A stretch of DNA of 23,688 nucleotides, from the IMG/VR virus record IMGVR_UViG_2690316345_000009. One strand, written 5' to 3'. The stretch is from a virus. Taxonomy: Duplodnaviria; Heunggongvirae; Uroviricota; Caudoviricetes. The notes below the pieces were generated by a model. The model did not search any database, had not been told where the DNA came from, and saw only the letters and a list, made by a program, of their open reading frames with translations. This document shows positions 1-23,688 of the stretch, piece after piece (the first letter of the stretch is position 1; each line of letters starts with the position of its first letter). The position numbers and the translations under genes are program-made.

Positions 1-1130
1 ACTACCGGGATTTTTGCTGTCAACGTATTACCGTTAATGACAAGTGCAGCGGCAGACATAAAAAAAAAATCACCACTGGCAAAGTATGCGAGAAGACCAG
101 CTACATCCTTTCCACTCAAATTAGTCAGCGTATTGTCCAGCGGTTGTTTACCTGCCAGCGCATTAAGCATTGTCGTGGCAAAGTTCGGGTCATTCCCCAG
201 TGCCGCCGCCAGTTCGTTCAGTGTATCCAGTGCAGCAGGTGCAGACCCCACCATTGCCGCAATTGCCGATTTCACAAAAGCCGTGGTGGCAATCTGTGTA
301 TTGTTAACCGACTGTGCGGCAGTGGGGGCTGTTGGCGTTCCGGTGAGTGCCGGACTTAACAGCGGCGCTTTCAGTGCCAGCGCATTGTTAATGGTGGTAC
401 TGAATTTCGGGTCATTATTAATGGCAGCGGCAATTTCTTTCATCGTATCCAGTGTGGCTGGCGCACCATTAATAAGGGCCGTCAGTGCCGCCTGTACAAA
501 CGCAGTGGTCGCAACCTGCGTGGTATTATCCCCCGCCGCTGGCGTTGGCGCTTTGGGTGTTCCGGTCAATGTCGGGCTTTCTTTGGGTGCATACTGTGAA
601 TGCGGGTCCGGTGCGGCAAGATGTTTTGCCATCTTATCATCCACGAACACCTTCAGCTCCAGTACCTTGTCATCCACATACTTGCGGGTTGCCAGCACGA
701 CGGCAGGGTCGATTTTCACGGTGATATTGTCCGTGCTGCTGGTAATCAGCACCATGCGCACGGTCTGGGTGCGCCCGCTGCCTTCAGCCAGTTGCGGCTT
801 ATAGCTTTCCGGGCAGTTGCCTACGGCAATCAATGCCCCGGACTCATCAAACAGACCCACTTCACGTATCCACCAACCACCCTCATTTTCAGGGATCACC
901 TGTTCAGCAATAATCTGGCTGCTGTTCTGCGGGTCGATATAGAGCATATTCAGCGCAGCCCGGCGTTTCTCATTTACCAGTGCCGTCTGCTTTGCGTCCG
1001 GCGTCGGCAATGCTCCGCCGCCATCGCCCACCGCCATATGGGTAATTTTTAGCGGCACACCGAGCGCGGCGGCGCTGGCAAGTTTCGCCGCGCCAATATC
1101 CGTCAGCAGGGTATAAAATTTTGTGCTCAT
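1..1130 (-). CDS. Tail fibre protein (P2 gpH family), N-terminal portion only; gene runs off the window start
   Basis: Minus-strand frame open from an ATG at ~1130 to the window edge (no stop in window, so absent from the ORF track). My translation begins MSTKFYTLLTDIGAAKLASAAALGVPLKITHMAVGDGGG, resembling the conserved N-terminus of P2-type tail fibres. Start overlaps the stop of the upstream baseplate gene (ATGA). Synteny after baseplate genes. Confidence 0.8.
   Translation of the reverse strand, partial: MSTKFYTLLTDIGAAKLASAAALGVPLKITHMAVGDGGGALPTPDAKQTALVNEKRRAALNMLYIDPQNSSQIIAEQVIPENEGGWWIREVGLFDESGALIAVGNCPESYKPQLAEGSGRTQTVRMVLITSSTDNITVKIDPAVVLATRKYVDDKVLELKVFVDDKMAKHLAAPDPHSQYAPKESPTLTGTPKAPTPAAGDNTTQVATTAFVQAALTALINGAPATLDTMKEIAAAINNDPKFSTTINNALALKAPLLSPALTGTPTAPTAAQSVNNTQIATTAFVKSAIAAMVGSAPAALDTLNELAAALGNDPNFATTMLNALAGKQPLDNTLTNLSGKDVAGLLAYFASGDFFFMSAAALVINGNTLTAKIPV
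141..575 (-). repeat. Diverged tandem duplication of a ~70-codon module inside the tail-fibre gene
   Basis: Two consecutive segments of my translation are clearly paralogous: LTGTPKAPTPAAGDNTTQVATTAFVQAALTALINGAPATLDTMKEIAAAINNDPKFSTTINNALALKAP and LTGTPTAPTAAQSVNNTQIATTAFVKSAIAAMVGSAPAALDTLNELAAALGNDPNFATTMLNALAGKQP. Coordinates derived from codon positions, approximate. Confidence 0.5.
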
Positions 1131-1732
1131 GGATTCACTCTCATTGTGTCAATAACATGGACCGCCCCGCCTTCATGCGCGGTGCCGCCGGAAATAATTG
1201 TTTCGTTGATATACGGATAGATCGTGATTTCTTCGCCAAGATAACTGGCGGCTCCCACCCAATACGGACCGCTGGTCTGCAGATTGATGGACATGCCGAT
1301 CATGTGACGGCTACATGGTTTGGCATCGCTTATCAGTCGCTCAAGTTCCAGATAGGTATCTTCAGTGATGCCCTGGTCCTGCACACCAATGTCCAGACGA
1401 AACGTGCCCGGTGTTTCTCCGGTCTGCCACCACTCAATAATGCGGATCAGAAAGCCGAACGGCTCCACCACCCGCCGCACGGCACTGGTGGTTCCTTTAT
1501 GCTGATGAATATAAAAAGCATCCTTCACCACCTGGCGCTTGACGCTTTCTGTCCAGCTCTCGTCCCAGCGATCCACAGAGAACGCCCAGGCGAGATAAGG
1601 CAGGAAACTGACCGGACAGGTTGCCGGATTCCACAAGTCACGCAGCGGCACCTGCAGATCAGAAATCCCCCTGCAGGTTTGCGCCAGTCGTCGCTCCAGT
1701 GGCGTTGAACCCGGTGGCAGCAGACTATTCAT
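1127..1732 (-). CDS. Baseplate assembly protein (P2 gpI-like)
   Basis: 201-aa ORF MNSLLPPGSTPLERRLAQTCRGISDLQ...; position between the gpJ-like gene and the tail fibre; stop overlaps tail-fibre start; typical P2 V-W-J-I-H order. Confidence 0.8.
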   Translation of the reverse strand: MNSLLPPGSTPLERRLAQTCRGISDLQVPLRDLWNPATCPVSFLPYLAWAFSVDRWDESWTESVKRQVVKDAFYIHQHKGTTSAVRRVVEPFGFLIRIIEWWQTGETPGTFRLDIGVQDQGITEDTYLELERLISDAKPCSRHMIGMSINLQTSGPYWVGAASYLGEEITIYPYINETIISGGTAHEGGAVHVIDTMRVNP

Positions 1733-2633
1733 CCGTTCCCCCGTTGGTCACGCTCCACTGCGTACATGATGCCGCCTGCGTTTTGTTCAGGACCACGTCC
1801 GCCAGCGGGGAAGCCAGTTCCACACGCTGAACACCCTCAACATGCAGCGCGGCAAAAATGGCGCTACGGCGAATATCCCGACCAAGCCGCGTCTGACTGG
1901 CAATGTACCTCTGCAGGCTGGCTTTTGCCGCTGCCATTACCGGCTCTGCTTCCGGCCCCGGATAGAGAAAAATGGTGGCTTCCACGCGGTACGGGATGAT
2001 TTCCGCGCTGCGAACCGTCAGACGGTCAGCCACCGGGCGGACATTCTCACTGTTCAGTGCTTTCTCCACCACATCCAGCAGGTCTTTTTCTGCTGTTCCG
2101 TCGCCTTCGCGGCTAAGGACAGTCAGTACCACCTCTGCAGGTGCCGGACTGGTTGCACTGGCATCCGCCACCCGACCGTCGGCGCTTCGGGCATGAAATT
2201 CATAAGCGGCAGTTGGTCCCGCAACTGAAAGCCCCTCAAAGGCTGCAGGCACACGCAGGCGTAACGCTTCATCGCTTTCCATCACTGCTGCAACGGGCGG
2301 CACAGCGTCATTATCAGCAGGCGTCACCGTCAGGCGTTTCACGTTGTAGTTGGCAGCGAGCTGGTCAAGATCGCCGCCCATCGCGTAAGCCACCATTACC
2401 GCCTGCGCGGCTTCGTTAATGCGCTGGCGCAGAAGCAACTCACGGTAAGCGTTCTCCTGCAACAATTTGGTGACGGGTTCAGATTCCAGTTCCAGCGTGC
2501 GGATCACTGCTTCCTGCTCATCTTTCGGATGAAGCGCCACAAATTCTGCCTTGCGTTCGGCAAGCAGCGTCTCAAAGTCCGGCACATCCACAATCTGCGG
2601 TGCAGGCAACTGCGAAAGGTCAATCACTGCCAT
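1725..2633 (-). CDS. Baseplate protein (P2 gpJ-like)
   Basis: Track ORF 1725..2672; likely true start is the in-frame ATG 13 codons in (MAVIDLSQLPAPQIVDVPDFETLLAERKAEF...), giving ~303 aa, similar to P2 J. Synteny W-J-I. Confidence 0.8.
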   Translation of the reverse strand: MAVIDLSQLPAPQIVDVPDFETLLAERKAEFVALHPKDEQEAVIRTLELESEPVTKLLQENAYRELLLRQRINEAAQAVMVAYAMGGDLDQLAANYNVKRLTVTPADNDAVPPVAAVMESDEALRLRVPAAFEGLSVAGPTAAYEFHARSADGRVADASATSPAPAEVVLTVLSREGDGTAEKDLLDVVEKALNSENVRPVADRLTVRSAEIIPYRVEATIFLYPGPEAEPVMAAAKASLQRYIASQTRLGRDIRRSAIFAALHVEGVQRVELASPLADVVLNKTQAASCTQWSVTNGGTDE

Positions 2634-2979
2634 TCTCTGCTCCTGTTGATACTGAAAGGGACACAGGCACACCGTTATTCCGCCGCCCGGTCAGCTCCAC
2701 CACCATTGAACCGTCAAAGTTGCTGTTAATAGTGATGGAATCCAGCGTCAGCCGTGGCTCCCAGCGACTCAGTGCCACATACACAGCCGACATAACCTGC
2801 AGGCGTAACGCCGGATTTTGTGGCTGATCTATCAGTGCCGACAGCAGGGAACCATATTCCCGACGGGCAATGCGGCTACCCTGCGGCGTCAGCAGAATGT
2901 CCCGCACCGACTGGCGCAGATGGTCAATATCAGTAATGGCTTTACCGCTGGTATTATTCATCCCGCTATAAAGCGTCAT
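2620..2979 (-). CDS. Baseplate wedge protein (P2 gpW-like, gp25 family)
   Basis: 119-aa ORF MTLYSGMNNTSGKAITDIDHLRQSVRDILLTPQGSRIARREYGSLL..., matching length and N-terminal pattern of P2 gpW; overlaps neighbours as in a coupled operon. Confidence 0.8.
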   Translation of the reverse strand: MTLYSGMNNTSGKAITDIDHLRQSVRDILLTPQGSRIARREYGSLLSALIDQPQNPALRLQVMSAVYVALSRWEPRLTLDSITINSNFDGSMVVELTGRRNNGVPVSLSVSTGAENGSD

Positions 2980-3554
2980 ACCGGGCCTCCGGTGGTATCA
3001 CCGCCTTTCAGGACGCCAGTATGCTGATGCGCATCAACCACGATCCCGTTAGAACTCATCGCACCGCCGCCCTGGGTAACGCCACCATTGATCACCACTT
3101 CGCTGTTAATACGCGAGCGGTCAGCCTCCAGCACAAACTCACTGGTTTTCATGGTGATGTTGTCGGCAGCCTCAATGACCATGGATTTGATGCCCCTGAC
3201 ATACCAGCGCCCGGTGGCGGGTTCGTATTCAAACCAGCCACCGTCAGGATGTTCTGTCACGCAGGCGTCCGCCGACGTCGACGGTGGAGCGAACTGATTC
3301 GAATAGATGGCGGGCAACGCAAAGGCGGTTTCCAGATTGCCGCCCAGACTCAGCAGCACCACCTGCTCACCTTCCGATGGTCGCCACCATGTCCGGGCAT
3401 TCCCGGCACGCAGCGTCAGCCAGCTGATCCAGTTGGTTTCAAGGTCGCCCGTTTTCACCCGGCAAAGCCAGTTCTCCCTGTCCACTTCGGTGACTACTCC
3501 TGTGCGGATCAGGTTGGTGATAAGGCGCATGATTTCGGTTAATTGTGCGTTCAT
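2976..3554 (-). CDS. Baseplate spike/hub protein (P2 gpV-like)
   Basis: 192-aa ORF MNAQLTEIMRLITNLIRTGVVTEVD...; resembles P2 gpV as I recall it; first gene of the V-W-J-I-H block, preceded by a late-promoter-like dyad. Confidence 0.8.
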   Translation of the reverse strand: MNAQLTEIMRLITNLIRTGVVTEVDRENWLCRVKTGDLETNWISWLTLRAGNARTWWRPSEGEQVVLLSLGGNLETAFALPAIYSNQFAPPSTSADACVTEHPDGGWFEYEPATGRWYVRGIKSMVIEAADNITMKTSEFVLEADRSRINSEVVINGGVTQGGGAMSSNGIVVDAHQHTGVLKGGDTTGGPV

Positions 3555-3600
3555 AGGGAAAGGTTGCCATCAGGGGAAGAAAGCCGGCAGTGCTGCAACT

Positions 3601-3618
3601 TGTATCAGTGCTGATACA
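3601..3618 (-). promoter_or_regulatory. TGT-N12-ACA dyad upstream of the V-like gene (candidate Ogr/B-type late activator site)
   Basis: Sequence TTGTATCAGTGCTGATACAA contains a perfect 9-bp inverted repeat and fits TGT-N12-ACA. It lies in the S/V intergenic gap with its centre ~55 nt upstream of the V ATG. Position approximate. Confidence 0.45.
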
Positions 3619-3622
3619 AAGA

Positions 3623-4069
3623 TCACCCCGCCAGCCATTGCAGAATCATGTCGCGGGTCATTGCCTCAACATCATCATTTACACCCAGAAGGCGACGCTC
3701 TGCGTAACGGACCTCCGGGCCTTTGCGACTGACGCGATCACGTAAGCCGTAGTGATGAACGCGGGCAATACGCTGCACCTTACCTTCAAACTGTACGCTG
3801 GCAGAATCAGCGCTGGCAGCAGTTTTCAGGTATTTTGTGGTGCGCAGCTTTGTAAACATCTGACGTTTGATGCGCCCCTTTTTGCTGCGTGCTGTTAGCC
3901 TGCGCGGTTCATAACTGCTGCCATCAGGGTTGCGCTGCATCCTGATATTCTGCTGCTGTGTCCGGCGCAGTTCCTGCGCCAGCTGGCGCATCATGCGGCT
4001 TCTTGCGGCTGGCTCCAGATTCGCCAGCAAGGCACTCAGCCAGTCGTCCACCTTCTGCAGTTCAGCCAC
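3623..4069 (-). CDS. Tail completion protein (P2 gpS-like)
   Basis: 148-aa ORF; assigned by synteny (lysis genes - R - S - V) and size, not by a recognised motif. Confidence 0.7.
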   Translation of the reverse strand: MAELQKVDDWLSALLANLEPAARSRMMRQLAQELRRTQQQNIRMQRNPDGSSYEPRRLTARSKKGRIKRQMFTKLRTTKYLKTAASADSASVQFEGKVQRIARVHHYGLRDRVSRKGPEVRYAERRLLGVNDDVEAMTRDMILQWLAG

Positions 4070-4514
4070 GTTTCACCGTCCACATTTCTTCAGGTTCATC
4101 AGGTTCCGCTACCGCTTCAACACTCGACACACTGCCGTCAGTGCTGACCAGCACACGCTCCGTCAGTTGCAGGTTAAGGCTGATATCACAGACATCGTTG
4201 CGCAAAATATCCACCTCAAAGGTGAATAACTTTTCCCGTAACGCCGGGTTATTGATGGCATCGGGCTGGTTATCACGCAGCCACAGCAAAACCGGGGCCA
4301 TCAGCAGATTCTGGTCGCCGCTGAAATCCTCAATCACCACGTTCAGGGTGTAGCGGTACTCCCATGACATGGAGCTGGCCCCCGTGGCAACCAGCGAACC
4401 GTTATCCACAAACAGATGCAGTTTGTCCGGGTTATTACGGACATAAGGCACTGCTTTATTAAGGGCGTGGCGCAGGGATTGTGGTTTGTTCACTGTTTCG
4501 CTCCTGACACGCAA
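4062..4514 (-). CDS. Tail completion protein (P2 gpR-like)
   Basis: 150-aa ORF directly downstream of the lysis cassette; size and position as for P2 R; overlaps S start. Confidence 0.7.
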   Translation of the reverse strand: MRVRSETVNKPQSLRHALNKAVPYVRNNPDKLHLFVDNGSLVATGASSMSWEYRYTLNVVIEDFSGDQNLLMAPVLLWLRDNQPDAINNPALREKLFTFEVDILRNDVCDISLNLQLTERVLVSTDGSVSSVEAVAEPDEPEEMWTVKRG

Positions 4515-4746
4515 TAATCATGTCCACTTTGTCTGCACAGACCGCCCAGGCGGCCTCCGTTTCATCCAGCATTGCGTTCAGATCACCGTTAGTGCGCGGC
4601 GCTGCCTGCTCCAGCCGACACGGCGTCACTCGCGGACAACCACTGACGGTAAGCTGCACCTCCGGTGAGTGCCGGACGTTCCCGCAGCCGGATAATGTCA
4701 GCAGGCAAAGGAGTATCAGCCCAGCGGCGTAAATCCTCGTTCTCAC
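4459..4746 (-). CDS. Outer-membrane spanin lipoprotein (LysC/Rz1-like), nested in alternate frame over the 3' end of the LysB-like gene
   Basis: 95-aa ORF with signal peptide plus lipobox (MRTRIYAAGLILLCLLTLSGCG), Pro-rich C-terminus; embedded out of frame in the i-spanin gene and running into the R-like gene start, as in P2 lysB/lysC. Confidence 0.7.
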   Translation of the reverse strand: MRTRIYAAGLILLCLLTLSGCGNVRHSPEVQLTVSGCPRVTPCRLEQAAPRTNGDLNAMLDETEAAWAVCADKVDMIIACQERNSEQTTIPAPRP

Positions 4747-5017
4747 GTTTCAGTTCCTCGATCCGGTGTTGTCGTTGTCTCAGCAGCGCGCTGGTCTGTT
4801 CTGCTTCGGCATAGAGCCGCGCCTGCTCCCGGTTATTGGTTTCAGTCAGAATGGACAGGCTGATAAGCTGGCTGTTGCTCTTTGCCAGTGCCTGGCTTTT
4901 GCTCTGCAGCTCGTCTGCCTGCGTGGTGATGGTCCGGCTGGCATCAGCCAGCCGCCACGTCTGCCAGCCCAGCGCCGCCAGTAATAACGCCAGCACAACC
5001 AGCAGCAACCGGTTCAT
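4589..5017 (-). CDS. Inner-membrane spanin (LysB/Rz-like)
   Basis: 142-aa ORF with N-terminal transmembrane segment (MNRLLLVVLALLLAALGW) followed by charged, coiled-coil-like sequence (ELQSKSQALAKSNSQL...EELKRENEDLRRW); contains the nested lipoprotein ORF. Confidence 0.7.
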   Translation of the reverse strand: MNRLLLVVLALLLAALGWQTWRLADASRTITTQADELQSKSQALAKSNSQLISLSILTETNNREQARLYAEAEQTSALLRQRQHRIEELKRENEDLRRWADTPLPADIIRLRERPALTGGAAYRQWLSASDAVSAGAGSAAH

Positions 5018-5391
5018 GCTGCTACCTGTTGCGCCATCTGATTACGGGTGATCCAGAAGGCAATAACGGTCAGCAGATAAAAGACCAGGGTAATAGCCCA
5101 CCCCGTCCAGGCGAGACTGACGACAATCAGCAATCGCATCACCCAGCTGATAAATACGTTTTCTTTTCGGGTAATTTTCTTCAGCAAAGATGCCCTCAAC
5201 TCCTGCCAGAGCGGGCCATTCTTAATTAACGCAGCCAGTGCTACCGGAATTACCGCCCATGTCAGCAAACAGGCTACCCAAACGCCGGACGCTGCCAGTA
5301 CCGGAAAAATCCCATGCGGATACACCATTGCTGCGATTAACAGCGCCATCCATAACATCAGAAACAGCCCGCTGATTAATTTCTTTTTCAT
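5014..5391 (-). CDS. LysA-like membrane protein (lysis timing/accessory)
   Basis: Track ORF 5014..5463; likely start is the internal MKKKLISGLFLMLW... which abuts the endolysin stop. Several hydrophobic helices; position between endolysin and spanins matches P2 lysA. Confidence 0.6.
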   Translation of the reverse strand: MKKKLISGLFLMLWMALLIAAMVYPHGIFPVLAASGVWVACLLTWAVIPVALAALIKNGPLWQELRASLLKKITRKENVFISWVMRLLIVVSLAWTGWAITLVFYLLTVIAFWITRNQMAQQVAA

Positions 5392-5392
5392 T

Positions 5393-5905
5393 TCAGCTTG
5401 CTCCCTGTAAGCACCAGGCCATCTCCCGCGCACGGCGGTTATCCAGCCCCTGATTAAAAACACCTTTTACATAAACCCAGCGCGGCAACTGTCGGCACGC
5501 ATCCGCCCAGCGCCGCTGATTGAGCAATTTCACCAGCGTGGAACTGCAGGCATTGCCCGTCCCCACGTTGAAGGCAAACGACACCGTAGCGTCATACACC
5601 TTCTGCGGCGGCTGTTGCTTCACACACCTTTCCAGTGCCCGCTCCACACGCAGCACGTTAGAGATCAGCCCTTCCGCTGCCTGTCGTTCCGTAATGGTTT
5701 TGCCCGGAATGACGCCCGACGTATTACCAATGCCGTCGGTCCAGACACCCGCGCTGCACTGATACGGCTGCAGACGACAGCCTTCGTAATCGGCAATCAG
5801 TTTCAGCCCCTCCACGGAGGTGTGAAGCTGCTGAAAACCCGGCAGCGTGGCAGCAATAGCCAGCACGGCCCCGACAAGGCAGCGTTTAACGATTGATGGA
5901 TTCAT
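5393..5905 (-). CDS. SAR-type endolysin (T4-lysozyme-like muramidase with N-terminal signal-anchor)
   Basis: 170-aa ORF with weakly hydrophobic Gly/Ala-rich N-terminus (CLVGAVLAIAATLPG) followed by YEGCRLQPYQCSAGVWTDGIGNT, closely resembling P1 Lyz / phage 21 R SAR endolysins. Confidence 0.85.
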   Translation of the reverse strand: MNPSIVKRCLVGAVLAIAATLPGFQQLHTSVEGLKLIADYEGCRLQPYQCSAGVWTDGIGNTSGVIPGKTITERQAAEGLISNVLRVERALERCVKQQPPQKVYDATVSFAFNVGTGNACSSTLVKLLNQRRWADACRQLPRWVYVKGVFNQGLDNRRAREMAWCLQGAS

Positions 5906-6101
5906 AGTCCTCCCGCGAGATCTGCCCGTCGCGCAGAAGCTGGTAGGCTTTGTGTTTGTAGTACCAGTTGATAGCCAGCATCAGCACACCGATCATCAGG
6001 CCGCCCAGCGTTGAGGCATCCTTGATGGACAAATCGCCCAGCCAGGCCAGCACGACGGCGATGCAATACGTGATAAAGGCGCTGATTCGCTCAAGCGTCA
6101 T
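5886..6101 (-). CDS. Holin (small two-TMD, pinholin-like)
   Basis: 71-aa ORF with two hydrophobic segments (ISAFITYCIAVVLAWLG; GGLMIGVLMLAINWYY) and charged C-terminus, immediately upstream of and overlapping the SAR endolysin gene. Confidence 0.65.
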   Translation of the reverse strand: MTLERISAFITYCIAVVLAWLGDLSIKDASTLGGLMIGVLMLAINWYYKHKAYQLLRDGQISREDYESINR

Positions 6102-6104
6102 AAT

Positions 6105-6308
6105 TCAGTCCCATAGCTGGACGGTCTGCACGGTGGTGGTTGTCGGAATGTCCGGCAGCTCCACCTGCAGCCCGTGAGGTAAAAAGGGGCCGTATTCGGC
6201 AAGCCCCGGATTTGCCTTCAGTACCTGCTCCGTGACACCCTGCGTGCGCCCGTAATGACGCCAGCAAAGTGCGTCCACCGTGTCATACTGATGCGCACGC
6301 ACTTTCAT
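6105..6308 (-). CDS. Tail protein X (P2 gpX-like, LysM-like small protein)
   Basis: 67-aa ORF MKVRAHQYDTVDALCWRHYGRTQGVTEQVLKANPGLAEYGPFLPHGLQVELPD...; same length and pattern as P2 gpX; located between the head-completion gene and the holin. Confidence 0.75.
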   Translation of the reverse strand: MKVRAHQYDTVDALCWRHYGRTQGVTEQVLKANPGLAEYGPFLPHGLQVELPDIPTTTTVQTVQLWD

Positions 6309-6835
6309 CAGATAAGCTCCACTGTGCAGTGCGGCGCATCCTGCACCCGGCTGATGGCCCAGCGGGCGTCACGCCATAAATCACCGCTGGCTTCCGCCAG
6401 TTCCTCGCCTCGCTTCGCACCGGATGCCGTGGCATCATAGTCCTGGTAACGTTCGTTGAGCATGGCGCGTGCCCAGCAGTAAACCGCGTTGAAATAGTGC
6501 TGAATGCGCTCGCTTTTGCCGTCCAGTTGTTCCGCCGGGACTTCTGCCAGCGAGGCATACCCCAGCATCTGCTGGCGTCTGCGAAACTCATACAGCTCTG
6601 CGTTGACCTCCGAAATTGCCGACAGCGCAACCTGCTTTAAACGCGGCTGCGTCACCGTGCCGTCAGTGCGCATGACACTGCGAAACTCCGACAGGTCCAC
6701 ATCAGGCCAGAACGGCGTATTTCTGATGATTTCCGCCTGTTCCGGTGCCTGTTCTGGCGCAACAAACTTCATGCTGCTTTCTCCTGAAATAAAGGGCGGT
6801 GGACGGGGTTTTGATGTGGCAGTGCCTTTCGCCAC
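6308..6835 (-). CDS. Head completion/stabilisation protein (P2 gpL-like)
   Basis: 175-aa ORF; C-terminal region (...ELYEFRRRQ...DLWRDARWAISRVQDAPHCTVELI) resembles P2 gpL; true start may be the internal MKFVAPEQ... Synteny M-L-X. Confidence 0.8.
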   Translation of the reverse strand: MAKGTATSKPRPPPFISGESSMKFVAPEQAPEQAEIIRNTPFWPDVDLSEFRSVMRTDGTVTQPRLKQVALSAISEVNAELYEFRRRQQMLGYASLAEVPAEQLDGKSERIQHYFNAVYCWARAMLNERYQDYDATASGAKRGEELAEASGDLWRDARWAISRVQDAPHCTVELI

Positions 6836-6867
6836 CCCGTGCCGCCCGTGCGCGGGGGCACGTTCTG

Positions 6868-7518
6868 TCAGCGGCTGTCATTGCGCAGTCTGCGCTCCAA
6901 CTGCTGTTTGTCTTTTTTCACGCCACAGCGGGGATCGAGCTGTAACGCATGGTTGAGATGATTAAGGGCGGAAGCCGGATTGCTTTCACTCAGGACAGCG
7001 CCAATCGCTTTATGCAGACGCGCCCGTGACTGGTCCGGCATATCCAGACCGTCTGTCAGCTCCAGCGTCTGCAGCAACAGATCGGCATCAAAGCCGGTGG
7101 CGGCAAGCATTGCGCTCTGCGCTGCATCTGCCATTTCCTCTGCCAGCACGGTCTGCACGTTGCGGTTACCCAGCGGCATCACCCAGCCATGACGCAGGGC
7201 ATGACGCCCGATCTCCAGCGCCCCGGCATAATCTCCGGCATCAATGCGCCACAGCATCACGTACATCAGCACGTCATCCTGTTGAGCGCCTCCGGCAGCC
7301 AGGACGCCCTCCGCCCAGGCGGCATATTTCGGCAGCAGCTCCACCTTTATTTCCGCTTTTTTCACCGTGGACTGAACGCCCTTGAGACGGCGGCGGTCTT
7401 CCGCCAGTTGCAGCAGCATCAGGTCATAGCCCGACGCGTGGCGAACGCTGCCGCCCTCGCGGGCGGCATGTTCAGCCTGAACGCGCAGGCGATGCTGCCG
7501 TGCGGGACTCAGGCTCAT
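6868..7518 (-). CDS. Terminase small (endonuclease) subunit (P2 gpM-like)
   Basis: 216-aa ORF MSLSPARQHRLRVQAEHAAREGGSVRHASGYDLMLLQLAEDRRRLKG...ELLPKYAAWAEGVL...DDVLMYVMLWRIDAGDYAGALEIGRHAL..., strongly resembling P2 gpM; synteny O-N-M. Confidence 0.85.
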   Translation of the reverse strand: MSLSPARQHRLRVQAEHAAREGGSVRHASGYDLMLLQLAEDRRRLKGVQSTVKKAEIKVELLPKYAAWAEGVLAAGGAQQDDVLMYVMLWRIDAGDYAGALEIGRHALRHGWVMPLGNRNVQTVLAEEMADAAQSAMLAATGFDADLLLQTLELTDGLDMPDQSRARLHKAIGAVLSESNPASALNHLNHALQLDPRCGVKKDKQQLERRLRNDSR

Positions 7519-7521
7519 GAA

Positions 7522-8580
7522 TTACGCTCCGGCTTCTGCTGCGGCGGCGCTGAAGTCGCCAATCTGGATGTTTTCCACAAGTGCGGCGCAGCGGTAGTCC
7601 TCAACCACATAGGCTTCGTTAACGGATTCAAAGTTTTCAATCCGGTCACGTTTCGGGTTGTCGATAACCGAACGGCGGCGGGTGTCCTCCTGCCAGTAAA
7701 TGGACAGGTTATCCAGACGGGTGATCAGCAGCGCATTCGGCGGGAAGAACGGCGCACGCACGGCCTGCAGGCCACCCATGCGTTTCTGACTGATGATCAT
7801 ATCGGCAGCCAGTTTTTCACTGTTTTCCTGCTCTTTGTTGACCAGCGGGAAATACTTGTCAGACAGCAGCTCACGACCACAAATCACCACCAGATCGTCA
7901 TCGTCCTGGTAGACCACGTCGATAAGCTCATTGACCGCATCCATCACCACAGCGTCCAGGTTGGCATATTCGCCACCTTTCCCGACTTTCACCGCACCCG
8001 GTGTGGTTTCACCGCCCGAGGTGGTGCTGCCCATGACGTGATCCGGTGCATCCTCACGGATTTTCTGCAGCCAGCCTTTGTTCACATCCTGCAGCAGCGG
8101 GTTTTCGCTACGGTTAGAGGTTTTCGCACGCTTCACGCCGTTAAAGCCGATCATGATGCGGTCCAGTGCCTGACGTTTCACGATGGCGTTACGGATACGC
8201 ACCTGGAAATCCTGAAACTTCGCCCACAGGTCCAGCTTCGCGTAGGTCAGCACCGTGTCAAAGTTGGTCTGTTCGCATTTGTATTCCACATCGACCATCA
8301 GCGTCGGATCGACAGGTTCACGCTCTTTCGCGGTGGTGTCAGTGGTTCCGGCAATGGTGCTGCCAACACCCAGCCCCAGCAGCTGACCGGACTGCTCAGT
8401 CACTGGCGTGACGTTAATCAGCGTCAGGAAAGCGGCGGACTGCTGGATCTGGTCTTCCAGCGTCTGCTGCACAGACGGCTCTACAGTGAACTTGCTGGAC
8501 AGTTCTTCAACTGCCACACCGTTCAGACGTGCCAGTTGCTGCAGGTAAGCGTTAAAAGCAAAGCGGGTATTCTTCTTCAT
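7522..8580 (-). CDS. Major capsid protein (P2 gpN-like)
   Basis: 352-aa ORF MKKNTRFAFNAYLQQLARLNGV...; size and sequence pattern of P2-family major capsid precursor; between scaffold and terminase small subunit. Confidence 0.9.
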   Translation of the reverse strand: MKKNTRFAFNAYLQQLARLNGVAVEELSSKFTVEPSVQQTLEDQIQQSAAFLTLINVTPVTEQSGQLLGLGVGSTIAGTTDTTAKEREPVDPTLMVDVEYKCEQTNFDTVLTYAKLDLWAKFQDFQVRIRNAIVKRQALDRIMIGFNGVKRAKTSNRSENPLLQDVNKGWLQKIREDAPDHVMGSTTSGGETTPGAVKVGKGGEYANLDAVVMDAVNELIDVVYQDDDDLVVICGRELLSDKYFPLVNKEQENSEKLAADMIISQKRMGGLQAVRAPFFPPNALLITRLDNLSIYWQEDTRRRSVIDNPKRDRIENFESVNEAYVVEDYRCAALVENIQIGDFSAAAAEAGA

Positions 8581-8596
8581 CAGGTTTTGTGCTCCA

Positions 8597-9430
8597 TCAG
8601 CAATTGGTCAGAGTGTCAGCGGGGGCGTTACCGCCTGTTGCACGCTGGCGGTAGTCCTGGCGGCTGTCTTCATGACTCAGCTTATTCACCAGTTCGTTAA
8701 AGGCGGTTTGCTGCTCCTGCAGAGCAGTCTCCAGCTCAGACAGGCGTTCTTCCTGCTCAGACAGGGATTTTTCGGTGCGTGCGCTCAGGTTCTGCTGCTC
8801 AGTGGCGACCAGCTCCACGGCCTTATGTACATCAGAGAACCGGGCGTCATCGGACTGCTCTTTTTTGGTAAACAGCGCCGTGACACGGGCAAACAGGGAC
8901 GGCTTGTCCTCCTGGATTTCTTCCAGTTCGATCACCGTTTCCTCTGCAGCGGTAAAAAGATTGGCGGGATTCTGCTTGCGGTTTGCCAGCGGGTTATGGG
9001 CTGCACTGGCGCTGAATGTCAGCATTTCAGTGCCCAGACTGGCAGGGTCATCAGTGGCCGCCAGGCCGACCAGGTAGGCTTTGCCCGTATCAGCAAACTT
9101 CGGGCTGACTTCCATAGAGGTGAATAATTTCTGGCCTTTTTTCACCAGCTCCACCAGGGACTCCGTTGGCTCAACGTCGGCATACAGCGCCATCTTGCCC
9201 GCCAGCGGACCTTCCGTGATTTCTTCAGCAAACAGCGCCGTCACCTTGCCGTAGCGATTAAAGGTGCTGTCCGGCAGATAAGACTTGATGTGCTCAAGGT
9301 TAATCAGCGCGGTATACACCGCCGGGTTGTAGCTGGCTGCCATCTGTTCCAGCCATTCACGCTGGATTTCACGTCCGTCGGTAGTGGCACCTTCCACCCC
9401 GATGCGAAAACGCTTTGCTTTCACTGTCAT
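8597..9430 (-). CDS. Capsid scaffolding protein (P2 gpO-like)
   Basis: 277-aa ORF with N-terminal protease-like region and acidic, coiled-coil-rich C-terminus (EQEERLSELETALQEQQTAFNELV); first gene transcribed leftward from the divergent late-promoter region. Confidence 0.85.
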   Translation of the reverse strand: MTVKAKRFRIGVEGATTDGREIQREWLEQMAASYNPAVYTALINLEHIKSYLPDSTFNRYGKVTALFAEEITEGPLAGKMALYADVEPTESLVELVKKGQKLFTSMEVSPKFADTGKAYLVGLAATDDPASLGTEMLTFSASAAHNPLANRKQNPANLFTAAEETVIELEEIQEDKPSLFARVTALFTKKEQSDDARFSDVHKAVELVATEQQNLSARTEKSLSEQEERLSELETALQEQQTAFNELVNKLSHEDSRQDYRQRATGGNAPADTLTNC

Positions 9431-9493
9431 GAGCCGTGCTCCGTTAGAAAAAACTTACTGGAGCCTTATGGTTGCGGTGATGGGGGCAGTGAA

Positions 9494-9526
9494 ACAATGC
9501 GCGGTATTTGTACCGACAACCACACA
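9494..9526. promoter_or_regulatory. Compound dyad ACA-N12-TGT-N12-ACA in the divergent late-promoter region between scaffold and terminase genes (candidate late-activator site)
   Basis: AACAATGCGCGGTATTTGTACCGACAACCACACA: the TGT-N12-ACA half is centred ~55 nt upstream of the terminase large-subunit ATG, the same spacing as the dyad before the V-like gene. Coordinates approximate. Confidence 0.45.
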
Positions 9527-9572
9527 AACCGCAGGCGGGGAAAGCCTTCATTCAAGGCTGTAGGTTTGTGCC

Positions 9573-11339
9573 ATGAACACCACACTGACACCCGCAGATC
9601 TCGATCCCCGTCGGCAGGCCATGCTGCTGTACTTTCAGGGATACCGCGTAGCCCGCATTGCTGAAATGCTGGGCGAGAAAGTTGCAACCGTTCACAGCTG
9701 GAAAAAACGCGACAAGTGGGGTGACTATGGGCCGCTGGATCAGATGCAGCTCACCACCGCCGCACGCTACTGCCAGCTCATTATGAAGGAGCACAAAGAA
9801 GGGAAAGATTTCAAAGAGATTGACCTGCTGGCGCGCCAGTCGGAGCGCCACGCGCGGATCGGCAAGTTTAACAATGGCGGCAACGAAGCCGACTTAAACC
9901 CTAACGTCGCCAACCGCAACAAAGGCCCGCGCCGTCAGCCGGAAAAGAATGTTTTCACCGATGAGCAGATTGAGAAGCTGGAAGAAATCTTCCATTCCTC
10001 CATGTTCAACTACCAGCGCCACTGGTGGGAAGCCGGAAAAGCTAACCGCATCCGCAACCTGCTGAAGTCACGCCAGATCGGCGCGACCTTTTACTTTGCC
10101 CGTGAAGCCCTGATTGACGCCCTGCTTACCGGACGTAACCAGATTTTCCTTTCTGCCAGTAAGGCACAGGCTCACGTCTTTAAGCAGTACATCATCGACT
10201 TCGCCAAAGAAGTCGAGGTGGAGCTGAAAGGTGATCCGATGGTGCTTCCTAACGGGGCCACGCTGTATTTCCTCGGCACCAATGCCCGCACGGCCCAGAG
10301 TTACCACGGCAACCTGTATCTGGATGAATATTTCTGGATACCGAAATTCCAGGAGCTGCGCAAAGTGGCTTCCGGTATGGCTATTCACAAAAAATGGCGA
10401 CAAACCTATTTTTCCACGCCATCCAGCCTGACACACAGTGCTTATCCGTTCTGGTCCGGTGCGCTGTTTAACCGTGGGCGCAACAAAGCCGATAAGGTGG
10501 ACATCGACCTGTCCCACAACAATCTGGCCCCCGGCCTGCTGTGCGCAGACGGGCAATACCGCCAGATAGTCACCGTGGAAGATGCGGTGCGCGGCGGCTG
10601 TAACCTGTTCGACCTCGACCAGCTACGCATGGAGTACAGCCCGGACGAATACCAGAACCTGCTGATGTGCGAGTTCGTGGACGATCTCGCGTCCGTGTTC
10701 CCGCTCAGCGAACTGCAGGCGTGCATGGTGGACAGTTGGGAAGTCTGGACCGACTTTCATGCACTGGCCCTGCGCCCGTTTGGCTGGCGCGAGGTGTGGA
10801 TCGGTTATGACCCGGCAAAAGGTACGCAGAATGGCGACAGCGCCGGATGCGTGGTGGTGGCACCGCCAGCCGTGCCAGGCGGTAAGTTTCGCATTCTTGA
10901 GCGTCACCAGTGGCGCGGGATGGACTTCCGCGCCCAGGCTGATGCAATCAAAAAACTGACCGAGCAGTACAACGTGACCTACATCGGCATCGACTCGACA
11001 GGTGTCGGCCACGGGGTTTACGAGAACGTGAAAGCGTTTTTTCCAGCCGTCCGGGAGTTTGTCTACAACCCCAACGTTAAAAACGCCCTGGTACTCAAGG
11101 CCTACGACATTATCAGTCACCGTCGTCTGGAGTTTGACGCCGGACACACCGACATAGCGCAGTCATTTATGGCAATCCGTCGCGCCACCACCGCCAGCGG
11201 CAACCGCCCAACCTATGAAGCCAGCCGCAGCGAAGAAGCCAGCCATGCCGATCTGGCCTGGGCAACAATGCACGCACTGTTTAACGAACCGCTGCAGGGC
11301 GAGTCCGCCAATACCAGCAATATTGTGGAGATTTTTTGA
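9573..11339 (+). CDS. Terminase large (ATPase) subunit (P2 gpP-like)
   Basis: 588-aa ORF MNTTLTPADLDPRRQAMLLYFQGYRVARIAEMLGEKVATVHSWKKRDKWGDY...; length and sequence characteristic of P2-family terminase ATPase; followed by the overlapping portal gene. Confidence 0.9.
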   Translation: MNTTLTPADLDPRRQAMLLYFQGYRVARIAEMLGEKVATVHSWKKRDKWGDYGPLDQMQLTTAARYCQLIMKEHKEGKDFKEIDLLARQSERHARIGKFNNGGNEADLNPNVANRNKGPRRQPEKNVFTDEQIEKLEEIFHSSMFNYQRHWWEAGKANRIRNLLKSRQIGATFYFAREALIDALLTGRNQIFLSASKAQAHVFKQYIIDFAKEVEVELKGDPMVLPNGATLYFLGTNARTAQSYHGNLYLDEYFWIPKFQELRKVASGMAIHKKWRQTYFSTPSSLTHSAYPFWSGALFNRGRNKADKVDIDLSHNNLAPGLLCADGQYRQIVTVEDAVRGGCNLFDLDQLRMEYSPDEYQNLLMCEFVDDLASVFPLSELQACMVDSWEVWTDFHALALRPFGWREVWIGYDPAKGTQNGDSAGCVVVAPPAVPGGKFRILERHQWRGMDFRAQADAIKKLTEQYNVTYIGIDSTGVGHGVYENVKAFFPAVREFVYNPNVKNALVLKAYDIISHRRLEFDAGHTDIAQSFMAIRRATTASGNRPTYEASRSEEASHADLAWATMHALFNEPLQGESANTSNIVEIF

Positions 11340-12364
11340 TGGGAAAGAGTAAAAAAAACCGCGTAGCGGCGATGAATCAGATCCAGCATAAAAGCCAGAC
11401 TTCAGCCGAAGCATTCAGCTTCGGCGATCCCGTTCCTGTTCTGGACCGCCGTGAACTGCTGGACTATGTGGAATGCGTACAGACAGATCGATGGTATGAG
11501 CCGCCAGTGAGTTTTGACGGGCTGGCGCGCACCTTTCGCGCCGCCGTGCATCACAGCTCACCGATTGCGGTGAAATGCAATATTCTGACCAGTACCTACA
11601 TCCCTCACCCGCTGCTCAGCCAGCAGGCTTTTTCACGTTTTGTGCAGGACTATCTGGTATTTGGTAACGCCTACCTGGAGAAACGCACGAACCGCTTCGG
11701 TGAAGTTATCGCCCTTGAGCCTGCTCTGGCAAAATACACCCGACGCGGGTTAGACCTGGATACCTACTGGTTTGTGCAATACGGTATGACAACCCAGCCG
11801 TATCAGTTCACGAAAGGCAGCATTTTTCATCTGATGGAACCGGACATCAACCAGGAGATCTACGGCCTGCCAGGTTATCTTTCTGCCATTCCGTCAGCCC
11901 TGCTCAACGAGTCCGCCACGCTGTTCCGCCGGAAGTATTACATTAACGGCAGTCATGCAGGCTTCATCATGTACATGACCGATGCCGCGCAGAACCAGGA
12001 GGATGTGAACAACCTCCGCAATGCGATGAAAAGCGCCAAAGGCCCTGGCAACTTCCGCAACCTGTTTATGTACTCGCCTAACGGCAAAAAGGACGGGCTT
12101 CAGATCATCCCGTTGTCAGAAGTCGCGGCGAAGGATGAATTTCTTAACATCAAGAACGTGAGTCGGGATGACATGATGGCAGCGCATCGTGTGCCGCCAC
12201 AAATGATGGGGATAATGCCTAATAATGTTGGGGGATTTGGGGATGTAGAAAAAGCCAGTAAGGTATTTGTGAAAAATGAATTATTACCATTACAAAAAAG
12301 AATGAAAGAATTTAATCATTGGAGCGGTGAAGAAATTATAAAATTCGAGAGATATCAAATTTAG
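11339..12364 (+). CDS. Portal protein (P2 gpQ-like)
   Basis: Track ORF 11336..12364 begins at a TTG; the adjacent ATG gives MGKSKKNRVAAMNQIQHKSQTSAEAFSFGDPVPV...; ~341 aa, P2 gpQ-like; start overlaps the terminase stop. Confidence 0.9.
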   Translation: MGKSKKNRVAAMNQIQHKSQTSAEAFSFGDPVPVLDRRELLDYVECVQTDRWYEPPVSFDGLARTFRAAVHHSSPIAVKCNILTSTYIPHPLLSQQAFSRFVQDYLVFGNAYLEKRTNRFGEVIALEPALAKYTRRGLDLDTYWFVQYGMTTQPYQFTKGSIFHLMEPDINQEIYGLPGYLSAIPSALLNESATLFRRKYYINGSHAGFIMYMTDAAQNQEDVNNLRNAMKSAKGPGNFRNLFMYSPNGKKDGLQIIPLSEVAAKDEFLNIKNVSRDDMMAAHRVPPQMMGIMPNNVGGFGDVEKASKVFVKNELLPLQKRMKEFNHWSGEEIIKFERYQI

Positions 12365-12370
12365 CAAAGT

Positions 12371-12386
12371 GCCTCTAAAAGAGGCG
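12371..12386. terminator. Short hairpin between the convergent portal and DprA-like genes (possible bidirectional terminator)
   Basis: GCCTCT-AAAA-GAGGC sits exactly between the two stop codons (TAG at ~12362-12364 on plus, TAA at ~12389-12391 on minus). Stem is short and flanking T-runs are weak. Confidence 0.4.
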
Positions 12387-12388
12387 CT

Positions 12389-13363
12389 TTAAATCAAGTC
12401 TAATGTACTCTGTTTCCCTGGCCATTTTAGCTCTAACAAATACTCCCGGGACTCATTTATGATCATAATCACATCATCATAATCCCGTTTTGTTTTTAGC
12501 GCTCTAGCCATGTTGCTCTTAACTAAATCAACTGTTCCCTCACAATTAAGATTAAGCGGATTATTAGGTAGGTGAGGTACAACCGCAAACACTGGTCTTT
12601 TCGCCTTATTTGCAAACTCAGCTTGAGTTATCGTTCCGCTATTTAACGCAGCCTCGATTAAAATTGAACCTGCAGATAATCCAACTTGTATCCGATTTCT
12701 TTGTACAAATGATTGTTTCTGGGCCGGCCGACCCATAGGATACTCAGAAATCCATGCACCACCTTTATCCAGAATCTCTTGAGCAAGTCGACTGTTTTGC
12801 TTCGGCTTAGCCTCCTCAAGACCATGCGCCAAGACAGCAATGGTTTTTCCTTTTGCCTGTAACGTTGCCTTGTGGGCATTCGCATCAGTGCCTATTGCTA
12901 ACCCACTTACAACAATATACCCAGCAGACACTATCTGATTAGTGATCCGCCTCGTTATTTCTTCCCCTGCAGGGGAGGTATCACGGGATCCTACAATTGC
13001 GACACCCGGCAATTCTTTGAGTATACTTTTATCCCCTTTTATGTAGAGAATTGATGGTGGATTAGGAGTAAAAGCTAAACTAAGAGGATAGAATTCAGAC
13101 CCATATGGTATTAGCTCCACACCATTAACATGGTGGTTCTCCAATTCAGCGTTCGCTATTAGAAAATCAGTCTCAGATATTTTATCTTTTAGAAACCCGT
13201 GGCTATTAACCATCTCAGTTAAGTCGCGTATATCACGAATAACATCAAAATCGATAAGCTCAAAGAATTTTAATACACTTTGATCAGATGCTAGCTTCCC
13301 GATTTGAATAGCTAATCCAAGTGTATTTTTTAATTCTTCTGAGTGCACTTTGCTACTCCTCAT
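12389..13363 (-). CDS. DprA/Smf-like (Rossmann, SLOG-type) domain protein; candidate ShosA-like component
   Basis: 324-aa ORF with DprA-family core motifs GVAIVGSRDTSPAGEE...GYIVVSGLAIGTDANAHKATL...IAVLAHGL; overlaps the upstream PRTase gene by ~11 nt on the same strand; AT-rich relative to the phage core. Confidence 0.6.
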   Translation of the reverse strand: MRSSKVHSEELKNTLGLAIQIGKLASDQSVLKFFELIDFDVIRDIRDLTEMVNSHGFLKDKISETDFLIANAELENHHVNGVELIPYGSEFYPLSLAFTPNPPSILYIKGDKSILKELPGVAIVGSRDTSPAGEEITRRITNQIVSAGYIVVSGLAIGTDANAHKATLQAKGKTIAVLAHGLEEAKPKQNSRLAQEILDKGGAWISEYPMGRPAQKQSFVQRNRIQVGLSAGSILIEAALNSGTITQAEFANKAKRPVFAVVPHLPNNPLNLNCEGTVDLVKSNMARALKTKRDYDDVIMIINESREYLLELKWPGKQSTLDLI

Positions 13364-13928
13364 AGTTTGCAGTTTCTAGCAGAGCTAATGGCATTATAAC
13401 TCCAGCTCCTGCAGACTCCAGTAAATAAAAACACGCAGACAAACTACCGCCTGTTGTTTTAACATCATCTAGTAGTAACACATTTCGCCCCATGAGGTTA
13501 CCACCCCTAACTCTGATACTAGACATGTGACCAGTAATTGAGCGATCTCCTCCTTCACGATGTGCGCTAGGAACAGTGCGTGTTCTTTCCAAACAGCAAT
13601 CAACAATGCCCCGACGGTGAACATTTACGATTCGCTCGGCGACCTCAATCAAAGCCGGTGAAATTCTGCCTTCAGTGTGAGACGGGACAACTGCTATCGA
13701 AAAAGGAGACTCAACAAAACGCCCACCGCCACCTCTGATTACTAACCGCCCAACCTTATCTATAGCTAATCGAGAAAAACGGTTAATGGCCCTTTGATGA
13801 TTACGATTATTTTCATCCTTAAAATCCATCATCTGCCTTGATAGTTCATCGCTATGAGGGTTGCGCTCTCCCAAATGCCAGTAGGGGTGATACAAGCCAC
13901 ACGATGTAATACTTACGGGTAAAAGCAT
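13353..13928 (-). CDS. Phosphoribosyltransferase (PRTase) domain protein; candidate ShosT-like component
   Basis: 191-aa ORF containing the type I PRTase PRPP-binding signature VLLLDDVKTTGGSL; first gene of a two-gene cassette with the DprA-like gene; sits between cos and the portal gene. Confidence 0.6.
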   Translation of the reverse strand: MLLPVSITSCGLYHPYWHLGERNPHSDELSRQMMDFKDENNRNHQRAINRFSRLAIDKVGRLVIRGGGGRFVESPFSIAVVPSHTEGRISPALIEVAERIVNVHRRGIVDCCLERTRTVPSAHREGGDRSITGHMSSIRVRGGNLMGRNVLLLDDVKTTGGSLSACFYLLESAGAGVIMPLALLETANYEE

Positions 13929-14045
13929 TCTTTATTCTCATGTAGTCCTAACTCAAACAATGTTAAGCGAAATGATATTTCATAGACAAACACAAATTTA
14001 AGAATAATCTCAATGATCACATTTTTGATTATGAAACAAAGCCAA

Positions 14046-14077
14046 GAGTTAGCGCGCGCTCGTATCCCCGCCACGCC
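14046..14077 (-). other. Candidate cos site (cohesive-end region) of the P2/186 family
   Basis: Minus strand reads GGCGTGGCGGGGATACGAGCGCGCGCT..., matching the first 13 nt of the 186 cohesive end as I recall it (GGCGTGGCGGGGAAAGCAT) and the flanking GCGCGCT of the P2 left end. Lies in a ~490-bp non-coding gap and is oriented so that the portal gene is on the left-end side, as in P2. Coordinates approximate. Confidence 0.6.
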
Positions 14078-14366
14078 TGCCCGCTTTGTGCAATGGTTTT
14101 CATGCAGGTGCATAACATACGAAAAAGTCCGTCACAACTGGCACGCCTGCGTTACAACGCTCCTCAAACGGTCATGCGATCTCATGCAGCATAGCCATGC
14201 ACTTAGGGGAGAAGTGAATGTTCGTAACCAAATGACCGTTTATATATCGAAGCAGAAGAACTAAGAAAGCTTGAGGTGTGCTTTGAACGTTAAACATAGT
14301 ATGTAAATGGTTTATTTTCCCGAGATACTCACTCGGGCCCAATCTGCTTATCGTCTTCATAAAATC

Positions 14367-14396
14367 AAACGTTCAGCCAAGAATATCTGAACGTTT
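14367..14396 (-). terminator. 10-bp-stem hairpin downstream of the HNH gene (candidate terminator of the ATPase-HNH operon)
   Basis: AAACGTTCAG-(10 nt loop)-CTGAACGTTT, ~30 nt past the HNH gene stop; followed on the minus strand by GATTTTATG. Loop is long for a canonical intrinsic terminator. Confidence 0.4.
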
Positions 14397-14422
14397 AGCT
14401 TTTATGGGCAAAACTGTATTAA

Positions 14423-15169
14423 CTAGCGAATTGACGGTAACGTCAGGCTCAAAGATTCATCATGAAGTTCCTGCATATAATCTGACCATAATCCTTGCAT
14501 CTGCATGGTTTCTTTCAGATAAGAATATTCGACTGAACGATGAAGCATTGTTGCTGATACTGCAGAAAAGGGAGATGTTTTCTGACACTCACCTAATATT
14601 GCCTCGACTAGATTCATAAGAATGTTTTTACGTCTAGTACTTGGATTCTCATTAAACCAATTAAGTTTTTCTATTGCGTCATCAATACTGCTATCTATAA
14701 GTTCCCCTGCTTTACAACGCGGTATAAACTTGTGCTCCCTGTGATTAAAGTTTAAAACATCCACTGTTGTTTTACCTAAATCAGTTTTACCTTTAATACG
14801 ATACCCTATCATATAAAGGTGTTCTGACGGTAAATCGTTGCATGGATTTATTATAGGATTGAGTACAACATTATGGCGTTGTTTTGAACCATTACAGTGA
14901 CGGCATGAAGGAAGGAGATTTTCCCATCTAATAACATCATCAGGGAAATTTTTTTTATCCTTAAAATGCTCAATTTCATTATAGGTGCTAGCCTCTTCAA
15001 GCTTGACCTCACAAAATGCACATTTGCCATTACTTAATTTTAGACATGCCGATTTTACTTCCGGATGATGCCAAACAGATGTTCCATTATCTTTAAACTC
15101 CTGAGTTAAAGATAGAAGATCAACACGAGTAAAAAAATCAGGAATAAAGTTCCGTTCAAGCTTAATCAT
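14423..15169 (-). CDS. HNH endonuclease-domain protein; candidate Septu PtuB-like nuclease
   Basis: 248-aa ORF with HNH-type arrangement CAFCEVKL...EIEHFKDKK...WENLLPSCRHCNGSK; start 1 nt after the stop of the upstream ATPase gene; strongly AT-rich. Confidence 0.7.
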   Translation of the reverse strand: MIKLERNFIPDFFTRVDLLSLTQEFKDNGTSVWHHPEVKSACLKLSNGKCAFCEVKLEEASTYNEIEHFKDKKNFPDDVIRWENLLPSCRHCNGSKQRHNVVLNPIINPCNDLPSEHLYMIGYRIKGKTDLGKTTVDVLNFNHREHKFIPRCKAGELIDSSIDDAIEKLNWFNENPSTRRKNILMNLVEAILGECQKTSPFSAVSATMLHRSVEYSYLKETMQMQGLWSDYMQELHDESLSLTLPSIR

Positions 15170-15170
15170 T

Positions 15171-16352
15171 TTACTCTTCTCTCTCTCGAATTGACATCAG
15201 GCTTATTTTAAGAGATTTACGAAGAATACTGTTTTGATGCAATGCCATATCCAAATAATCATAAATTTCTTTCGCCTTGTCGAAATTTTCTTCATCAACA
15301 AAACGTTCGAAATTATCAAGTAGTTCTTGTAGTTTTCTACTGAGAGTGCTTTCCATCCCCATTACATCTAACAAAACCTCTTCAACTGTCCAGGCAGAAT
15401 AACCCAAGCCATTTTCAGGAAGTTCTTTTACTCTCACTGTGCCATCATTATCTGGTACTAACGCAATGATCTGATGTGGTTTTGCATTCTGTACTACATG
15501 TGGGCTGTGAGTTGTGACAATAAATTGTGCTGATGGAAATGTTGTCGTAAGGGCTTCAGTGATTCTTGCCTGCCACTCAGGATGCAAATGAAGCTCAATT
15601 TCATCGATAAGAATCACTCCATCAAATTCTTGGGCGTAAATATCTTTCTCCGGATAACGAAGCTCGATCTCTTTAATAATACCGAGAAGGAGACTCATAC
15701 ATGATTTGAATCCCGAGGACAGATATTCATACCATATTACCCCGGTCGGGGTATTTACAAAAATATCGTAAGATTTAGGATCGACGCGATTGTAAGAAAA
15801 CTGAGGGTTTAAAATTGATATACACTCCCTTGCAAGATGTATATTTTTTATCGTATTAGGACCGTAACCATTATCTACTTTTTCAAACAAATCCCTCTTA
15901 GCAAACCAATCCTTGATATCATGTAAATTGACACCTAAATTAATCTGTTGCGAAACAGCATCATCGGATAGTGATTTATCTGCATTCAACGCCTCAAGAT
16001 GTTTATAATCAAAGTTACGTAATATTTCAAATTTTATTAGTTTCCTCTTATCAAATCCGTTATTATTAAAGTTGTGAATTGTTTCTGTAGGCAAATGAAC
16101 GTTAACATCTAATACTGAATTAAAGTTAACAGAATTATCTTCTATTATTAGACTAACACTTCCTGTTTCAGAAGTGACATTGCGTTTTATTCTATTAGTG
16201 TATCCATGAAGAAAAGGAAAGGAGGCAGCAAGCAAGAGTGTGGATTTTCCAACTCCGTTAGGCCCACATATAATATTCATGTCAGGCCTAAATTTTACGT
16301 ACAGGGACTTTATCCCCCCGATACCGTTTATAGTTAGCTCAGTCAGTTTCAT
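15171..16352 (-). CDS. ABC-type (AAA_15/21-like) ATPase; candidate Septu PtuA-like component
   Basis: Track ORF 15171..16373 starts at a GTG; likely start is the in-frame ATG with upstream AAGGAAA giving MKLTELTINGIGG.... Walker A GPNGVGKST, ABC-signature-like LSSGFK, Walker B VILIDEIELHLHP, H-loop TTHSP. No TOPRIM or other nuclease domain fused. Confidence 0.7.
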   Translation of the reverse strand: MKLTELTINGIGGIKSLYVKFRPDMNIICGPNGVGKSTLLLAASFPFLHGYTNRIKRNVTSETGSVSLIIEDNSVNFNSVLDVNVHLPTETIHNFNNNGFDKRKLIKFEILRNFDYKHLEALNADKSLSDDAVSQQINLGVNLHDIKDWFAKRDLFEKVDNGYGPNTIKNIHLARECISILNPQFSYNRVDPKSYDIFVNTPTGVIWYEYLSSGFKSCMSLLLGIIKEIELRYPEKDIYAQEFDGVILIDEIELHLHPEWQARITEALTTTFPSAQFIVTTHSPHVVQNAKPHQIIALVPDNDGTVRVKELPENGLGYSAWTVEEVLLDVMGMESTLSRKLQELLDNFERFVDEENFDKAKEIYDYLDMALHQNSILRKSLKISLMSIREREE

Positions 16353-16587
16353 ATATTTCCTTGTAATTTCCACTAACCCACATTCAGGATTAGCTAGATA
16401 CTAAGGAACAAGCCAAGTGTTGTAAATAAAAAATCTTATCTTATATTCGAGTTAGAAAAGTATGTTGCACCCGCTGGTTGAGCAAACAGTACAAAGCTGG
16501 CGGCCATTGAAGATCATGACCGCCATACCTAACGCCTCGCTTCACTCGTTGTTCAACCTTGTTCCCTCTGATAGGATCCTATCGGGA

Positions 16588-16809
16588 TCAACGTTTTAAT
16601 GTAACCTGCTGCATTATTTCCATTACTCGCTTTTTGTCTTCATCCAGTTTTAACCCGCTCAGTTCAACACCATTGGCGCTGCCCTTACGGATACGAATTG
16701 CTGTTTTGGGATACAGAGGGCGCAAATTACGGTAGAGCTCGGATTCAAGGGCTTCCAGTGTGGCCTGGCTAATCTTCTGCTCTTTATCGATCATTATTTC
16801 AATGCGCAT
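16588..16809 (-). CDS. dinI: DinI-family protein
   Basis: 73-aa ORF MRIEIMIDKEQKISQATLEALESELYRNLRPLYPKTAIRIRKGSANGVELSGLKLDEDKKRVMEIMQQ, matching the E. coli DinI pattern; downstream of a LexA-box-like operator. Confidence 0.75.
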   Translation of the reverse strand: MRIEIMIDKEQKISQATLEALESELYRNLRPLYPKTAIRIRKGSANGVELSGLKLDEDKKRVMEIMQQVTLKR

Positions 16810-16821
16810 ACAGATTTCCCT

Positions 16822-17010
16822 TTAACTGGTAACGTCCATTGATCGGCTGTATTCATGGCTGCGAATTTTCGCCATCAACTCATCTGTCAGTTCGGACACC
16901 CACTGGATAGCCAGCCGCTTTTCTTCGTCGCTGCACTCACTAGCCGCTACAAGCTTGATAAAAAAATCAATACGCTGGAGCTTCAATGACTCCAAAAGAT
17001 AGTCCTGCAT
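16822..17010 (-). CDS. Small hypothetical protein, first gene of the putative SOS-regulated operon (possible Tum-like antirepressor)
   Basis: Within track ORF 16822..17187 the ATG preceded by AGGAGGGAAG gives a 62-aa product MQDYLLESLKLQRIDFFIKLVAASECSDEEKRLAIQWVSELTDELMAKIRSHEYSRSMDVTS. The Tum analogy is positional only. Confidence 0.4.
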   Translation of the reverse strand: MQDYLLESLKLQRIDFFIKLVAASECSDEEKRLAIQWVSELTDELMAKIRSHEYSRSMDVTS

Positions 17011-17056
17011 CTTCCCTCCTATCATTACACGGATACACAAATACTGTACATATACC

Positions 17057-17076
17057 CACTGTTTATACAAACAGTA
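17057..17076. promoter_or_regulatory. LexA (SOS) box-like operator
   Basis: CACTGTTTATACAAACAGTA contains a perfect CTGT-N8-ACAG palindrome, ~40-50 nt upstream of the small ORF start. A degenerate second box (ACTGTACATATACCCAC) lies just beside it. Coordinates approximate. Confidence 0.6.
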
Positions 17077-17168
17077 TAGTAGGAAAGAAAAAATGTAAAA
17101 CTCTTTTTTGTCAGTCAATTGGATGTACTGACTCCAGTCAATAAAGCACGAAATGTTAAACAGCATCC

Positions 17169-19562
17169 TTAGTACCATCGACGCCATTTGTCATCTTCCT
17201 GCAGCCTCTGTTTACGGTAAAAAATACGTAAACCGGCACCGGATGGAATGCTGCCGCCACGCAGAAGCAAATCAATCTCAGATACACTACCCTCAAACCC
17301 TCTGGCAGTCAGTTCTGCCTCAAGCTGCAGGCGCTGCTGCTCCGAAATACTCTGTATGTATGCTTTTTTTCGCTTCGGTTTTACCAGTCTCAACCTGGCT
17401 GTCAGCTCCCGCCGTTCCTTCTGGCCCATGTTGTGGAGATATTCCTGCAGCTCCTTCTCATCCATGGTTTTAATATCGGGTAAATCCCCCCCTGATTTGT
17501 TCATATTTTCAACAGGGGGACAGTTATTGCCACGAGTCCAAGGGGCGCAAGCGCCCTGGTCGGCTACCGCCTCCTGAACGTCAACGGCTTTACGAACCAT
17601 TTTCCACTTCACTGCATGAGTGCAGATCTTGCCCTCTGCAATGGGTGACCAGATGCCATAAATACGAATGCCGTGATCGCCATAGGCGGTCGGCTCTTCG
17701 TTAATTTCATAAGCAGTTCTGATGAGGTGATATTTGCGGGGAACCAGTACGCCGCCCTGCTTCATGATGTAAGTGGCAAAACAACCAGCATCAGCAGCAG
17801 CCAGGATTGCATCAAGGCGCGGGTTATCCAGTACCGGCGCACCTGCTTTTTTGTCCCCCTGTTGCCTTGCCGCCTGACCAGCCAGCAATCGCAGTTCACG
17901 GTAAGCCTGACGCCCCGGAATGCCAAAGAAGCGGAATTGCTGAACACGATGCAGAGACGCCCAGGCATTAACGTATTCAGCGTTATCACGCAGGGATTTA
18001 CCCGTTTCCTTACTGATCTCGCCAGCCAGACCACGCCCGTCAATATTCTTACTGATATATTTCGCAATGTAGCTTGTCGGCGTTCCTTTGCGCGGGTTTA
18101 TCAGCTCAGACTTAAAGCGTGGCCCCGTGTTATTGCCCAGCTCCTCGCGGTCTTCACGGATGGCAAACTTACGCAACAATGCAGTAATGGCGCGGCGGTC
18201 TTTTTTGCGCATGAAACACAACAGGTGCCAGTGAACTGTGCCGTCATGATGCGGCTCAGCCACCCGCACGCCATACCAGCGCAACCCGGCTTTGTGCATA
18301 GCCTTACGAAATGCAGCAAACATGCCGACCAGATAATCGCTGCTTTGTCTTACTGTCGCGTTGGTCCAGGTCGGGTTTGGCCTGCCGTTATTTAGCGTGG
18401 AATGGAAACGTGACGGACAGGTGATGGTGTAGAAAACGGCGCAGTCACCGCGCATTTCCGCGATAAGCTCCAGACCTTTAACACAGGCCATCATCTCATT
18501 GCGGCGATGCGCAGGGTTGCTGCTGCTGGCGTTTACCACGTCTTCCATATCCAGCGTGTCGCCGTCTTCGTTCACCAGTTCATGAGAACGGAAAAACTCC
18601 AGCGACTTACGGCGCTGCTCACGTTTATGCATCACGGCTTCATAGCTGACATAGGGAGATGCTTTTTTGCTGACCAGGCAAACAGCACGCAACTGCTCTT
18701 CCCGCCATTCGCTACGCATCTTCCATAATTTCCGATACCACCAGTCGGCGCACAACATACGCGCCAGCGAACCCGGAATAAGTTCATAGGGCACGGGTTT
18801 ACGGCGGTTTCTTTTCCGGCGGAGTTGCTCAAACGCAGGCGGTATGACATCCAGTCGCAGGGTTTCCGCCGCCACCTTTTCCCATGTCTTGCGGATTTCT
18901 TCTGGCTTAACGTCATCGGTGGCATACAAATCACCACAAGCGACCTCAAGACACATGCTCATATGCGCTGCTACCAGGGTGGACAGGCGTTTTACCTGAT
19001 CCTGACTCATTTCAGGCAGGATCAGCAGGCCGTCCAGCCCTTCATGGCTTGCCATAAAGCGAAAAGAAGTGGATAGCTGACTGTCGCGTACATGCTCCAG
19101 TCTTTCCAGACATGGCTTAATCGTCTCACGCAAATAGCGGGAATAAGCCTTTGGCCTGCCCAGACTGCTGAAGTATTCAATACGTTGCATCAGCGGCTTG
19201 CTGATATGGGAAGGCAGGGCGTTGACGTCAGCCAGAATGACCATGTCTGGATTAAAACGCTGCTGCTCATGCGCCAGCTTTGCCCGGCTAATGAGCTTAT
19301 CCTGCTCCATTTCGCGCTGGACAGGATCACGGGATTCATTAAAGAAATAACGCTCCCAGACCTGCTCACTCAGTGCCTCGCGGCGCAGTTGTTCCTGCTC
19401 GTTATCGGCAGCATACAGAGTGATCAGGTTTGAAAGTGCAGACTCCGGCGCAAATTCCGCCGGGTCCAGATAAGGGTTAATGGCCTTTTTCGGGCCGTTC
19501 CATGAAAATGATGCAGCGGCCTCGTTAAAGCCGCTAGAGTTGCTCATATCGTCATGACTCAT
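17169..19562 (-). CDS. Replication initiation endonuclease (P2 gpA-like rolling-circle initiator)
   Basis: 797-aa ORF; size and position (between the Dam/TraR operon and the SOS module) match P2/186 gene A; start overlaps the dam stop (ATGA). Confidence 0.85.
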
Positions 19563-20416
19563 ACACGCACCTCGTACACAGCAGAACTATCTACGCCACG
19601 CGAAGGATCAAATCCCACCCAGCAGCGCGCCCCGGAAACAGCAATGATTTCTGTTGCAGATTTACTATCACCAGCTGCCACACCGATGCTGCGTTTTGCC
19701 TTGATGTAGTGGTGAGTAAAATTGCGATACAGCGAACGGATCAGGGATGTGTCACTGTTAGAAACAATGACCGGATGTCCTTCTGATGACCGATGTTCAA
19801 GAACGGATGCCAGGTGATACTGGTCATCTTCAGTGAAACCATCAGTGTGATAGCCGGAAAACGTACCGTCATACGGCGGATCGCAATACACCACATCCCC
19901 CGCCTTCAACATCGCCAGCGTTTCATCAAAGCTGGCGCAGATAAACGTTGCCCGCTGGGCTTTCTCTGCAAATGCGCGAATTTCTTTTTCAGGGAAATAC
20001 GGATTTTTATAATTACCGTAGGGAATGTTGAAATACCCGCTCTTGTTATAGCGACATAACCCACGGTAACCATGACGATTGAGATACAGAAAATATACCG
20101 CTTTCATGAAATCAGTAATTTCAGTGGAGTAATTAAACTCCTGCCTTATGTTGTAATAAGCCACCTCCCTGTTTGCTTCCTCAAATAAAGCTCTGGCACG
20201 AGATATAAACGCCTCACAATCAGCAGCAACCTTTTTATAGAGGTTGATTAAATCAGGATTAATATCCGCAACAAGATAGCTGGGGTAATCCGTCTCCATC
20301 ATCACTGCACAGGAACCCGCGAAAGGTTCAACCAGTCGCGGGCCAGCAGGAAGATGCTTTTTCAGTTCGGACATTATGGCGGTTTTATTTCCCGCCCATT
20401 TCAGGATGGTGCTCAT
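19559..20416 (-). CDS. dam: DNA adenine methyltransferase (Dam-like, N6-adenine, probably GATC-specific)
   Basis: Track ORF 19559..20476; likely start is internal [23 protein letters not shown].... Contains the catalytic DPPY motif ([11 protein letters not shown]) and an N-terminal AdoMet-binding region (EPFAGSCAV). No adjacent restriction endonuclease gene. Confidence 0.85.
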
Positions 20417-20640
20417 ACAGCACCTCCGTTGTAATGTTTGCCTTTCAGCTCTGCGATTTCCTGACAGGTAATGCAAAGCTGCACACCCGGAATGGCACGA
20501 CGGCGTGCTGGCGGAATTGGCGCTTCACACTCAACGCAAAGCACGCGGGACACGCCCGGCGTTTTGGCACGGGCAGCACGGATATGACGTTGGCGTTCTT
20601 CTTCAACGCGCTGCTGGACGAGATCCATTGCATCAGCCAT
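20413..20640 (-). CDS. TraR/DksA-family C4 zinc-finger protein
   Basis: 75-aa ORF with CVECEAPIPPARRRAIPGVQLCITCQ, the characteristic Cys4 finger of TraR/DksA-like phage proteins; translationally coupled to neighbours on both sides. Confidence 0.7.
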   Translation of the reverse strand: MADAMDLVQQRVEEERQRHIRAARAKTPGVSRVLCVECEAPIPPARRRAIPGVQLCITCQEIAELKGKHYNGGAV

Positions 20641-20873
20641 CAGTGGATCTCCTGCGCTTCGTTCTGGATTGCTTCAGCAGTCACACGCAGCAGTTCTGCC
20701 GCTTCGACGTGGTTTAACTGGCGGGATGTGATATGACACGACAGGCGATCAAGGCGAGCTGCCATTGCTTCAGCCCTTGCCCGGCGTTCTTCCAGACGAG
20801 CCTCTGTCAGTAAAATATTAAGCCCTGCGTCATCCGGTCCGGTTTTAGTCGTGAGGGTATCAATATTACGCAT
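20640..20873 (-). CDS. Hypothetical protein (early/replication operon)
   Basis: Track ORF 20640..20879 starts at a TTG; the ATG two codons in is preceded by GGAG. ~77 aa, Ala/Arg/Glu-rich helical sequence; no recognisable motif. Confidence 0.45.
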   Translation of the reverse strand: MRNIDTLTTKTGPDDAGLNILLTEARLEERRARAEAMAARLDRLSCHITSRQLNHVEAAELLRVTAEAIQNEAQEIH

Positions 20874-20940
20874 AATCAATTCTCCTGAATTTAGATAAAG
20901 GGATGCCCGGCGGGTTTACGCCATTAATTTCATTAGTTGG

Positions 20941-21282
20941 TTAATTCGGCATGGTTAGCCGTCTGGGAAATAAGCTCACCACTGCACGAAAATGATTCAT
21001 TGCTTTAATCAGCTCCCGCTTTTCGTCAGTGGTCAGCTCATTAATGCTGATGCTATGACGTTCAGCTGGAATTTTTGCCATAAAGAATATGGCAGCCAGT
21101 GCCCGTTTATTTTGTTCATTATTGATATCCCGTGGATCACGCATATCTTTAATAAACCGCTCAAGCTCTGACTCAATATTCAGGCCAAAAACTTTCGCCC
21201 TTAACTCCGCAATGTGATTAAGTCCATTCAGGCGTTCACCGGGGCTTAATGGAACAGTTGCTGCAGCGCCATTAATTGCCAT
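20941..21282 (-). CDS. Hypothetical protein (early region)
   Basis: 113-aa ORF in the correct orientation for the early operon; no motif recognised. Confidence 0.45.
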   Translation of the reverse strand: MAINGAAATVPLSPGERLNGLNHIAELRAKVFGLNIESELERFIKDMRDPRDINNEQNKRALAAIFFMAKIPAERHSISINELTTDEKRELIKAMNHFRAVVSLFPRRLTMPN

Positions 21283-21304
21283 ACTTCATATCCCCCAAAC
21301 GCAG

Positions 21305-21529
21305 CTATCGTTCTTTGTTCTTACGGTAACGCTCAAGAGGAGATACATTTTTTCGTATCGTCTCTTTAACCTGCTCTCCCCGTAAAAACGTCCCATCCTT
21401 TAACGTGAAAAAGTAACTGCCATCGCCCGACAATGACGGATAGCAACAGAGCAAATCATCTTCAGGTACTGAATAACTCTCCCCTCTGTAACGAAACTGA
21501 TAAACCATTTCACTTTCTGCCGCATACAT
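21305..21529 (-). CDS. Hypothetical small protein (uncertain; overlaps alternative ORF)
   Basis: 74-aa ORF; overlaps ORF 21400..21726 by ~130 nt in another frame, so at most one model is fully correct. Confidence 0.25.
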   Translation of the reverse strand: MYAAESEMVYQFRYRGESYSVPEDDLLCCYPSLSGDGSYFFTLKDGTFLRGEQVKETIRKNVSPLERYRKNKER

Positions 21530-21726
21530 TTGGACTTTCTCCGTTTCCTCGTGGTCAATTCAGACAGCAATTCATCTTGTGAATGACATGGATGCCAGCG
21601 TTTTCCATCCTCACCCGTGATCCAGCCGTGACCGTAGTGCATTGCCGGGCTTTGTTTTACCAGCAGCGATGCAAATGATGGTTCTTTCGACAGCATAAGC
21701 ACCTCACAGCAAACCGAATGAAGCAC
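21400..21726 (-). CDS. Hypothetical protein downstream of the CII-like gene (uncertain start)
   Basis: 108-aa ORF starting near the CII-like gene stop; occupies the position where 186 has fil/dhr-type early genes. Cys/His-rich; no motif recognised. Confidence 0.3.
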   Translation of the reverse strand: MLHSVCCEVLMLSKEPSFASLLVKQSPAMHYGHGWITGEDGKRWHPCHSQDELLSELTTRKRRKSKCMRQKVKWFISFVTEGRVIQYLKMICSVAIRHCRAMAVTFSR

Positions 21727-22213
21727 CGAGGCCAGTTACGGTATCAACCGCACTCGCCATCGCAGGGTTAGCCTGTAAACGGGCCTGCAATGAAACAGCA
21801 GCCAGCGCCATCAGTCGTGTTACAGAGTTAATGCTGCTGATGGCATCACGACGACCTGCACTGGTTTTTACATCGCCAGATACCGCACCTGCAGCAACAC
21901 GCCCGATCTCTGCGGTTGCACTCATGACGTAATGTGGCAGTTTCTCTTTTGCCACCTCATTAATCGGCACACATGGCAGGCAGTGAATCTGTGCCAGAAA
22001 ACCATCTACCAGTGTTGAGTCTTCTGTCAGATCAGTAAGCAACCAAATTTCTGGTGCGGTTAATAAATGAGGTTGAGCTGGATTCAGCTTGTTCCGCAGA
22101 ATCTGCACATTCATACCTGCACGTTCTGCCAGTTGCACCAAGTTGTGGCGCAATGCAAATGCACGACAGGCTTCATCAAAATGTGGATGTTTGGAAACTT
22201 GGTAATCAAACAT
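21704..22213 (-). CDS. cII: CII-like transcriptional activator (phage 186 CII family)
   Basis: Track ORF 21704..22222; from the internal start [82 protein letters not shown]... closely resembles 186 CII as I recall it. Confidence 0.8.
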
Positions 22214-22277
22214 GGTTTTCAACTCCGAACTTATCGCAAAATCGAACTCAGCGTCTTATTGCGAAAATAGACGTCTA

Positions 22278-22481
22278 TTAAGCAGACAAAGCATCAACAG
22301 TCAGAGCAGCCAGGTTAATCATTACCTTTTCACGTTTTTTGTCTTTACGAAGACGATGACGAGGTAGTCGGCCATCAGCCAACATGTCGTTAATCGTATC
22401 AATAGAAAGGCCAGTCAGTTCGCTATAACGTTCGATTGTGACATGTGGTGTATTCAGAGTAATTGAAATGTTAGGTGTCAT
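22278..22481 (-). CDS. Apl/Cox-like small HTH protein (excisionase / lytic-promoter-side repressor)
   Basis: 67-aa basic ORF, first gene of the leftward early operon immediately upstream of the CII-like gene, divergent from the repressor gene; HTH-like core [25 protein letters not shown]. Confidence 0.6.
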
Positions 22482-22626
22482 AAGGCAACATTCCTTCTAG
22501 ATATGGCTTGTGGCGAGCCGTTGTTTGTCGTGATTAGTAGTGAAGGCTCCAAAAGAACACTTCTGGTTCAACTTTAAGATCGCTTTTGGAATCTGTCAAC
22601 GAATTTTGGATTTCTTTGGAGGACTT
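22482..22626. promoter_or_regulatory. Lysis-lysogeny switch region between divergent Apl-like and CI-like genes
   Basis: ~145-bp gap separating the divergently oriented Apl-like and CI-like starts; by analogy with 186 (pR/pL) and P2 (Pe/Pc) expected to hold face-to-face promoters and operators. Individual promoter hexamers not confidently assigned. Confidence 0.5.
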
Positions 22627-23196
22627 GTGGATTTCAATAGCGGCGGTAAGAAAGCCATAGAACGTTTAGTTGAAGCATATGGGTTCGGTACCCGTCAGGC
22701 TCTCTGTGATCATTTAGGTGTTTCTAAGAGCACCATGGCAACGCGCTATATGCGTGATATTTTTCCAGCAGATTGGGTAATCCAGTGCGCCCTTGAAACG
22801 GGCACCTCGCTTAATTGGCTAACAACAGGGCATGGTTCAAAGCAAGCATCAGCAAATACAAATACTATAGAAGTAGAAAAATATTTATTGTCTGATGGAG
22901 CATTGCAGAAAGACGGTTTTTATATTTTTGATAAGGAATTTCTACCCTCTACGTTTAAAAAACCTTTTGTCATCACAGATAACAATTCTGAATTTATTTG
23001 TGATAAAGAATTTGATGATATACGTGATGGTAAATGGGTAATAAGTATTGATGGCGAAATAACGATCCGTGACATTACTCGTTTACCCGGTGGAAGAATC
23101 TTCGTCGAGGGTGGAAACAGAGCCTTCGAATGCAAGATAGAAGACATTGAAATAATTGGTAAAATTATAAGTTTAACAGTCAAGTATGTTAAATAG
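22627..23196 (+). CDS. cI: CI-like immunity repressor (186 CI family)
   Basis: Track ORF 22540..23196; likely start is the in-frame GTG preceded by GGAGG, giving ~189 aa (186 CI is of similar size). N-terminal HTH-like region (TRQALCDHLGVSKSTMATRYMRD). Call rests mainly on switch synteny. Confidence 0.65.
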   Translation: MDFNSGGKKAIERLVEAYGFGTRQALCDHLGVSKSTMATRYMRDIFPADWVIQCALETGTSLNWLTTGHGSKQASANTNTIEVEKYLLSDGALQKDGFYIFDKEFLPSTFKKPFVITDNNSEFICDKEFDDIRDGKWVISIDGEITIRDITRLPGGRIFVEGGNRAFECKIEDIEIIGKIISLTVKYVK

Positions 23197-23211
23197 TACC
23201 GGGAGGAAACT

Positions 23212-23403
23212 ATGCTTGGTAAGGTATTTTTTGTGGTTTTGTCATGTTCTTTGTTATTAAACCCACTAACTACCTATGCTAGAAATTATCCCTGCTCAGG
23301 GAAAAAGGGAGGTGTTTCTCACTGTACCTCAGATGGCAAATTCGTTTGCAATGATGGAACTATTAGTAAATCCAAAAAAATCTGTACTAAAAACTCACGA
23401 TAA
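23212..23403 (+). CDS. Small secreted cysteine-rich protein (candidate lysogenic-conversion moron)
   Basis: 63-aa ORF with strong RBS (GGGAGGAAACT-ATG) 16 nt after the CI stop; N-terminal signal peptide ([23 protein letters not shown]) and a ~40-aa Lys-rich part with four Cys (C-x9-C-x7-C-x11-C); AT-rich. Confidence 0.5.
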
Positions 23404-23586
23404 CTTTTGCTTTTATATCTGCGTCTAAAATAAAAATGAGCCGCAGGTTAACCGCAAAAGTTACATGCTCACATAGCAAAAAGAATAGCCAACTTCATTA
23501 TGGCTTCAGTGAGATGTATGGTCGTAGGATTTCATACATTGACACTGGTTATACATACAGTAAAAATGCTCTCTACTGGAGGTAAT

Positions 23587-23619
23587 GCCAGTCAGTTAAG
23601 CAACTGACTGGCTCTTTTT
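23587..23619 (+). terminator. Rho-independent terminator (11-bp stem, 4-nt loop, T-run)
   Basis: GCCAGTCAGTT-AAGC-AACTGACTGGC followed by TCTTTTT on the plus strand, downstream of the CI / small-ORF transcription unit. Coordinates approximate. Confidence 0.55.
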
Positions 23620-23688
23620 CGGGGCTGTGGGGTATTTCCAGGGCCTCTCCTTTACCACTCTCGGGAAGGCCCTTTCCCTTCTTGTCGG

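Follow-up and report, generated by a model that had tools for sequence, protein, structure and literature searches.

Why should a P2-like prophage carry an AT-rich operon on each side of its cos site, and did the two arrive together? The window, by which we mean the whole 23,688-nucleotide stretch of DNA analysed, is a P2/186/Fels-2-like E. coli prophage. Its cargo interval, bounded by the ends of portal gene Q (12364) and replication gene A (17169), holds two AT-rich minus-strand operons separated by a conserved, GC-rich cos island (Table 1). We consider it very probable that this Q-A interval is a cos-proximal defence hotspot in which the cos island, essential and conserved, would divide two slots that are refilled independently of each other, here with two unrelated systems. 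The Q-side slot would hold a ShosTA-like toxin-antitoxin or abortive-infection pair (a ComF-like PRTase toxin with a DprA-like antitoxin), and the A-side slot a type I Septu system composed of the PtuA ATPase and the PtuB HNH nuclease. Each cassette would be a self-contained operon, and we infer that the lysogen expresses both and is defended by them, to the exclusion of other phages.

Neither the arrangement nor either anti-phage system is new; both systems are already catalogued. The Q-A interval around cos is a published P2 defence hotspot (Rousset 2022, PMC9122126), and the gpQ-gpA hotspot of P2-like phages also appears in Moura de Sousa et al. (2026, PMC13586616). Cohesive-end-assisted exchange has been proposed as well, and both cassettes are present in the accompanying tables, PtuB verbatim as Septu and ShosA as WP_001324531 (Rousset 2022, PMC9122126). 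What we add is modest: sequence-level evidence that cos divides into two independently reassorting slots an interval that those papers treat as one hotspot.

Table 1. Coordinates, strand and supporting evidence for features of the locus
Feature	Position	Strand	Evidence or remark
Terminase P	9573-11339	+	
Portal gene Q, left hotspot anchor	11336-12364	+	Pfam Phage_portal
Hairpin GCCTCT-AAA-AGAGGC	12371-12385		Read directly from sequence
Left cassette, ShosT/ShosA-like PRTase toxin and DprA-like antitoxin	12389-13928	-	GC 41.5%
ShosA-like DprA-family antitoxin, 324 aa	12389-13363	-	Pfam DNA_processg_A 1.4e-60; PADLOC ShosA 2.8e-70
ShosT-like PRTase toxin, 191 aa	13353-13928	-	PADLOC ShosT 3.7e-14
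Cassette-specific region upstream of ShosT, 117 bp	13929-14045	-	100% identical to E2348/69 prophage
Invariant cos core, 41 bp	14046-14086		Three-way alignment; homology boundaries; haplotype linkage
Predicted 19-nt cohesive end GGCGTGGCGGGGATACGAG	14059-14077	-	Aligned with annotated cos of 186, PsP3, P2
A-side part of cos island, 126 bp	14078-14203		Conserved in 79 phage records
Hairpin AAACGTTCAG-N10-CTGAACGTTT, then T-run	14367-14396	-	Read directly from sequence
Right cassette, Septu PtuA/PtuB	14423-16352	-	GC 36.3%
PtuB, HNH nuclease, 248 aa	14423-15169	-	PADLOC PtuB 1.6e-95; NCBIfam PtuB 2e-14; weak Pfam HNH
PtuA, ABC-type ATPase, 393 aa	15171-16352/16373	-	PADLOC PtuA 1.2e-151; Pfam AAA_21, AAA_15, SMC_N
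GC-rich hairpin 3' of DinI-like gene	16498-16525	-	Terminator-like site in scan
DinI/Tum-like gene, backbone SOS-type operon	16588-16809	-	Pfam DinI 1.3e-17; annotated alike in relatives
62-aa ORF, backbone SOS-type operon	16822-17010	-	Annotated alike in relatives
Perfect LexA box CTGTTTATACAAACAG	17059-17074		Overlaps a promoter-like site
Replication gene A (gpA)	17169-19562	-	Pfam Phage_GPA 3.3e-127

The left pair resembles ShosTA in that the PRTase gene lies directly upstream of the DprA-like gene, overlapping it by 11 nt, and in that the PADLOC models for both partners match. The DprA-family protein is identical to WP_001324531 of E2348/69 and matches the solved ShosA (PDB 9vzo) at 1.7e-29. 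The toxin differs in being short and ComF-like; because its ComF and Pribosyltran matches are weak and fall under the Pfam PRTase threshold, and it finds no sequence match among solved ShosT chains, what assigns it to ShosT is one PADLOC model together with the PRPP-loop motif VLLLDDVKTTGGS. The ORF is without annotation in RefSeq relatives. Position is a further difference, since the validated ShosTA of APEC O1 has an A-side position at a P2-type cos and the pair described here a Q-side one. A DprA and PRTase pair has a defence phenotype against T7 and lambda (Rousset 2022, PMC9122126), and the ShosTA mechanism has been the subject of two papers (PMC11961720; PMC12961424). The ShosT promoter is presumably located in the 117-bp upstream region, which is unrelated to prophages with other Q-side cargo and ends within 13 bp of the cohesive-end sequence; a promoter scan of both cassette operons gave matches not above those in shuffles, with no consensus promoter standing out. 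At the other end of the cassette, the stop codons of Q and ShosA converge on a 24-bp spacer that contains the hairpin at 12371-12385. This hairpin, which a scan of the region did not list, is probably a bidirectional terminator because it lies between an A-run and a T-run.

The right pair has the layout of type I Septu, an ABC-type ATPase gene with Walker A and B motifs followed by a zinc-finger HNH nuclease gene (Doron et al. 2018). PtuA carries Walker A GPNGVGKS at residue 30 and Walker B VILIDE at residue 246, and it matches the solved PtuA (PDB 8ee4) at 9.3e-23, although it is compact by comparison (393 versus 465 aa); its stop codon lies 1 nt ahead of the PtuB start. PtuB has the motif residues C50xxC, H68, C89xxC and H98, gave no match in a phmmer search of the PDB, and is the protein that appears under the label Septu in Table S5B of Rousset (2022). 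Neither a reverse transcriptase nor an ncRNA is present in the cassette. A separate, weak promoter-like site stands ahead of PtuA, and the hairpin at 14367-14396, ahead of cos, is the probable terminator of the operon; the scan missed it because its loop exceeds 8 nt.

Between the cassettes lie 494 bp of non-coding DNA (13929-14422), in which the original prediction placed cos at about 14046-14077. That placement holds, as the invariant core and the cohesive-end 19-mer within it coincide with these positions. Read on the minus strand, with the 19-mer running from 14077 to 14059, the window has GCGGGCA-GGCGTGGCGGGGATACGAG-CGCGCGC, the annotated cos of 186 and PsP3 has GTGGGCA-GGCGTGGCGGGGAAAGCAT-TGCGCGC, and that of P2 has GCGGGCG-GGCGAGGCGGGGAAAGCAC-TGCGCGC; by homology, the cuts would fall at 14058/14059 and 14077/14078. 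Of the 118 loci first fetched, 67 carry one exact copy of the 19-mer each, as do 10 of 10 in a further set; these 77 relatives span Escherichia, Salmonella (Fels-2, RE-2010), Klebsiella, Enterobacter, Citrobacter, Pantoea and Tatumella. The part of the island on the A side of the core, with its repeated CATGCA/TGCAT motifs, would be the terminase-binding region. The cos site interrupts neither operon: the Q side has the whole of ShosTA with its upstream region, the A side the whole of Septu with its terminator hairpin. Provided that cos is cut there, it follows from this geometry that one cassette lies at each terminus of the packaged DNA, as had been anticipated.

The prophage is a recombinant, with an E2348/69-like Q-side arm, an OkiPb01711-like A-side arm and a switch of parent in the cos core. 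Positions 11501-14000 are 100% identical to the E2348/69 prophage and 14046-23582 are 99.96% identical to the OkiPb01711 prophage, whereas identity in the reciprocal arms is no more than about 75-97%, and the switch falls within 14046-14086. Every left/right cargo join maps inside this 41-bp core, which is the junction for at least 14 distinct combinations, and homology boundaries lie at 14046-14052 in all Septu-arm relatives. The adjoining 14078-14203 is polymorphic, its nine haplotypes each tracking the A-side cargo and none the Q-side cargo. In most Septu-arm relatives an identical block extends at least 7-9.5 kb from cos and the other arm is 4-5% diverged throughout; against strain EC50, identity covers just a short block, from 14051 to about 17500.

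Two routes could generate such joins. Ordinary homologous recombination might act in the core, the sole identical tract between two cargos. In the other route packaging would cut cos, a single crossover elsewhere between co-resident relatives would yield molecules whose ends come from different parents, and circularisation would form a new cos junction joining the two. In lambda-type cos genetics the linear vegetative map has its ends at cos, and recombination is stimulated when cos is cut. The prophages described here are similar in that markers adjacent across cos behave as unlinked and in that one arm is near-clonal and the other diverged. P2, unlike lambda, reportedly uses circular monomers as its packaging substrate and recombines poorly. 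We regard it as a serious possibility, if somewhat short of an even one, that RecA-type recombination in the 41-bp tract accounts for the joins by itself, with neither terminase cutting nor cohesive ends contributing. Between two non-homologous cargos perfect identity is confined to the core, and since the 126 bp beside it diverge by 9-24% from one haplotype to another, any homologous exchange is forced into the core. A tract of 41 bp is about as short a substrate as RecA-dependent exchange can use efficiently, and even so all of those combinations share the junction; and although the short EC50 block is as expected of a local double crossover, the long identical blocks resemble whole-arm exchange, with cos cutting giving one free "crossover." The two mechanisms give an identical sequence outcome.

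By whichever route, the two slots reassort. An identical PtuB with its 7.1-kb A-side arm (99.9-99.97% identical) is joined to at least 8 different Q-side cargos (among them Cap4-nuclease+552aa, 79aa+Vpar_1526, AIPR, DUF4145, a 585-aa reverse transcriptase, 304aa+HIRAN and ShosTA), and an identical ShosA is joined to at least seven different A-side contents (DUF8087, 273aa+172aa, two different KAP NTPases, a 299-aa protein, DUF2971 and Septu); these counts are lower bounds and not frequencies because the context samples are non-random, longest contigs first. Among 5426 complete E. coli genomes the ShosTA cassette is found in 23, the Septu cassette in 4 and both in none. Chance would give about 0.07 co-occurrences among the roughly 1270 genomes that carry the backbone, so the zero shows that linkage is not obligate rather than that the cassettes avoid each other. 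Such numbers leave very little room for the proposal that the four genes make up one co-evolved, functionally coupled defence island around cos, with, for example, ShosA, RecA, DinI and Septu acting together. The cassettes are adjacent, share orientation and AT-richness, and recur in this exact combination, at 99.95-99.98% identity over 12.7 kb, in at least two further assemblies, but these are near-clonal copies of the same prophage and not independent co-occurrences, each pair is a known stand-alone system, and the cassettes differ from each other in GC content. Independent acquisition was the original prediction, and comparative genomes bear it out, the two pairs not always occurring as a four-gene unit; the single permissive region proposed with it gives way to two slots split by the conserved cos island.

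It is common for both sides of cos to carry cargo. Of 43 relatives taken as species representatives, 37 have a Q-side interval of more than 600 bp, 24 an A-side interval of more than 1300 bp, and 19 have both, the occupied intervals having GC contents of 0.32-0.47. The Q side is filled in all 10 further E. coli loci, none of which has a system spanning cos.

Base composition is far from uniform across the region, and the reading of independent acquisition survives this check as well. GC content is 0.560 in the late backbone, 0.415 in the left cassette, 0.551 in the cos island, 0.363 in the right cassette and 0.528 in gpA; the four cargo genes have GC3 values of 0.27-0.36, against 0.57-0.70 in P, Q, N and A, and 0 of 311 intervals of 1.68 kb outside 12365-17168 fall below 0.399. 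It is scarcely credible that a single AT-rich island was acquired once, its internal "cos" being a chance match or relic and the functional cos lying elsewhere, for although a coarse profile puts all of 12.0-17.0 kb under the backbone GC, at fine scale the 158-bp cos island (14046-14203, of which about 150 bp, 14051-14203, are conserved) stands out as GC-rich and is the sole gap sequence conserved across the 79 phage records, while its 19-mer aligns, flanking GCGGGC and GCGCGC included, with experimentally annotated cos sites, is invariant across genera and lies between Q and A, the canonical P2-family position.

The founding example of this hotspot in P2-like phages is P2 old/tin. The locus described here shares with the P2 hotspot its anchors, its cos-proximal position, its hypervariable AT-rich defence cargo and the rapid swapping of that cargo between otherwise near-identical phages. 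P2 and 186 have an empty Q side, 167-176 bp plus a terminator, whereas the lineage of the window fills its Q-side slot most often (37/43, 10/10). At the left boundary, the C-terminal peptides of Q (the last 20 or so codons) vary with the Q-side cargo, and homology of Q to relatives carrying other cargo stops at 12298-12348. The right anchor is the SOS-type operon at 16588-17010. Its LexA box overlaps a promoter-like site, TTTACA-N17-TATACT, that precedes the 62-aa ORF and is analogous to p95, which LexA controls in phage 186, and the hairpin at 16498-16525 has the position of terminator t95a in the 186 annotation. The order of LexA box in the promoter, DinI/Tum-like gene, hairpin and cargo gene toward cos is that of p95-tum-orf97, with Septu, a different cargo, in the place of orf97. 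The same hairpin and a 33-bp patch conserved in relatives (16527-16561) mark the right boundary of the Septu cassette. At the end of the window, an IS4 end stands exactly where int begins in relatives, and given this the prophage may be unable to be packaged.

The interval between the portal gene Q and the replication gene A in this prophage is an ordinary instance of a published defense hotspot with two catalogued systems: it lies between Q and A, contains cos and, as relatives and PADLOC calls indicate, has hypervariable, defense-enriched content. Rousset et al. (2022, PMC9122126) identified the gpQ-gpA interval that surrounds cos as a defense hotspot with 1,650 arrangements, many loci holding more than one system, and proposed that cohesive ends and a second homologous event drive exchange; the PtuB protein of the window stands verbatim in their table as Septu, and the accession of its ShosA is listed there as well. 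Rapid cargo swapping with identical core genes was described by Moura de Sousa et al. (2026, PMC13586616). The hotspot, both defense systems, rapid swapping and the idea of cohesive-end exchange are all, then, already published. The sole increment that we can offer is sequence-level evidence supporting a division of the hotspot by cos into two slots that reassort independently; as far as we read them, those two papers contain neither a split at cos nor junctions mapped to the cos core.

The window holds most of a P2/186/Fels-2-like (Peduoviridae) E. coli prophage, reversed relative to the standard P2 map and with complete P2-like late and early gene sets; a public contig of 23,652 bp (L024) is nearly identical to it (99.98% across 12.7 kb). 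The original prediction described two AT-rich, same-strand cassettes set against a GC-rich backbone. The composition bears this out, more sharply than could be seen at first reading: all four cargo genes lie on the minus strand, the GC profile is far from uniform, and codon usage shows the same contrast, with GC3 of 0.27-0.36 in the cargo genes and 0.57-0.70 in P, Q, N and A. The placement of cos at about 14046-14077 was likewise correct. The only conserved part of the gap across 79 phage records is an island of about 150 bp, whose minus strand reads, in succession, GCGGGCA, GGCGTGGCGGGGATACGAG and CGCGCGC. It aligns, flanking motifs included, with the cohesive ends annotated in 186 and PsP3 (GGCGTGGCGGGGAAAGCAT) and in P2 (GGCGAGGCGGGGAAAGCAC), and it has the features of a P2/186-type cos, namely a G+C-rich 19-nt sequence homologous to GGCG(A/T)GGCGGGGAAAGCA(C/T) between conserved GCGGGC and GCGCGC flanks. 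The 19-mer matches that of 186 at 14 of 19 positions, the first 13 among them, and this exact sequence is present once per locus in 67 of the 118 loci first fetched and in all 10 fetched later, from Escherichia, Salmonella, Klebsiella, Enterobacter, Citrobacter, Pantoea and Tatumella. By this homology, which also supplies the predicted cut positions, the island at 14046-14203 is cos. Three small ORFs called mechanically within the gap (66, 83 and 62 aa) were set aside as unconserved, gene callers having passed over them in all but one relative examined.

Gene order and base composition around cos (window coordinates)
Feature	Coordinates	Strand	GC	Remark
Tail, lysis, head genes	1-9430	-
Terminase P	9573-11339	+
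Portal Q	11336-12364	+		Pfam Phage_portal
Q-side cassette	12365-14045		0.415
DprA-like gene (ShosA)	12389-13363	-
191-aa PRTase-like gene (ShosT-like)	13353-13928	-
Gap with cos	13929-14422			494 bp
158-bp island	14046-14203		0.551
A-side cassette	14204-16526		0.363
HNH gene (PtuB)	14423-15169	-
ABC-type ATPase gene (PtuA)	15171-16352	-
DinI-like gene and 62-aa ORF	16588-17010	-
gpA	17169-19562	-	0.528	Pfam Phage_GPA
Early region, from gpA	starts with gpA, 17169-19562			Dam, CII, CI
Late backbone			0.560

On the Q side, between the portal gene and cos, lies a ShosTA-like pair. The DprA-like member is well matched (PADLOC ShosA, 2.8e-70; Pfam DNA_processg_A, 1.4e-60; solved ShosA, PDB 9vzo, 1.7e-29), and the gene directly upstream overlaps it by 11 nt in a tight operon. 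That gene would encode a short, ComF-like PRTase of 191 aa with a clear PRPP loop (VLLLDDVKTTGGS) and a PADLOC ShosT match of 3.7e-14; its Pfam Pribosyltran score is 18.6 bits, under the 26.3 cut-off, its ComF match (1e-5) is far under the cut-off for that family, and PDB sequence searches with it did not return the solved ShosT even at E<=10. ShosT is, on these matches, the weakest of the four assignments. RefSeq/PGAP leaves the 191-aa ORF (the same ORF is found in the related loci L007-L011) unannotated in E2348/69 and other carriers, and some further gene callers omit it too. Since the toxin ORF is unannotated, catalogues that depend on annotation, Table S5A of Rousset et al. included, list a lone DprA gene for this ShosTA variant. 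In the published mechanism, the ShosT toxin depends on PRPP and perturbs purine metabolism, the DprA-like antitoxin ShosA binds single-stranded DNA and RecA, and together they act through abortive infection (PMC11961720, PMC12961424). Validation against T7 and lambda exists for a related DprA+PRTase pair, that of APEC O1 (Rousset et al. 2022, PMC9122126), which is placed on the A side of its P2-type cos; the window has its pair on the Q side. The last 20 or so residues of the portal protein (12300-12364) vary with the Q-side cargo, being RMKEFNHWSGEEIIKFERYQI in the window and, for example, RLQEINNFIKEGVIEFQEYHF beside AIPR, which puts the left edge of the Q-side slot within the portal gene.

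The A-side pair, between cos and gpA, has by sequence the genes of a type I Septu system (PtuAB). Septu is a complex of an ATPase and an HNH nuclease, as the PDB names of the solved chains agree. PtuA is matched by PADLOC (1.2e-151), by Pfam AAA_21 (1.1e-18) and by the solved Septu PtuA (PDB 8ee4, 9.3e-23), and carries Walker A (GPNGVGKS) and Walker B (VILIDE) motifs; PtuB, whose start codon lies 1 nt past the PtuA stop in the same operon, is matched by PADLOC (1.6e-95) and has a zinc-finger HNH motif (CxxC...H...CxxC...H), its PDB sequence search returning no informative match. There is no reverse transcriptase ORF between DinI and cos, as would make this a retron I-A, and an Rfam scan of 12000-17400 found no family, neither a retron ncRNA (msr-msd) nor any other known RNA. 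A hairpin read by eye at 14367-14396, a probable terminator, would end the Septu operon ahead of cos, and each cassette lies wholly on one side of cos. In a Leclercia adecarboxylata prophage (L085) with different Q-side cargo, the A side of cos holds ORFs of 393 and 248 aa, which match PtuA and PtuB of the window in length; this agreement in size suggests that the same Septu cassette has crossed genera. In the related loci L123 (16665-19914) and L125 (16130-19379), a retron-like trio of reverse transcriptase, PtuA-like ATPase and 227-aa protein fills the Q-side slot, so that in this phage group PtuA-type effectors are not confined to one side of cos.

The two cassettes appear to have independent histories. 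Of 5426 complete E. coli genomes, 23 carry the ShosTA cassette and 4 the Septu cassette; the 27 single carriers mean that the pairs are not an obligate unit. No genome carries both, which we do not read as avoidance, only about 0.07 co-occurrences being expected by chance. In exact-protein look-ups, the identical PtuB is part of an A-side arm of 7.1 kb with 99.9-99.97% identity to the window, and this Septu arm is joined across cos to a Cap4 nuclease plus 552-aa protein, a 79-aa protein plus Vpar_1526, AIPR, DUF4145, a 585-aa reverse transcriptase, a 304-aa protein plus HIRAN, and ShosTA; the late-gene arms of these relatives are only 93-98% identical to the window. Conversely, the identical ShosA is found across cos from DUF8087, a 273-aa plus a 172-aa protein, two KAP NTPases, a 299-aa protein, DUF2971 and Septu. 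Independent acquisition, rather than descent as one four-gene unit, had been proposed from the base composition and layout, and these carriers and partners uphold it. The window itself is, as judged by alignment, a chimera: 11501-14000 is 100% identical to the E2348/69 prophage, 14046-23582 is 99.96% identical to the OkiPb01711 prophage, and a three-way alignment places the switch between arms in 14046-14086.

That segment is the invariant 41-bp core of cos, which includes the predicted 19-nt cohesive end (14059-14077). The homology boundaries of the Septu arm all fall at 14046-14052, and the 126 bp on the A side of the island (14078-14203) exist as 9 haplotypes; two pairs are a single position apart, and otherwise the distances are 11-30 positions. 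Each haplotype tracks the A-side cargo and none tracks the Q-side cargo. From the boundaries and this linkage together, it follows that every left/right join lies inside the 41-bp core with its cohesive end, and cos as a divider between two independently reassorting slots is supported at the level of sequence. Each side acts as a locus of its own with its own history, and surveys of the P2 Q-A hotspot should therefore count the two sides of cos apart. Within 14078-14203, repeated CATGCA/TGCAT motifs are invariant across Fels-2, RE-2010 and Klebsiella phages and may be terminase-binding sites; the other positions, those that form the 9 haplotypes, reassort freely relative to the terminase genes.

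Two mechanisms could account for such joins. Homologous recombination might be limited to the sole identical tract between the two cargos. Alternatively, a packaging cut at cos could be coupled to a single crossover elsewhere, or packaging could proceed from cos to cos across two co-resident relatives, and ends of different parentage would then be joined at the next circularization. Both would leave the same sequence outcome, and they are inseparable by sequence. The combination of one long near-clonal A-side arm with many diverged late arms favors the second, pointing to cutting at cos. The identical block in common with strain EC50 is short, from 14051 to about 17500, and looks like a local double crossover. 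That the shuffling device is the packaging site itself, and not generic homologous recombination, we regard as possible though somewhat doubtful. Since terminase would cut every genome at cos, and the 19-nt cohesive end is identical throughout the clade, the termini of progeny would come from two different parents after any single crossover or cos-to-cos packaging. If this is true, cargo slots at the ends of virion DNA would be the least-linked loci, maximizing new pairings of defenses; at least 14 left/right combinations joined in the 41-bp core, the perfect linkage of A-side cos haplotype to A-side cargo, and one near-clonal arm joined to many diverged ones would be its natural footprint, and the first sequence-level support for the speculation of Rousset et al. 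(2022). The mapped junctions in any case provide a concrete, testable footprint for cos-assisted exchange of defense cargo. For a whole-arm exchange, we also considered a second junction at integrase/att; in the window, homology to the OkiPb01711 arm is ended at 23582 by an IS4 insertion. Homology to related prophages stops there precisely at the start of the relatives' integrase gene, and the remaining 106 bp (23583-23688), within which the window ends, are an IS4 end 100% identical to many E. coli copies; as the sequence reads, the prophage has an IS4 insertion beside or replacing int.

Two slots flanking cos are common in this group. P2, 186 and PsP3 have an empty Q side (167-176 bp plus a terminator). 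Of 43 species-representative relatives in which Q, cos and A follow in order, 37 have a Q-side interval longer than 600 bp, 24 an A-side interval longer than 1300 bp, and 19 have both; the GC content of occupied intervals is 0.32-0.47. Ten further E. coli loci have the Q side filled in every case and the A side in half, with no system spanning cos in any of them. Fels-2, RE-2010 and several Klebsiella phages have this layout in common.

A consensus scan for promoters and terminators, which overlooked both hairpins read by eye (12371-12385 and 14367-14396), gave matches not above those in shuffled sequence and assigned a promoter with confidence to neither operon. A perfect LexA box (CTGTTTATACAAACAG, 17059-17074) overlaps a TTTACA-N17-TATACT promoter-like site (17095-17067, minus strand) upstream of the 62-aa ORF and DinI-like gene, resembling the SOS promoter p95 of 186. 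Septu occupies the place of 186 orf97, with the hairpin at 16498-16525 before it, and SOS transcription might thus read through into Septu.

Relatives have a third variable slot between the CI repressor gene and int, and GC is low there in the window (22000-23500). Its contents include a small YdcA-family gene (window), a KAP NTPase (E2348/69; L011, 22488-24954), a SNIPE/T5orf172 nuclease (L120, 7358-9034) and a reverse transcriptase (L124, 6181-8711). The prophage of E. coli EC50 (L107, 9744-27629) has lost most tail and head genes, with the tape-measure and terminase genes reduced to partial pseudogenes, but retains intact Q, cos, both cargo slots and the early region.

Follow-up and report, generated by a model that had tools for sequence, protein, structure and literature searches.

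The question raised by this locus is what a phosphoribosyltransferase (PRTase) gene and a DprA-like gene are doing together between the cohesive-end site (cos) and the portal gene of a P2/186-like prophage. The window, by which we mean the whole stretch of 23,688 nucleotides that was analysed, had been described from its sequence before, and in that preliminary description the two genes were taken as a ShosTA-like pair. This pairing was borne out when both proteins were compared with defence-system profiles and solved structures, and the pair is predicted to act by abortive infection as a type IV toxin-antitoxin system of the ShosTA type, carried as lysogenic-conversion cargo that would exclude superinfecting phages. 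From the sequence comparisons and the structural models we put the probability of this reading at about 80%.

The cargo slot beside cos

The features of the region are as follows.

11336..12364, plus strand: portal gene (gpQ homologue), left edge of the cargo slot (open reading frame; annotation of the identical E2348/69 gene)
12371..12385, no strand: small hairpin GCCTCT-AAA-AGAGGC in the spacer between the stop codons of the portal and DprA-like genes (sequence)
12389..13363, minus strand: candidate ShosA-like antitoxin, a 324-aa DprA-family protein (open reading frame, HMM, AF2 fold)
13353..13928, minus strand: candidate minimal ShosT-like toxin, a stand-alone 191-aa PRTase (open reading frame, HMM, AF2 fold)
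13929..14045, minus strand: AT-rich 117-bp leader from the cos block to the toxin start codon (sequence, homology break at 14046)
14046..14203, no strand: conserved 158-bp cos block, right edge of the cargo slot (homology, P2 cos alignment)
14423-15169, minus strand: Septu PtuB, HNH (PADLOC 1.6e-95; Pfam HNH)
15171-16373, minus strand: Septu PtuA, ATPase (PADLOC 1.2e-151; Pfam AAA_21/AAA_15)

The portal gene, cos, DinI and gpA were all located, which places the cargo between gpA and gpQ, adjoining cos. The cohesive-end equivalent at 14059-14077 is CTCGTATCCCCGCCACGCC (reverse complement GGCGTGGCGGGGATACGAG) and, set against the reverse-complemented cos 19-mer of P2, it has 14 of 19 letters in common. 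A search with this 19-mer allowing up to 3 mismatches found nothing, as the actual site has 5, and the site was located through alignment to the P2 cos junction (31/39). The cassette thus lies between cos and the portal gene as had been described, and the statement that this interval is nearly empty in P2 was also correct, the distance from cos to the Q stop codon being 167 bp in P2 and 1694 bp here. The cargo is AT-rich, with a GC content of 0.38-0.45 over 12.0-14.5 kb compared to 0.54-0.63 in the phage core, and it is convergent with the portal gene across a spacer of 24 nt, again in agreement with the earlier account. The hairpin in this spacer is a possible bidirectional terminator; the terminator scan did not report it and gave no usable terminator for the cassette. 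The leader is presumed to be the site of the cassette's own promoter, and a promoter scan of the minus strand in 13929-14045 gave no consensus sigma-70 promoter.

Comparison with related prophages, which had been proposed for defining the boundaries of the insert, gave a homology break-point on each side. The likeness with other P2-like prophages grows faint around 12310-12336, in the end of the portal gene, and homology to other prophages ends at 14046, where the cos block, common to 41 P2-like phage records at 82-86%, begins. In GPEC389 and in phage RE-2010 the same slot is occupied by AIPR abortive-infection genes, in E. coli S1 it is nearly empty, and the PRTase and DprA-like pair is missing from most related prophages. 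By its break-points the cos block is a junction of E2348/69-like and GPEC389-like sequence. Past cos lie the genes for PtuA and PtuB, which are adjacent and have full-length PADLOC matches, and four E. coli genomes carry this Septu pair (14423..16373) at 100% identity. Septu is a separate defence system in a second slot, and the cargo region reaches beyond cos to take it in. It was also observed that a cargo slot lies on either side of the cos block and that the two are swapped independently of each other, an arrangement that shows how such prophages shuffle defence genes.

The PRTase and its DprA-like partner

The upstream gene had been described as a PRTase with a PRPP-binding loop, and the open reading frame at 13353..13928 does carry the quoted motif NVLLLDDVKTTGGSL, the PRPP loop being LLLDDVKTTGGSL with D154/D155. 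In the HMM searches that had been suggested as a check, both proteins of the pair matched the ShosTA profiles, the PRTase matching the generic PADLOC ShosT model PDLC03962 with an E-value of 3.7e-14. The prototype-specific ShosT model PDLC03012, which scores 914 bits on APEC O1 ShosT, gave no match to the 191-aa PRTase, and the Pfam Pribosyltran score was 18.6 bits, under the cut-off of 26.3. The AF2 model of the PRTase has a pLDDT of 91.3 and its best three PDB matches in Foldseek are the ShosT structures 8zvc, 8zvd and 8zvb (E 5.7e-6 to 4.2e-5, 141-165 columns), which outrank ComF and all salvage PRTases, at TM-scores of only 0.51-0.53. ShosT was not retrieved when the PRTase sequence was searched against the PDB with phmmer, and it was the fold search alone that found it. 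In sequence the PRTase resembles APEC O1 ShosT only at and near the PRPP loop, over 44-49 residues (36% identity over about 45), and hhalign of the PRTase family profile against APEC O1 ShosT aligned only 49 columns. After a 3-residue numbering offset, D154/D155 pair in the alignment with D331/D332 of ShosT, the PRPP-binding DD motif that is required for toxicity.

In the family alignment D155 is invariant and D154 is at least 90% conserved, and GDRS (127-130) and H134, which are placed in a predicted flexible loop, are invariant as well. The homologues are 40-88% identical and share 20 invariant columns, and the family profile takes in 273 cluster representatives (50%-identity) at E<=1e-30. 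Between a strand at 76-80 and a helix at 91-103 the model has a 10-residue loop (81-90). The N-terminal HAD-like pyrophosphatase domain is absent, so that the protein as modelled is the PRTase core alone, and most family members likewise lack this domain in the profile search. By its model, the product of the upstream gene is a PRTase fold which is structurally nearest to ShosT and in which the PRPP-binding DD motif is intact.

The downstream gene product carries the quoted motifs GVAIVGSRDTSPAGEE and VVSGLAIGTDANAH and matched the PADLOC ShosA model PDLC03961 with an E-value of 2.8e-70 and Pfam DNA_processg_A with 1.4e-60. Its TIGR00732 score of 186.4 bits is narrowly below the cut-off of 191.15, and it fails the enterobacterial DprA equivalog NF008007 (168.6 compared to 495 bits). 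The AF2 model (pLDDT 92.0) shows a SAM-like helical N-domain at about 8-79, a Rossmann DprA domain at 82-289, an extra helix at 292-310 and then a disordered tail at 318-324. In Foldseek the model matched 3maj, 8zva (ShosA) and 3uqz across 300-309 columns, the match to 8zva covering 307 columns with an E-value of 4e-20, and the protein is equally close to bona fide DprA (3maj) and to ShosA. The extra N-terminal region of about 100 residues in the earlier account turned out, in the model and in Foldseek, to be an ordinary SAM domain of about 80 residues. The ssDNA-binding residues R139, R234 and R261 of ShosA, mapped by hand on the phmmer alignment, correspond to R127, R222 and E249.

The downstream gene had been described as DprA/Smf-like and overlapping; the first part holds by HMM and fold, and the second is open to doubt. 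With the ATG at 13363 the gene overlaps the PRTase gene by 11 nt, whereas with an alternative GTG at 13348, which has AGGAG seven nt upstream, the protein is 319 aa long and a gap of 4 nt remains. The GTG agrees with the homologues, which are 317-320 aa long with gaps of 2-4 nt to the PRTase gene. It is possibly the true start, and the overlap may be an artefact of calling the open reading frame. With either start the gene is closely coupled to the PRTase gene upstream of it, and its product, as modelled, has a DprA/ShosA fold.

A mobile pair and the readings it allows

E. coli E2348/69 carries both proteins at 100% identity, and this identity, the conserved homologues and the family profile matches show that both open reading frames are real genes and not chance. 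The predicted toxin gene, we observed, has been left unannotated in the RefSeq record of this reference EPEC strain. In a search built on an alignment of closer PRTase sequences, the order PRTase then DprA was found in 22 of the 31 species-representative loci, archaea included, and the pairing of a short PRTase with DprA is kept from Enterobacterales to archaea. The pair occurs at the same site in a Pectobacterium P2-like prophage, and also in a Hafnia P4-like satellite, in Shewanella and Aeromonas Mu-like prophages and in Vibrio. It moves as a unit among unrelated mobile elements, and since it is shared by such elements and is replaced at the same site by other defence genes, it is cargo and not core. 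The pair is a mobile module of defence hotspots.

The nearest competing explanation is that the genes form a ComFC/DprA-like module that handles ssDNA for the phage or its host, in recombination or by protecting ssDNA intermediates, and has no part in toxin-antitoxin defence. ComFC is an ssDNA-binding protein that makes contact with DprA during transformation (PMC9005727); it is a protein of about 190 aa with a PRT fold and a DD..TTG PRPP loop, and its partner is a DprA-family ssDNA/RecA mediator, as here. H. pylori ComF (PDB 7p0h) is the fourth-best fold match of the PRTase model, ComF gives the longest NCBIfam alignment on the PRTase (residues 28-183), and the DprA-like protein comes close to the TIGR00732 cut-off. 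However, the PRTase scores 25.5 bits on ComF TIGR00201, for which the cut-off is 233.55, the ShosT structures and the ShosT HMM outrank ComF, and the four-cysteine zinc finger of ComFC is missing, C10 being the sole conserved N-terminal cysteine in the PRTase family. Moreover, the pair is not a competence operon but variable prophage and satellite cargo, found in variable defence slots by Septu, swapped with AIPR and missing from most related prophages. With one score far under and the other narrowly under its cut-off and no zinc finger, a competence ComFC/DprA pair was rejected, and we regard the wider ssDNA-handling role as improbable. It is quite improbable too that the pair is a toxin-antitoxin system selected for addiction, stabilising the element that carries it, prophage or satellite, and doing nothing meaningful against phages. 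The architecture and the gene coupling are TA-like and the pair was found on mobile elements in every case, but related ShosTA systems protect 10^6-fold against T7 (PMC11961720), the slot is otherwise occupied by known defence genes, and post-segregational killing is of little benefit to integrated prophages.

The PRTase is very unlikely to be an enzyme of auxiliary nucleotide salvage that boosts the nucleotide supply for the phage, next to an unrelated DprA-like gene. Its PRPP loop is like those of APRT, OPRT and HGPRT, but on the salvage families (APRT, HPRT, OPRT, PRPP-synthetase) it scores only 16-26 bits, the best being 25.8, against cut-offs of 107-296, the salvage-enzyme folds rank under ShosT and ComF, and the order PRTase-DprA is strictly kept from Enterobacterales to archaea. 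On these scores, fold ranking and gene order a salvage enzyme was rejected; the preliminary description had itself named a housekeeping PRTase in a pair of core phage genes as the finding that would speak against ShosTA, and what was found is a PRTase that misses those cut-offs in a pair that is cargo. We give hardly any credence to the PRTase being the effector of a retron or part of a PsyrTA/RqlHI-type system. PsyrTA and RqlHI share with this pair a DprA-like antitoxin and a toxin ending in a related PRTase domain, and PADLOC gave weak matches, one to PsyrA (1e-30) and one to the PRTase part at the C-terminus of PsyrT (4.9e-6). Of the 689 positions in the PsyrT model, however, just 577-686 are matched, and the large RecQ-like helicase region of PsyrT is missing here. 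The slot holds neither a reverse transcriptase nor a helicase open reading frame and Rfam gave no match in 11000-17500; both a retron effector and PsyrTA were rejected on these grounds.

Proposed action and comparison with known ShosTA systems

If the pair acts as ShosTA does, the PRTase would bind PRPP and, when unopposed, would disturb purine/nucleotide metabolism, leading to DNA damage, filamentation and death, whereas a dimer of the DprA-like protein would bind ssDNA and offset the damage with RecA and recombination proteins, with no binding to the toxin (PMC11961720, PMC12961424). The antitoxin would be labile, as its disordered C-terminal tail suggests, and for this reason phage shut-off of host expression, phage ssDNA, or both could tip the balance on infection, and the infected cell would die or stall. 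The bare PRTase core would be unable to hydrolyse its own PPi product. In prototype ShosT the R56A mutation in the PPase site lowers toxicity just marginally and mutation of the DD motif abolishes it (PMC11961720); the pyrophosphatase domain is thus accessory there, and a PRTase-only toxin fits these results.

It is doubtful, though worth stating, that the bare 191-aa PRTase is the ancestral, self-sufficient ShosT toxin and that ShosT/ShosA descended from the ComFC/DprA pair that handles ssDNA in natural transformation. If this were true, toxins of the ShosT type could have as their acceptor not a free purine but a base of a single-stranded nucleic acid, and the toxin would be a phosphoribosylating counterpart of DarT whose DprA-like partner shields or repairs the same ssDNA. 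Such an acceptor would account for the findings that free purines do not bind ShosT (PMC11961720), that ShosT damage is genomic, and that ShosA function requires ssDNA binding and RecA.

As a ShosTA-type system, the predicted identity of the pair invites comparison with what is known. The literature describes ShosTA as a type IV toxin-antitoxin system that works by abortive infection, the original paper being Kimelman 2012.

The systems studied are those of E. coli APEC O1 / KTE181 (Rousset 2022; Millman 2022; Pu 2025, PDB 8zva-8zvd; Yang 2026, PDB 9vzo), and Rousset et al. (2022) took a 'DprA+PRTase' system (pFR105) from this P2 gpA-gpQ hotspot and validated its action against both T7 and lambda. 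The present pair shares with ShosTA the order of a PRTase toxin gene followed by a DprA-like antitoxin gene and the location in this prophage hotspot beside cos. The predicted toxin has the PRTase fold and the DD motif for PRPP, and in its model a long loop follows the first core strand, which may correspond to the non-canonical long PPi loop of nine residues in prototype ShosT. Like ShosA as described, the predicted antitoxin has a SAM domain before its Rossmann domain, an additional helix at the C-terminus and a disordered tail, and by the hand mapping it keeps two of the three ssDNA-binding arginines (R127 and R222), the equivalent of R261 being Glu (E249). The antitoxin is, however, just 27% identical to 8zva in the Foldseek structural alignment, and the toxin goes unmatched by the prototype-specific PADLOC model. 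Prototype ShosT is 424 aa long with a HAD-like pyrophosphatase domain at residues 1-164, and every experimentally studied ShosT has such an N-terminal HAD/PPase domain (PMC11961720), whereas the toxin here is 191 aa long and has none.

The exact pair was not found among the rows listed in the supplementary tables of Rousset 2022. Arrangement 98 of that study comes from the same hotspot and likewise joins a short PRTase (193 aa) to a partner of the SLOG/DprA superfamily, but the likeness is confined to the PRPP loop (10/22 residues) and the partner is 185 aa long and has no SAM domain. In one respect the locus adds a further annotated cassette to those of a prophage hotspot already known for defence genes. 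Beyond this it offers a natural, PRTase-only predicted ShosT, found with 100% identity in E2348/69, a pathogen in standard laboratory use, and such a pair would make a clean minimal system for the search for the ShosT acceptor substrate and could show whether the pyrophosphatase domain matters. The system type and the hotspot location are already known, and the toxin differs in being PRTase-only.

Cargo slots around the cos site

The window is a P2/186-like prophage in which P2-family capsid and scaffold proteins are encoded. Its features around the cassette, that is, the PRTase and DprA-like genes, are as follows.

9573-11339, +, large terminase
11336-12364, +, portal gene
13363-12389, -, DprA-like ORF, 324 aa
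13928-13353, -, phosphoribosyltransferase (PRTase) ORF, 191 aa
14204 to about 16528, right slot, holding a complete Septu system
14423-16373, -, Septu PtuB HNH (248 aa; PADLOC, 1.6e-95) and PtuA ATPase (400 aa; PADLOC, 1.2e-151)
16588-16809, -, DinI-like gene, far side of the cargo
17169-19562, -, replication protein gpA, far side of the cargo
Dam methylase, CII and CI genes, far side of the cargo with the DinI-like gene and gpA

The GC content at about 12.0-17.5 kb is 0.34-0.46 compared to 0.54-0.63 in the phage core, and this drop marks foreign cargo. When the window was searched with the P2 cos 19-mer, allowing up to 3 mismatches, no match was found. A 158-bp block at 14046-14203 is, however, common to 41 P2-like phage records at 82-86% identity, and when it was aligned to the circularised P2 junction the cohesive-end equivalent fell at 14059-14077 (CTCGTATCCCCGCCACGCC), with 14 of the 19 positions as in P2. 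The distance from cos to the portal stop codon is 1694 bp in the window and only 167 bp, with nothing but a terminator, in P2. Thus, the cassette is inserted between cos and the portal gene, and the preliminary description was right on this.

The comparison with related prophages that it proposed does define boundaries. Homology to E. coli E2348/69 (11300-14203, 99%) ends where the cos block ends, and homology to E. coli GPEC389 (14046-17300, 100%) starts where the block starts. In GPEC389 and Salmonella phage RE-2010 the portal-cos slot is occupied by an AIPR abortive-infection gene, and in E. coli S1 both slots are almost empty. These break-points and alternative contents indicate that two independent cargo slots flank the conserved cos block. 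Judged by homology, the window joins a left slot of the E2348/69 type to a right slot of the GPEC389 type, and since its similarity to E2348/69 extends to 14203 and that to GPEC389 begins at 14046, the cos block looks like the recombination junction. It is the sole conserved sequence between the two variable slots. The exact combination of slots was found in no complete E. coli genome of the collection. Four E. coli genomes carry, at 100% identity, the Septu system that fills the slot from cos to the DinI-like gene.

The two genes and their products

Both ORFs were found at the site claimed for them, with the motifs quoted. E. coli O127:H6 E2348/69 encodes both products at 100% identity, and the cassette is present at a coverage of at least 80% in 22 of 5,426 complete E. 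coli genomes. In E2348/69 (NC_011601.1; locus L001, 7054-7629) the identical 191-aa PRTase (toxin) ORF is unannotated in RefSeq and the DprA-like gene is annotated. Over 93% of its length the PRTase is matched at 100% identity by two metagenomic gene calls, P0002 (259 aa) and P0001 (185 aa), whose different lengths may come from alternative starts or truncated contigs. The overlap reported earlier holds if the DprA-like gene starts at ATG 13363 (11 nt), but not if it starts at GTG 13348, seven nt past an AGGAG, which gives a protein of 319 aa and leaves 4 nt between the genes, an arrangement also seen in homologues. Whichever start is used, the genes are tightly coupled. This AGGAG is built from the conserved terminal Glu-Glu-stop (YEE-stop) codons of the toxin (13346-13363, -), so the toxin C-terminus may be constrained partly as the ribosome-binding site of the antitoxin.

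The profile search suggested earlier gave a ShosTA-type pair: PADLOC called the DprA-like protein ShosA (PDLC03961, 2.8e-70) and the PRTase ShosT (PDLC03962, the generic model, 3.7e-14). The DprA-like protein matched Pfam DNA_processg_A at 1.4e-60; it scored far below the cut-off of the enterobacterial DprA equivalog (168.6 vs 495 bits) and narrowly under that of TIGR00732 (186.4 vs 191.15). Its predicted structure (pLDDT 92.0) has four helices (8-79), a Rossmann domain (82-289), a helix (292-310) and a disordered tail, which is the SAM, Rossmann, alpha14 and labile-tail layout described for ShosA. The model aligned over its full length with R. palustris DprA, S. pneumoniae DprA and ShosA of APEC O1 (8zva; E 4e-20, 307 columns). 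The "extra ~100-aa N-terminal region of unknown function" is therefore an ordinary SAM domain.

Homologues of the PRTase at 40-88% identity have 20 invariant positions in common, and its profile gave 273 matches at E<=1e-30 among 1.84 billion representatives, mostly stand-alone proteins of 170-200 aa. Judging from these matches, the family is real and large. In other members the PRTase domain is fused to an N-terminal HAD, a C-terminal HAD, TPR repeats or a PsyrT-like region (P0266, P0295, P0214 and P0182), and for short and fused forms alike the generic ShosT model is the best match. These varied fusions suggest that the PRTase domain is a toxin core to which interchangeable accessory domains are joined in a modular way.

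Occurrence of the pair as a unit

By gene order, the short PRTase and DprA-like genes form a unit. A short PRTase gene followed by an adjacent DprA-like gene of about 310-320 aa was found in a P2-like prophage of Pectobacterium, where it occupies the site that it has in the window, in Vibrio, and at these loci.

L003, 6001-7535, Shewanella algae Mu-like prophage, between mor and lysis genes
L012, 3405-4960, Aeromonas Mu-like prophage, within the head-gene block
L008, 6001-7537, Hafnia P4-like satellite, adjoining an FRG-domain gene

A full-length PRTase is encoded at 31 loci of the species-representative genomes, and at 22 of them the next ORF downstream, on the same strand, is DprA-like; these 22 include loci from Bacteroidota, cyanobacteria, Clostridia and several lineages of archaea. 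Short PRTases are orphans, with no DprA-like neighbour, in ANME-2/Methanosarcinales MAGs (L027, L028, L030); in L030 the gene is flanked by transporter and aminotransferase genes and the family GDRS motif is altered to GESSD. A distant 294-aa homologue with an acidic C-terminal extension (L007, 5001-5885; cyanobacterium Symplocastrum) also has no DprA neighbour and is found close to NTase-conflict and Hypoth_Ymh genes in an apparent defence island.

Alternatives, mode of action and comparison with characterised ShosTA

That the PRTase is a salvage enzyme is improbable because no salvage PRTase family came near its cut-off with this protein, whose only Pfam match was a sub-threshold Pribosyltran, and because salvage folds rank after ShosT and ComF: the best PDB matches of the model (pLDDT 91.3) are three ShosT crystal structures, followed by H. 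pylori ComF (7p0h) and then salvage enzymes. ComF, the fourth-best match, gives the longest family alignment, which favours a ComFC/DprA-like ssDNA-handling module; this reading was nevertheless ranked low. ShosT and ShosA do parallel ComFC and DprA, two ssDNA-handling partners in natural transformation, and ComF is mentioned in neither ShosTA mechanism paper (PMC11961720, PMC12961424). It is quite doubtful that the minimal toxin would act, as ComFC, on single-stranded nucleic acid and not on free bases. A pure addiction module was also considered unlikely, as was a retron or PsyrTA effector; a search for RNA families in 11000-17500 found none.

For a ShosTA-type pair, published work suggests by analogy that the PRTase would bind PRPP and, if unopposed, disturb nucleotide metabolism and damage DNA, and that the DprA-like dimer would bind ssDNA and, with RecA and recombination factors, offset this damage with no toxin contact. 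The antitoxin is presumed to be unstable, so toxicity would be released and infection aborted when a phage shuts off host expression (T7 Gp0.7) and/or when phage ssDNA is present. A toxin without the pyrophosphatase (PPase) domain would be compatible with this mechanism, since in the prototype the PPase mutant retains most toxicity and the DD mutant loses it (PMC11961720).

From the P2 gpA-gpQ hotspot of E. coli APEC O1, Rousset et al. validated a system (pFR105) that acts against T7 and lambda; Pu et al. later dissected the same system and Yang et al. worked on the KTE181 homologue (PMC11961720, PMC12961424). Published work already covers ShosTA as a type of system, how it acts and its presence in this hotspot, and the variant is captured by defence-system HMMs; what is new is only a natural PRTase-only putative toxin. 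[quoted passage not shown] APEC O1 ShosT scores 914 bits with the prototype model PDLC03012, unlike the PRTase here, which matches only the generic model, and by BLASTP and profile comparison the two proteins align over 44-49 residues around the PRPP loop only. The catalytic D331/D332 of ShosT correspond to D154/D155 here, and two of the three ssDNA-binding arginines of ShosA are kept (R127, R222) whereas the equivalent of R261 is E249, as mapped by hand from a phmmer alignment.

What the first reader, a model, noticed from the sequence alone, without database searches (positions are those of the whole stretch)
14046..14077. cos-like cohesive-end sequence with 186-type 5' half but divergent 3' half
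The minus strand reads GGCGTGGCGGGGATACGAG. The first 13 nt match the 186 cohesive end as I remember it, and the following GCGCGCT resembles the P2 left-end flank, but positions 14-19 differ from both P2 and 186. If this is the functional cosN, this phage has a distinct cohesive-end sequence, which would affect packaging compatibility with satellites or helpers.
Basis: partly seen in the sequence, partly recalled or inferred. Interest (0 to 1): 0.5.

Follow-up and report, generated by a model that had tools for sequence, protein, structure and literature searches.

The report
Fels-2-type cos site of P2-like prophage
This is the DNA-packaging cut site (cos) of a P2-family prophage; its 19-base sticky end differs from the textbook phages P2 and 186, but it is the common, already published version carried by Fels-2, SEN8, Cartapus and roughly a quarter of complete E. 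coli genomes, so it is ordinary.

Summary
The minus strand at 14077→14059 reads GGCGTGGCGGGGATACGAG, followed by CGCGCGCT.

It is a genuine P2-family cos site. It lies between portal gene Q and replication gene A. It carries the family's conserved flanks, and intact terminase genes (gpM, gpP) sit nearby.

The 19-mer is not distinctive to this phage:
- It is identical in prophage Fels-2, in Salmonella phage SEN8 (published as its cos site in 2017) and in E. coli phage Cartapus (annotated as a putative cos site).
- It was the commonest cosN variant in an IMG/VR sample.
- It occurs in many genera of Enterobacterales.
- Its 65-bp core matches 1245 of 5426 complete E. coli genomes.

The cos type tracks terminase lineage. 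The window's gpP is 99% and its gpM 98% identical to Cartapus, against 64% and 49% to P2.

The conserved module spans about 150 bp (14052–14201). It includes TGCAT boxes at fixed offsets that are also present in P2, 186 and satellite P4.

Cleavage at this cos type has not been shown experimentally. Verdict: real, correctly identified, already known, low interest.

The parts
14059..14077 (-). cosN, the 19-nt predicted cohesive end GGCGTGGCGGGGATACGAG. By analogy with P2/186, the top-strand nick falls between 14078 and 14077 and the bottom-strand nick between 14058 and 14059, giving 5' overhangs.
   Evidence: Sequence read. Aligns in register with the annotated cos of P2 and 186. Identical to SEN8 positions 1-19 ('putative cos site'), to Fels-2 and to Cartapus.
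14052..14058 (-). CGCGCGC, the conserved left-end flank (positions +20 to +26). Conservation stops abruptly after it.
   Evidence: NGCGCGC follows cosN in P2, 186 and P4. Among 63 ATACGAG-type loci conservation is at least 90% up to +26 and then falls. It was part of the search pattern, so that sample cannot test it independently. BLAST homology to relatives starts at 14046-14051.
14078..14116 (-). Proximal right-end flank, reading 5' to 3' on the minus strand: TGCACC (14112-14107), TGCATG (14106-14101), AAAACC (14100-14095), then AAGCGGGCA (14086-14078) abutting the nick. Candidate terminase recognition core.
   Evidence: Homologous to the 186 and P2 right ends. Family-wide consensus is CA..TGCAT.AAAA....AAGCGGGCA. 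Identity to P2, 186 and P4 in this block is 64-77%, against 16-36% in the spacer for the same pairs and for P2 with 186 or P4.
14173..14201 (-). Distal TGCAT boxes: TGCATG 14201-14196, TGCATG 14188-14183 and GCATG 14177-14173, at offsets -124, -111 and -100 from the nick. Candidate accessory terminase-binding sites (inferred).
   Evidence: GCAT peaks fall at the same offsets (-123, -110, -100, -28) in most loci of the ATACGAG, CTACGAG and ATAGCAT types; in the P2 and 186 types the -110, -100 and -28 peaks do. The individual P2, 186 and P4 sequences carry all three distal boxes. Conservation is at least 90% within the Fels-2 type.
14052..14201 (-). The whole conserved cos module, about 150 bp.
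   Evidence: Conservation profile of 63 unique loci. BLAST block 14046/14051-14203 against 79 phage records and about 1240 E. coli genomes.
6868..7518 (-). gpM homologue, the terminase small subunit (annotated 'endonuclease subunit' in some records).
   Evidence: Pfam Phage_term_smal, E = 2e-40. 98% identical to Cartapus and 49% to P2 gpM.
9573..11339 (+). gpP homologue, the terminase large (ATPase/nuclease) subunit.
   Evidence: Pfam Terminase_5, Terminase_6N and Terminase_6C. 99% identical to Cartapus and 64% to P2 gpP.
11336..12364 (+). gpQ homologue, the portal protein. It marks the left-arm side of cos.
   Evidence: Pfam Phage_portal. The gene order matches P2 and 186: cos, then Q, then P.
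12389..13928 (-). Neighbouring cargo on the portal side, the ShosTA (Shosta) defence pair. Context only, not part of cos.
   Evidence: PADLOC ShosA 2.8e-70 and ShosT 3.7e-14; Pfam DprA-like.
14423..16373 (-). Neighbouring cargo on the gpA side, the Septu PtuA/PtuB defence pair. Context only, not part of cos.
   Evidence: PADLOC PtuA 1.2e-151 and PtuB 1.6e-95.

Best explanation
The site is the cos packaging site of an Elveevirus/Felsduovirus-like member of the P2 family (Peduoviridae), present here as a prophage. The proposed mechanism follows P2. After excision and replication, the phage terminase (gpM plus gpP, both encoded about 3-7 kb away in the window) recognises the roughly 150-bp cos module. 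Most recognition elements lie on the gpA side of the cut: the TGCAT boxes, AAAACC and AAGCGGGCA. The terminase then nicks the two strands 19 nt apart, at 14078/14077 on the minus strand and 14058/14059 on the plus strand. The packaged linear genome therefore carries 5' single-stranded ends GGCGTGGCGGGGATACGAG and its complement, which anneal on infection to recircularise the genome. The 3'-half variant ...ATACGAG is the lineage-typical 'Fels-2-type' end, not a peculiarity of this phage. Shown here: the sequence, its position, its homology, its distribution and its co-inheritance with the terminase lineage. Inferred by analogy with P2/186: the nick positions, the overhang polarity and the role of the flanking boxes.
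For: The site aligns in register with the annotated cohesive ends of P2 and 186 and with their right-end flanks. The gene order M-N-O / P-Q / cargo / cos / cargo / gpA matches a P2-type prophage. The identical 19-mer with the same flanks occurs in Fels-2, in SEN8 (record positions 1-19, 'putative cos site') and in Cartapus ('putative cos site, homologous to the cos of P2 phage'). The SEN8 genome paper reports ggcgtggcggggatacgag as its cos site (PMC5427200). Of 120 IMG/VR loci matching the degenerate family pattern, 26 carry this exact 19-mer, the largest class. Of the ATACGAG loci classified across the IMG/VR and genome samples, 58 of 66 lie next to P2-like Q, P or A genes, as do 89 of 94 further exact-match loci. 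There are 54 exact matches in species-representative genomes, mostly Enterobacterales. The 65-bp core matches 1245 of 5426 complete E. coli genomes. Conservation is sharp-edged, running from -124 to +26. The cos type tracks the terminase: gpP in NTACGAG/T loci is 83-100% identical to the window's (one 65% outlier), against 63-65% in P2- and 186-type loci. The window's gpM and gpP are 98% and 99% identical to Cartapus. Cartapus was measured by virome sequencing and qPCR in phage preparations from LF82 cultures, with coverage above the bacterial background (PMC9928086). That shows a near-identical terminase and cos pair yields packaged DNA.
Against: I found no experimental mapping of virion DNA ends for any phage with this 19-mer. 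The SEN8, Cartapus and Smp131 sites were all assigned by analogy with P2. Only 23.7 kb of the prophage is visible, so I cannot show that the whole prophage is intact or inducible. Cartapus virion yield was very low and no myovirus particles were seen. The co-variation of cos type with terminase could be shared descent alone and does not prove specificity.
Confidence: 0.9

Rival explanations
1. It is an inactive cos relic in a defective or decaying prophage. The sequence is retained by descent but is no longer cut or used.
For: Only part of the prophage is visible. P2-like prophages are often poorly inducible, and Cartapus gave very low titres.
Against: All head and packaging genes in the window are full-length ORFs with full-length Pfam matches: M, N, O, P, Q and gpA. 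The terminase is 98-99% identical to an inducible phage. The window's cosN, CGCGCGC, AAGCGGGCA and TGCAT boxes match the family-conserved elements.
Confidence: 0.07
2. The conserved 150-bp block is conserved for another reason and the cos resemblance is incidental. Candidates are a small protein gene (ORFs 13913-14113 on the minus strand or 14013-14264 on the plus strand; some phage records annotate a 'hypothetical protein' here), a small RNA, or a promoter/terminator.
For: Two ORFs of 66 and 83 aa overlap the site. Several phage records annotate a hypothetical protein under the homologous block.
Against: Both ORFs cross the sharp homology boundary at 14046-14052 into unrelated cargo DNA, so neither is conserved as a whole. 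Neither has a meaningful family hit. Rfam gives no match at E <= 1. Promoter and terminator scans are at or below the shuffle expectation. The block aligns in register with experimentally defined P2/186 ends and with satellite P4, whose only region shared with P2 is cos.
Confidence: 0.02
3. It is a chance GC-rich match.
For: None beyond the short length of the motif.
Against: Expected matches in shuffled windows are 0.01. The match extends over about 150 bp of homology to hundreds of P2-like elements.
Confidence: 0.01

Closest known systems
cos of Salmonella phage SEN8 (KT630647; Felsduovirus), prophage Fels-2 (NC_010463) and E. coli phage Cartapus (OV696611; Elveevirus)
   Same: The 19-mer GGCGTGGCGGGGATACGAG is identical, as are the CGCGCGC and AAGCGGGCA flanks and the TGCATGAAAACC box. 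The location is the same, between the portal-side cargo and the gpA-side cargo. The terminase is near-identical to that of Cartapus (PMC5427200).
   Different: A few polymorphic flank bases differ, for example TGCACCTGCATG here against the commoner TGCAGGTGCATG. The cargo genes on both sides also differ.
cos of coliphage 186 and Salmonella phage PSP3 (Eganvirus)
   Same: Positions 1-13 are identical. The ends are 19 nt, GCGCGC follows, and the right-end flank and distal TGCAT boxes are homologous.
   Different: Positions 14, 16, 17 and 19 differ (TACGAG against AAGCAT) and position 20 is C instead of T. The gpP of 186-type loci is only 63-64% identical.
cos of P2 and satellite P4 (ends determined experimentally; core region of 55 bp according to Ziermann and Calendar 1990, as cited in PMC3931495 and PMC9122126)
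   Same: The architecture and the offsets of all the boxes are the same, and cosN is 14 of 19 identical.
   Different: Position 5 is T instead of A, and the 3' half differs. The terminase is 64% (gpP) and 49% (gpM) identical. P2 has no cargo between cos and Q.
Deduced cos of Stenotrophomonas phage Smp131 (GGCGTGGCGGGGAGACGAG)
   Same: It differs from the window's 19-mer at one position only (position 14). This shows the ...ACGAG 3' half is widespread in the family.
   Different: The host is from a different order, the flanks are divergent, and the site was also assigned only by analogy.

Membership tests
P2-family (Peduoviridae) cos site | A 19-nt GC-rich cosN beginning GGCGNGGCGGGG | tested here: met
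   Aligns in register with the annotated ends of P2, 186 and PSP3.
P2-family (Peduoviridae) cos site | Conserved core flanks: TGCAT-AAAAC...AAGCGGGCR immediately before cosN and NGCGCGC after it | tested here: met
P2-family (Peduoviridae) cos site | Location between portal gene Q and replication gene A (the old/tin-type cargo region) | tested here: met
   Pfam annotation of the window's ORFs. Layout as described in PMC9122126.
P2-family (Peduoviridae) cos site | Cognate gpM/gpP terminase encoded by the same element | tested here: met
P2-family (Peduoviridae) cos site | Terminase cleavage giving 5'-protruding 19-nt cohesive ends in virion DNA | not testable with these tools
   Needs end sequencing of virion DNA. 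No such data for this 19-mer were found in the library.
Fels-2/SEN8/Cartapus-type cos (cosN = GGCGTGGCGGGGATACGAG) | Identical 19-mer with a CGCGCGC flank, next to a Fels-2-lineage terminase | tested here: met
186/PSP3-type cos (cosN = GGCGTGGCGGGGAAAGCAT) | Identical 19-mer | tested here: not met
   15 of 19 positions are identical; positions 14, 16, 17 and 19 differ.
P2/P4-type cos (cosN = GGCGAGGCGGGGAAAGCAC) | Identical 19-mer | tested here: not met
   14 of 19 positions are identical.

The most novel reading that the evidence does not exclude
The 3' half of cosN (...AGCAY against ...ACGAG), together with lineage-specific flank bases, may define separate packaging-specificity groups within the P2 family. 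In that case Fels-2-type phages would be largely insulated from classical P4-type satellites, and only a divergent set of P4-like satellites (those carrying CTACGAG ends, such as L018 and L068) could pirate them. The sampling is consistent with this but does not show it. None of 120 exact-ATACGAG IMG/VR loci is P4-like. All 75 loci with a cos downstream of a P4-like psu carry ...AGCAY-type ends. Two P4-like contigs carry CTACGAG with Fels-2-type flanks.
Probability: 0.15. Interest if true: 0.45.

Novelty: already known. Interest (0 to 1): 0.1.

Why it matters
It matters little for discovery. The site is the expected packaging signal of a very common prophage lineage, and its sequence is already in the literature and in GenBank annotations. 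It has practical value: it fixes the physical genome ends for annotating this prophage, and it marks the centre of the gpA-cos-gpQ defence-gene hotspot (here Shosta on one side and Septu on the other). The one open point is whether the P2/186-type and Fels-2-type ends are functionally interchangeable for helpers and satellites. Virion ends for this cos type also appear never to have been mapped experimentally.

Tried and rejected
- I searched the paper library for experimental end-mapping of this cos type, using exact and reverse-complement sequence strings, Fels-2/cos/P2-like terms, Felsduovirus/PhageTerm, and gpM/gpP/terminase. Only annotation-level statements turned up (SEN8). Ziermann and Calendar 1990 is not held.
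- Three further searches failed on term length.
- An Rfam scan of 13800-14500 found nothing.
- A promoter/terminator scan of 13850-14480 found nothing above the shuffle expectation.
- The two overlapping small ORFs had no family hits and both cross the homology boundary, so I rejected them as genes.
- A 9-mer direct repeat, GCAGGCGTG, occurs at the nick and again 70 nt upstream. I judged it probably chance: about 0.2 such repeats are expected in 351 bp, and the second copy is only moderately conserved.
- I considered partial two-fold symmetry of cosN by eye. Only 4 of 9 mirrored positions pair, which is too weak to claim.
- I sampled P4-like satellites through Psu. The result was dominated by close P4 relatives, so it says little about divergent satellites.

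Full report
**The observation.** The window's plus strand at 14059-14077 is CTCGTATCCCCGCCACGCC, and at 14051-14058 it is AGCGCGCG. The family pattern GGCGNGGCGGGG-N8-GCGCGC occurs once in the window even with two mismatches allowed. Shuffled windows give 0.01 matches.

I fetched the reference genomes rather than rely on memory. P2 (NC_001895) begins GGCGAGGCGGGGAAAGCAC/TGCGCGCT, annotated 'cosL'. Phage 186 (NC_001317) begins GGCGTGGCGGGGAAAGCAT/TGCGCGCC, annotated 'cos'. Positions 1-13 equal 186, positions 14, 16, 17 and 19 differ from both phages, and position 20 is C instead of T.

**What it is.** The surrounding genes are those of a P2-family prophage:

| Gene | Coordinates | Strand |
|---|---|---|
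| Small terminase gpM | 6868-7518 | - |
| Capsid gpN | 7522-8580 | - |
| Scaffold gpO | 8597-9430 | - |
| Large terminase gpP | 9573-11339 | + |
| Portal gpQ | 11336-12364 | + |
| Replication protein gpA | 17169-19562 | - |

The site lies between Q and A, which is where cos lies in P2 and 186 once the linear map is closed into the prophage order. On the gpA side of the 19-mer the window reads ...TGCACCTGCATGAAAACCATTGCACAAAGCGGGCA. This is plainly homologous to the right ends of 186 (...TGCAACTGCATTAAAACCGACCCATAAAGTGGGCA) and P2 (...GGTGCATTAAAACCGCCCCGTGAAGCGGGCG).

**It is not a new variant.**
- The identical 19-mer with the same flanks is present in the Salmonella LT2 prophage Fels-2.
- It forms positions 1-19 of Salmonella phage SEN8, where GenBank marks it 'putative cos site'.
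- It lies within the 59-bp 'putative cos site, homologous to the cos of P2 phage' of E. coli phage Cartapus.
- The SEN8 genome announcement prints ggcgtggcggggatacgag as the cos site (PMC5427200).
ATACGAG was the largest class (26 loci), ahead of the P2 type (21), ATAGCAT (15), CTACGAG (9) and the 186 type (6).
- The exact 19-mer occurs in 54 stretches of species-representative genomes. Nearly all are Enterobacterales, including Klebsiella, Enterobacter, Citrobacter, Raoultella, Pantoea, Serratia, Leclercia and Escherichia spp. A few lie outside, such as Pasteurella testudinis and Chitinimonas.
- The 65-bp core (14046-14110) finds 1245 of 5426 complete E. coli genomes, almost all at 90% identity or more.
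- Stenotrophomonas phage Smp131's deduced end differs at a single position.

**The cos type travels with the terminase lineage.** Among fetched loci that carry both a cos and a gpP homologue, those with NTACGAG/T ends have gpP 83-100% identical to the window's, with one 65% outlier. P2-type and 186-type loci have 63-65%.

| Window protein | Identity to Cartapus | Identity to P2 |
|---|---|---|
| gpP | 99% | 64% |
| gpM | 98% | 49% |

The head and terminase module is 96% identical in DNA to Cartapus and to Klebsiella phage 4LV2017. Cartapus was measured by virome sequencing and qPCR in phage preparations from LF82 cultures, at low level but above the bacterial background (PMC9928086). An essentially identical terminase and cos pair can therefore yield packaged DNA. 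This is indirect support for function, not an end-mapping.

**Anatomy.** Sixty-three unique ATACGAG-type loci show a sharp-edged conserved block running from -124 to +26 relative to the top-strand nick, which is window 14201 to 14052. This agrees with the BLAST block 14046/14051-14203.

Across cos types, GCAT motifs sit at fixed offsets: -110, -100 and -28 in every common type, and also -123 in the ATACGAG, CTACGAG and ATAGCAT types. The individual P2, 186 and P4 sequences carry all three distal boxes. The only region P4 shares with P2 is cos (PMC9122126). In ungapped four-way comparison the blocks behave differently:

| Block | Pairwise identity |
|---|---|
| Distal boxes | 55-77% |
| Spacer, -95 to -40 | 16-36% (52% for 186/P4) |
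| Proximal block | 64-77% |
| cosN | 74-100% |
| +20 to +26 | 86-100% |
| Beyond +26 | 25-46% |

I infer that the TGCAT boxes, AAAACC and AAGCGGGCA are terminase recognition elements lying on the side that becomes the right end of the mature genome. The 19-mer plus NGCGCGC would be the nicking site. This is an inference from conservation. The library cites a 55-bp core from Ziermann and Calendar 1990, which I could not read. I therefore do not know whether the distal boxes have been described.

**Alternatives.**
- Two small ORFs overlap the site. Both run across the homology boundary into unrelated DNA and have no family matches.
- Rfam finds nothing.
- Promoter and terminator scans are at or below background.
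- A relic in a dead prophage cannot be excluded from 23.7 kb. However, every packaging gene is full-length and the family-conserved elements of cos are intact.

**Satellites.**
- In the degenerate sample, 12 of 120 loci are P4-like, with hits to alpha, sid, psu or delta. They carry P2-type, AGAGCAT, ATAGCAT, GAAGTAT or CTACGAG ends, and none carries ATACGAG.
- None of 94 additional exact-ATACGAG loci is P4-like.
- All 75 loci with a cos downstream of a P4-like psu carry ...AGCAY-type ends.
- Two divergent P4-like contigs (L018, L068) carry CTACGAG with Fels-2-type flanks.

This hints at two packaging groups.

**Context noticed.** The cos is flanked by a Shosta pair (ShosTA, 12389-13928) on the portal side and a Septu pair (PtuAB, 14423-16373) on the gpA side. 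This is the gpA-cos-gpQ defence hotspot described by Rousset et al. 2022. The two sides assort independently:
- E2348/69-type prophages share ShosTA plus cos at 98.6% identity.
- Strain OkiPb01711 shares cos plus PtuAB at 100% identity from 14046 onward, but has an AIPR gene in place of ShosTA.
- No complete E. coli genome covers 80% or more of 13930-14420.

The breakpoint lies within about 6 nt of the CGCGCGC edge of cos.

**Verdict.** This is a real, correctly recognised cos site of the Fels-2/SEN8/Cartapus type. It is already published, annotated and very common. Novelty: already known. Interest: low.

Noticed in passing
window 12389-13928 (-) and 14423-16373 (-): The cos is flanked by two anti-phage systems. 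Shosta (ShosA 2.8e-70, ShosT 3.7e-14) lies on the portal side and Septu (PtuA 1.2e-151, PtuB 1.6e-95) on the gpA side. This is the P2 gpA-cos-gpQ defence hotspot of Rousset et al. 2022.
   Followed up: partly
window 14046-14052 (left edge of cos); loci L360, H148-H152: There is a mosaic breakpoint at the edge of cos. E2348/69-type prophages share the ShosTA side plus cos (98.6%). Strain OkiPb01711 shares cos plus the PtuAB side (100%) but carries an AIPR gene instead of ShosTA. No complete E. coli genome in the collection has this window's combination across 13930-14420.
   Followed up: partly
window 14173-14201 and 14101-14112 (-); also P2, 186 and P4 cos regions (L003, L004, L183): TGCAT boxes lie at fixed offsets (-124, -111, -100, -29) from the nick. 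They are shared by Fels-2-, P2- and 186-type phages and by satellite P4, while the roughly 55-nt spacer between them is unrelated. They are possibly accessory terminase-binding sites. I could not check whether this is already described.
   Followed up: partly
IMG/VR loci L018, L068; L278-L357: Close P4 relatives all carry ...AGCAY-type cohesive ends. None of 120 exact-ATACGAG loci is P4-like. Two divergent P4-like contigs carry GGCGTGGCGGGGCTACGAG with Fels-2-type flanks. Some satellite end types (for example ...AGAGCAT) were not seen next to P2-like phage genes in the sample.
   Followed up: partly
window 14072-14080 and 14142-14150: The 9-mer GCAGGCGTG (minus strand) spans the top-strand nick and recurs 70 nt upstream. 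The upstream copy is only moderately conserved among relatives, so this is probably chance.
   Followed up: yes
genome loci L130, L131, L135, L136, L160 (Chitinimonas sp. BJB300) and L139, L163, L174 (C. taiwanensis): The exact enterobacterial-type 19-mer occurs on five contigs of Chitinimonas sp. BJB300 and three of C. taiwanensis (both Betaproteobacteria), and in a few unlikely MAGs (Chloroflexia, Hydrogenedentota, Christensenella). This could reflect several P2-like prophages, assembly fragmentation or contamination.
   Followed up: no
window 16588-16809 (-): A small ORF sits between PtuA and gpA. It corresponds in position to the DinI-like gene annotated in the near-identical E. coli prophage (L360) and to the DinI-family gene of Fels-2.
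   Followed up: no

Follow-up and report, generated by a model that had tools for sequence, protein, structure and literature searches.

A probable stand-alone type I Septu (PtuAB) cassette in the P2 cos hotspot

The window analyzed here, the whole stretch of 23,688 nucleotides of a Caudoviricetes virus (IMG/VR record IMGVR_UViG_2690316345_000009), contains a pair of genes encoding an ABC-type ATPase and an HNH-motif protein close to cos. In the initial annotation, made from the letters alone, the pair was described as a Septu-like (PtuA/PtuB) cassette in the slot where P2 carries old and tin. The question raised by the locus is whether this pair is a Septu system and, if so, how it is related to the Septu systems already characterized. 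Matches to both family profiles, the nucleotide-binding motifs, the PtuB fold and an adjacent, co-oriented gene pair, which are features of type I Septu, were all found. The cassette, which encodes a PtuA ATPase and the HNH nuclease PtuB, is very probably an intact stand-alone type I Septu, and would be accessory (moron) cargo of a P2-like E. coli prophage at the P2 cos hotspot. The features of the region are listed in Table 1.

Table 1. Features of the ptuAB region, in window coordinates
Feature	Coordinates	Strand	Description and evidence
Portal	11336-12364		
ShosTA	12389-13928		Second defence cassette, across cos from ptuAB
cos element	14046..14203	.	Holds the 19-nt cohesive-end core GGCGTGGCGGGGATACGAG at 14059-14077 (-)
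Hairpin with U-rich tail	14358..14406	-	17-65 nt past the ptuB stop; RNA fold -18.3 kcal/mol, z -4.5
ptuB	14423..15169	-	248-aa HNH nuclease; PADLOC profile, AlphaFold2 and Foldseek
ptuA	15171..16352	-	393-aa ABC-type (SMC/Rad50/OLD-like) ATPase; PADLOC, Pfam and PDB matches
Candidate sigma-70 promoter of ptuAB	16398..16426	-	TTTACA, 17 nt spacer, TAGTAT; consensus scan 9/12
GC-rich terminator-like hairpin	16498..16525	-	After the DinI-like gene; terminator scan; RNA fold -20 kcal/mol, z -4.1
gpA	17169-19562		

The ptuAB genes and their products

The two genes are co-oriented and tightly linked, with a single base between the TAA stop codon of ptuA and the ATG of ptuB, and the ORF listing agreed with the initial annotation on this arrangement. 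In that listing ptuA appears as a 400-aa reading frame from a GTG, 15171..16373(-). The ATG at 16352, which gives the 393-aa protein, is both the RefSeq start and the start of the PADLOC alignment, and AAGGA is located 6-7 nt upstream of it. The GC content of the 1.93 kb cassette was 0.36, compared to 0.56 for window positions 1-12364 (phage structural genes) and 0.53 for gpA, in line with the earlier remark that the cassette is more AT-rich than the phage core. No tRNA genes were found. The candidate promoter precedes the ptuA start codon by about 46 nt; promoter-like sites in the region were no commoner than in shuffled sequence, and the assignment is therefore a tentative one. The hairpin behind the DinI-like gene would insulate ptuAB from the upstream early/SOS transcript. 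The hairpin behind ptuB, the stability of which was equalled in 0 of 200 shuffles, probably terminates transcription of the cassette. The cassette is compact and, flanked by a hairpin on each side, apparently self-contained.

PtuA matched the PADLOC PtuA profile PDLC00305 with an E-value of 1.2e-151, residues 8-397 of the 400-aa reading frame aligning to profile positions 1-391 of 392. The corresponding match of PtuB to the PADLOC PtuB profile PDLC00342 had an E-value of 1.6e-95 (residues 1-245 on positions 1-245 of 247). As the family profiles span each protein in full, ptuA and ptuB are real genes and not chance reading frames, and the Septu architecture first read from an ATPase next to a separate HNH protein was upheld by the profile search. 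PtuA and PtuB are identical to RefSeq proteins WP_053887526 and WP_053887525, respectively.

All of the ATPase and HNH motifs quoted in the initial annotation are present and invariant in relatives. PtuA has a Walker A motif G30-PNGVGKS-T38 with K36, a signature-like motif L211-S-S-G214, a Walker B motif VILIDE with D250 and E251, and an H-loop TTHSP with H282. These motif residues were invariant across four diverse relatives of 24-47% identity. The best PDB match of PtuA was PtuA 8ee4 (E 9e-23), followed by the PtuA proteins of retrons Ec83 and Ec78, and its C-terminal helical extension could be aligned to that of solved PtuA.

The motifs of PtuB, C50-AFC, EIE-H68-F, N84 and C89-RHC-N93, make up an N-terminal Cys4-type beta-beta-alpha-metal core of C50, C53, H68, N84, C89, C92 and N93. 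H68, N84, N93 and the Cys4 residues are conserved, and the catalytic residues were invariant across 52 PtuB relatives. [quoted passage not shown] The Pfam HNH score was 18.7, under the gathering score of 21.4. The HNH fold expected of the 248-aa protein was found in its AlphaFold2 model (pLDDT 95.5, pTM 0.89): in a Foldseek search of the PDB, PtuB chains took ranks 1-7 (TM 0.5-0.67, E 3e-6 to 3e-3, alignments of 221-253 columns), and Cas9 HNH domains came next.

Comparison with characterized systems and proposed mechanism

The PtuAB system of E. coli ATCC 25922 (8EE4/8EE7/8EEA), as far as the work of Li et al. 2024 is presented in PMC12819146 and PMC13096335, is likewise a two-gene, retron-free system. 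The ATPase C-lobe and C-terminal extension of the two PtuA proteins align, residues 203-373 here on 272-442 there. However, PtuA of the window has 393 aa compared to 465. Between its Walker A and signature motifs it has about 66 aa fewer than 8ee4, in a stretch that could not be aligned by sequence, so that the hexameric assembly of the short PtuA may differ. The likeness of the PtuB proteins is one of fold only. A fold match was found over 253 columns (8eea_G, E 2.6e-3) with 14% identity in the structural alignment, whereas PtuB of the window had no significant sequence match to 8ee7. The ATCC 25922 complex forms a 6:2 'inflammasome-like' assembly, nicks DNA in a manner inhibited by ATP and is triggered by a tail fibre (PMC12819146).

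Septu EcB88 of E. coli JBBDAGI-19-0041 (PMC13096335) is also a stand-alone ptuA-ptuB pair. The spacing of H75 and N91 in its PtuB equals that of H68 and N84 here, but its PtuA is of the longer type, with K43 and D316 in the places of K36 and D250. Mutants of EcB88 were made, and the Walker A/B and HNH residues were essential. Cleavage of the tRNA-Tyr variable loop with growth retardation, and activity on T5-like and T-even phages, have been described for EcB88 (PMC13096335) and, among the stand-alone systems compared here, for EcB88 only. Every E. coli Septu tested has the longer PtuA with K43/D316, and protection in these systems needs both the ATPase and the HNH nuclease.

The nearest structural matches of PtuB (E 3e-6) were chains from retrons of type I-A (Ec78/Eco7, Ec83; 9NNB, 9KJX, 9E8Z and others). 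The ATPase core and the pairing of a PtuA C-terminal extension with a PtuB C-terminal domain are the same there as here. In contrast, the cassette of the window has no reverse transcriptase (RT), ncRNA, PtuA N-terminal extension or helical flap, and the retron PtuA proteins are about 550 aa long (542-552 aa) compared to 393 aa.

A mechanism can be proposed by analogy with these relatives. PtuA would oligomerize and, by its C-terminal extension, hold PtuB at the C-terminal helical domain of the latter, as in Septu and retron-Eco7 relatives; this interface has been described for Septu relatives in PMC12819146. In the uninfected lysogen the PtuAB complex would be kept quiet, as the ATP-bound ATCC 25922 complex is. 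Infection by a heterologous phage would free the nuclease activity, for which the ATPase motifs and the HNH motif would both be required, and PtuB would then cut nucleic acid and halt phage production at the expense of host growth. The prophage would gain because its lysogen survives competing phages. Judging from the relatives, the likeliest single substrate of the short-PtuA clade, though at slightly less than even odds, would be the tRNA-Tyr variable loop, as for Septu EcB88 and for retron-Eco7 in vivo. DNA, nicked as by ATCC 25922 PtuAB in vitro, is a somewhat less probable substrate, and the smaller remaining share goes to others. Phage protection by the PtuAB of the window, together with its target and trigger, is thus proposed from relatives, and the mechanistic details are less certain than the Septu identity.

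How far the short PtuA departs from these relatives bears on the mechanism. The initial annotation had suggested a divergent subtype, and this stood in part. PtuA is indeed about 70 aa shorter than 8ee4, the difference being located between Walker A and the signature motif, but judged by its profile match the protein is a member of a clade for which PADLOC has a separate Septu model and which Rousset et al. 2022 already labelled Septu. The clade could be a true Septu relative that nevertheless differs in oligomeric state, trigger or nucleic-acid target. Such a difference is rather unlikely, though it deserves weight. It would be consistent with the unalignable deletion described above, with a PtuB that resembles stand-alone PtuB by fold only, and with the differences in ATP sensitivity, assembly, trigger and target that already exist among the known PtuAB systems (PMC13096335, PMC12819146). 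On the other hand, the ATPase core, the C-terminal extension and the two-domain layout of PtuB are all conserved, which favours the same general logic. Slightly less likely again is that the 393-aa PtuA and 248-aa PtuB constitute a mechanistically distinct subtype, with an altered assembly and another phage cue or substrate, perhaps selected to work with the system across cos, here ShosTA.

Alternative identities of the cassette

As an alternative to a stand-alone Septu, the cassette could be an orphan effector pair from a type I-A retron (Ec78/Eco7-like), with the RT and ncRNA elsewhere or lost, and would then be msDNA-regulated or non-functional. The best NCBIfam matches of PtuA (E 2.5e-43) and PtuB (E 2e-14) were to models built for the retron Ec78 type, and retron-associated chains were, as stated, the best structural matches of PtuB. 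However, the NCBIfam scores were far under the equivalog cut-offs of these models, 148.8 compared to 500 for PtuA and 54 compared to 150 for PtuB. PtuA has no counterpart of the N-terminal extension of about 60 aa that binds RT and ncRNA in Ec78; its alignment to Ec83 PtuA pairs residue 4 with residue 64 of the latter. Neither the window nor the annotated near-identical prophages have an RT reading frame. No RVT, TOPRIM or DUF4435 domain was found by Pfam in the cassette and flanking reading frames, and no Rfam family was matched in the whole window at the gathering threshold or in positions 12300-17200 at E<=1. Pfam, Rfam and the RefSeq annotation of the near-identical prophages thus agree with the earlier statement that no RT or TOPRIM is present. 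Distant homologous pairs are RT-free as well: a PtuA of 393-416 aa with a PtuB of 247-248 aa is kept in Clostridium gasigenes, Photobacterium kishitanii and one E. coli contig, the last of which also carries a shufflon gene and is probably a plasmid.

A table in PMC9122126 appears at first to favour the retron alternative. The P2-hotspot system 64 of that table, composed of AAA_21, RVT_1 and HNH_5, is shown with the cluster representative of the window's PtuA. The PtuA sequence of the window is printed there under systems 46, 64 and 105, one of which has an RT, and a single RT sequence is reused for retron types II and VI, so that the printed sequences must be cluster representatives reused across systems. 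System 64 is therefore uninformative on the locus of the window, and only system 105, with an identical PtuB, and the accession-level arrangement lists are reliable. Lacking an RT, an Rfam family and the PtuA N-terminal extension, and missing the equivalog cut-offs, the cassette was not assigned to the type I-A retrons; the orphan reading is very improbable and largely refuted already.

Still less probable is that the cassette belongs to another defence type with an ABC ATPase and a nuclease (Gabija/OLD, PARIS, AbiL- or AAA_21 'AbiEii'-type) and merely resembles Septu. Pfam labels the ATPase as AAA_21 ('putative AbiEii toxin') and AAA_15, both above the gathering score, and P2 carries an OLD ATPase-nuclease in the same slot. 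Against this, the best 25 PADLOC matches of PtuA were all PtuA models with the exception of one retron I-A ATPase, itself a PtuA, and the best matches listed for PtuB comprised, besides PtuB models, only the retron I-A HNH model and PtuA models of HNH-ATPase fusions. Gabija/OLD was rejected, as Pfam found no TOPRIM in either protein and neither type was among the PADLOC best matches listed. PARIS was rejected since the nuclease, encoded by a gene of its own, is of the HNH type with the PtuB fold and no DUF4435 or TOPRIM, and the likeness of PtuA to AriA is limited to weak PDB matches (E 1e-7) over about 48 residues around Walker B.

Least probable of all is that the HNH protein aids the phage's own DNA packaging, or that the two genes form a repair module of the housekeeping RecF/RecN/SMC type. 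In some HK97-like phages the cutting of cos is helped by HNH endonucleases encoded next to cos and terminase, and here some 350 bp separate the cassette from cos; weak N-terminal Pfam and NCBIfam matches to SMC_N, RecF and RecN might suggest the repair module. However, nearly all similar P2-like prophages do without the cassette (4 genomes have it compared to at least 162 with most of the window), P2 itself has none, so that it is dispensable for packaging, and homologous pairs occur outside phages on a Clostridium chromosome and plasmids. The housekeeping assignment, which the initial annotation had named as an outcome that would speak against Septu if the second protein also lacked an HNH fold, was rejected on PtuA scores of 26.2 bits for RecF (cut-off 172) and 25.6 for RecN (cut-off 408), confined to residues 1-45 in the Walker A region; the second protein does have the HNH fold.

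The cos slot, distribution and previous record

The 19-nt cos core occurs once in the window, with 0 occurrences expected by chance, and together with its flanks it aligns at 31 of 39 positions to the annotated cos of P2 and its flanks. Of 5426 E. coli genomes, 1241 carried the cos element, as did 79 phage records. This element forms the slot boundary and the common segment joining the ShosTA module to the PtuAB module. With cos mapped on one side of ptuAB and DinI/gpA on the other, the cassette occupies the old/tin slot of P2, where the initial annotation had placed it. In P2 (NC_001895), old and tin lie in this same slot between gpA and cosR and are likewise lysogenic-conversion cargo for phage exclusion. 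P2 Old is also an ABC-type ATPase-nuclease, but a single-polypeptide ATPase-TOPRIM, and P2 tin is unrelated to ptuAB. Transcription of old/tin is directed away from cos, whereas that of ptuAB is directed towards it. The gpA-gpQ hotspot of P2-like prophages was defined by Rousset et al. 2022 (PMC9122126), and the locus shows its arrangement, in which the cargo beside cos, flanked by replication gene A and portal gene Q, is variable. This cargo varies among prophages that are otherwise 98-99.9% identical.

The cassette DNA was 100% identical in the 4 of 5,426 complete E. coli genomes that hold it, always in the same slot. No match was found to the cassette DNA in a megablast search of sequenced phage genomes, and the phage proteins gave only distant PtuA-like matches of at most 35% identity, for example in Burkholderia phage KS9; the short-PtuA clade is therefore absent from the deposited phage genomes of that collection.

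The cassette is already known. In the supplementary table of PMC9122126, P2-hotspot system 105, an AAA_21/AAA_15/SMC_N protein with HNH_5, is listed as 'Septu (Doron et al., 2018)', and its proteins are identical in sequence to PtuA and PtuB of the window and have the accessions found in the genomes with the 100% identical cassette; the row bears no mark of experimental testing. A literature search by accession (WP_053887526, WP_053887525) returned no paper text, and no experiments on the 393-aa PtuA/248-aa PtuB clade were found in the searchable literature. The finding is thus correct but ordinary: both the system and the prophage hotspot had been catalogued before, and the locus adds a further example, of value mainly as a correct annotation. 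The short-PtuA clade is a reasonable candidate for comparing Septu subtypes.

The only item that the initial annotation had passed over was ShosTA across cos. No exact string match to the ShosT and ShosA sequences of the window was found in the supplement of Rousset et al. 2022, and the DprA+PRTase system tested in PMC9122126 has a longer HAD-PRTase protein. With Septu on one side of cos and ShosTA on the other, the lysogen carries a stack of two defence systems, which is of modest practical value for predicting the phage sensitivity of the strain. Where the same cassette occurs elsewhere, the cargo across cos was AIPR, PIN_12, or a 552-aa protein with a dsDNA nuclease, and in the window it is ShosTA.

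Identity of the ATPase and HNH genes

The two adjoining minus-strand genes, read in the initial annotation as a Septu-like ABC-type ATPase (ptuA) and HNH nuclease (ptuB), were both recovered in the ORF listing. A single base separates the ptuA stop codon from the ptuB ATG, with a purine-rich stretch directly upstream. The ATG of ptuA is the RefSeq start; an AAGGA Shine-Dalgarno sequence lies 6-7 nt 5' of it, and the PADLOC profile alignment starts at the same residue. Every motif quoted in the initial annotation was found. PtuA carries GPNGVGKST as Walker A (K36), VILIDE as Walker B (D250/E251), TTHSP as the H-loop (H282) and, at 211, LSSG, which resembles the ABC signature; PtuB carries C50-AFC, EIE-H68-F, N84 and C89-RHC-N93. 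The cassette is AT-rich relative to the phage core, as had been noticed: its GC content is 0.36, that of window 1-12364 is 0.56 and that of gpA 0.53. It is bracketed by the two RNA hairpins after dinI and ptuB. A sigma-70-like site is present upstream of ptuA, of a kind no commoner here than in shuffled sequence.

Features of the cassette, the cos region and the surrounding prophage (window coordinates)
Feature	Position	Strand	Product	Basis or remark
ptuA ORF	15171..16373	-	400 aa from GTG	ORF listing
ptuA from ATG	16352 (start)	-	393 aa	
ptuB ORF	14423..15169	-	248 aa	ORF listing
Hairpin after dinI	16498-16525			RNA fold, z -4.1
Hairpin after ptuB	14358-14406			RNA fold, z -4.5
shosT	13353-13928	-	191 aa, PRTase-like	PADLOC ShosT E 3.7e-14
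shosA	12389-13363	-	324 aa, DprA/SLOG-like	PADLOC ShosA E 2.8e-70; Pfam DNA_processg_A E 1.4e-60
cos 19-mer GGCGTGGCGGGGATACGAG	14059-14077	-		unique in window, 0 expected by chance
Left-end slot	portal to cos			cargo: ShosTA, AIPR, or 552-aa protein + dsDNA nuclease
Right-end slot	cos to DinI/gpA			cargo: PtuAB, or small hypothetical
Terminase	upstream of portal			Pfam
Portal	11336-12364			Pfam
DinI-like gene	16588-16809			Pfam
gpA replication protein	17169-19562			Pfam
D12-class Dam methylase (N6-adenine DNA methyltransferase)	19559-20476	-		Pfam E 6e-77
CII-like regulator	21704-22222			Pfam
CI repressor	22540-23196			Pfam

The proposed profile search gave full-length Septu matches for both proteins. 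In PADLOC-DB the ATPase was matched end to end by the PtuA model PDLC00305 (E 1.2e-151, profile 1-391 of 392) and the second protein, likewise end to end, by the PtuB model PDLC00342 (E 1.6e-95); nearly all further PADLOC matches listed for the two proteins were other PtuA or PtuB models. A role of the HNH protein in packaging, or of the pair in SMC/RecF-type housekeeping, is rejected, as NCBIfam RecF/RecN matches are confined to the first ~45 residues of the ATPase at ~26 bits, P2 and most relatives lack the cassette, making it dispensable cargo, and the PtuA-PtuB pair is found outside phages too. In Pfam, AAA_21 and AAA_15 scored above threshold for the ATPase, while TOPRIM, DUF4435 and RVT domains were not detected, which bears out the earlier remark that reverse transcriptase and TOPRIM are absent. 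Assignment to Gabija, OLD or PARIS is rejected on this domain content, the PtuA/PtuB profiles being matched and TOPRIM and DUF4435 missing.

The top NCBIfam models were the retron-Ec78-type PtuA and PtuB, with scores far under the equivalog cut-offs. In the PDB, the ATPase was closest in sequence to 8ee4, the PtuA of a stand-alone E. coli system (E 9e-23), and after it to the PtuA of retrons Ec83 and Ec78. PtuB matched retron-type PtuB weakly (E 2e-3) and gave no match to the 8ee7 PtuB in the PDB sequence search. [quoted passage not shown] The ATPase aligns to 8ee4 in two stretches, the Walker A region (residues 2-55 against 2-58) and the C-lobe with the C-terminal extension (203-373 against 272-442). 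The ~70 residues by which it falls short of the 465-aa PtuA are therefore missing from the insertion that separates Walker A from the signature motif.

The HNH fold of PtuB was the single claim left soft by the sequence profiles. The Pfam HNH score was slightly under threshold (18.7 against 21.4 bits). Homologues were aligned and the structure modelled. A database search gave 80 homologues, nearly all of 245-252 aa, from Enterobacterales and, more distantly, Photobacterium and Clostridium. K49, C50, E54, H68, F69, K72, W82, N84, P87, C92, N93 and K96 were invariant in an alignment of 52 sequences; C53 and C89 were Cys in 44-45 of the 52 and Ser in the remainder. The motif is a Cys4-type H-N-N variant of HNH. 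The AlphaFold2 model built from this alignment is of high confidence (mean pLDDT 95.5, pTM 0.89). In it, two strands (65-68 and 85-88) and a helix (90-96) form a small beta-beta-alpha core, to which a helical domain is added at the C-terminus. Foldseek ranks 1-7 against the PDB were PtuB chains only, each over 221-253 columns: retron Ec78/Eco7/I-A PtuB at E 3e-6 to 1e-4, and the PtuB of E. coli Septu, 8eea_G, at E 2.6e-3. The HNH domains of Cas9 came next, with an HNH endonuclease from a phage, at E ~0.5-1. This confirms the HNH fold of the protein and its PtuB-type layout in two domains.

Occurrence and expected mode of action

Four of 5426 complete E. coli genomes contain the 1951-bp cassette at 100% identity. 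It occupies the corresponding slot of a prophage of the same type there, and its genes are annotated 'AAA family ATPase' (WP_053887526) and 'HNH endonuclease' (WP_053887525). Most of the prophage window is present in at least 162 of these genomes, which makes the cassette a rare cargo. Rousset et al. 2022 (PMC9122126) defined the region next to cos, between gpA and gpQ, as a defence hotspot of P2-like prophages. Their supplementary arrangement lists contain both accessions; neither occurs in searchable paper text. In their table of P2-hotspot systems, system 105, 'AAA_21/AAA_15/SMC_N | HNH_5' (30 occurrences), is labelled 'Septu (Doron et al., 2018)', and both of its protein sequences are identical to those of the cassette. 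The cassette is thus already known, as an intact Septu in a documented P2 cos hotspot, and the Septu reading of the initial annotation is supported. In supplementary file 6 the 393-aa PtuA is also printed for system 46 (83 occurrences), with a different, 227-aa TIGR02646-like PtuB, and for system 64 (66 occurrences), listed with RVT_1 (PMC9122126). Representatives of sequence clusters are printed for more than one system in that table, which leaves the PtuB identity and the accession lists as the only decisive evidence there; short-PtuA relatives may also pair with another PtuB type and lie beside retron reverse transcriptases in the same hotspot.

The gene neighbourhoods of three PtuB homologues, picked for distance, were inspected. 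Each was preceded by an overlapping or abutting ATPase of 393-416 aa (AAA_15/AAA_21/SMC_N), in Clostridium gasigenes, in Photobacterium kishitanii next to a prophage integrase, and on an E. coli contig with a shufflon gene; no reverse transcriptase was seen near these three pairs. The ATPase motifs were invariant between the cassette PtuA and the distant relatives at 24-47% identity. By tblastn, the clade was found on plasmids of Pantoea, Klebsiella, Clostridioides, Azospirillum and Bacillus.

In Septu EcB88, defence is lost in Walker A/B and HNH mutants, infected cells cease growing and the tRNA-Tyr variable loop is cleaved upon infection only (PMC13096335). The stand-alone ATCC 25922 PtuAB is described in a literature summary as an inflammasome-like assembly that nicks DNA, less so as ATP rises, and is sensitised by a phage tail fibre (PMC12819146). 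In solved retron complexes, the PtuB C-terminal helical domain is clamped by a pair of PtuA C-terminal extensions (PMC12819146). The cassette proteins retain the ATPase core, an alignable extension and the PtuB helical domain, and the same logic is therefore expected. PtuA would act as scaffold and switch, restraining PtuB until infection, and nucleic-acid cleavage and growth arrest would then ensue. The tentative estimate for the substrate of PtuB leans towards tRNA-Tyr, at just under even odds, because PtuB is closest to retron-type PtuB and both in-vivo studies saw tRNA-Tyr cleavage; nicking of DNA is a plausible second candidate, and some other substrate is less likely. The only alternative left is that the short-PtuA clade may differ from characterised Septu systems in assembly, trigger or target. 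All of the studied E. coli systems have a longer PtuA with K43/D316, compared to K36/D250 in the 393-aa protein.

The cos region and its two slots

The window is a P2-like prophage. The cos 19-mer GGCGTGGCGGGGATACGAG with its flanks aligned to the annotated P2 cohesive end GGCGAGGCGGGGAAAGCAC and flanks at 31/39 positions, and its orientation with respect to Q and A is that of P2. It lies in an element of ~155 bp (14046-14203). Of the 5426 complete E. coli genomes, 1241 carry this element, and so do 79 P2-like phages deposited for Klebsiella, Yersinia and Salmonella. With cos mapped, ptuAB lies between DinI/gpA and cos, where P2 carries old and tin, as had been proposed.

Across cos from ptuAB lies a second defence system, ShosTA (12389-13928, -), absent from the initial annotation. 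Its two genes share 11 nt, and 25 bp lie between the end of the pair and the portal stop codon. E. coli E2348/69 and about 20 further complete genomes have copies ~98.5% identical at this position. Several RefSeq records annotate the DprA-like shosA alone and have no CDS feature for the shosT ORF upstream of it, the DNA being 99% identical to the window (for example NZ_CP182387.1 7054-7629, equivalent to window 13353-13928), which is probably an annotation gap.

Pairwise BLAST gave 99.0% identity between window 11301-14203 and a ShosTA-only prophage, and 99.9% between window 14046-17600 and prophages with ptuAB and another left-hand neighbour, either an AIPR protein or a 552-aa protein with a dsDNA nuclease. 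The stretch shared by these blocks coincides exactly with the cos element. Cargo to the left and right of cos therefore assorts independently, and otherwise near-identical prophages carry different cos-side cargo. These comparisons suggest that cos is the recombination joint for cargo reassortment. As cos lies between both cassettes, the P2 'hotspot' is two slots. ShosTA and PtuAB together were found in none of the 5,426 complete E. coli genomes. Three of the four PtuAB-carrying genomes have AIPR in the left slot, and the arrangement lists of Rousset et al. 2022 add PIN_12 as a partner (PMC9122126). The fourth, strain EC50, has an unnamed pair there (NZ_CP056073.1 14822-17549), a 552-aa hypothetical and a 359-aa 'dsDNA nuclease domain-containing protein', possibly a further defence system. 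The EC50 prophage is degraded; its genes for terminase and tape measure are truncated.

Elsewhere in the window, the D12-class methyltransferase lies in the early operon directly upstream of gpA, and it may serve the prophage in anti-restriction or self-protection. A 121-aa mechanical ORF between gpA and the DinI-like gene (16822-17187, -) is probably over-extended; RefSeq has only a 62-aa hypothetical there (WP_001154444) in identical prophages.

Follow-up and report, generated by a model that had tools for sequence, protein, structure and literature searches.

The p95 SOS operon of phage 186 and its Tum protein were reportedly described by Brumby in 1996 and by Shearwin in 1998. Tum is an antirepressor that is controlled by LexA and blocks the DNA binding of CI (PMC3121763). 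In Fels-2 and PSP3, the tum gene is split by a stop codon (Lemire 2011, PMC3121763), and the antirepressor activity of PSP3 was assigned to the upstream gene in a personal communication cited in PMC3121763. Induction of SopEPhi in gut inflammation has been attributed to SOS-enhanced expression of Tum (Diard 2017, as reported in PMC9827884). The gpA-gpQ interval is a defence hotspot in P2-like phages (Rousset 2022, PMC9122126). A different type of SOS control is found upstream of colicin and cloacin genes, where the double operator is bound by two LexA dimers and basal expression is very low (PMC2994835).

The window analysed here, a stretch of 23,688 nt, comes from a P2/186-family prophage of E. 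coli, and its nearest relatives are SopEPhi, SEN8, and Fels-2 (genus Felsduovirus). The initial annotation had recognised an SOS-type module where phage 186 has its tum operon. This placement agrees with the 186 annotation: the module comes immediately after replication gene A, in the same orientation, and the layout matches that of 186, PsP3, and Fels-2 (Table 1). The two ORFs that follow the module, which had been read as Septu-like, were identified by PADLOC as Septu, with the PtuA ATPase preceding the PtuB HNH nuclease on the minus strand. The portal gene lies on the opposite strand from gene A, the tum module, and the defence cargo, and from this gene order the module was placed in the gpA-gpQ hotspot, on the side next to gene A. 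Apl-like, CII, and Fil genes are also encoded in the window, and the gene identical to the window CI is labelled 'phage repressor protein CI' in RefSeq. The tumA-tumB region was matched in approximately 1180 of the 5426 complete E. coli genomes.

Table 1. Positions of the tum module and of neighbouring features in the window
Feature	Position	Strand	Remarks
186-type CI repressor, presumed TumA target	22627-23196	plus	33% identity to 186 CI, E 2e-38
Dam-type methylase	19559-20476	minus	
Replication gene A (gpA)	17169-19562	minus	Pfam Phage_GPA 3e-127
Predicted -35 hexamer TTTACA of the tum promoter (186 p95 counterpart)	17094-17099	minus	17 nt upstream of TACTGT
Predicted -10 region	17071-17078	minus	TACTGT 17076-17071 (17-nt spacer) or TATACT 17078-17073 (15-nt spacer)
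Putative LexA box 1, TACTGTTTGTATAAACAGTG	17057-17076	minus	HI 4.6; present in 35/35 loci
Putative LexA box 2, CAGTGGGTATATGTACAGTA	17042-17061	minus	HI 9.6; overlaps box 1
RBS AGGAGG of tumA	17015-17020	minus	Conserved among related loci
tumA-like gene, 62 aa	16822-17010	minus	Homologue of the N-terminal (antirepressor) half of 186 Tum and of PsP3 TumA
tumB-like gene, 73 aa, DinI family	16588-16809	minus	Pfam DinI 1.3e-17
Stable hairpin with weak U-tail, GCUUUGUACU, candidate partial terminator	16498-16525	minus	-19.3 kcal/mol, z -4.1
Promoter-like TTTACA-17-TAGTAT before ptuA	16426-16398	minus	
Septu ptuA	15171-16352	minus	PADLOC PDLC00305, PtuA 1.2e-151
Septu ptuB	14423-15169	minus	PADLOC PDLC00342, PtuB 1.6e-95
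ShosTA system	12389-13928	minus	

The module is, with high probability, the split-form SOS operon tumA-tumB of a 186/Fels-2-type temperate phage. This assignment is based on the sequence, namely on the anatomy of the module, its homology to both halves of Tum, the presence of CI, and the conservation of promoter and operator. LexA binding, antirepressor activity, and the domain of CI that would be targeted are predicted by analogy with the work on 186, PSP3, and Fels-2. A module of this kind has already been described; it is real and well conserved, and the TumA copy is identical to a published phage gene.

The mechanical ORF list also contained a 121-aa version of the small ORF, starting from an upstream ATG at 17187. 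The 62-aa form is supported by the position of the RBS and by homologues that start at MQD; the AGGAGG sequence reported in the initial annotation was located at 17020-17015, 4 nt before the ATG. The 62-aa ORF, hereafter TumA, had been described as not recognisably Tum-like. This description was accurate for pairwise BLASTP, in which no alignment was obtained between the ORF and either 186 Tum or PsP3 TumA. The control comparison of PsP3 TumA with 186 Tum, which are annotated as similar, produced no alignment either, and pairwise BLASTP is therefore uninformative at such length. At the profile level the description failed. The ORF was assigned to phrog_698 (1.5e-36) with cross-matches to phrog_8554 (2e-8) and phrog_1993 (2e-3); reciprocally, residues 1-69 of 186 Tum matched phrog_1993 (2e-23), phrog_8554 (3e-12), and phrog_698 (6e-6), and PsP3 TumA is a member of phrog_1993 (3e-32). 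Direct alignment by hhalign of the ORF family, represented by 21 diverse members from an exhaustive search, with the family of the 186 Tum N-terminal half gave a probability of 95.8% (E 7.8e-9), and the match was collinear (2-44 versus 2-44), so that the homology of TumA and Tum is one of profiles over 43 columns. Hydrophobic heptads, a Cys at position 26, and a helix of the form LAI..W.SEL / IAL..IAEI are common to the ORF family and the Tum N-terminal half.

The exhaustive search yielded 58 clusters at 50% identity; in every one the protein was small and separate, with no DinI part fused to it. TumA of the window was 100% identical to an ORF of phage SEN8, 98% identical to its SopEPhi counterpart, and 87% identical to STM2728 of Fels-2. 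The AF2 model (pLDDT 85) predicted a two-helix hairpin with helices at residues 2-23 and 28-61 and with Cys26 in the turn. No family for the 62-aa protein was found in Pfam, NCBIfam, or PADLOC, and no related protein was found among solved structures. The suggestion of the initial annotation that the protein might be a different antirepressor or serve another SOS function is thus unsupported, as the profiles place it with the N-terminal half of Tum and the split form has been described for Fels-2 and PSP3 (PMC3121763).

The ATG of the second gene, tumB (16809), follows the TAA stop of tumA after 12 nt, the same spacing as first noted, and its assignment to the DinI family was borne out by Pfam PF06183 (64.3 bits against a cut-off of 24.2; E 1.3e-17). 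TumB shared 36% identity with residues 71-139 of 186 Tum (E 1e-18), matched the PHROG of full-length Tum (151 positions) at positions 71-140, and aligned to E. coli DinI (1GHH, residues 1-70); its score was below the NCBIfam DinI equivalog cut-off (41 versus 111 bits). Since the small ORF is a homologue of the N-terminal half of Tum and the DinI-like ORF corresponds to the C-terminal half, the two genes represent the halves of Tum encoded separately.

Related loci were gathered with the single 62-aa protein as the query, and 33 of the 34 fetched genomic loci (from Citrobacter, Enterobacter, Pantoea, Erwinia, Tatumella, and others), together with the window and Fels-2, made up the 35 loci compared below. 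Among 33 related loci, tumB was missing in approximately 13 and decayed in two, whereas tumA, the query of the search, was always present, which fits TumA as the essential effector. The window copy of tumB carries a 20-nt deletion relative to all relatives. The resulting frameshift ends the protein with VTLKR at residue 73, whereas TumB of the relatives ends with VWEDDSWLH at residue 77; the last eight residues are thus lost, and the complete end of the DinI C-terminal helix (WE.DD.W) is not present.

This truncated allele was found in only 4 of the 5426 complete E. coli genomes. In addition, an IS4 end lies between the RBS and the start codon of int at approximately 23583. The truncation of tumB and the position of IS4 point to decay of the prophage, so that the switch may no longer yield phage. 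It is accordingly conceivable, although somewhat unlikely, that the operon has stayed intact as an SOS-induced unit within a defective prophage, where it would drive the expression of lytic genes without proper excision, leading to cell killing, or persist as a neutral relic. Against this reading, no damage is seen in tumA, its RBS, the promoter, or either LexA box, all of which agree with the consensus of the relatives, and TumB is dispensable in many of these. Moreover, the window ends inside IS4, and int lies beyond view.

Downstream of tumB, backbone homology with the relatives ends at approximately 16523-16529. A cargo junction inside tumB at 16604, where megablast homology ends, was considered and rejected, because this end reflects the 20-nt deletion and homology resumes as far as approximately 16523. 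In the relatives, tumB is followed by a variable hairpin and then by 34 conserved nt that supply the RBS and ATG start of a third gene, which takes the place that orf97 has in 186. The hairpin of the window (16525-16498) is comparable to the 186 terminator t95a, which folds at -21.7 kcal/mol versus -19.3 kcal/mol, and both have weak tails. The start of ptuA was set to the ATG at 16352, which is probably correct since, in the ORF as listed from the GTG at 16373, the PADLOC match starts at residue 8. No Rfam matches were detected in 16300-17300.

With this arrangement, read-through from the tum promoter into Septu is possible, as judged from the sequence. A further reading would make it the main purpose of the promoter, which would then serve mainly for SOS-inducible expression of the defence cargo (Septu, ShosTA), in the manner of 186 orf97, with prophage induction as a secondary effect. 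Transcription from 186 p95 passes the partial terminator t95a into orf97, which blocks 186 infection according to its annotation, and the third gene of the relatives begins within the 34 nt past the tumB hairpin. The first cargo ORF was co-oriented with tumA in approximately 22 of 33 loci, and the weak U-tail of the window hairpin points in the same direction. Even so, this reading is improbable: the hairpin stands upstream of ptuA, a separate promoter-like site before ptuA is conserved in the Leclercia copy, and plasmid-borne defence systems of this hotspot worked with their native promoters (PMC9122126). Two papers on the gpA-gpQ hotspot, one of them PMC9122126, make no mention of tum, LexA, or SOS.

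The presumed target of TumA is the 186-type CI repressor, and the CI sequences of related phages were compared with that of the window. In six phages with TumA 87-100% identical to that of the window, the whole CI was only 38-58% identical to the window CI. The identity was concentrated in the N-terminal part, with 69-82% over the first approximately 65 aligned residues and 22-41% over the remainder. In 186, which has a distant Tum, the N-terminal part of CI was 40% identical to that of the window. These seven comparisons are suggestive of a TumA type that tracks the N-terminal domain of CI. Since Tum blocks the DNA binding of CI, such covariation fits an antirepressor that touches the DNA-binding domain.

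The disparity between near-identical TumA proteins and divergent whole CI proteins could also be taken to mean that the 62-aa protein is SOS-induced with a function other than the inactivation of CI, perhaps acting on some conserved factor of the host or the phage, and resembles the Tum N-terminal half without sharing its activity. In the literature searched, no direct biochemical evidence was found for any split TumA. This interpretation is nevertheless very unlikely, given that the profiles align collinearly with the non-DinI part of Tum, that the CI N-terminal domain is conserved in step with TumA type, and that the genetics of Fels-2 tie the loss of LexA to prophage induction. The 62-aa gene very probably decides the induction of these defence-hotspot-carrying prophages.

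The perfect CTGT-N8-ACAG palindrome of the initial annotation was confirmed upstream of tumA, with the core CTGTTTATACAAACAG at 17059-17074; the distance to the tumA ATG at 17010 is 48 nt, compared with the approximately 45 nt first given. The core forms part of a 20-mer on the minus strand (17076-17057; box 1 in Table 1). The TTTACA -35 hexamer, with an A-tract upstream, is kept in nearly all 35 related loci, and box 1 lies at a fixed distance from both. In 186, p95 is annotated as TTCACA-18-TACTGT with the LexA site beginning at TACTGT. TACTGT was chosen as the -10 hexamer of the window from this annotation and from conservation; either candidate hexamer, TACTGT or TATACT, overlaps the left half of box 1. 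No promoter was called at this position by a generic sigma-70 scan, which is explained by the agreement of TACTGT with TATAAT at only three positions.

The boxes were scored by a heterology index (HI) with a symmetrised matrix, since the unsymmetrised matrix reproduced published values poorly. The matrix was built from 19 E. coli LexA sites, and its absolute values are approximate. Control sites scored 4.5 for recA (published, 4.31), 2.2 for umuDC (2.77), and 6.3/7.1 for lexA (6.39/8.31; published values from PMC2994835). With the same matrix, box 1 scored 4.6 and was thus close to the recA box. Its position was occupied in all 35 loci (HI 1.1-9.1), with the CTGT and ACAG halves fixed and the centre variable. 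Just upstream of int, a promoter of near-consensus sequence (23539-23567) also contains a LexA box as strong. The window has another CTGT-N8-ACAG palindrome at 16701-16716, but this copy falls within the DinI coding sequence, its centre is rich in G+C, and Fels-2 does not keep it. It is probably a chance match and was discounted as an operator.

That the LexA-box-like palindrome upstream of tumA is itself a chance occurrence, with the genes expressed constitutively or by read-through from gene A, is extremely improbable, for although the bare 8-base pattern was expected 0.36 times per window and observed twice, as in 2 of 100 shuffles, and the generic scan called no promoter, the full 20-mer fits the consensus as well as the recA box does, an HI of 5 or lower was reached in none of 100 window shuffles, and all 35 loci hold the site with fixed half-sites, a variable centre, and a fixed distance to the conserved -35 hexamer.

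Box 2 shares five bases with box 1 (17057-17061), and the two boxes start 15 nt apart. Its HI of 9.6 is similar to that of the proximal colicin/cloacin box (9.3, same matrix). The left half is poor, with GTGG instead of CTGT, and a site of equal quality was found in 12 of 100 shuffles. The significance of box 2 lies in its register and conservation: a second box in the +15 register was present in 24 of the 35 related loci. Over 35 nt, the double operator was identical at 30 positions to a cloacin-type operator, TACTGTATATAAAACCAGTGGTTATATGTACAGTA, which recurs without a mismatch in at least 257 Col-type plasmids; in pCKO3 it lies 42 nt upstream of a colicin-like bacteriocin operon. By its layout, the overlapping pair of boxes appears to be a double SOS operator of the colicin type. 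A double operator is also found in Fels-2, whereas 186 and PsP3 have a single LexA box. We infer that tumA would be controlled more tightly in this phage lineage, and would respond later, than tum in 186.

The module would be expected to act as follows. In the lysogen, LexA would occupy the operator, which covers the -10 region and the transcript start; as a colicin-like overlapping pair, the operator should accommodate two LexA dimers and silence the operon firmly until most of the LexA is gone. After DNA damage, active RecA would lead to the self-cleavage of LexA, and the operon would be transcribed. TumA would then bind the 186-type CI, probably at the N-terminal DNA-binding domain, and the lytic promoter would be released, allowing lytic development of the prophage. 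TumB is predicted to act on RecA filaments and to modulate the SOS signal, an accessory role for a protein that is truncated in the window copy.

A wider proposal, which we regard as rather doubtful, is that Fels-2-type prophages may put three things under LexA. The double operator of tumA would set a high damage threshold for induction; the LexA-box promoter of int would tie excision to the SOS response in cases where int and cI are separated; and partial read-through into the gpA-gpQ hotspot would render cargo such as Septu partly SOS-inducible, as is the case for 186 orf97.

In summary, the split tumA-tumB operon confirms textbook biology, in which 186-type phages tie induction to the SOS response through an antirepressor controlled by LexA. 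Two minor points that can be tested refine this picture: the double operator, and the suggested covariation of TumA type with the N-terminal domain of CI. The practical value lies in an annotation gap, since RefSeq lists tumA as a "hypothetical protein" and PHROGs give it as "unknown function".

Compared with known systems, the module shares several features with E. coli DinI, the Gifsy operons, and the colicin operators. E. coli DinI (1GHH) has a C-terminal helix end of the form W-E-D-D-x-W, which the window TumB lacks. The gfoA/gftA systems of the Gifsy phages (Lemire 2011, PMC3121763) likewise consist of a LexA-controlled operon with a DinI homologue and a small antirepressor, which acts on a non-cleavable repressor; however, the order is reversed, with dinI first, and the antirepressor and repressor families are unrelated to those of the window. 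The double SOS operator of colicin and cloacin genes comprises overlapping LexA boxes in the same register as in the window, but it controls a bacteriocin, whereas the window operator would control a prophage antirepressor and the occupancy of box 2 is predicted.

The operon of 186 (NC_001317) resembles that of the window in its location after gene A, in a LexA box that overlaps a TACTGT -10 hexamer, in an N-terminal antirepressor part followed by a DinI-like part, in the 186-type CI as target, and in a hairpin with a further gene downstream. The two differ in that 186 Tum is one protein of 146 aa, from which internal starts also give the DinI part alone, whereas the window has two genes; in that 186 has one LexA box and the window module two overlapping boxes; and in that Septu stands in the place of the third gene, orf97. 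TumA of the window is only approximately 19% identical to the N-terminal half of 186 Tum.

The same split layout of two genes as in the window is found in PsP3 (tumA/tumB) and Fels-2 (STM2728/STM2726.1). In PsP3, tumA is annotated as "similar to 5' end 186 tum; UV induction of prophage" and is followed by tumB, and the DinI gene of Fels-2 is annotated as similar to PsP3 TumB. PsP3 TumA belongs to another subfamily (phrog_1993, against phrog_698 for the window) and is preceded by a single perfect LexA box. The eight C-terminal residues missing from the window TumB are present in PsP3, Fels-2, SEN8, and SopEPhi.

The promoter ahead of the integrase gene int is near consensus, and its spacer contains a LexA-type box that equals the box of the tum module (the LexA-box-controlled tumA-tumB genes) in strength, with an approximate heterology index (HI) of 4.5. 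In relatives free of IS4, the int start codon is located approximately 25 nt downstream of the end of this promoter. In the window, int was severed from its LexA-box promoter by the IS4 insertion, and the last base of the window falls within the element. This 49-nt cassette was 96% conserved in Klebsiella phage 4LV2017, which belongs to a different genus. The strong LexA-type box in the int promoter, the conservation of the cassette in 4LV2017, and the arrangement of int and the repressor gene cI together suggest that integrase expression may be under SOS control.

Sequence features of the window and of the related Leclercia locus L036 (HI, heterology index; lower values are closer to the LexA consensus; matrix of 19 E. 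coli LexA sites, values approximate)
Feature	Position	Strand	Remarks
ShosTA toxin-antitoxin defence pair	12389-13928	-	Adjoins Septu, same hotspot
24-aa ORF MAVMIFNGRQLCTVCSTSGCNILF	16448-16522	-	Starts at conserved RBS and ATG
Weak LexA-like site TACTGTTTGCTCAACCAGCG	16472-16491	-	HI ~10.6 symmetrised, 9.3 on one strand
63-aa ORF	23212-23403	+	Signal-peptide-like N-terminus; between cI and int promoter
Promoter	23539-23567	+	TTGACA, 16-17 nt spacer, TAAAAT or AAAAAT
LexA-type box CACTGGTTATACATACAGTA	23543-23562	+	HI 4.5
IS4 end (TAATGCCAGTCAG...)	23583-23688		Between int RBS (ctggagg) and int ATG
L. adecarboxylata tumB-Septu region	L036 3199-3727		tumB with in-frame stop

Between tumB and the Septu gene ptuA, the weak LexA-like site lies just past the hairpin, approximately 46 nt upstream of the promoter-like -35 of ptuA; chance sites as good as this one (HI ~10.6) are not rare. 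The site is identical in the Leclercia copy, which says little because the entire region is approximately 85-90% identical. The 24-aa ORF spans the hairpin and shares the conserved RBS and ATG that open the third gene of the operon in relatives; it is probably a remnant left by cargo replacement.

The Leclercia locus carries the same Septu cargo joined to the same backbone. Its tumB is interrupted by the in-frame stop and is thus decaying, an independent sign that TumB is dispensable. Beside Septu, the ShosTA pair consists of a ShosT-like phosphoribosyltransferase (match 3.7e-14) and the DprA-like protein ShosA (2.8e-70), and an AIPR-family gene takes its place in the otherwise identical prophage of E. 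coli GPEC389.

The 63-aa ORF, labelled a YdcA family protein in RefSeq, appears to be a moron insertion. In 4LV2017, too, cI and int have other genes between them; in Fels-2 and SEN8, int is immediately downstream of cI.

What the first reader, a model, noticed from the sequence alone, without database searches (positions are those of the whole stretch)
23212..23403. Small secreted four-cysteine protein encoded directly behind the repressor gene (moron candidate)
A 63-aa ORF with near-consensus RBS starts 16 nt after the CI stop. It has a classic signal peptide and a Lys-rich ~40-aa mature part with four cysteines, suggesting a disulfide-stabilised periplasmic or exported peptide. In 186 the integrase gene follows cI directly; this AT-rich ORF looks like an insertion co-transcribed with the repressor, so it would be expressed in the lysogen. 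Possible roles are superinfection exclusion, envelope modification or a small toxin/inhibitor.
Basis: partly seen in the sequence, partly recalled or inferred. Interest (0 to 1): 0.55.

Follow-up and report, generated by a model that had tools for sequence, protein, structure and literature searches.

The report
Prophage YdcA-family secreted mini-protein gene
The 63-codon gene behind the repressor gene of this 186-like E. coli prophage is real and conserved, and it encodes an exported, cysteine-knotted mini-protein of the already catalogued but functionally unknown YdcA family, so it is a credible lysogen-expressed cargo gene rather than a new kind of element.

Summary
An intact 63-aa ORF lies at 23212..23403, with a GGAGG Shine-Dalgarno 5 nt upstream and 15 nt after the cI stop. 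It has a signal-peptide-like N-terminus and a 40-aa basic mature part with four conserved cysteines.

It is not an orphan. It scores above NCBIfam's cut-off for NF007463 (YdcA family) and matches PHROG 6000 and Pfam PF27300. It equals RefSeq WP_000900883.1 and is 57% identical to K-12 YdcA. It occurs in 628 of 5426 complete E. coli genomes, including C and BL21(DE3).

Eleven of 12 differences between two alleles are synonymous. The mature peptide is 71-84% identical in Yersinia and Pasteurellaceae prophages whose CI is only 32-38% identical.

The cI-int junction is a variable cargo slot: empty in 186, and holding Glo in K139. Haemophilus phage HP2 has an unannotated YdcA-like ORF there.

New leads:
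- The domain matches a lobe of Legionella Dis2, a disulfide-pinned protein near the outer membrane in the Dot/Icm T4SS.
- It is fused to three unrelated secreted nuclease folds.
- Longer paralogues sit in T6SS clusters.

Function remains untested. The most likely role is a periplasmic binder made in lysogens, possibly for exclusion.

The parts
22278..22481 (-). apl/cox-like small HTH gene, the first gene of the divergent early lytic operon
   Evidence: 67-aa ORF. It gives weak Phage_Cox and HTH_17 hits. It occupies the same position as the 204-nt CDS annotated 'hypothetical protein' between cII and cI in related prophages.
22627..23196 (+). cI repressor gene of 186 type. This is the RefSeq start; the longest ORF begins at 22540.
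   Evidence: Phage_CI_repr 3.3e-31 and Phage_CI_C 4e-29. It is annotated 'phage repressor protein CI', 570 nt, in identical prophages.
23202..23206 (+). Shine-Dalgarno GGAGG of the small ORF, 5 nt before the ATG
   Evidence: Read directly from the sequence.
23212..23403 (+). YdcA-family gene, 63 codons plus stop
   Evidence: ORF listed. NF007463 scores 115.8 bits against a cut-off of 93. phrog_6000 gives 1.9e-34. It equals RefSeq WP_000900883.1 'YdcA family protein'. Eleven of 12 differences from the B/C allele are synonymous.
23212..23280 (+). Predicted Sec signal peptide (residues 1-23), with cleavage after T-Y-A
   Evidence: This part varies among homologues while Ala23 and the mature N-terminus are conserved. 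It forms a helix at residues 2-15 in the AF2 model. Cleavage is inferred, not tested.
23281..23400 (+). Mature 40-aa basic peptide with the pattern C-x9-C-x7-C-x11-C (the YdcA domain)
   Evidence: The Cys spacing is fixed in 138 domains, and net charge is positive in 131 of the 138. AF2 pLDDT is 79.5, with a beta-hairpin at mature residues 12-15 and 21-23. The best PDB match is Dis2.
23404..23582 (+). Conserved 179-nt spacer between the small gene and int. It contains a long hairpin (23401..23463) and the int Shine-Dalgarno (23578..23582).
   Evidence: Folding z-score is -3.6. The spacer is conserved in the B/BL21 allele. No +-strand terminator-like site was found in it. In relatives, the int ATG follows 10 nt after position 23582.
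23583..23688 (+). End of an IS4 copy inserted between the int ribosome-binding site and the int start codon. The window ends inside it.
   Evidence: It is 100% identical to IS4 (transposase InsG) ends in two lambda-type records. Related prophages continue with int at this point.

Best explanation
The ORF is a genuine gene for a Sec-exported mini-protein of the YdcA family, about 40 residues long and strongly basic. It is carried as accessory cargo (a moron) in the lysogenic operon pL -> cI -> ydcA-like -> int of a 186-like prophage.

Proposed course of events:
1. It is transcribed and translated together with CI in the lysogen (inferred).
2. It is exported and its leader is removed after Ala23 (inferred).
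3. Its four conserved cysteines are oxidised to two disulfides. These lock a small beta-hairpin fold like one lobe of Legionella Dis2 (inferred from homology).
4. Having no catalytic domain, it acts purely by binding in the periplasm near the inner face of the outer membrane.

Its ligand is most likely a polyanion or an envelope component at the place where DNA and injection or secretion machines cross the outer membrane. Relatives of the domain sit in the T4SS outer-membrane cap, in T6SS clusters, and at the N-terminus of exported nucleases.

The most likely benefit is interference with incoming foreign DNA or phage, a role like superinfection exclusion.

My probabilities:
- Identity, export and cargo status: about 0.9.
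- Acts as a periplasmic binder near the outer membrane: about 0.5.
- Exclusion of incoming DNA or phage is the selected function: about 0.25.
For: Gene reality and family:
- Matches to NF007463 and phrog_6000.
- RefSeq annotation as a YdcA family protein.
- 57% identity to K-12 YdcA.
- 457 cluster representatives in 1.84 billion proteins.

Selection:
- 11 synonymous against 1 conservative change, P = 8e-7.
- The mature peptide is 71-84% identical where the flanking CI is 32-38% and Int 41-49% identical.

Export:
- The leader varies while the mature part is conserved.
- K-12 YdcA is described as having a signal sequence and being predicted periplasmic (PMC11340327).

Fold and disulfides:
- The family profile hits Dis2 at E = 1e-5, and at 22.8 bits with the domain alone.
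- Dis2 is the Foldseek top hit for both models, at probability 0.98 and 0.85.
- A Dis2 homologue carries PF27300 in the precomputed Pfam hits.
- Dis2 lies near the outer membrane and has five disulfides seen in the density (PMC8486379).

Operon and cargo slot:
- The gap after cI is 15 nt, with no terminator-like site.
- The 186 record annotates pL as driving the lysogenic operon, with a predicted operon terminator beyond orf69; cI, int and orf69 lie between the two.
- The slot content varies among relatives.
- The same placement occurs in Yersinia and Pasteurellaceae prophages and in HP2/S2.
- Rousset et al. report a defence hotspot between cI and int in K139-like phages (PMC9122126).
- K139 Glo, a soluble periplasmic exclusion protein, sits in the same slot.

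Binding-module reading:
- Fusions to SNase, Endonuclease_NS and PLD-type nucleases.
- SNase genes lie next to stand-alone copies.
- Paralogues sit in T6SS clusters.
- Mean net charge of the domain is +3.2.
- The gene is also carried by unrelated phages and by small mobilizable plasmids.
Against: - There are no expression, localisation or phenotype data for this gene.
- No SignalP-type tool was available.
- PADLOC has no model that matches it.
- Dis2 is dispensable for T4SS function and its own role is unknown, so the homology gives a location, not a function.
- Nuclease fusions are a small minority: at least 7 proteins among the members listed out of 457-805 family hits.
- Most genomic contexts are neither phage nor nuclease.
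- Chromosomal K-12/W ydcA is linked to acid and 3-hydroxypropionate tolerance, not to phage.
- Glo is not homologous.
Confidence: 0.55

Rival explanations
1. Host-fitness conversion factor. The prophage copy does what chromosomal YdcA does, which is to contribute to envelope or acid-stress tolerance. It pays its way by making the lysogen hardier, not by acting on other phages or DNA.
For: It is 57% identical to K-12 YdcA, with the same motif and Cys pattern. ydcA is reported as acid-induced under YdcI, and its deletion makes E. coli W sensitive to 3-hydroxypropionate (PMC7642389). It is up-regulated on entry to a persister-rich phase. Many family members are chromosomal in non-mobile contexts.
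Against: The ydcA phenotypes are indirect and have no mechanism. E. coli already has a chromosomal copy, so a second one needs another rationale. The recurrent placement in the phage lysogeny operon, on tiny plasmids, and next to or fused with nucleases is not explained.
Confidence: 0.2
2. Accessory or decoy for trans-envelope machines. The peptide docks onto outer-membrane-associated complexes, as Dis2 does on DotC/DotD/DotK. In this way it modulates or blocks conjugative T4SS entry, T6SS attack or contractile-tail penetration.
For: Dis2 is a stoichiometric part of the T4SS outer-membrane cap, at 13 copies, and contacts DotK, DotC and DotD. Paralogues of 130-148 aa lie inside T6SS clusters in E. 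coli, S. arizonae and another lineage. On a 3.9-kb MOBQ plasmid the gene follows the 'TraD' gene. UniRef labels this cluster 'Conjugal transfer protein'.
Against: The window has no T4SS or T6SS genes. The UniRef name is unverified automatic annotation. The T6SS-linked paralogues carry an extra C-terminal module that is absent here. Loss of Dis2 has almost no effect.
Confidence: 0.15
3. Secreted antimicrobial or toxin-like peptide. This would be a Lys-rich, Cys-stabilised, defensin- or bacteriocin-like molecule released by the lysogen.
For: Its size, charge (+7) and four cysteines resemble cationic antimicrobial peptides.
Against: It has only a Sec leader, so in a Gram-negative cell it would stop in the periplasm. 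There is no immunity, processing or export gene beside it. The same domain is a structural lobe of Dis2 and an N-terminal module of nucleases. A chromosomal copy is present in K-12.
Confidence: 0.04
4. Untranslated chance ORF, or merely a spacer between cI and int.
For: It is short and AT-rich, and nobody has shown its expression.
Against: Eleven of 12 substitutions are synonymous (P = 8e-7). The Shine-Dalgarno is strong. The family has 457 members with an invariant Cys pattern. The mature part is conserved above the level of the flanking phage genes.
Confidence: 0.02

Closest known systems
E. coli K-12 YdcA (b1419) and the YdcA family (Pfam PF27300, NCBIfam PRK10040 models, PHROG 6000)
   Same: Same size class, with a leader peptide, the motif PCSGxKGG(V/I)SHC...KFVCNDG(S/T)xSxSKKxC and four Cys at fixed spacing. 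Identity is 57%. It scores above the NF007463 cut-off.
   Different: The K-12 gene is chromosomal, lying between rydC and hokB. This copy is prophage cargo behind cI, and it belongs to a separate NCBIfam sub-model (NF007463, not NF007462). Neither has a known molecular function.
Legionella pneumophila Dis2 (Lpg0823; PDB 7MUC/7MUD chain AN), a component of the Dot/Icm T4SS outer-membrane cap
   Same: Its sequence motif is CSKMGGINYC...RLVCNNGxxS. Profile E = 1e-5. It is the Foldseek top hit, with 38% identity over 37-39 columns and query TM-score 0.58-0.64. It is periplasmic, disulfide-stabilised and close to the outer membrane.
   Different: Dis2 has two lobes and ten Cys (five disulfides), and it is built into a T4SS. 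The window protein has one lobe, four Cys and no T4SS nearby. Roberts et al. describe Dis2 as Legionella-specific. The link to YdcA is my inference from weak but concordant scores.
Glo of Vibrio phage K139, a soluble periplasmic superinfection-exclusion protein
   Same: It is encoded in the lysogenic operon between cI and int of a P2/HP1-related phage. It has a signal peptide and is annotated as periplasmic and involved in exclusion.
   Different: There is no sequence similarity. Glo is 137 aa with a different composition. The resemblance is in position and compartment only.
Phage morons and cargo hotspots of P2-like phages (Rousset et al. 2022; the NAR 2026 survey)
   Same: This is a variable slot flanked by conserved phage genes. 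Alternative occupants include a KAP NTPase, a 558-aa ATPase and a 349-aa protein. The literature reports a cI-int hotspot in K139-like phages and a minor int-primase hotspot in P2-like prophages.
   Different: The occupant here is not a recognised defence system (no PADLOC hit). When other cargo is added, this gene stays next to cI.
Exported nucleases with an N-terminal YdcA domain (SNase, Endonuclease_NS and PLD/Nuc types)
   Same: They have the same leader plus YdcA domain.
   Different: They carry a catalytic domain. The window protein is the bare module.

Membership tests
YdcA family (NCBIfam NF007463 / Pfam PF27300 / PHROG 6000) | Whole-protein score above the curated family cut-off | tested here: met
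   NF007463 scores 115.8 bits against a cut-off of 93, covering model positions 1-58 of 58. phrog_6000 gives 1.9e-34. PF27300 is precomputed for the cluster and is named YdcA. The local Pfam copy lacks this model.
YdcA family (NCBIfam NF007463 / Pfam PF27300 / PHROG 6000) | Four cysteines at C-x9-C-x6/7-C-x11-C, within the PCSGxKGG...FxCxDGxxSxS motif | tested here: met
   The window protein has spacing 10, 8, 12 between Cys positions. Among 138 domains, 113 have spacing 10, 7, 12 and 24 have 10, 8, 12. The conserved columns are listed.
YdcA family (NCBIfam NF007463 / Pfam PF27300 / PHROG 6000) | N-terminal Sec signal peptide and periplasmic location | tested here: inconclusive
   The sequence features fit, with K4, a hydrophobic core and T-Y-A before R24. 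No predictor or experiment was available.
Phage moron / lysogenic-conversion cargo | Lies in a slot that is empty or differently filled in close relatives, so it is dispensable for the phage | tested here: met
   In 186 and RE-2010, cI abuts int. The slot holds other occupants in 813R9, 4LV2017, K139 and HP2. Of 140 phage records with this CI type, the only Peduoviridae among the 27 records with a YdcA-like gene are HP2 (two records) and S2.
Phage moron / lysogenic-conversion cargo | Expressed from the prophage in the lysogen | not testable with these tools
   This is inferred only. The gap after cI is 15 nt, there is no terminator-like site between the genes, and the 186 lysogenic operon layout is annotated.
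Phage moron / lysogenic-conversion cargo | Base composition distinct from the flanking phage genes | tested here: inconclusive
   The ORF is 35% G+C against 50.5% for the window. The neighbouring cI 3' half is 33% and the spacer 37%.
Superinfection-exclusion proteins of the K139 Glo type | Homology to Glo | tested here: not met
   BLASTP gives 15 bits, E = 0.16.
Superinfection-exclusion proteins of the K139 Glo type | Blocks infection by a superinfecting phage | not testable with these tools
   This needs plating-efficiency assays.
Dis2 (Lpg0823) T4SS outer-membrane-cap component | Sequence and structure similarity to a Dis2 lobe | tested here: met
   [not shown]
Dis2 (Lpg0823) T4SS outer-membrane-cap component | Two lobes, five disulfides, encoded in an organism with a Dot/Icm-type T4SS | tested here: not met
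   The window protein has a single lobe and four mature Cys. No T4SS genes lie in the window or in related loci.
Bacterial lipoprotein | Lipobox [LVI][ASTVI][GAS]C after a leader of adequate length, with a conserved Cys | tested here: not met
   V-L-S-C12 follows only 7 residues after K4. Cys12 is absent from most homologues, or is preceded by F, I or V.
Known anti-phage defence systems (PADLOC-DB 2.0) | Match to any model | tested here: not met
   There were no hits at E <= 0.001.

The most novel reading that the evidence does not exclude
YdcA/Dis2-type mini-domains may be a widespread class of DNA-binding or gate-binding modules that sit in the periplasm close to the outer membrane. Temperate phages and small plasmids would deploy the bare 40-residue module as a one-gene barrier. 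It would act against foreign DNA or contractile injection machines crossing the outer membrane. That covers superinfection exclusion, anti-transformation and anti-conjugation. The same module would also tether periplasmic nucleases and decorate T4SS and T6SS machines.
Probability: 0.15. Interest if true: 0.7.

Novelty: already known. Interest (0 to 1): 0.38.

Why it matters
The gene itself is catalogued, so finding it is not a discovery. Its function is a blank, however, even though it is very common. It is in about one in nine complete E. coli genomes, including the laboratory strains C and BL21(DE3). It also occurs in prophages of Yersinia, Haemophilus, Moraxella and Acinetobacter.

Three observations made here turn that blank into testable questions:
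- It keeps the same place directly behind the repressor gene in lysogeny operons whose other genes have diverged to 32-49% identity.
- Its domain is probably the same as the lobes of Legionella Dis2. Dis2 has a solved structure, no known function, and is published as Legionella-specific.
- The domain is repeatedly joined to exported nucleases and to T6SS clusters.

A 4-kDa peptide that can be synthesised chemically, and strains that already carry the gene, make the experiments cheap. If the peptide blocks DNA or phage entry, it would be one of the smallest exclusion factors known.

Tried and rejected
- Local Pfam-A scan of the protein: only a sub-threshold GULLO2-like hit. PF27300 is not in that copy.
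- A circular-permutation link to DUF3761 (PF12587), recalled from memory. A tandem duplicate of the mature peptide did not hit it. P0079, which has PF12587 in the precomputed list, did not reproduce the hit locally. I dropped the idea as unsupported.
- PBCV_basic_adap for the C-terminal extension of the 100-150-aa forms: only 18 bits, below the cut-off.
- Lipoprotein reading of VLSC12: rejected.
- Homology to K139 Glo: none.
- PADLOC: no hit.
- Rfam on the whole window: nothing.
- The afdb50 fold library was not available.
- Literature: no paper holds the RefSeq accessions. No paper treats the prophage gene, and 'YdcA family' appears only in passing in one study, held as a preprint and as its published version.
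- The original K139 Glo paper (PMC93736) is not held, so Glo's role is cited from PMC3952083 and from the GenBank annotation.
- Megablast of cI plus the ORF against deposited phage genomes found only the IS4 end. This prophage type is not among the sequenced phage isolates.

Full report
OBSERVATION

It runs 23212..23403 on the + strand and encodes 63 aa. The TAG stop of the upstream gene ends at 23196. GGAGG lies at 23202-23206, and the ATG follows 5 nt later.

The upstream gene is a 186-type CI repressor (Phage_CI_repr 3.3e-31, Phage_CI_C 4e-29). The divergent neighbours in identical E. coli prophages are an apl/cox-like gene, cII, fil, DUF5347, DUF2732, a TraR/DksA-type gene, a Dam methylase and gpA, so this is a 186-like prophage.

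The small protein has three parts:
- a Lys-containing N-terminus;
- a hydrophobic core followed by T-Y-A;
- a 40-residue mature part with 9 K/R, 2 D/E, pI 9.7 and four Cys.

A fifth Cys (C12) lies in the leader. It is not conserved and does not make a credible lipobox.

IS IT A REAL GENE?

Yes, on three grounds:
- It scores 115.8 bits on NCBIfam NF007463 (cut-off 93) and 1.9e-34 on phrog_6000.
- The window allele and the allele in E. coli B/BL21(DE3) and C differ at 12 of 192 nucleotides. Eleven differences are synonymous and one is R24K. Only 23% of possible single-base changes in this ORF are synonymous, so the chance probability is 8e-7.
- In alignments of 47 and 150 homologues the leader is free to vary. 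The mature motif [14 protein letters not shown][10 protein letters not shown](T/S)xSKSKKxC and the four Cys are nearly invariant. This pattern is typical of an exported protein.

WHAT IS IT?

It is a member of the YdcA family. RefSeq calls the identical protein WP_000900883.1 'YdcA family protein' or 'hypothetical protein'. The exact sequence sits in a 355-member cluster seen on more than 1000 contigs. Pfam PF27300, named YdcA, is precomputed for it.

It is 57% identical to E. coli K-12 YdcA (b1419), a 57-aa protein encoded between rydC and hokB. The literature says only the following about ydcA:
- It has a signal sequence, is predicted to be periplasmic, and has unknown function (PMC11340327).
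- It is acid-induced under YdcI, and its deletion sensitises E. coli W to 3-hydroxypropionate (PMC7642389).
- It rises on entry to a persister-rich phase.

A profile of the family finds 457 representatives at E <= 0.001 among 1.84 billion cluster representatives. They span Alpha-, Beta- and Gammaproteobacteria.

WHERE DOES IT SIT, AND IS IT CARGO?

In intact relatives the order is cI - ydcA-like - 188 nt - int - att next to rcdA. In phage 186 itself, cI and int overlap by one base. The 186 record annotates pL as driving the lysogenic operon, with a predicted operon terminator beyond orf69. Salmonella phage RE-2010 also has cI directly followed by int.

Other relatives fill the junction differently:

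| Phage or prophage | Content between cI and int |
|---|---|
| 186, RE-2010 | nothing |
| vB_EcoM-813R9 | 558-aa ATPase |
| Klebsiella 4LV2017 | 349-aa protein |
| Vibrio K139 | orf2 plus glo |
| other E. coli 186-like prophages | a second YdcA-like allele, then a KAP NTPase |

So the junction is a cargo slot in the lysogenic operon. The literature already reports a cI-int hotspot in K139-like phages (PMC9122126) and a minor int-primase hotspot in P2-like prophages (PMC13586616).

No terminator-like site lies between cI and the ORF, nor on the + strand between the ORF and int. Co-transcription with cI is therefore the reasonable inference, but it is not shown.

The AT-richness argument is weak. 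The ORF is 35% G+C, while the 3' half of cI is 33% and the spacer 37%, against 50.5% for the window.

HOW COMMON AND HOW STABLE?

The gene is present in 628 of 5426 complete E. coli genomes, almost always directly after a CI gene. These include E. coli C and the degraded prophage of BL21(DE3), which still keeps cI - ydcA-like - int.

Among about 75 species-level loci, the upstream neighbour is a 186-type CI in 6 and the downstream neighbour an integrase in 6. These loci come from Escherichia, three Yersinia species and two Pasteurellaceae.

In the Yersinia and Pasteurellaceae loci, CI is 33-38% identical to the window's CI and Int 41-49%. The mature small peptide is 71-84% identical.

Haemophilus phages HP2 and S2 have a 60-aa YdcA-like ORF whose ATG overlaps the cI stop (ATGTAATG). 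It is not annotated in their records.

Outside the P2 group the gene occurs in:
- Moraxella catarrhalis prophages, inside the structural module;
- Acinetobacter Vieuvirus phages and a Pseudomonas phage;
- Acinetobacter and Rhizobium plasmids, including a 3.9-kb MOBQ plasmid with five genes.

It is thus a self-sufficient, single-gene cargo of many mobile elements. It is also a chromosomal gene in many bacteria, and most contexts are neither phage nor plasmid.

WHAT DOES THE DOMAIN DO? FOUR LEADS

The family profile hits one PDB sequence at E = 1e-5: chain AN of 7MUC/7MUD. The match holds without the leader, at 22.8 bits and E = 7e-4. Foldseek ranks the same chain first for both models, at probability 0.98 and 0.85, with 38% identity and query TM-score up to 0.64. 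Its E-values of 0.09-0.49 would not stand alone.

That chain is Dis2 (Lpg0823) of the Legionella Dot/Icm T4SS outer-membrane cap. [quoted passage not shown] It contacts DotK, DotC and DotD, it is dispensable, and it is described as Legionella-specific (PMC12716638).

A Dis2 homologue retrieved here carries PF27300 in the precomputed Pfam list. Two-lobed family members with the KMGGI/CNNG variant of the motif bridge the two groups. I therefore take Dis2 to be a tandem YdcA-type protein. This supports a periplasmic, disulfide-bonded fold and a location close to the outer membrane. It argues against zinc binding.

2. Fusions. Behind the same leader plus domain, some members carry one of three unrelated nuclease folds:
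- a staphylococcal-nuclease domain (P0110, P0308);
- a DNA/RNA non-specific endonuclease (P0150, P0194, P0238, P0256, and the Methylococcales locus L039);
- a PLD/Nuc-type domain (P0183).

These are documented. Stand-alone copies lie next to, and co-oriented with, SNase genes in two further loci.

3. Charge. The core is basic in 131 of 138 domains, with a mean of +3.2.

4. T6SS context. Paralogues of 130-148 aa in Enterobacterales carry the YdcA domain, a Lys-rich linker and a short C-terminal Cys motif. They are encoded in T6SS clusters:
- after tssJ-tssE in E. coli and S. arizonae;
- after vgrG-tle3-tli3-PAAR in another lineage.

Taken together, the domain looks like a small binding or adaptor module. 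It works in the periplasm near the outer membrane, at places where DNA and injection or secretion machines pass. Whether it binds DNA, lipid or LPS head groups, peptidoglycan, or lipoprotein partners cannot be decided here.

MOST LIKELY MECHANISM IN THE LYSOGEN

What is shown:
- the gene is real and under purifying selection;
- it belongs to the YdcA family;
- it sits in a cargo slot;
- it keeps the same position in divergent phages.

What is inferred:
- it is transcribed from pL/pE with cI;
- it is exported and cleaved after Ala23;
- it is oxidised to two disulfides;
- having no enzymatic part, it acts by binding.

The best functional guess is interference with entry of foreign DNA or phage, at roughly one chance in four. 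This is suggested by three things. K139 Glo, an unrelated soluble periplasmic exclusion protein, occupies the same slot. The slot is used for defence cargo. The domain is linked to nucleases and to T4SS and T6SS machines.

The main rival is a host-fitness role like that hinted for chromosomal ydcA. A toxin or bacteriocin role has nothing in its favour beyond size and charge. A non-coding reading is excluded by the substitution pattern.

COMPARISON AND NOVELTY

The object is already catalogued, as the exact protein, the family and the PHROG. It is ordinary in that sense. It is not a recognised defence gene.

I could not find three points in the searchable literature:
- its conserved post-cI placement across Escherichia, Yersinia and Pasteurellaceae phages, including the unannotated HP2/S2 ORF;
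- the probable homology of the YdcA domain with the Dis2 lobes;
- the nuclease-fusion and T6SS-cluster associations.

These are leads, not proofs. I score interest as moderate to low.

OTHER THINGS SEEN

- The window ends in an IS4 copy inserted exactly between the int Shine-Dalgarno and its ATG. No complete E. coli genome in the collection has this junction.
- The gpQ-gpA hotspot of this prophage holds Shosta and Septu defence systems.
- The spacer after the small gene is conserved and folds unusually well.

Noticed in passing
window 23583..23688: The window ends inside an IS4 copy inserted between the integrase Shine-Dalgarno (GGAGG, 23578..23582) and where the int ATG lies in intact relatives, 10 nt further on. 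This probably uncouples int from the lysogenic transcript and may lock the prophage in place. None of the 5426 complete E. coli genomes has this junction; the best coverage of the query was 91%.
   Followed up: partly
window 12389..16373 (- strand): The known P2 cargo hotspot between portal (11336..12364) and gpA (17169..19562) holds two defence systems. Shosta consists of ShosA at 12389..13363 (235 bits) and ShosT at 13353..13928 (51 bits). Septu consists of PtuA at 15171..16373 (504 bits) and PtuB at 14423..15169 (313 bits).
   Followed up: partly
[not shown]
   Followed up: yes
window 23401..23582: The 179-nt spacer between the small gene and int is conserved between alleles and folds much better than shuffled controls (z = -3.6). 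It has a long hairpin at 23401..23463 that lacks a U-tract. There is no Rfam match. It might be a processing or stability element, or a regulator of int expression. A promoter-like site at 23539..23567 precedes int.
   Followed up: partly
L097-L100 5001..6529 (other E. coli 186-like prophages): A second allele of the small gene (P0012, 61 aa, 69% identical) also follows cI directly. It is followed in turn by a 443-aa KAP-family NTPase before int. The small gene therefore stays next to cI while further cargo is added downstream.
   Followed up: partly
L101 5001..5401; L105/L106 6001..6399; L102-L104 6001..6447: Proteins of 130-148 aa carry a YdcA domain, a Lys-rich linker and the conserved C-terminal motif PTCAPLYMAxKPGFTHLPIC. 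They are encoded inside T6SS clusters: after tssJ-tssE in E. coli and S. arizonae, and after vgrG-tle3-tli3-PAAR elsewhere. They may be an unrecognised T6SS accessory protein.
   Followed up: partly
PDB 7MUC/7MUD chain AN (Dis2, Lpg0823); P0325, P0326: Dis2 of the Legionella Dot/Icm T4SS is published as Legionella-specific with no structural neighbours. It appears instead to be a tandem of two YdcA-type domains (profile E = 1e-5; Foldseek top hit; PF27300 precomputed on a homologue).
   Followed up: partly
L039 5878..6936; P0110, P0150, P0183, P0194, P0238, P0256, P0308: Exported nucleases of three unrelated folds (SNase, Endonuclease_NS, PLD/Nuc) share an N-terminal YdcA domain. SNase genes also flank stand-alone YdcA genes in L073 and L080.
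   Followed up: yes
L095 728..904 (Acinetobacter pittii plasmid pApiMCR53a, 3916 bp): A YdcA-like gene is one of only five genes on a tiny MOBQ mobilizable plasmid, directly after a gene annotated 'conjugal transfer protein TraD'. I guess this kind of neighbourhood may be the source of the unverified UniRef name 'Conjugal transfer protein' for the E. coli cluster.
   Followed up: no
window 23164..23192 (- strand): A near-consensus sigma-70-like site (TTAACA-17-TATAAT, 11 of 12 matches) points antisense into the 3' end of cI. The number of such sites in the region does not exceed the shuffled expectation, so it may be a chance product of AT-rich DNA.
   Followed up: no
L007 (JAEWTL010000113.1, labelled 'MAG: Bacillota bacterium'): A 3-kb contig holds a cI - ydcA-like - int segment whose small protein is 100% identical to the window's (the CI is of the same 186 type). 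It is almost certainly E. coli prophage DNA mis-binned into a Bacillota MAG.
   Followed up: no
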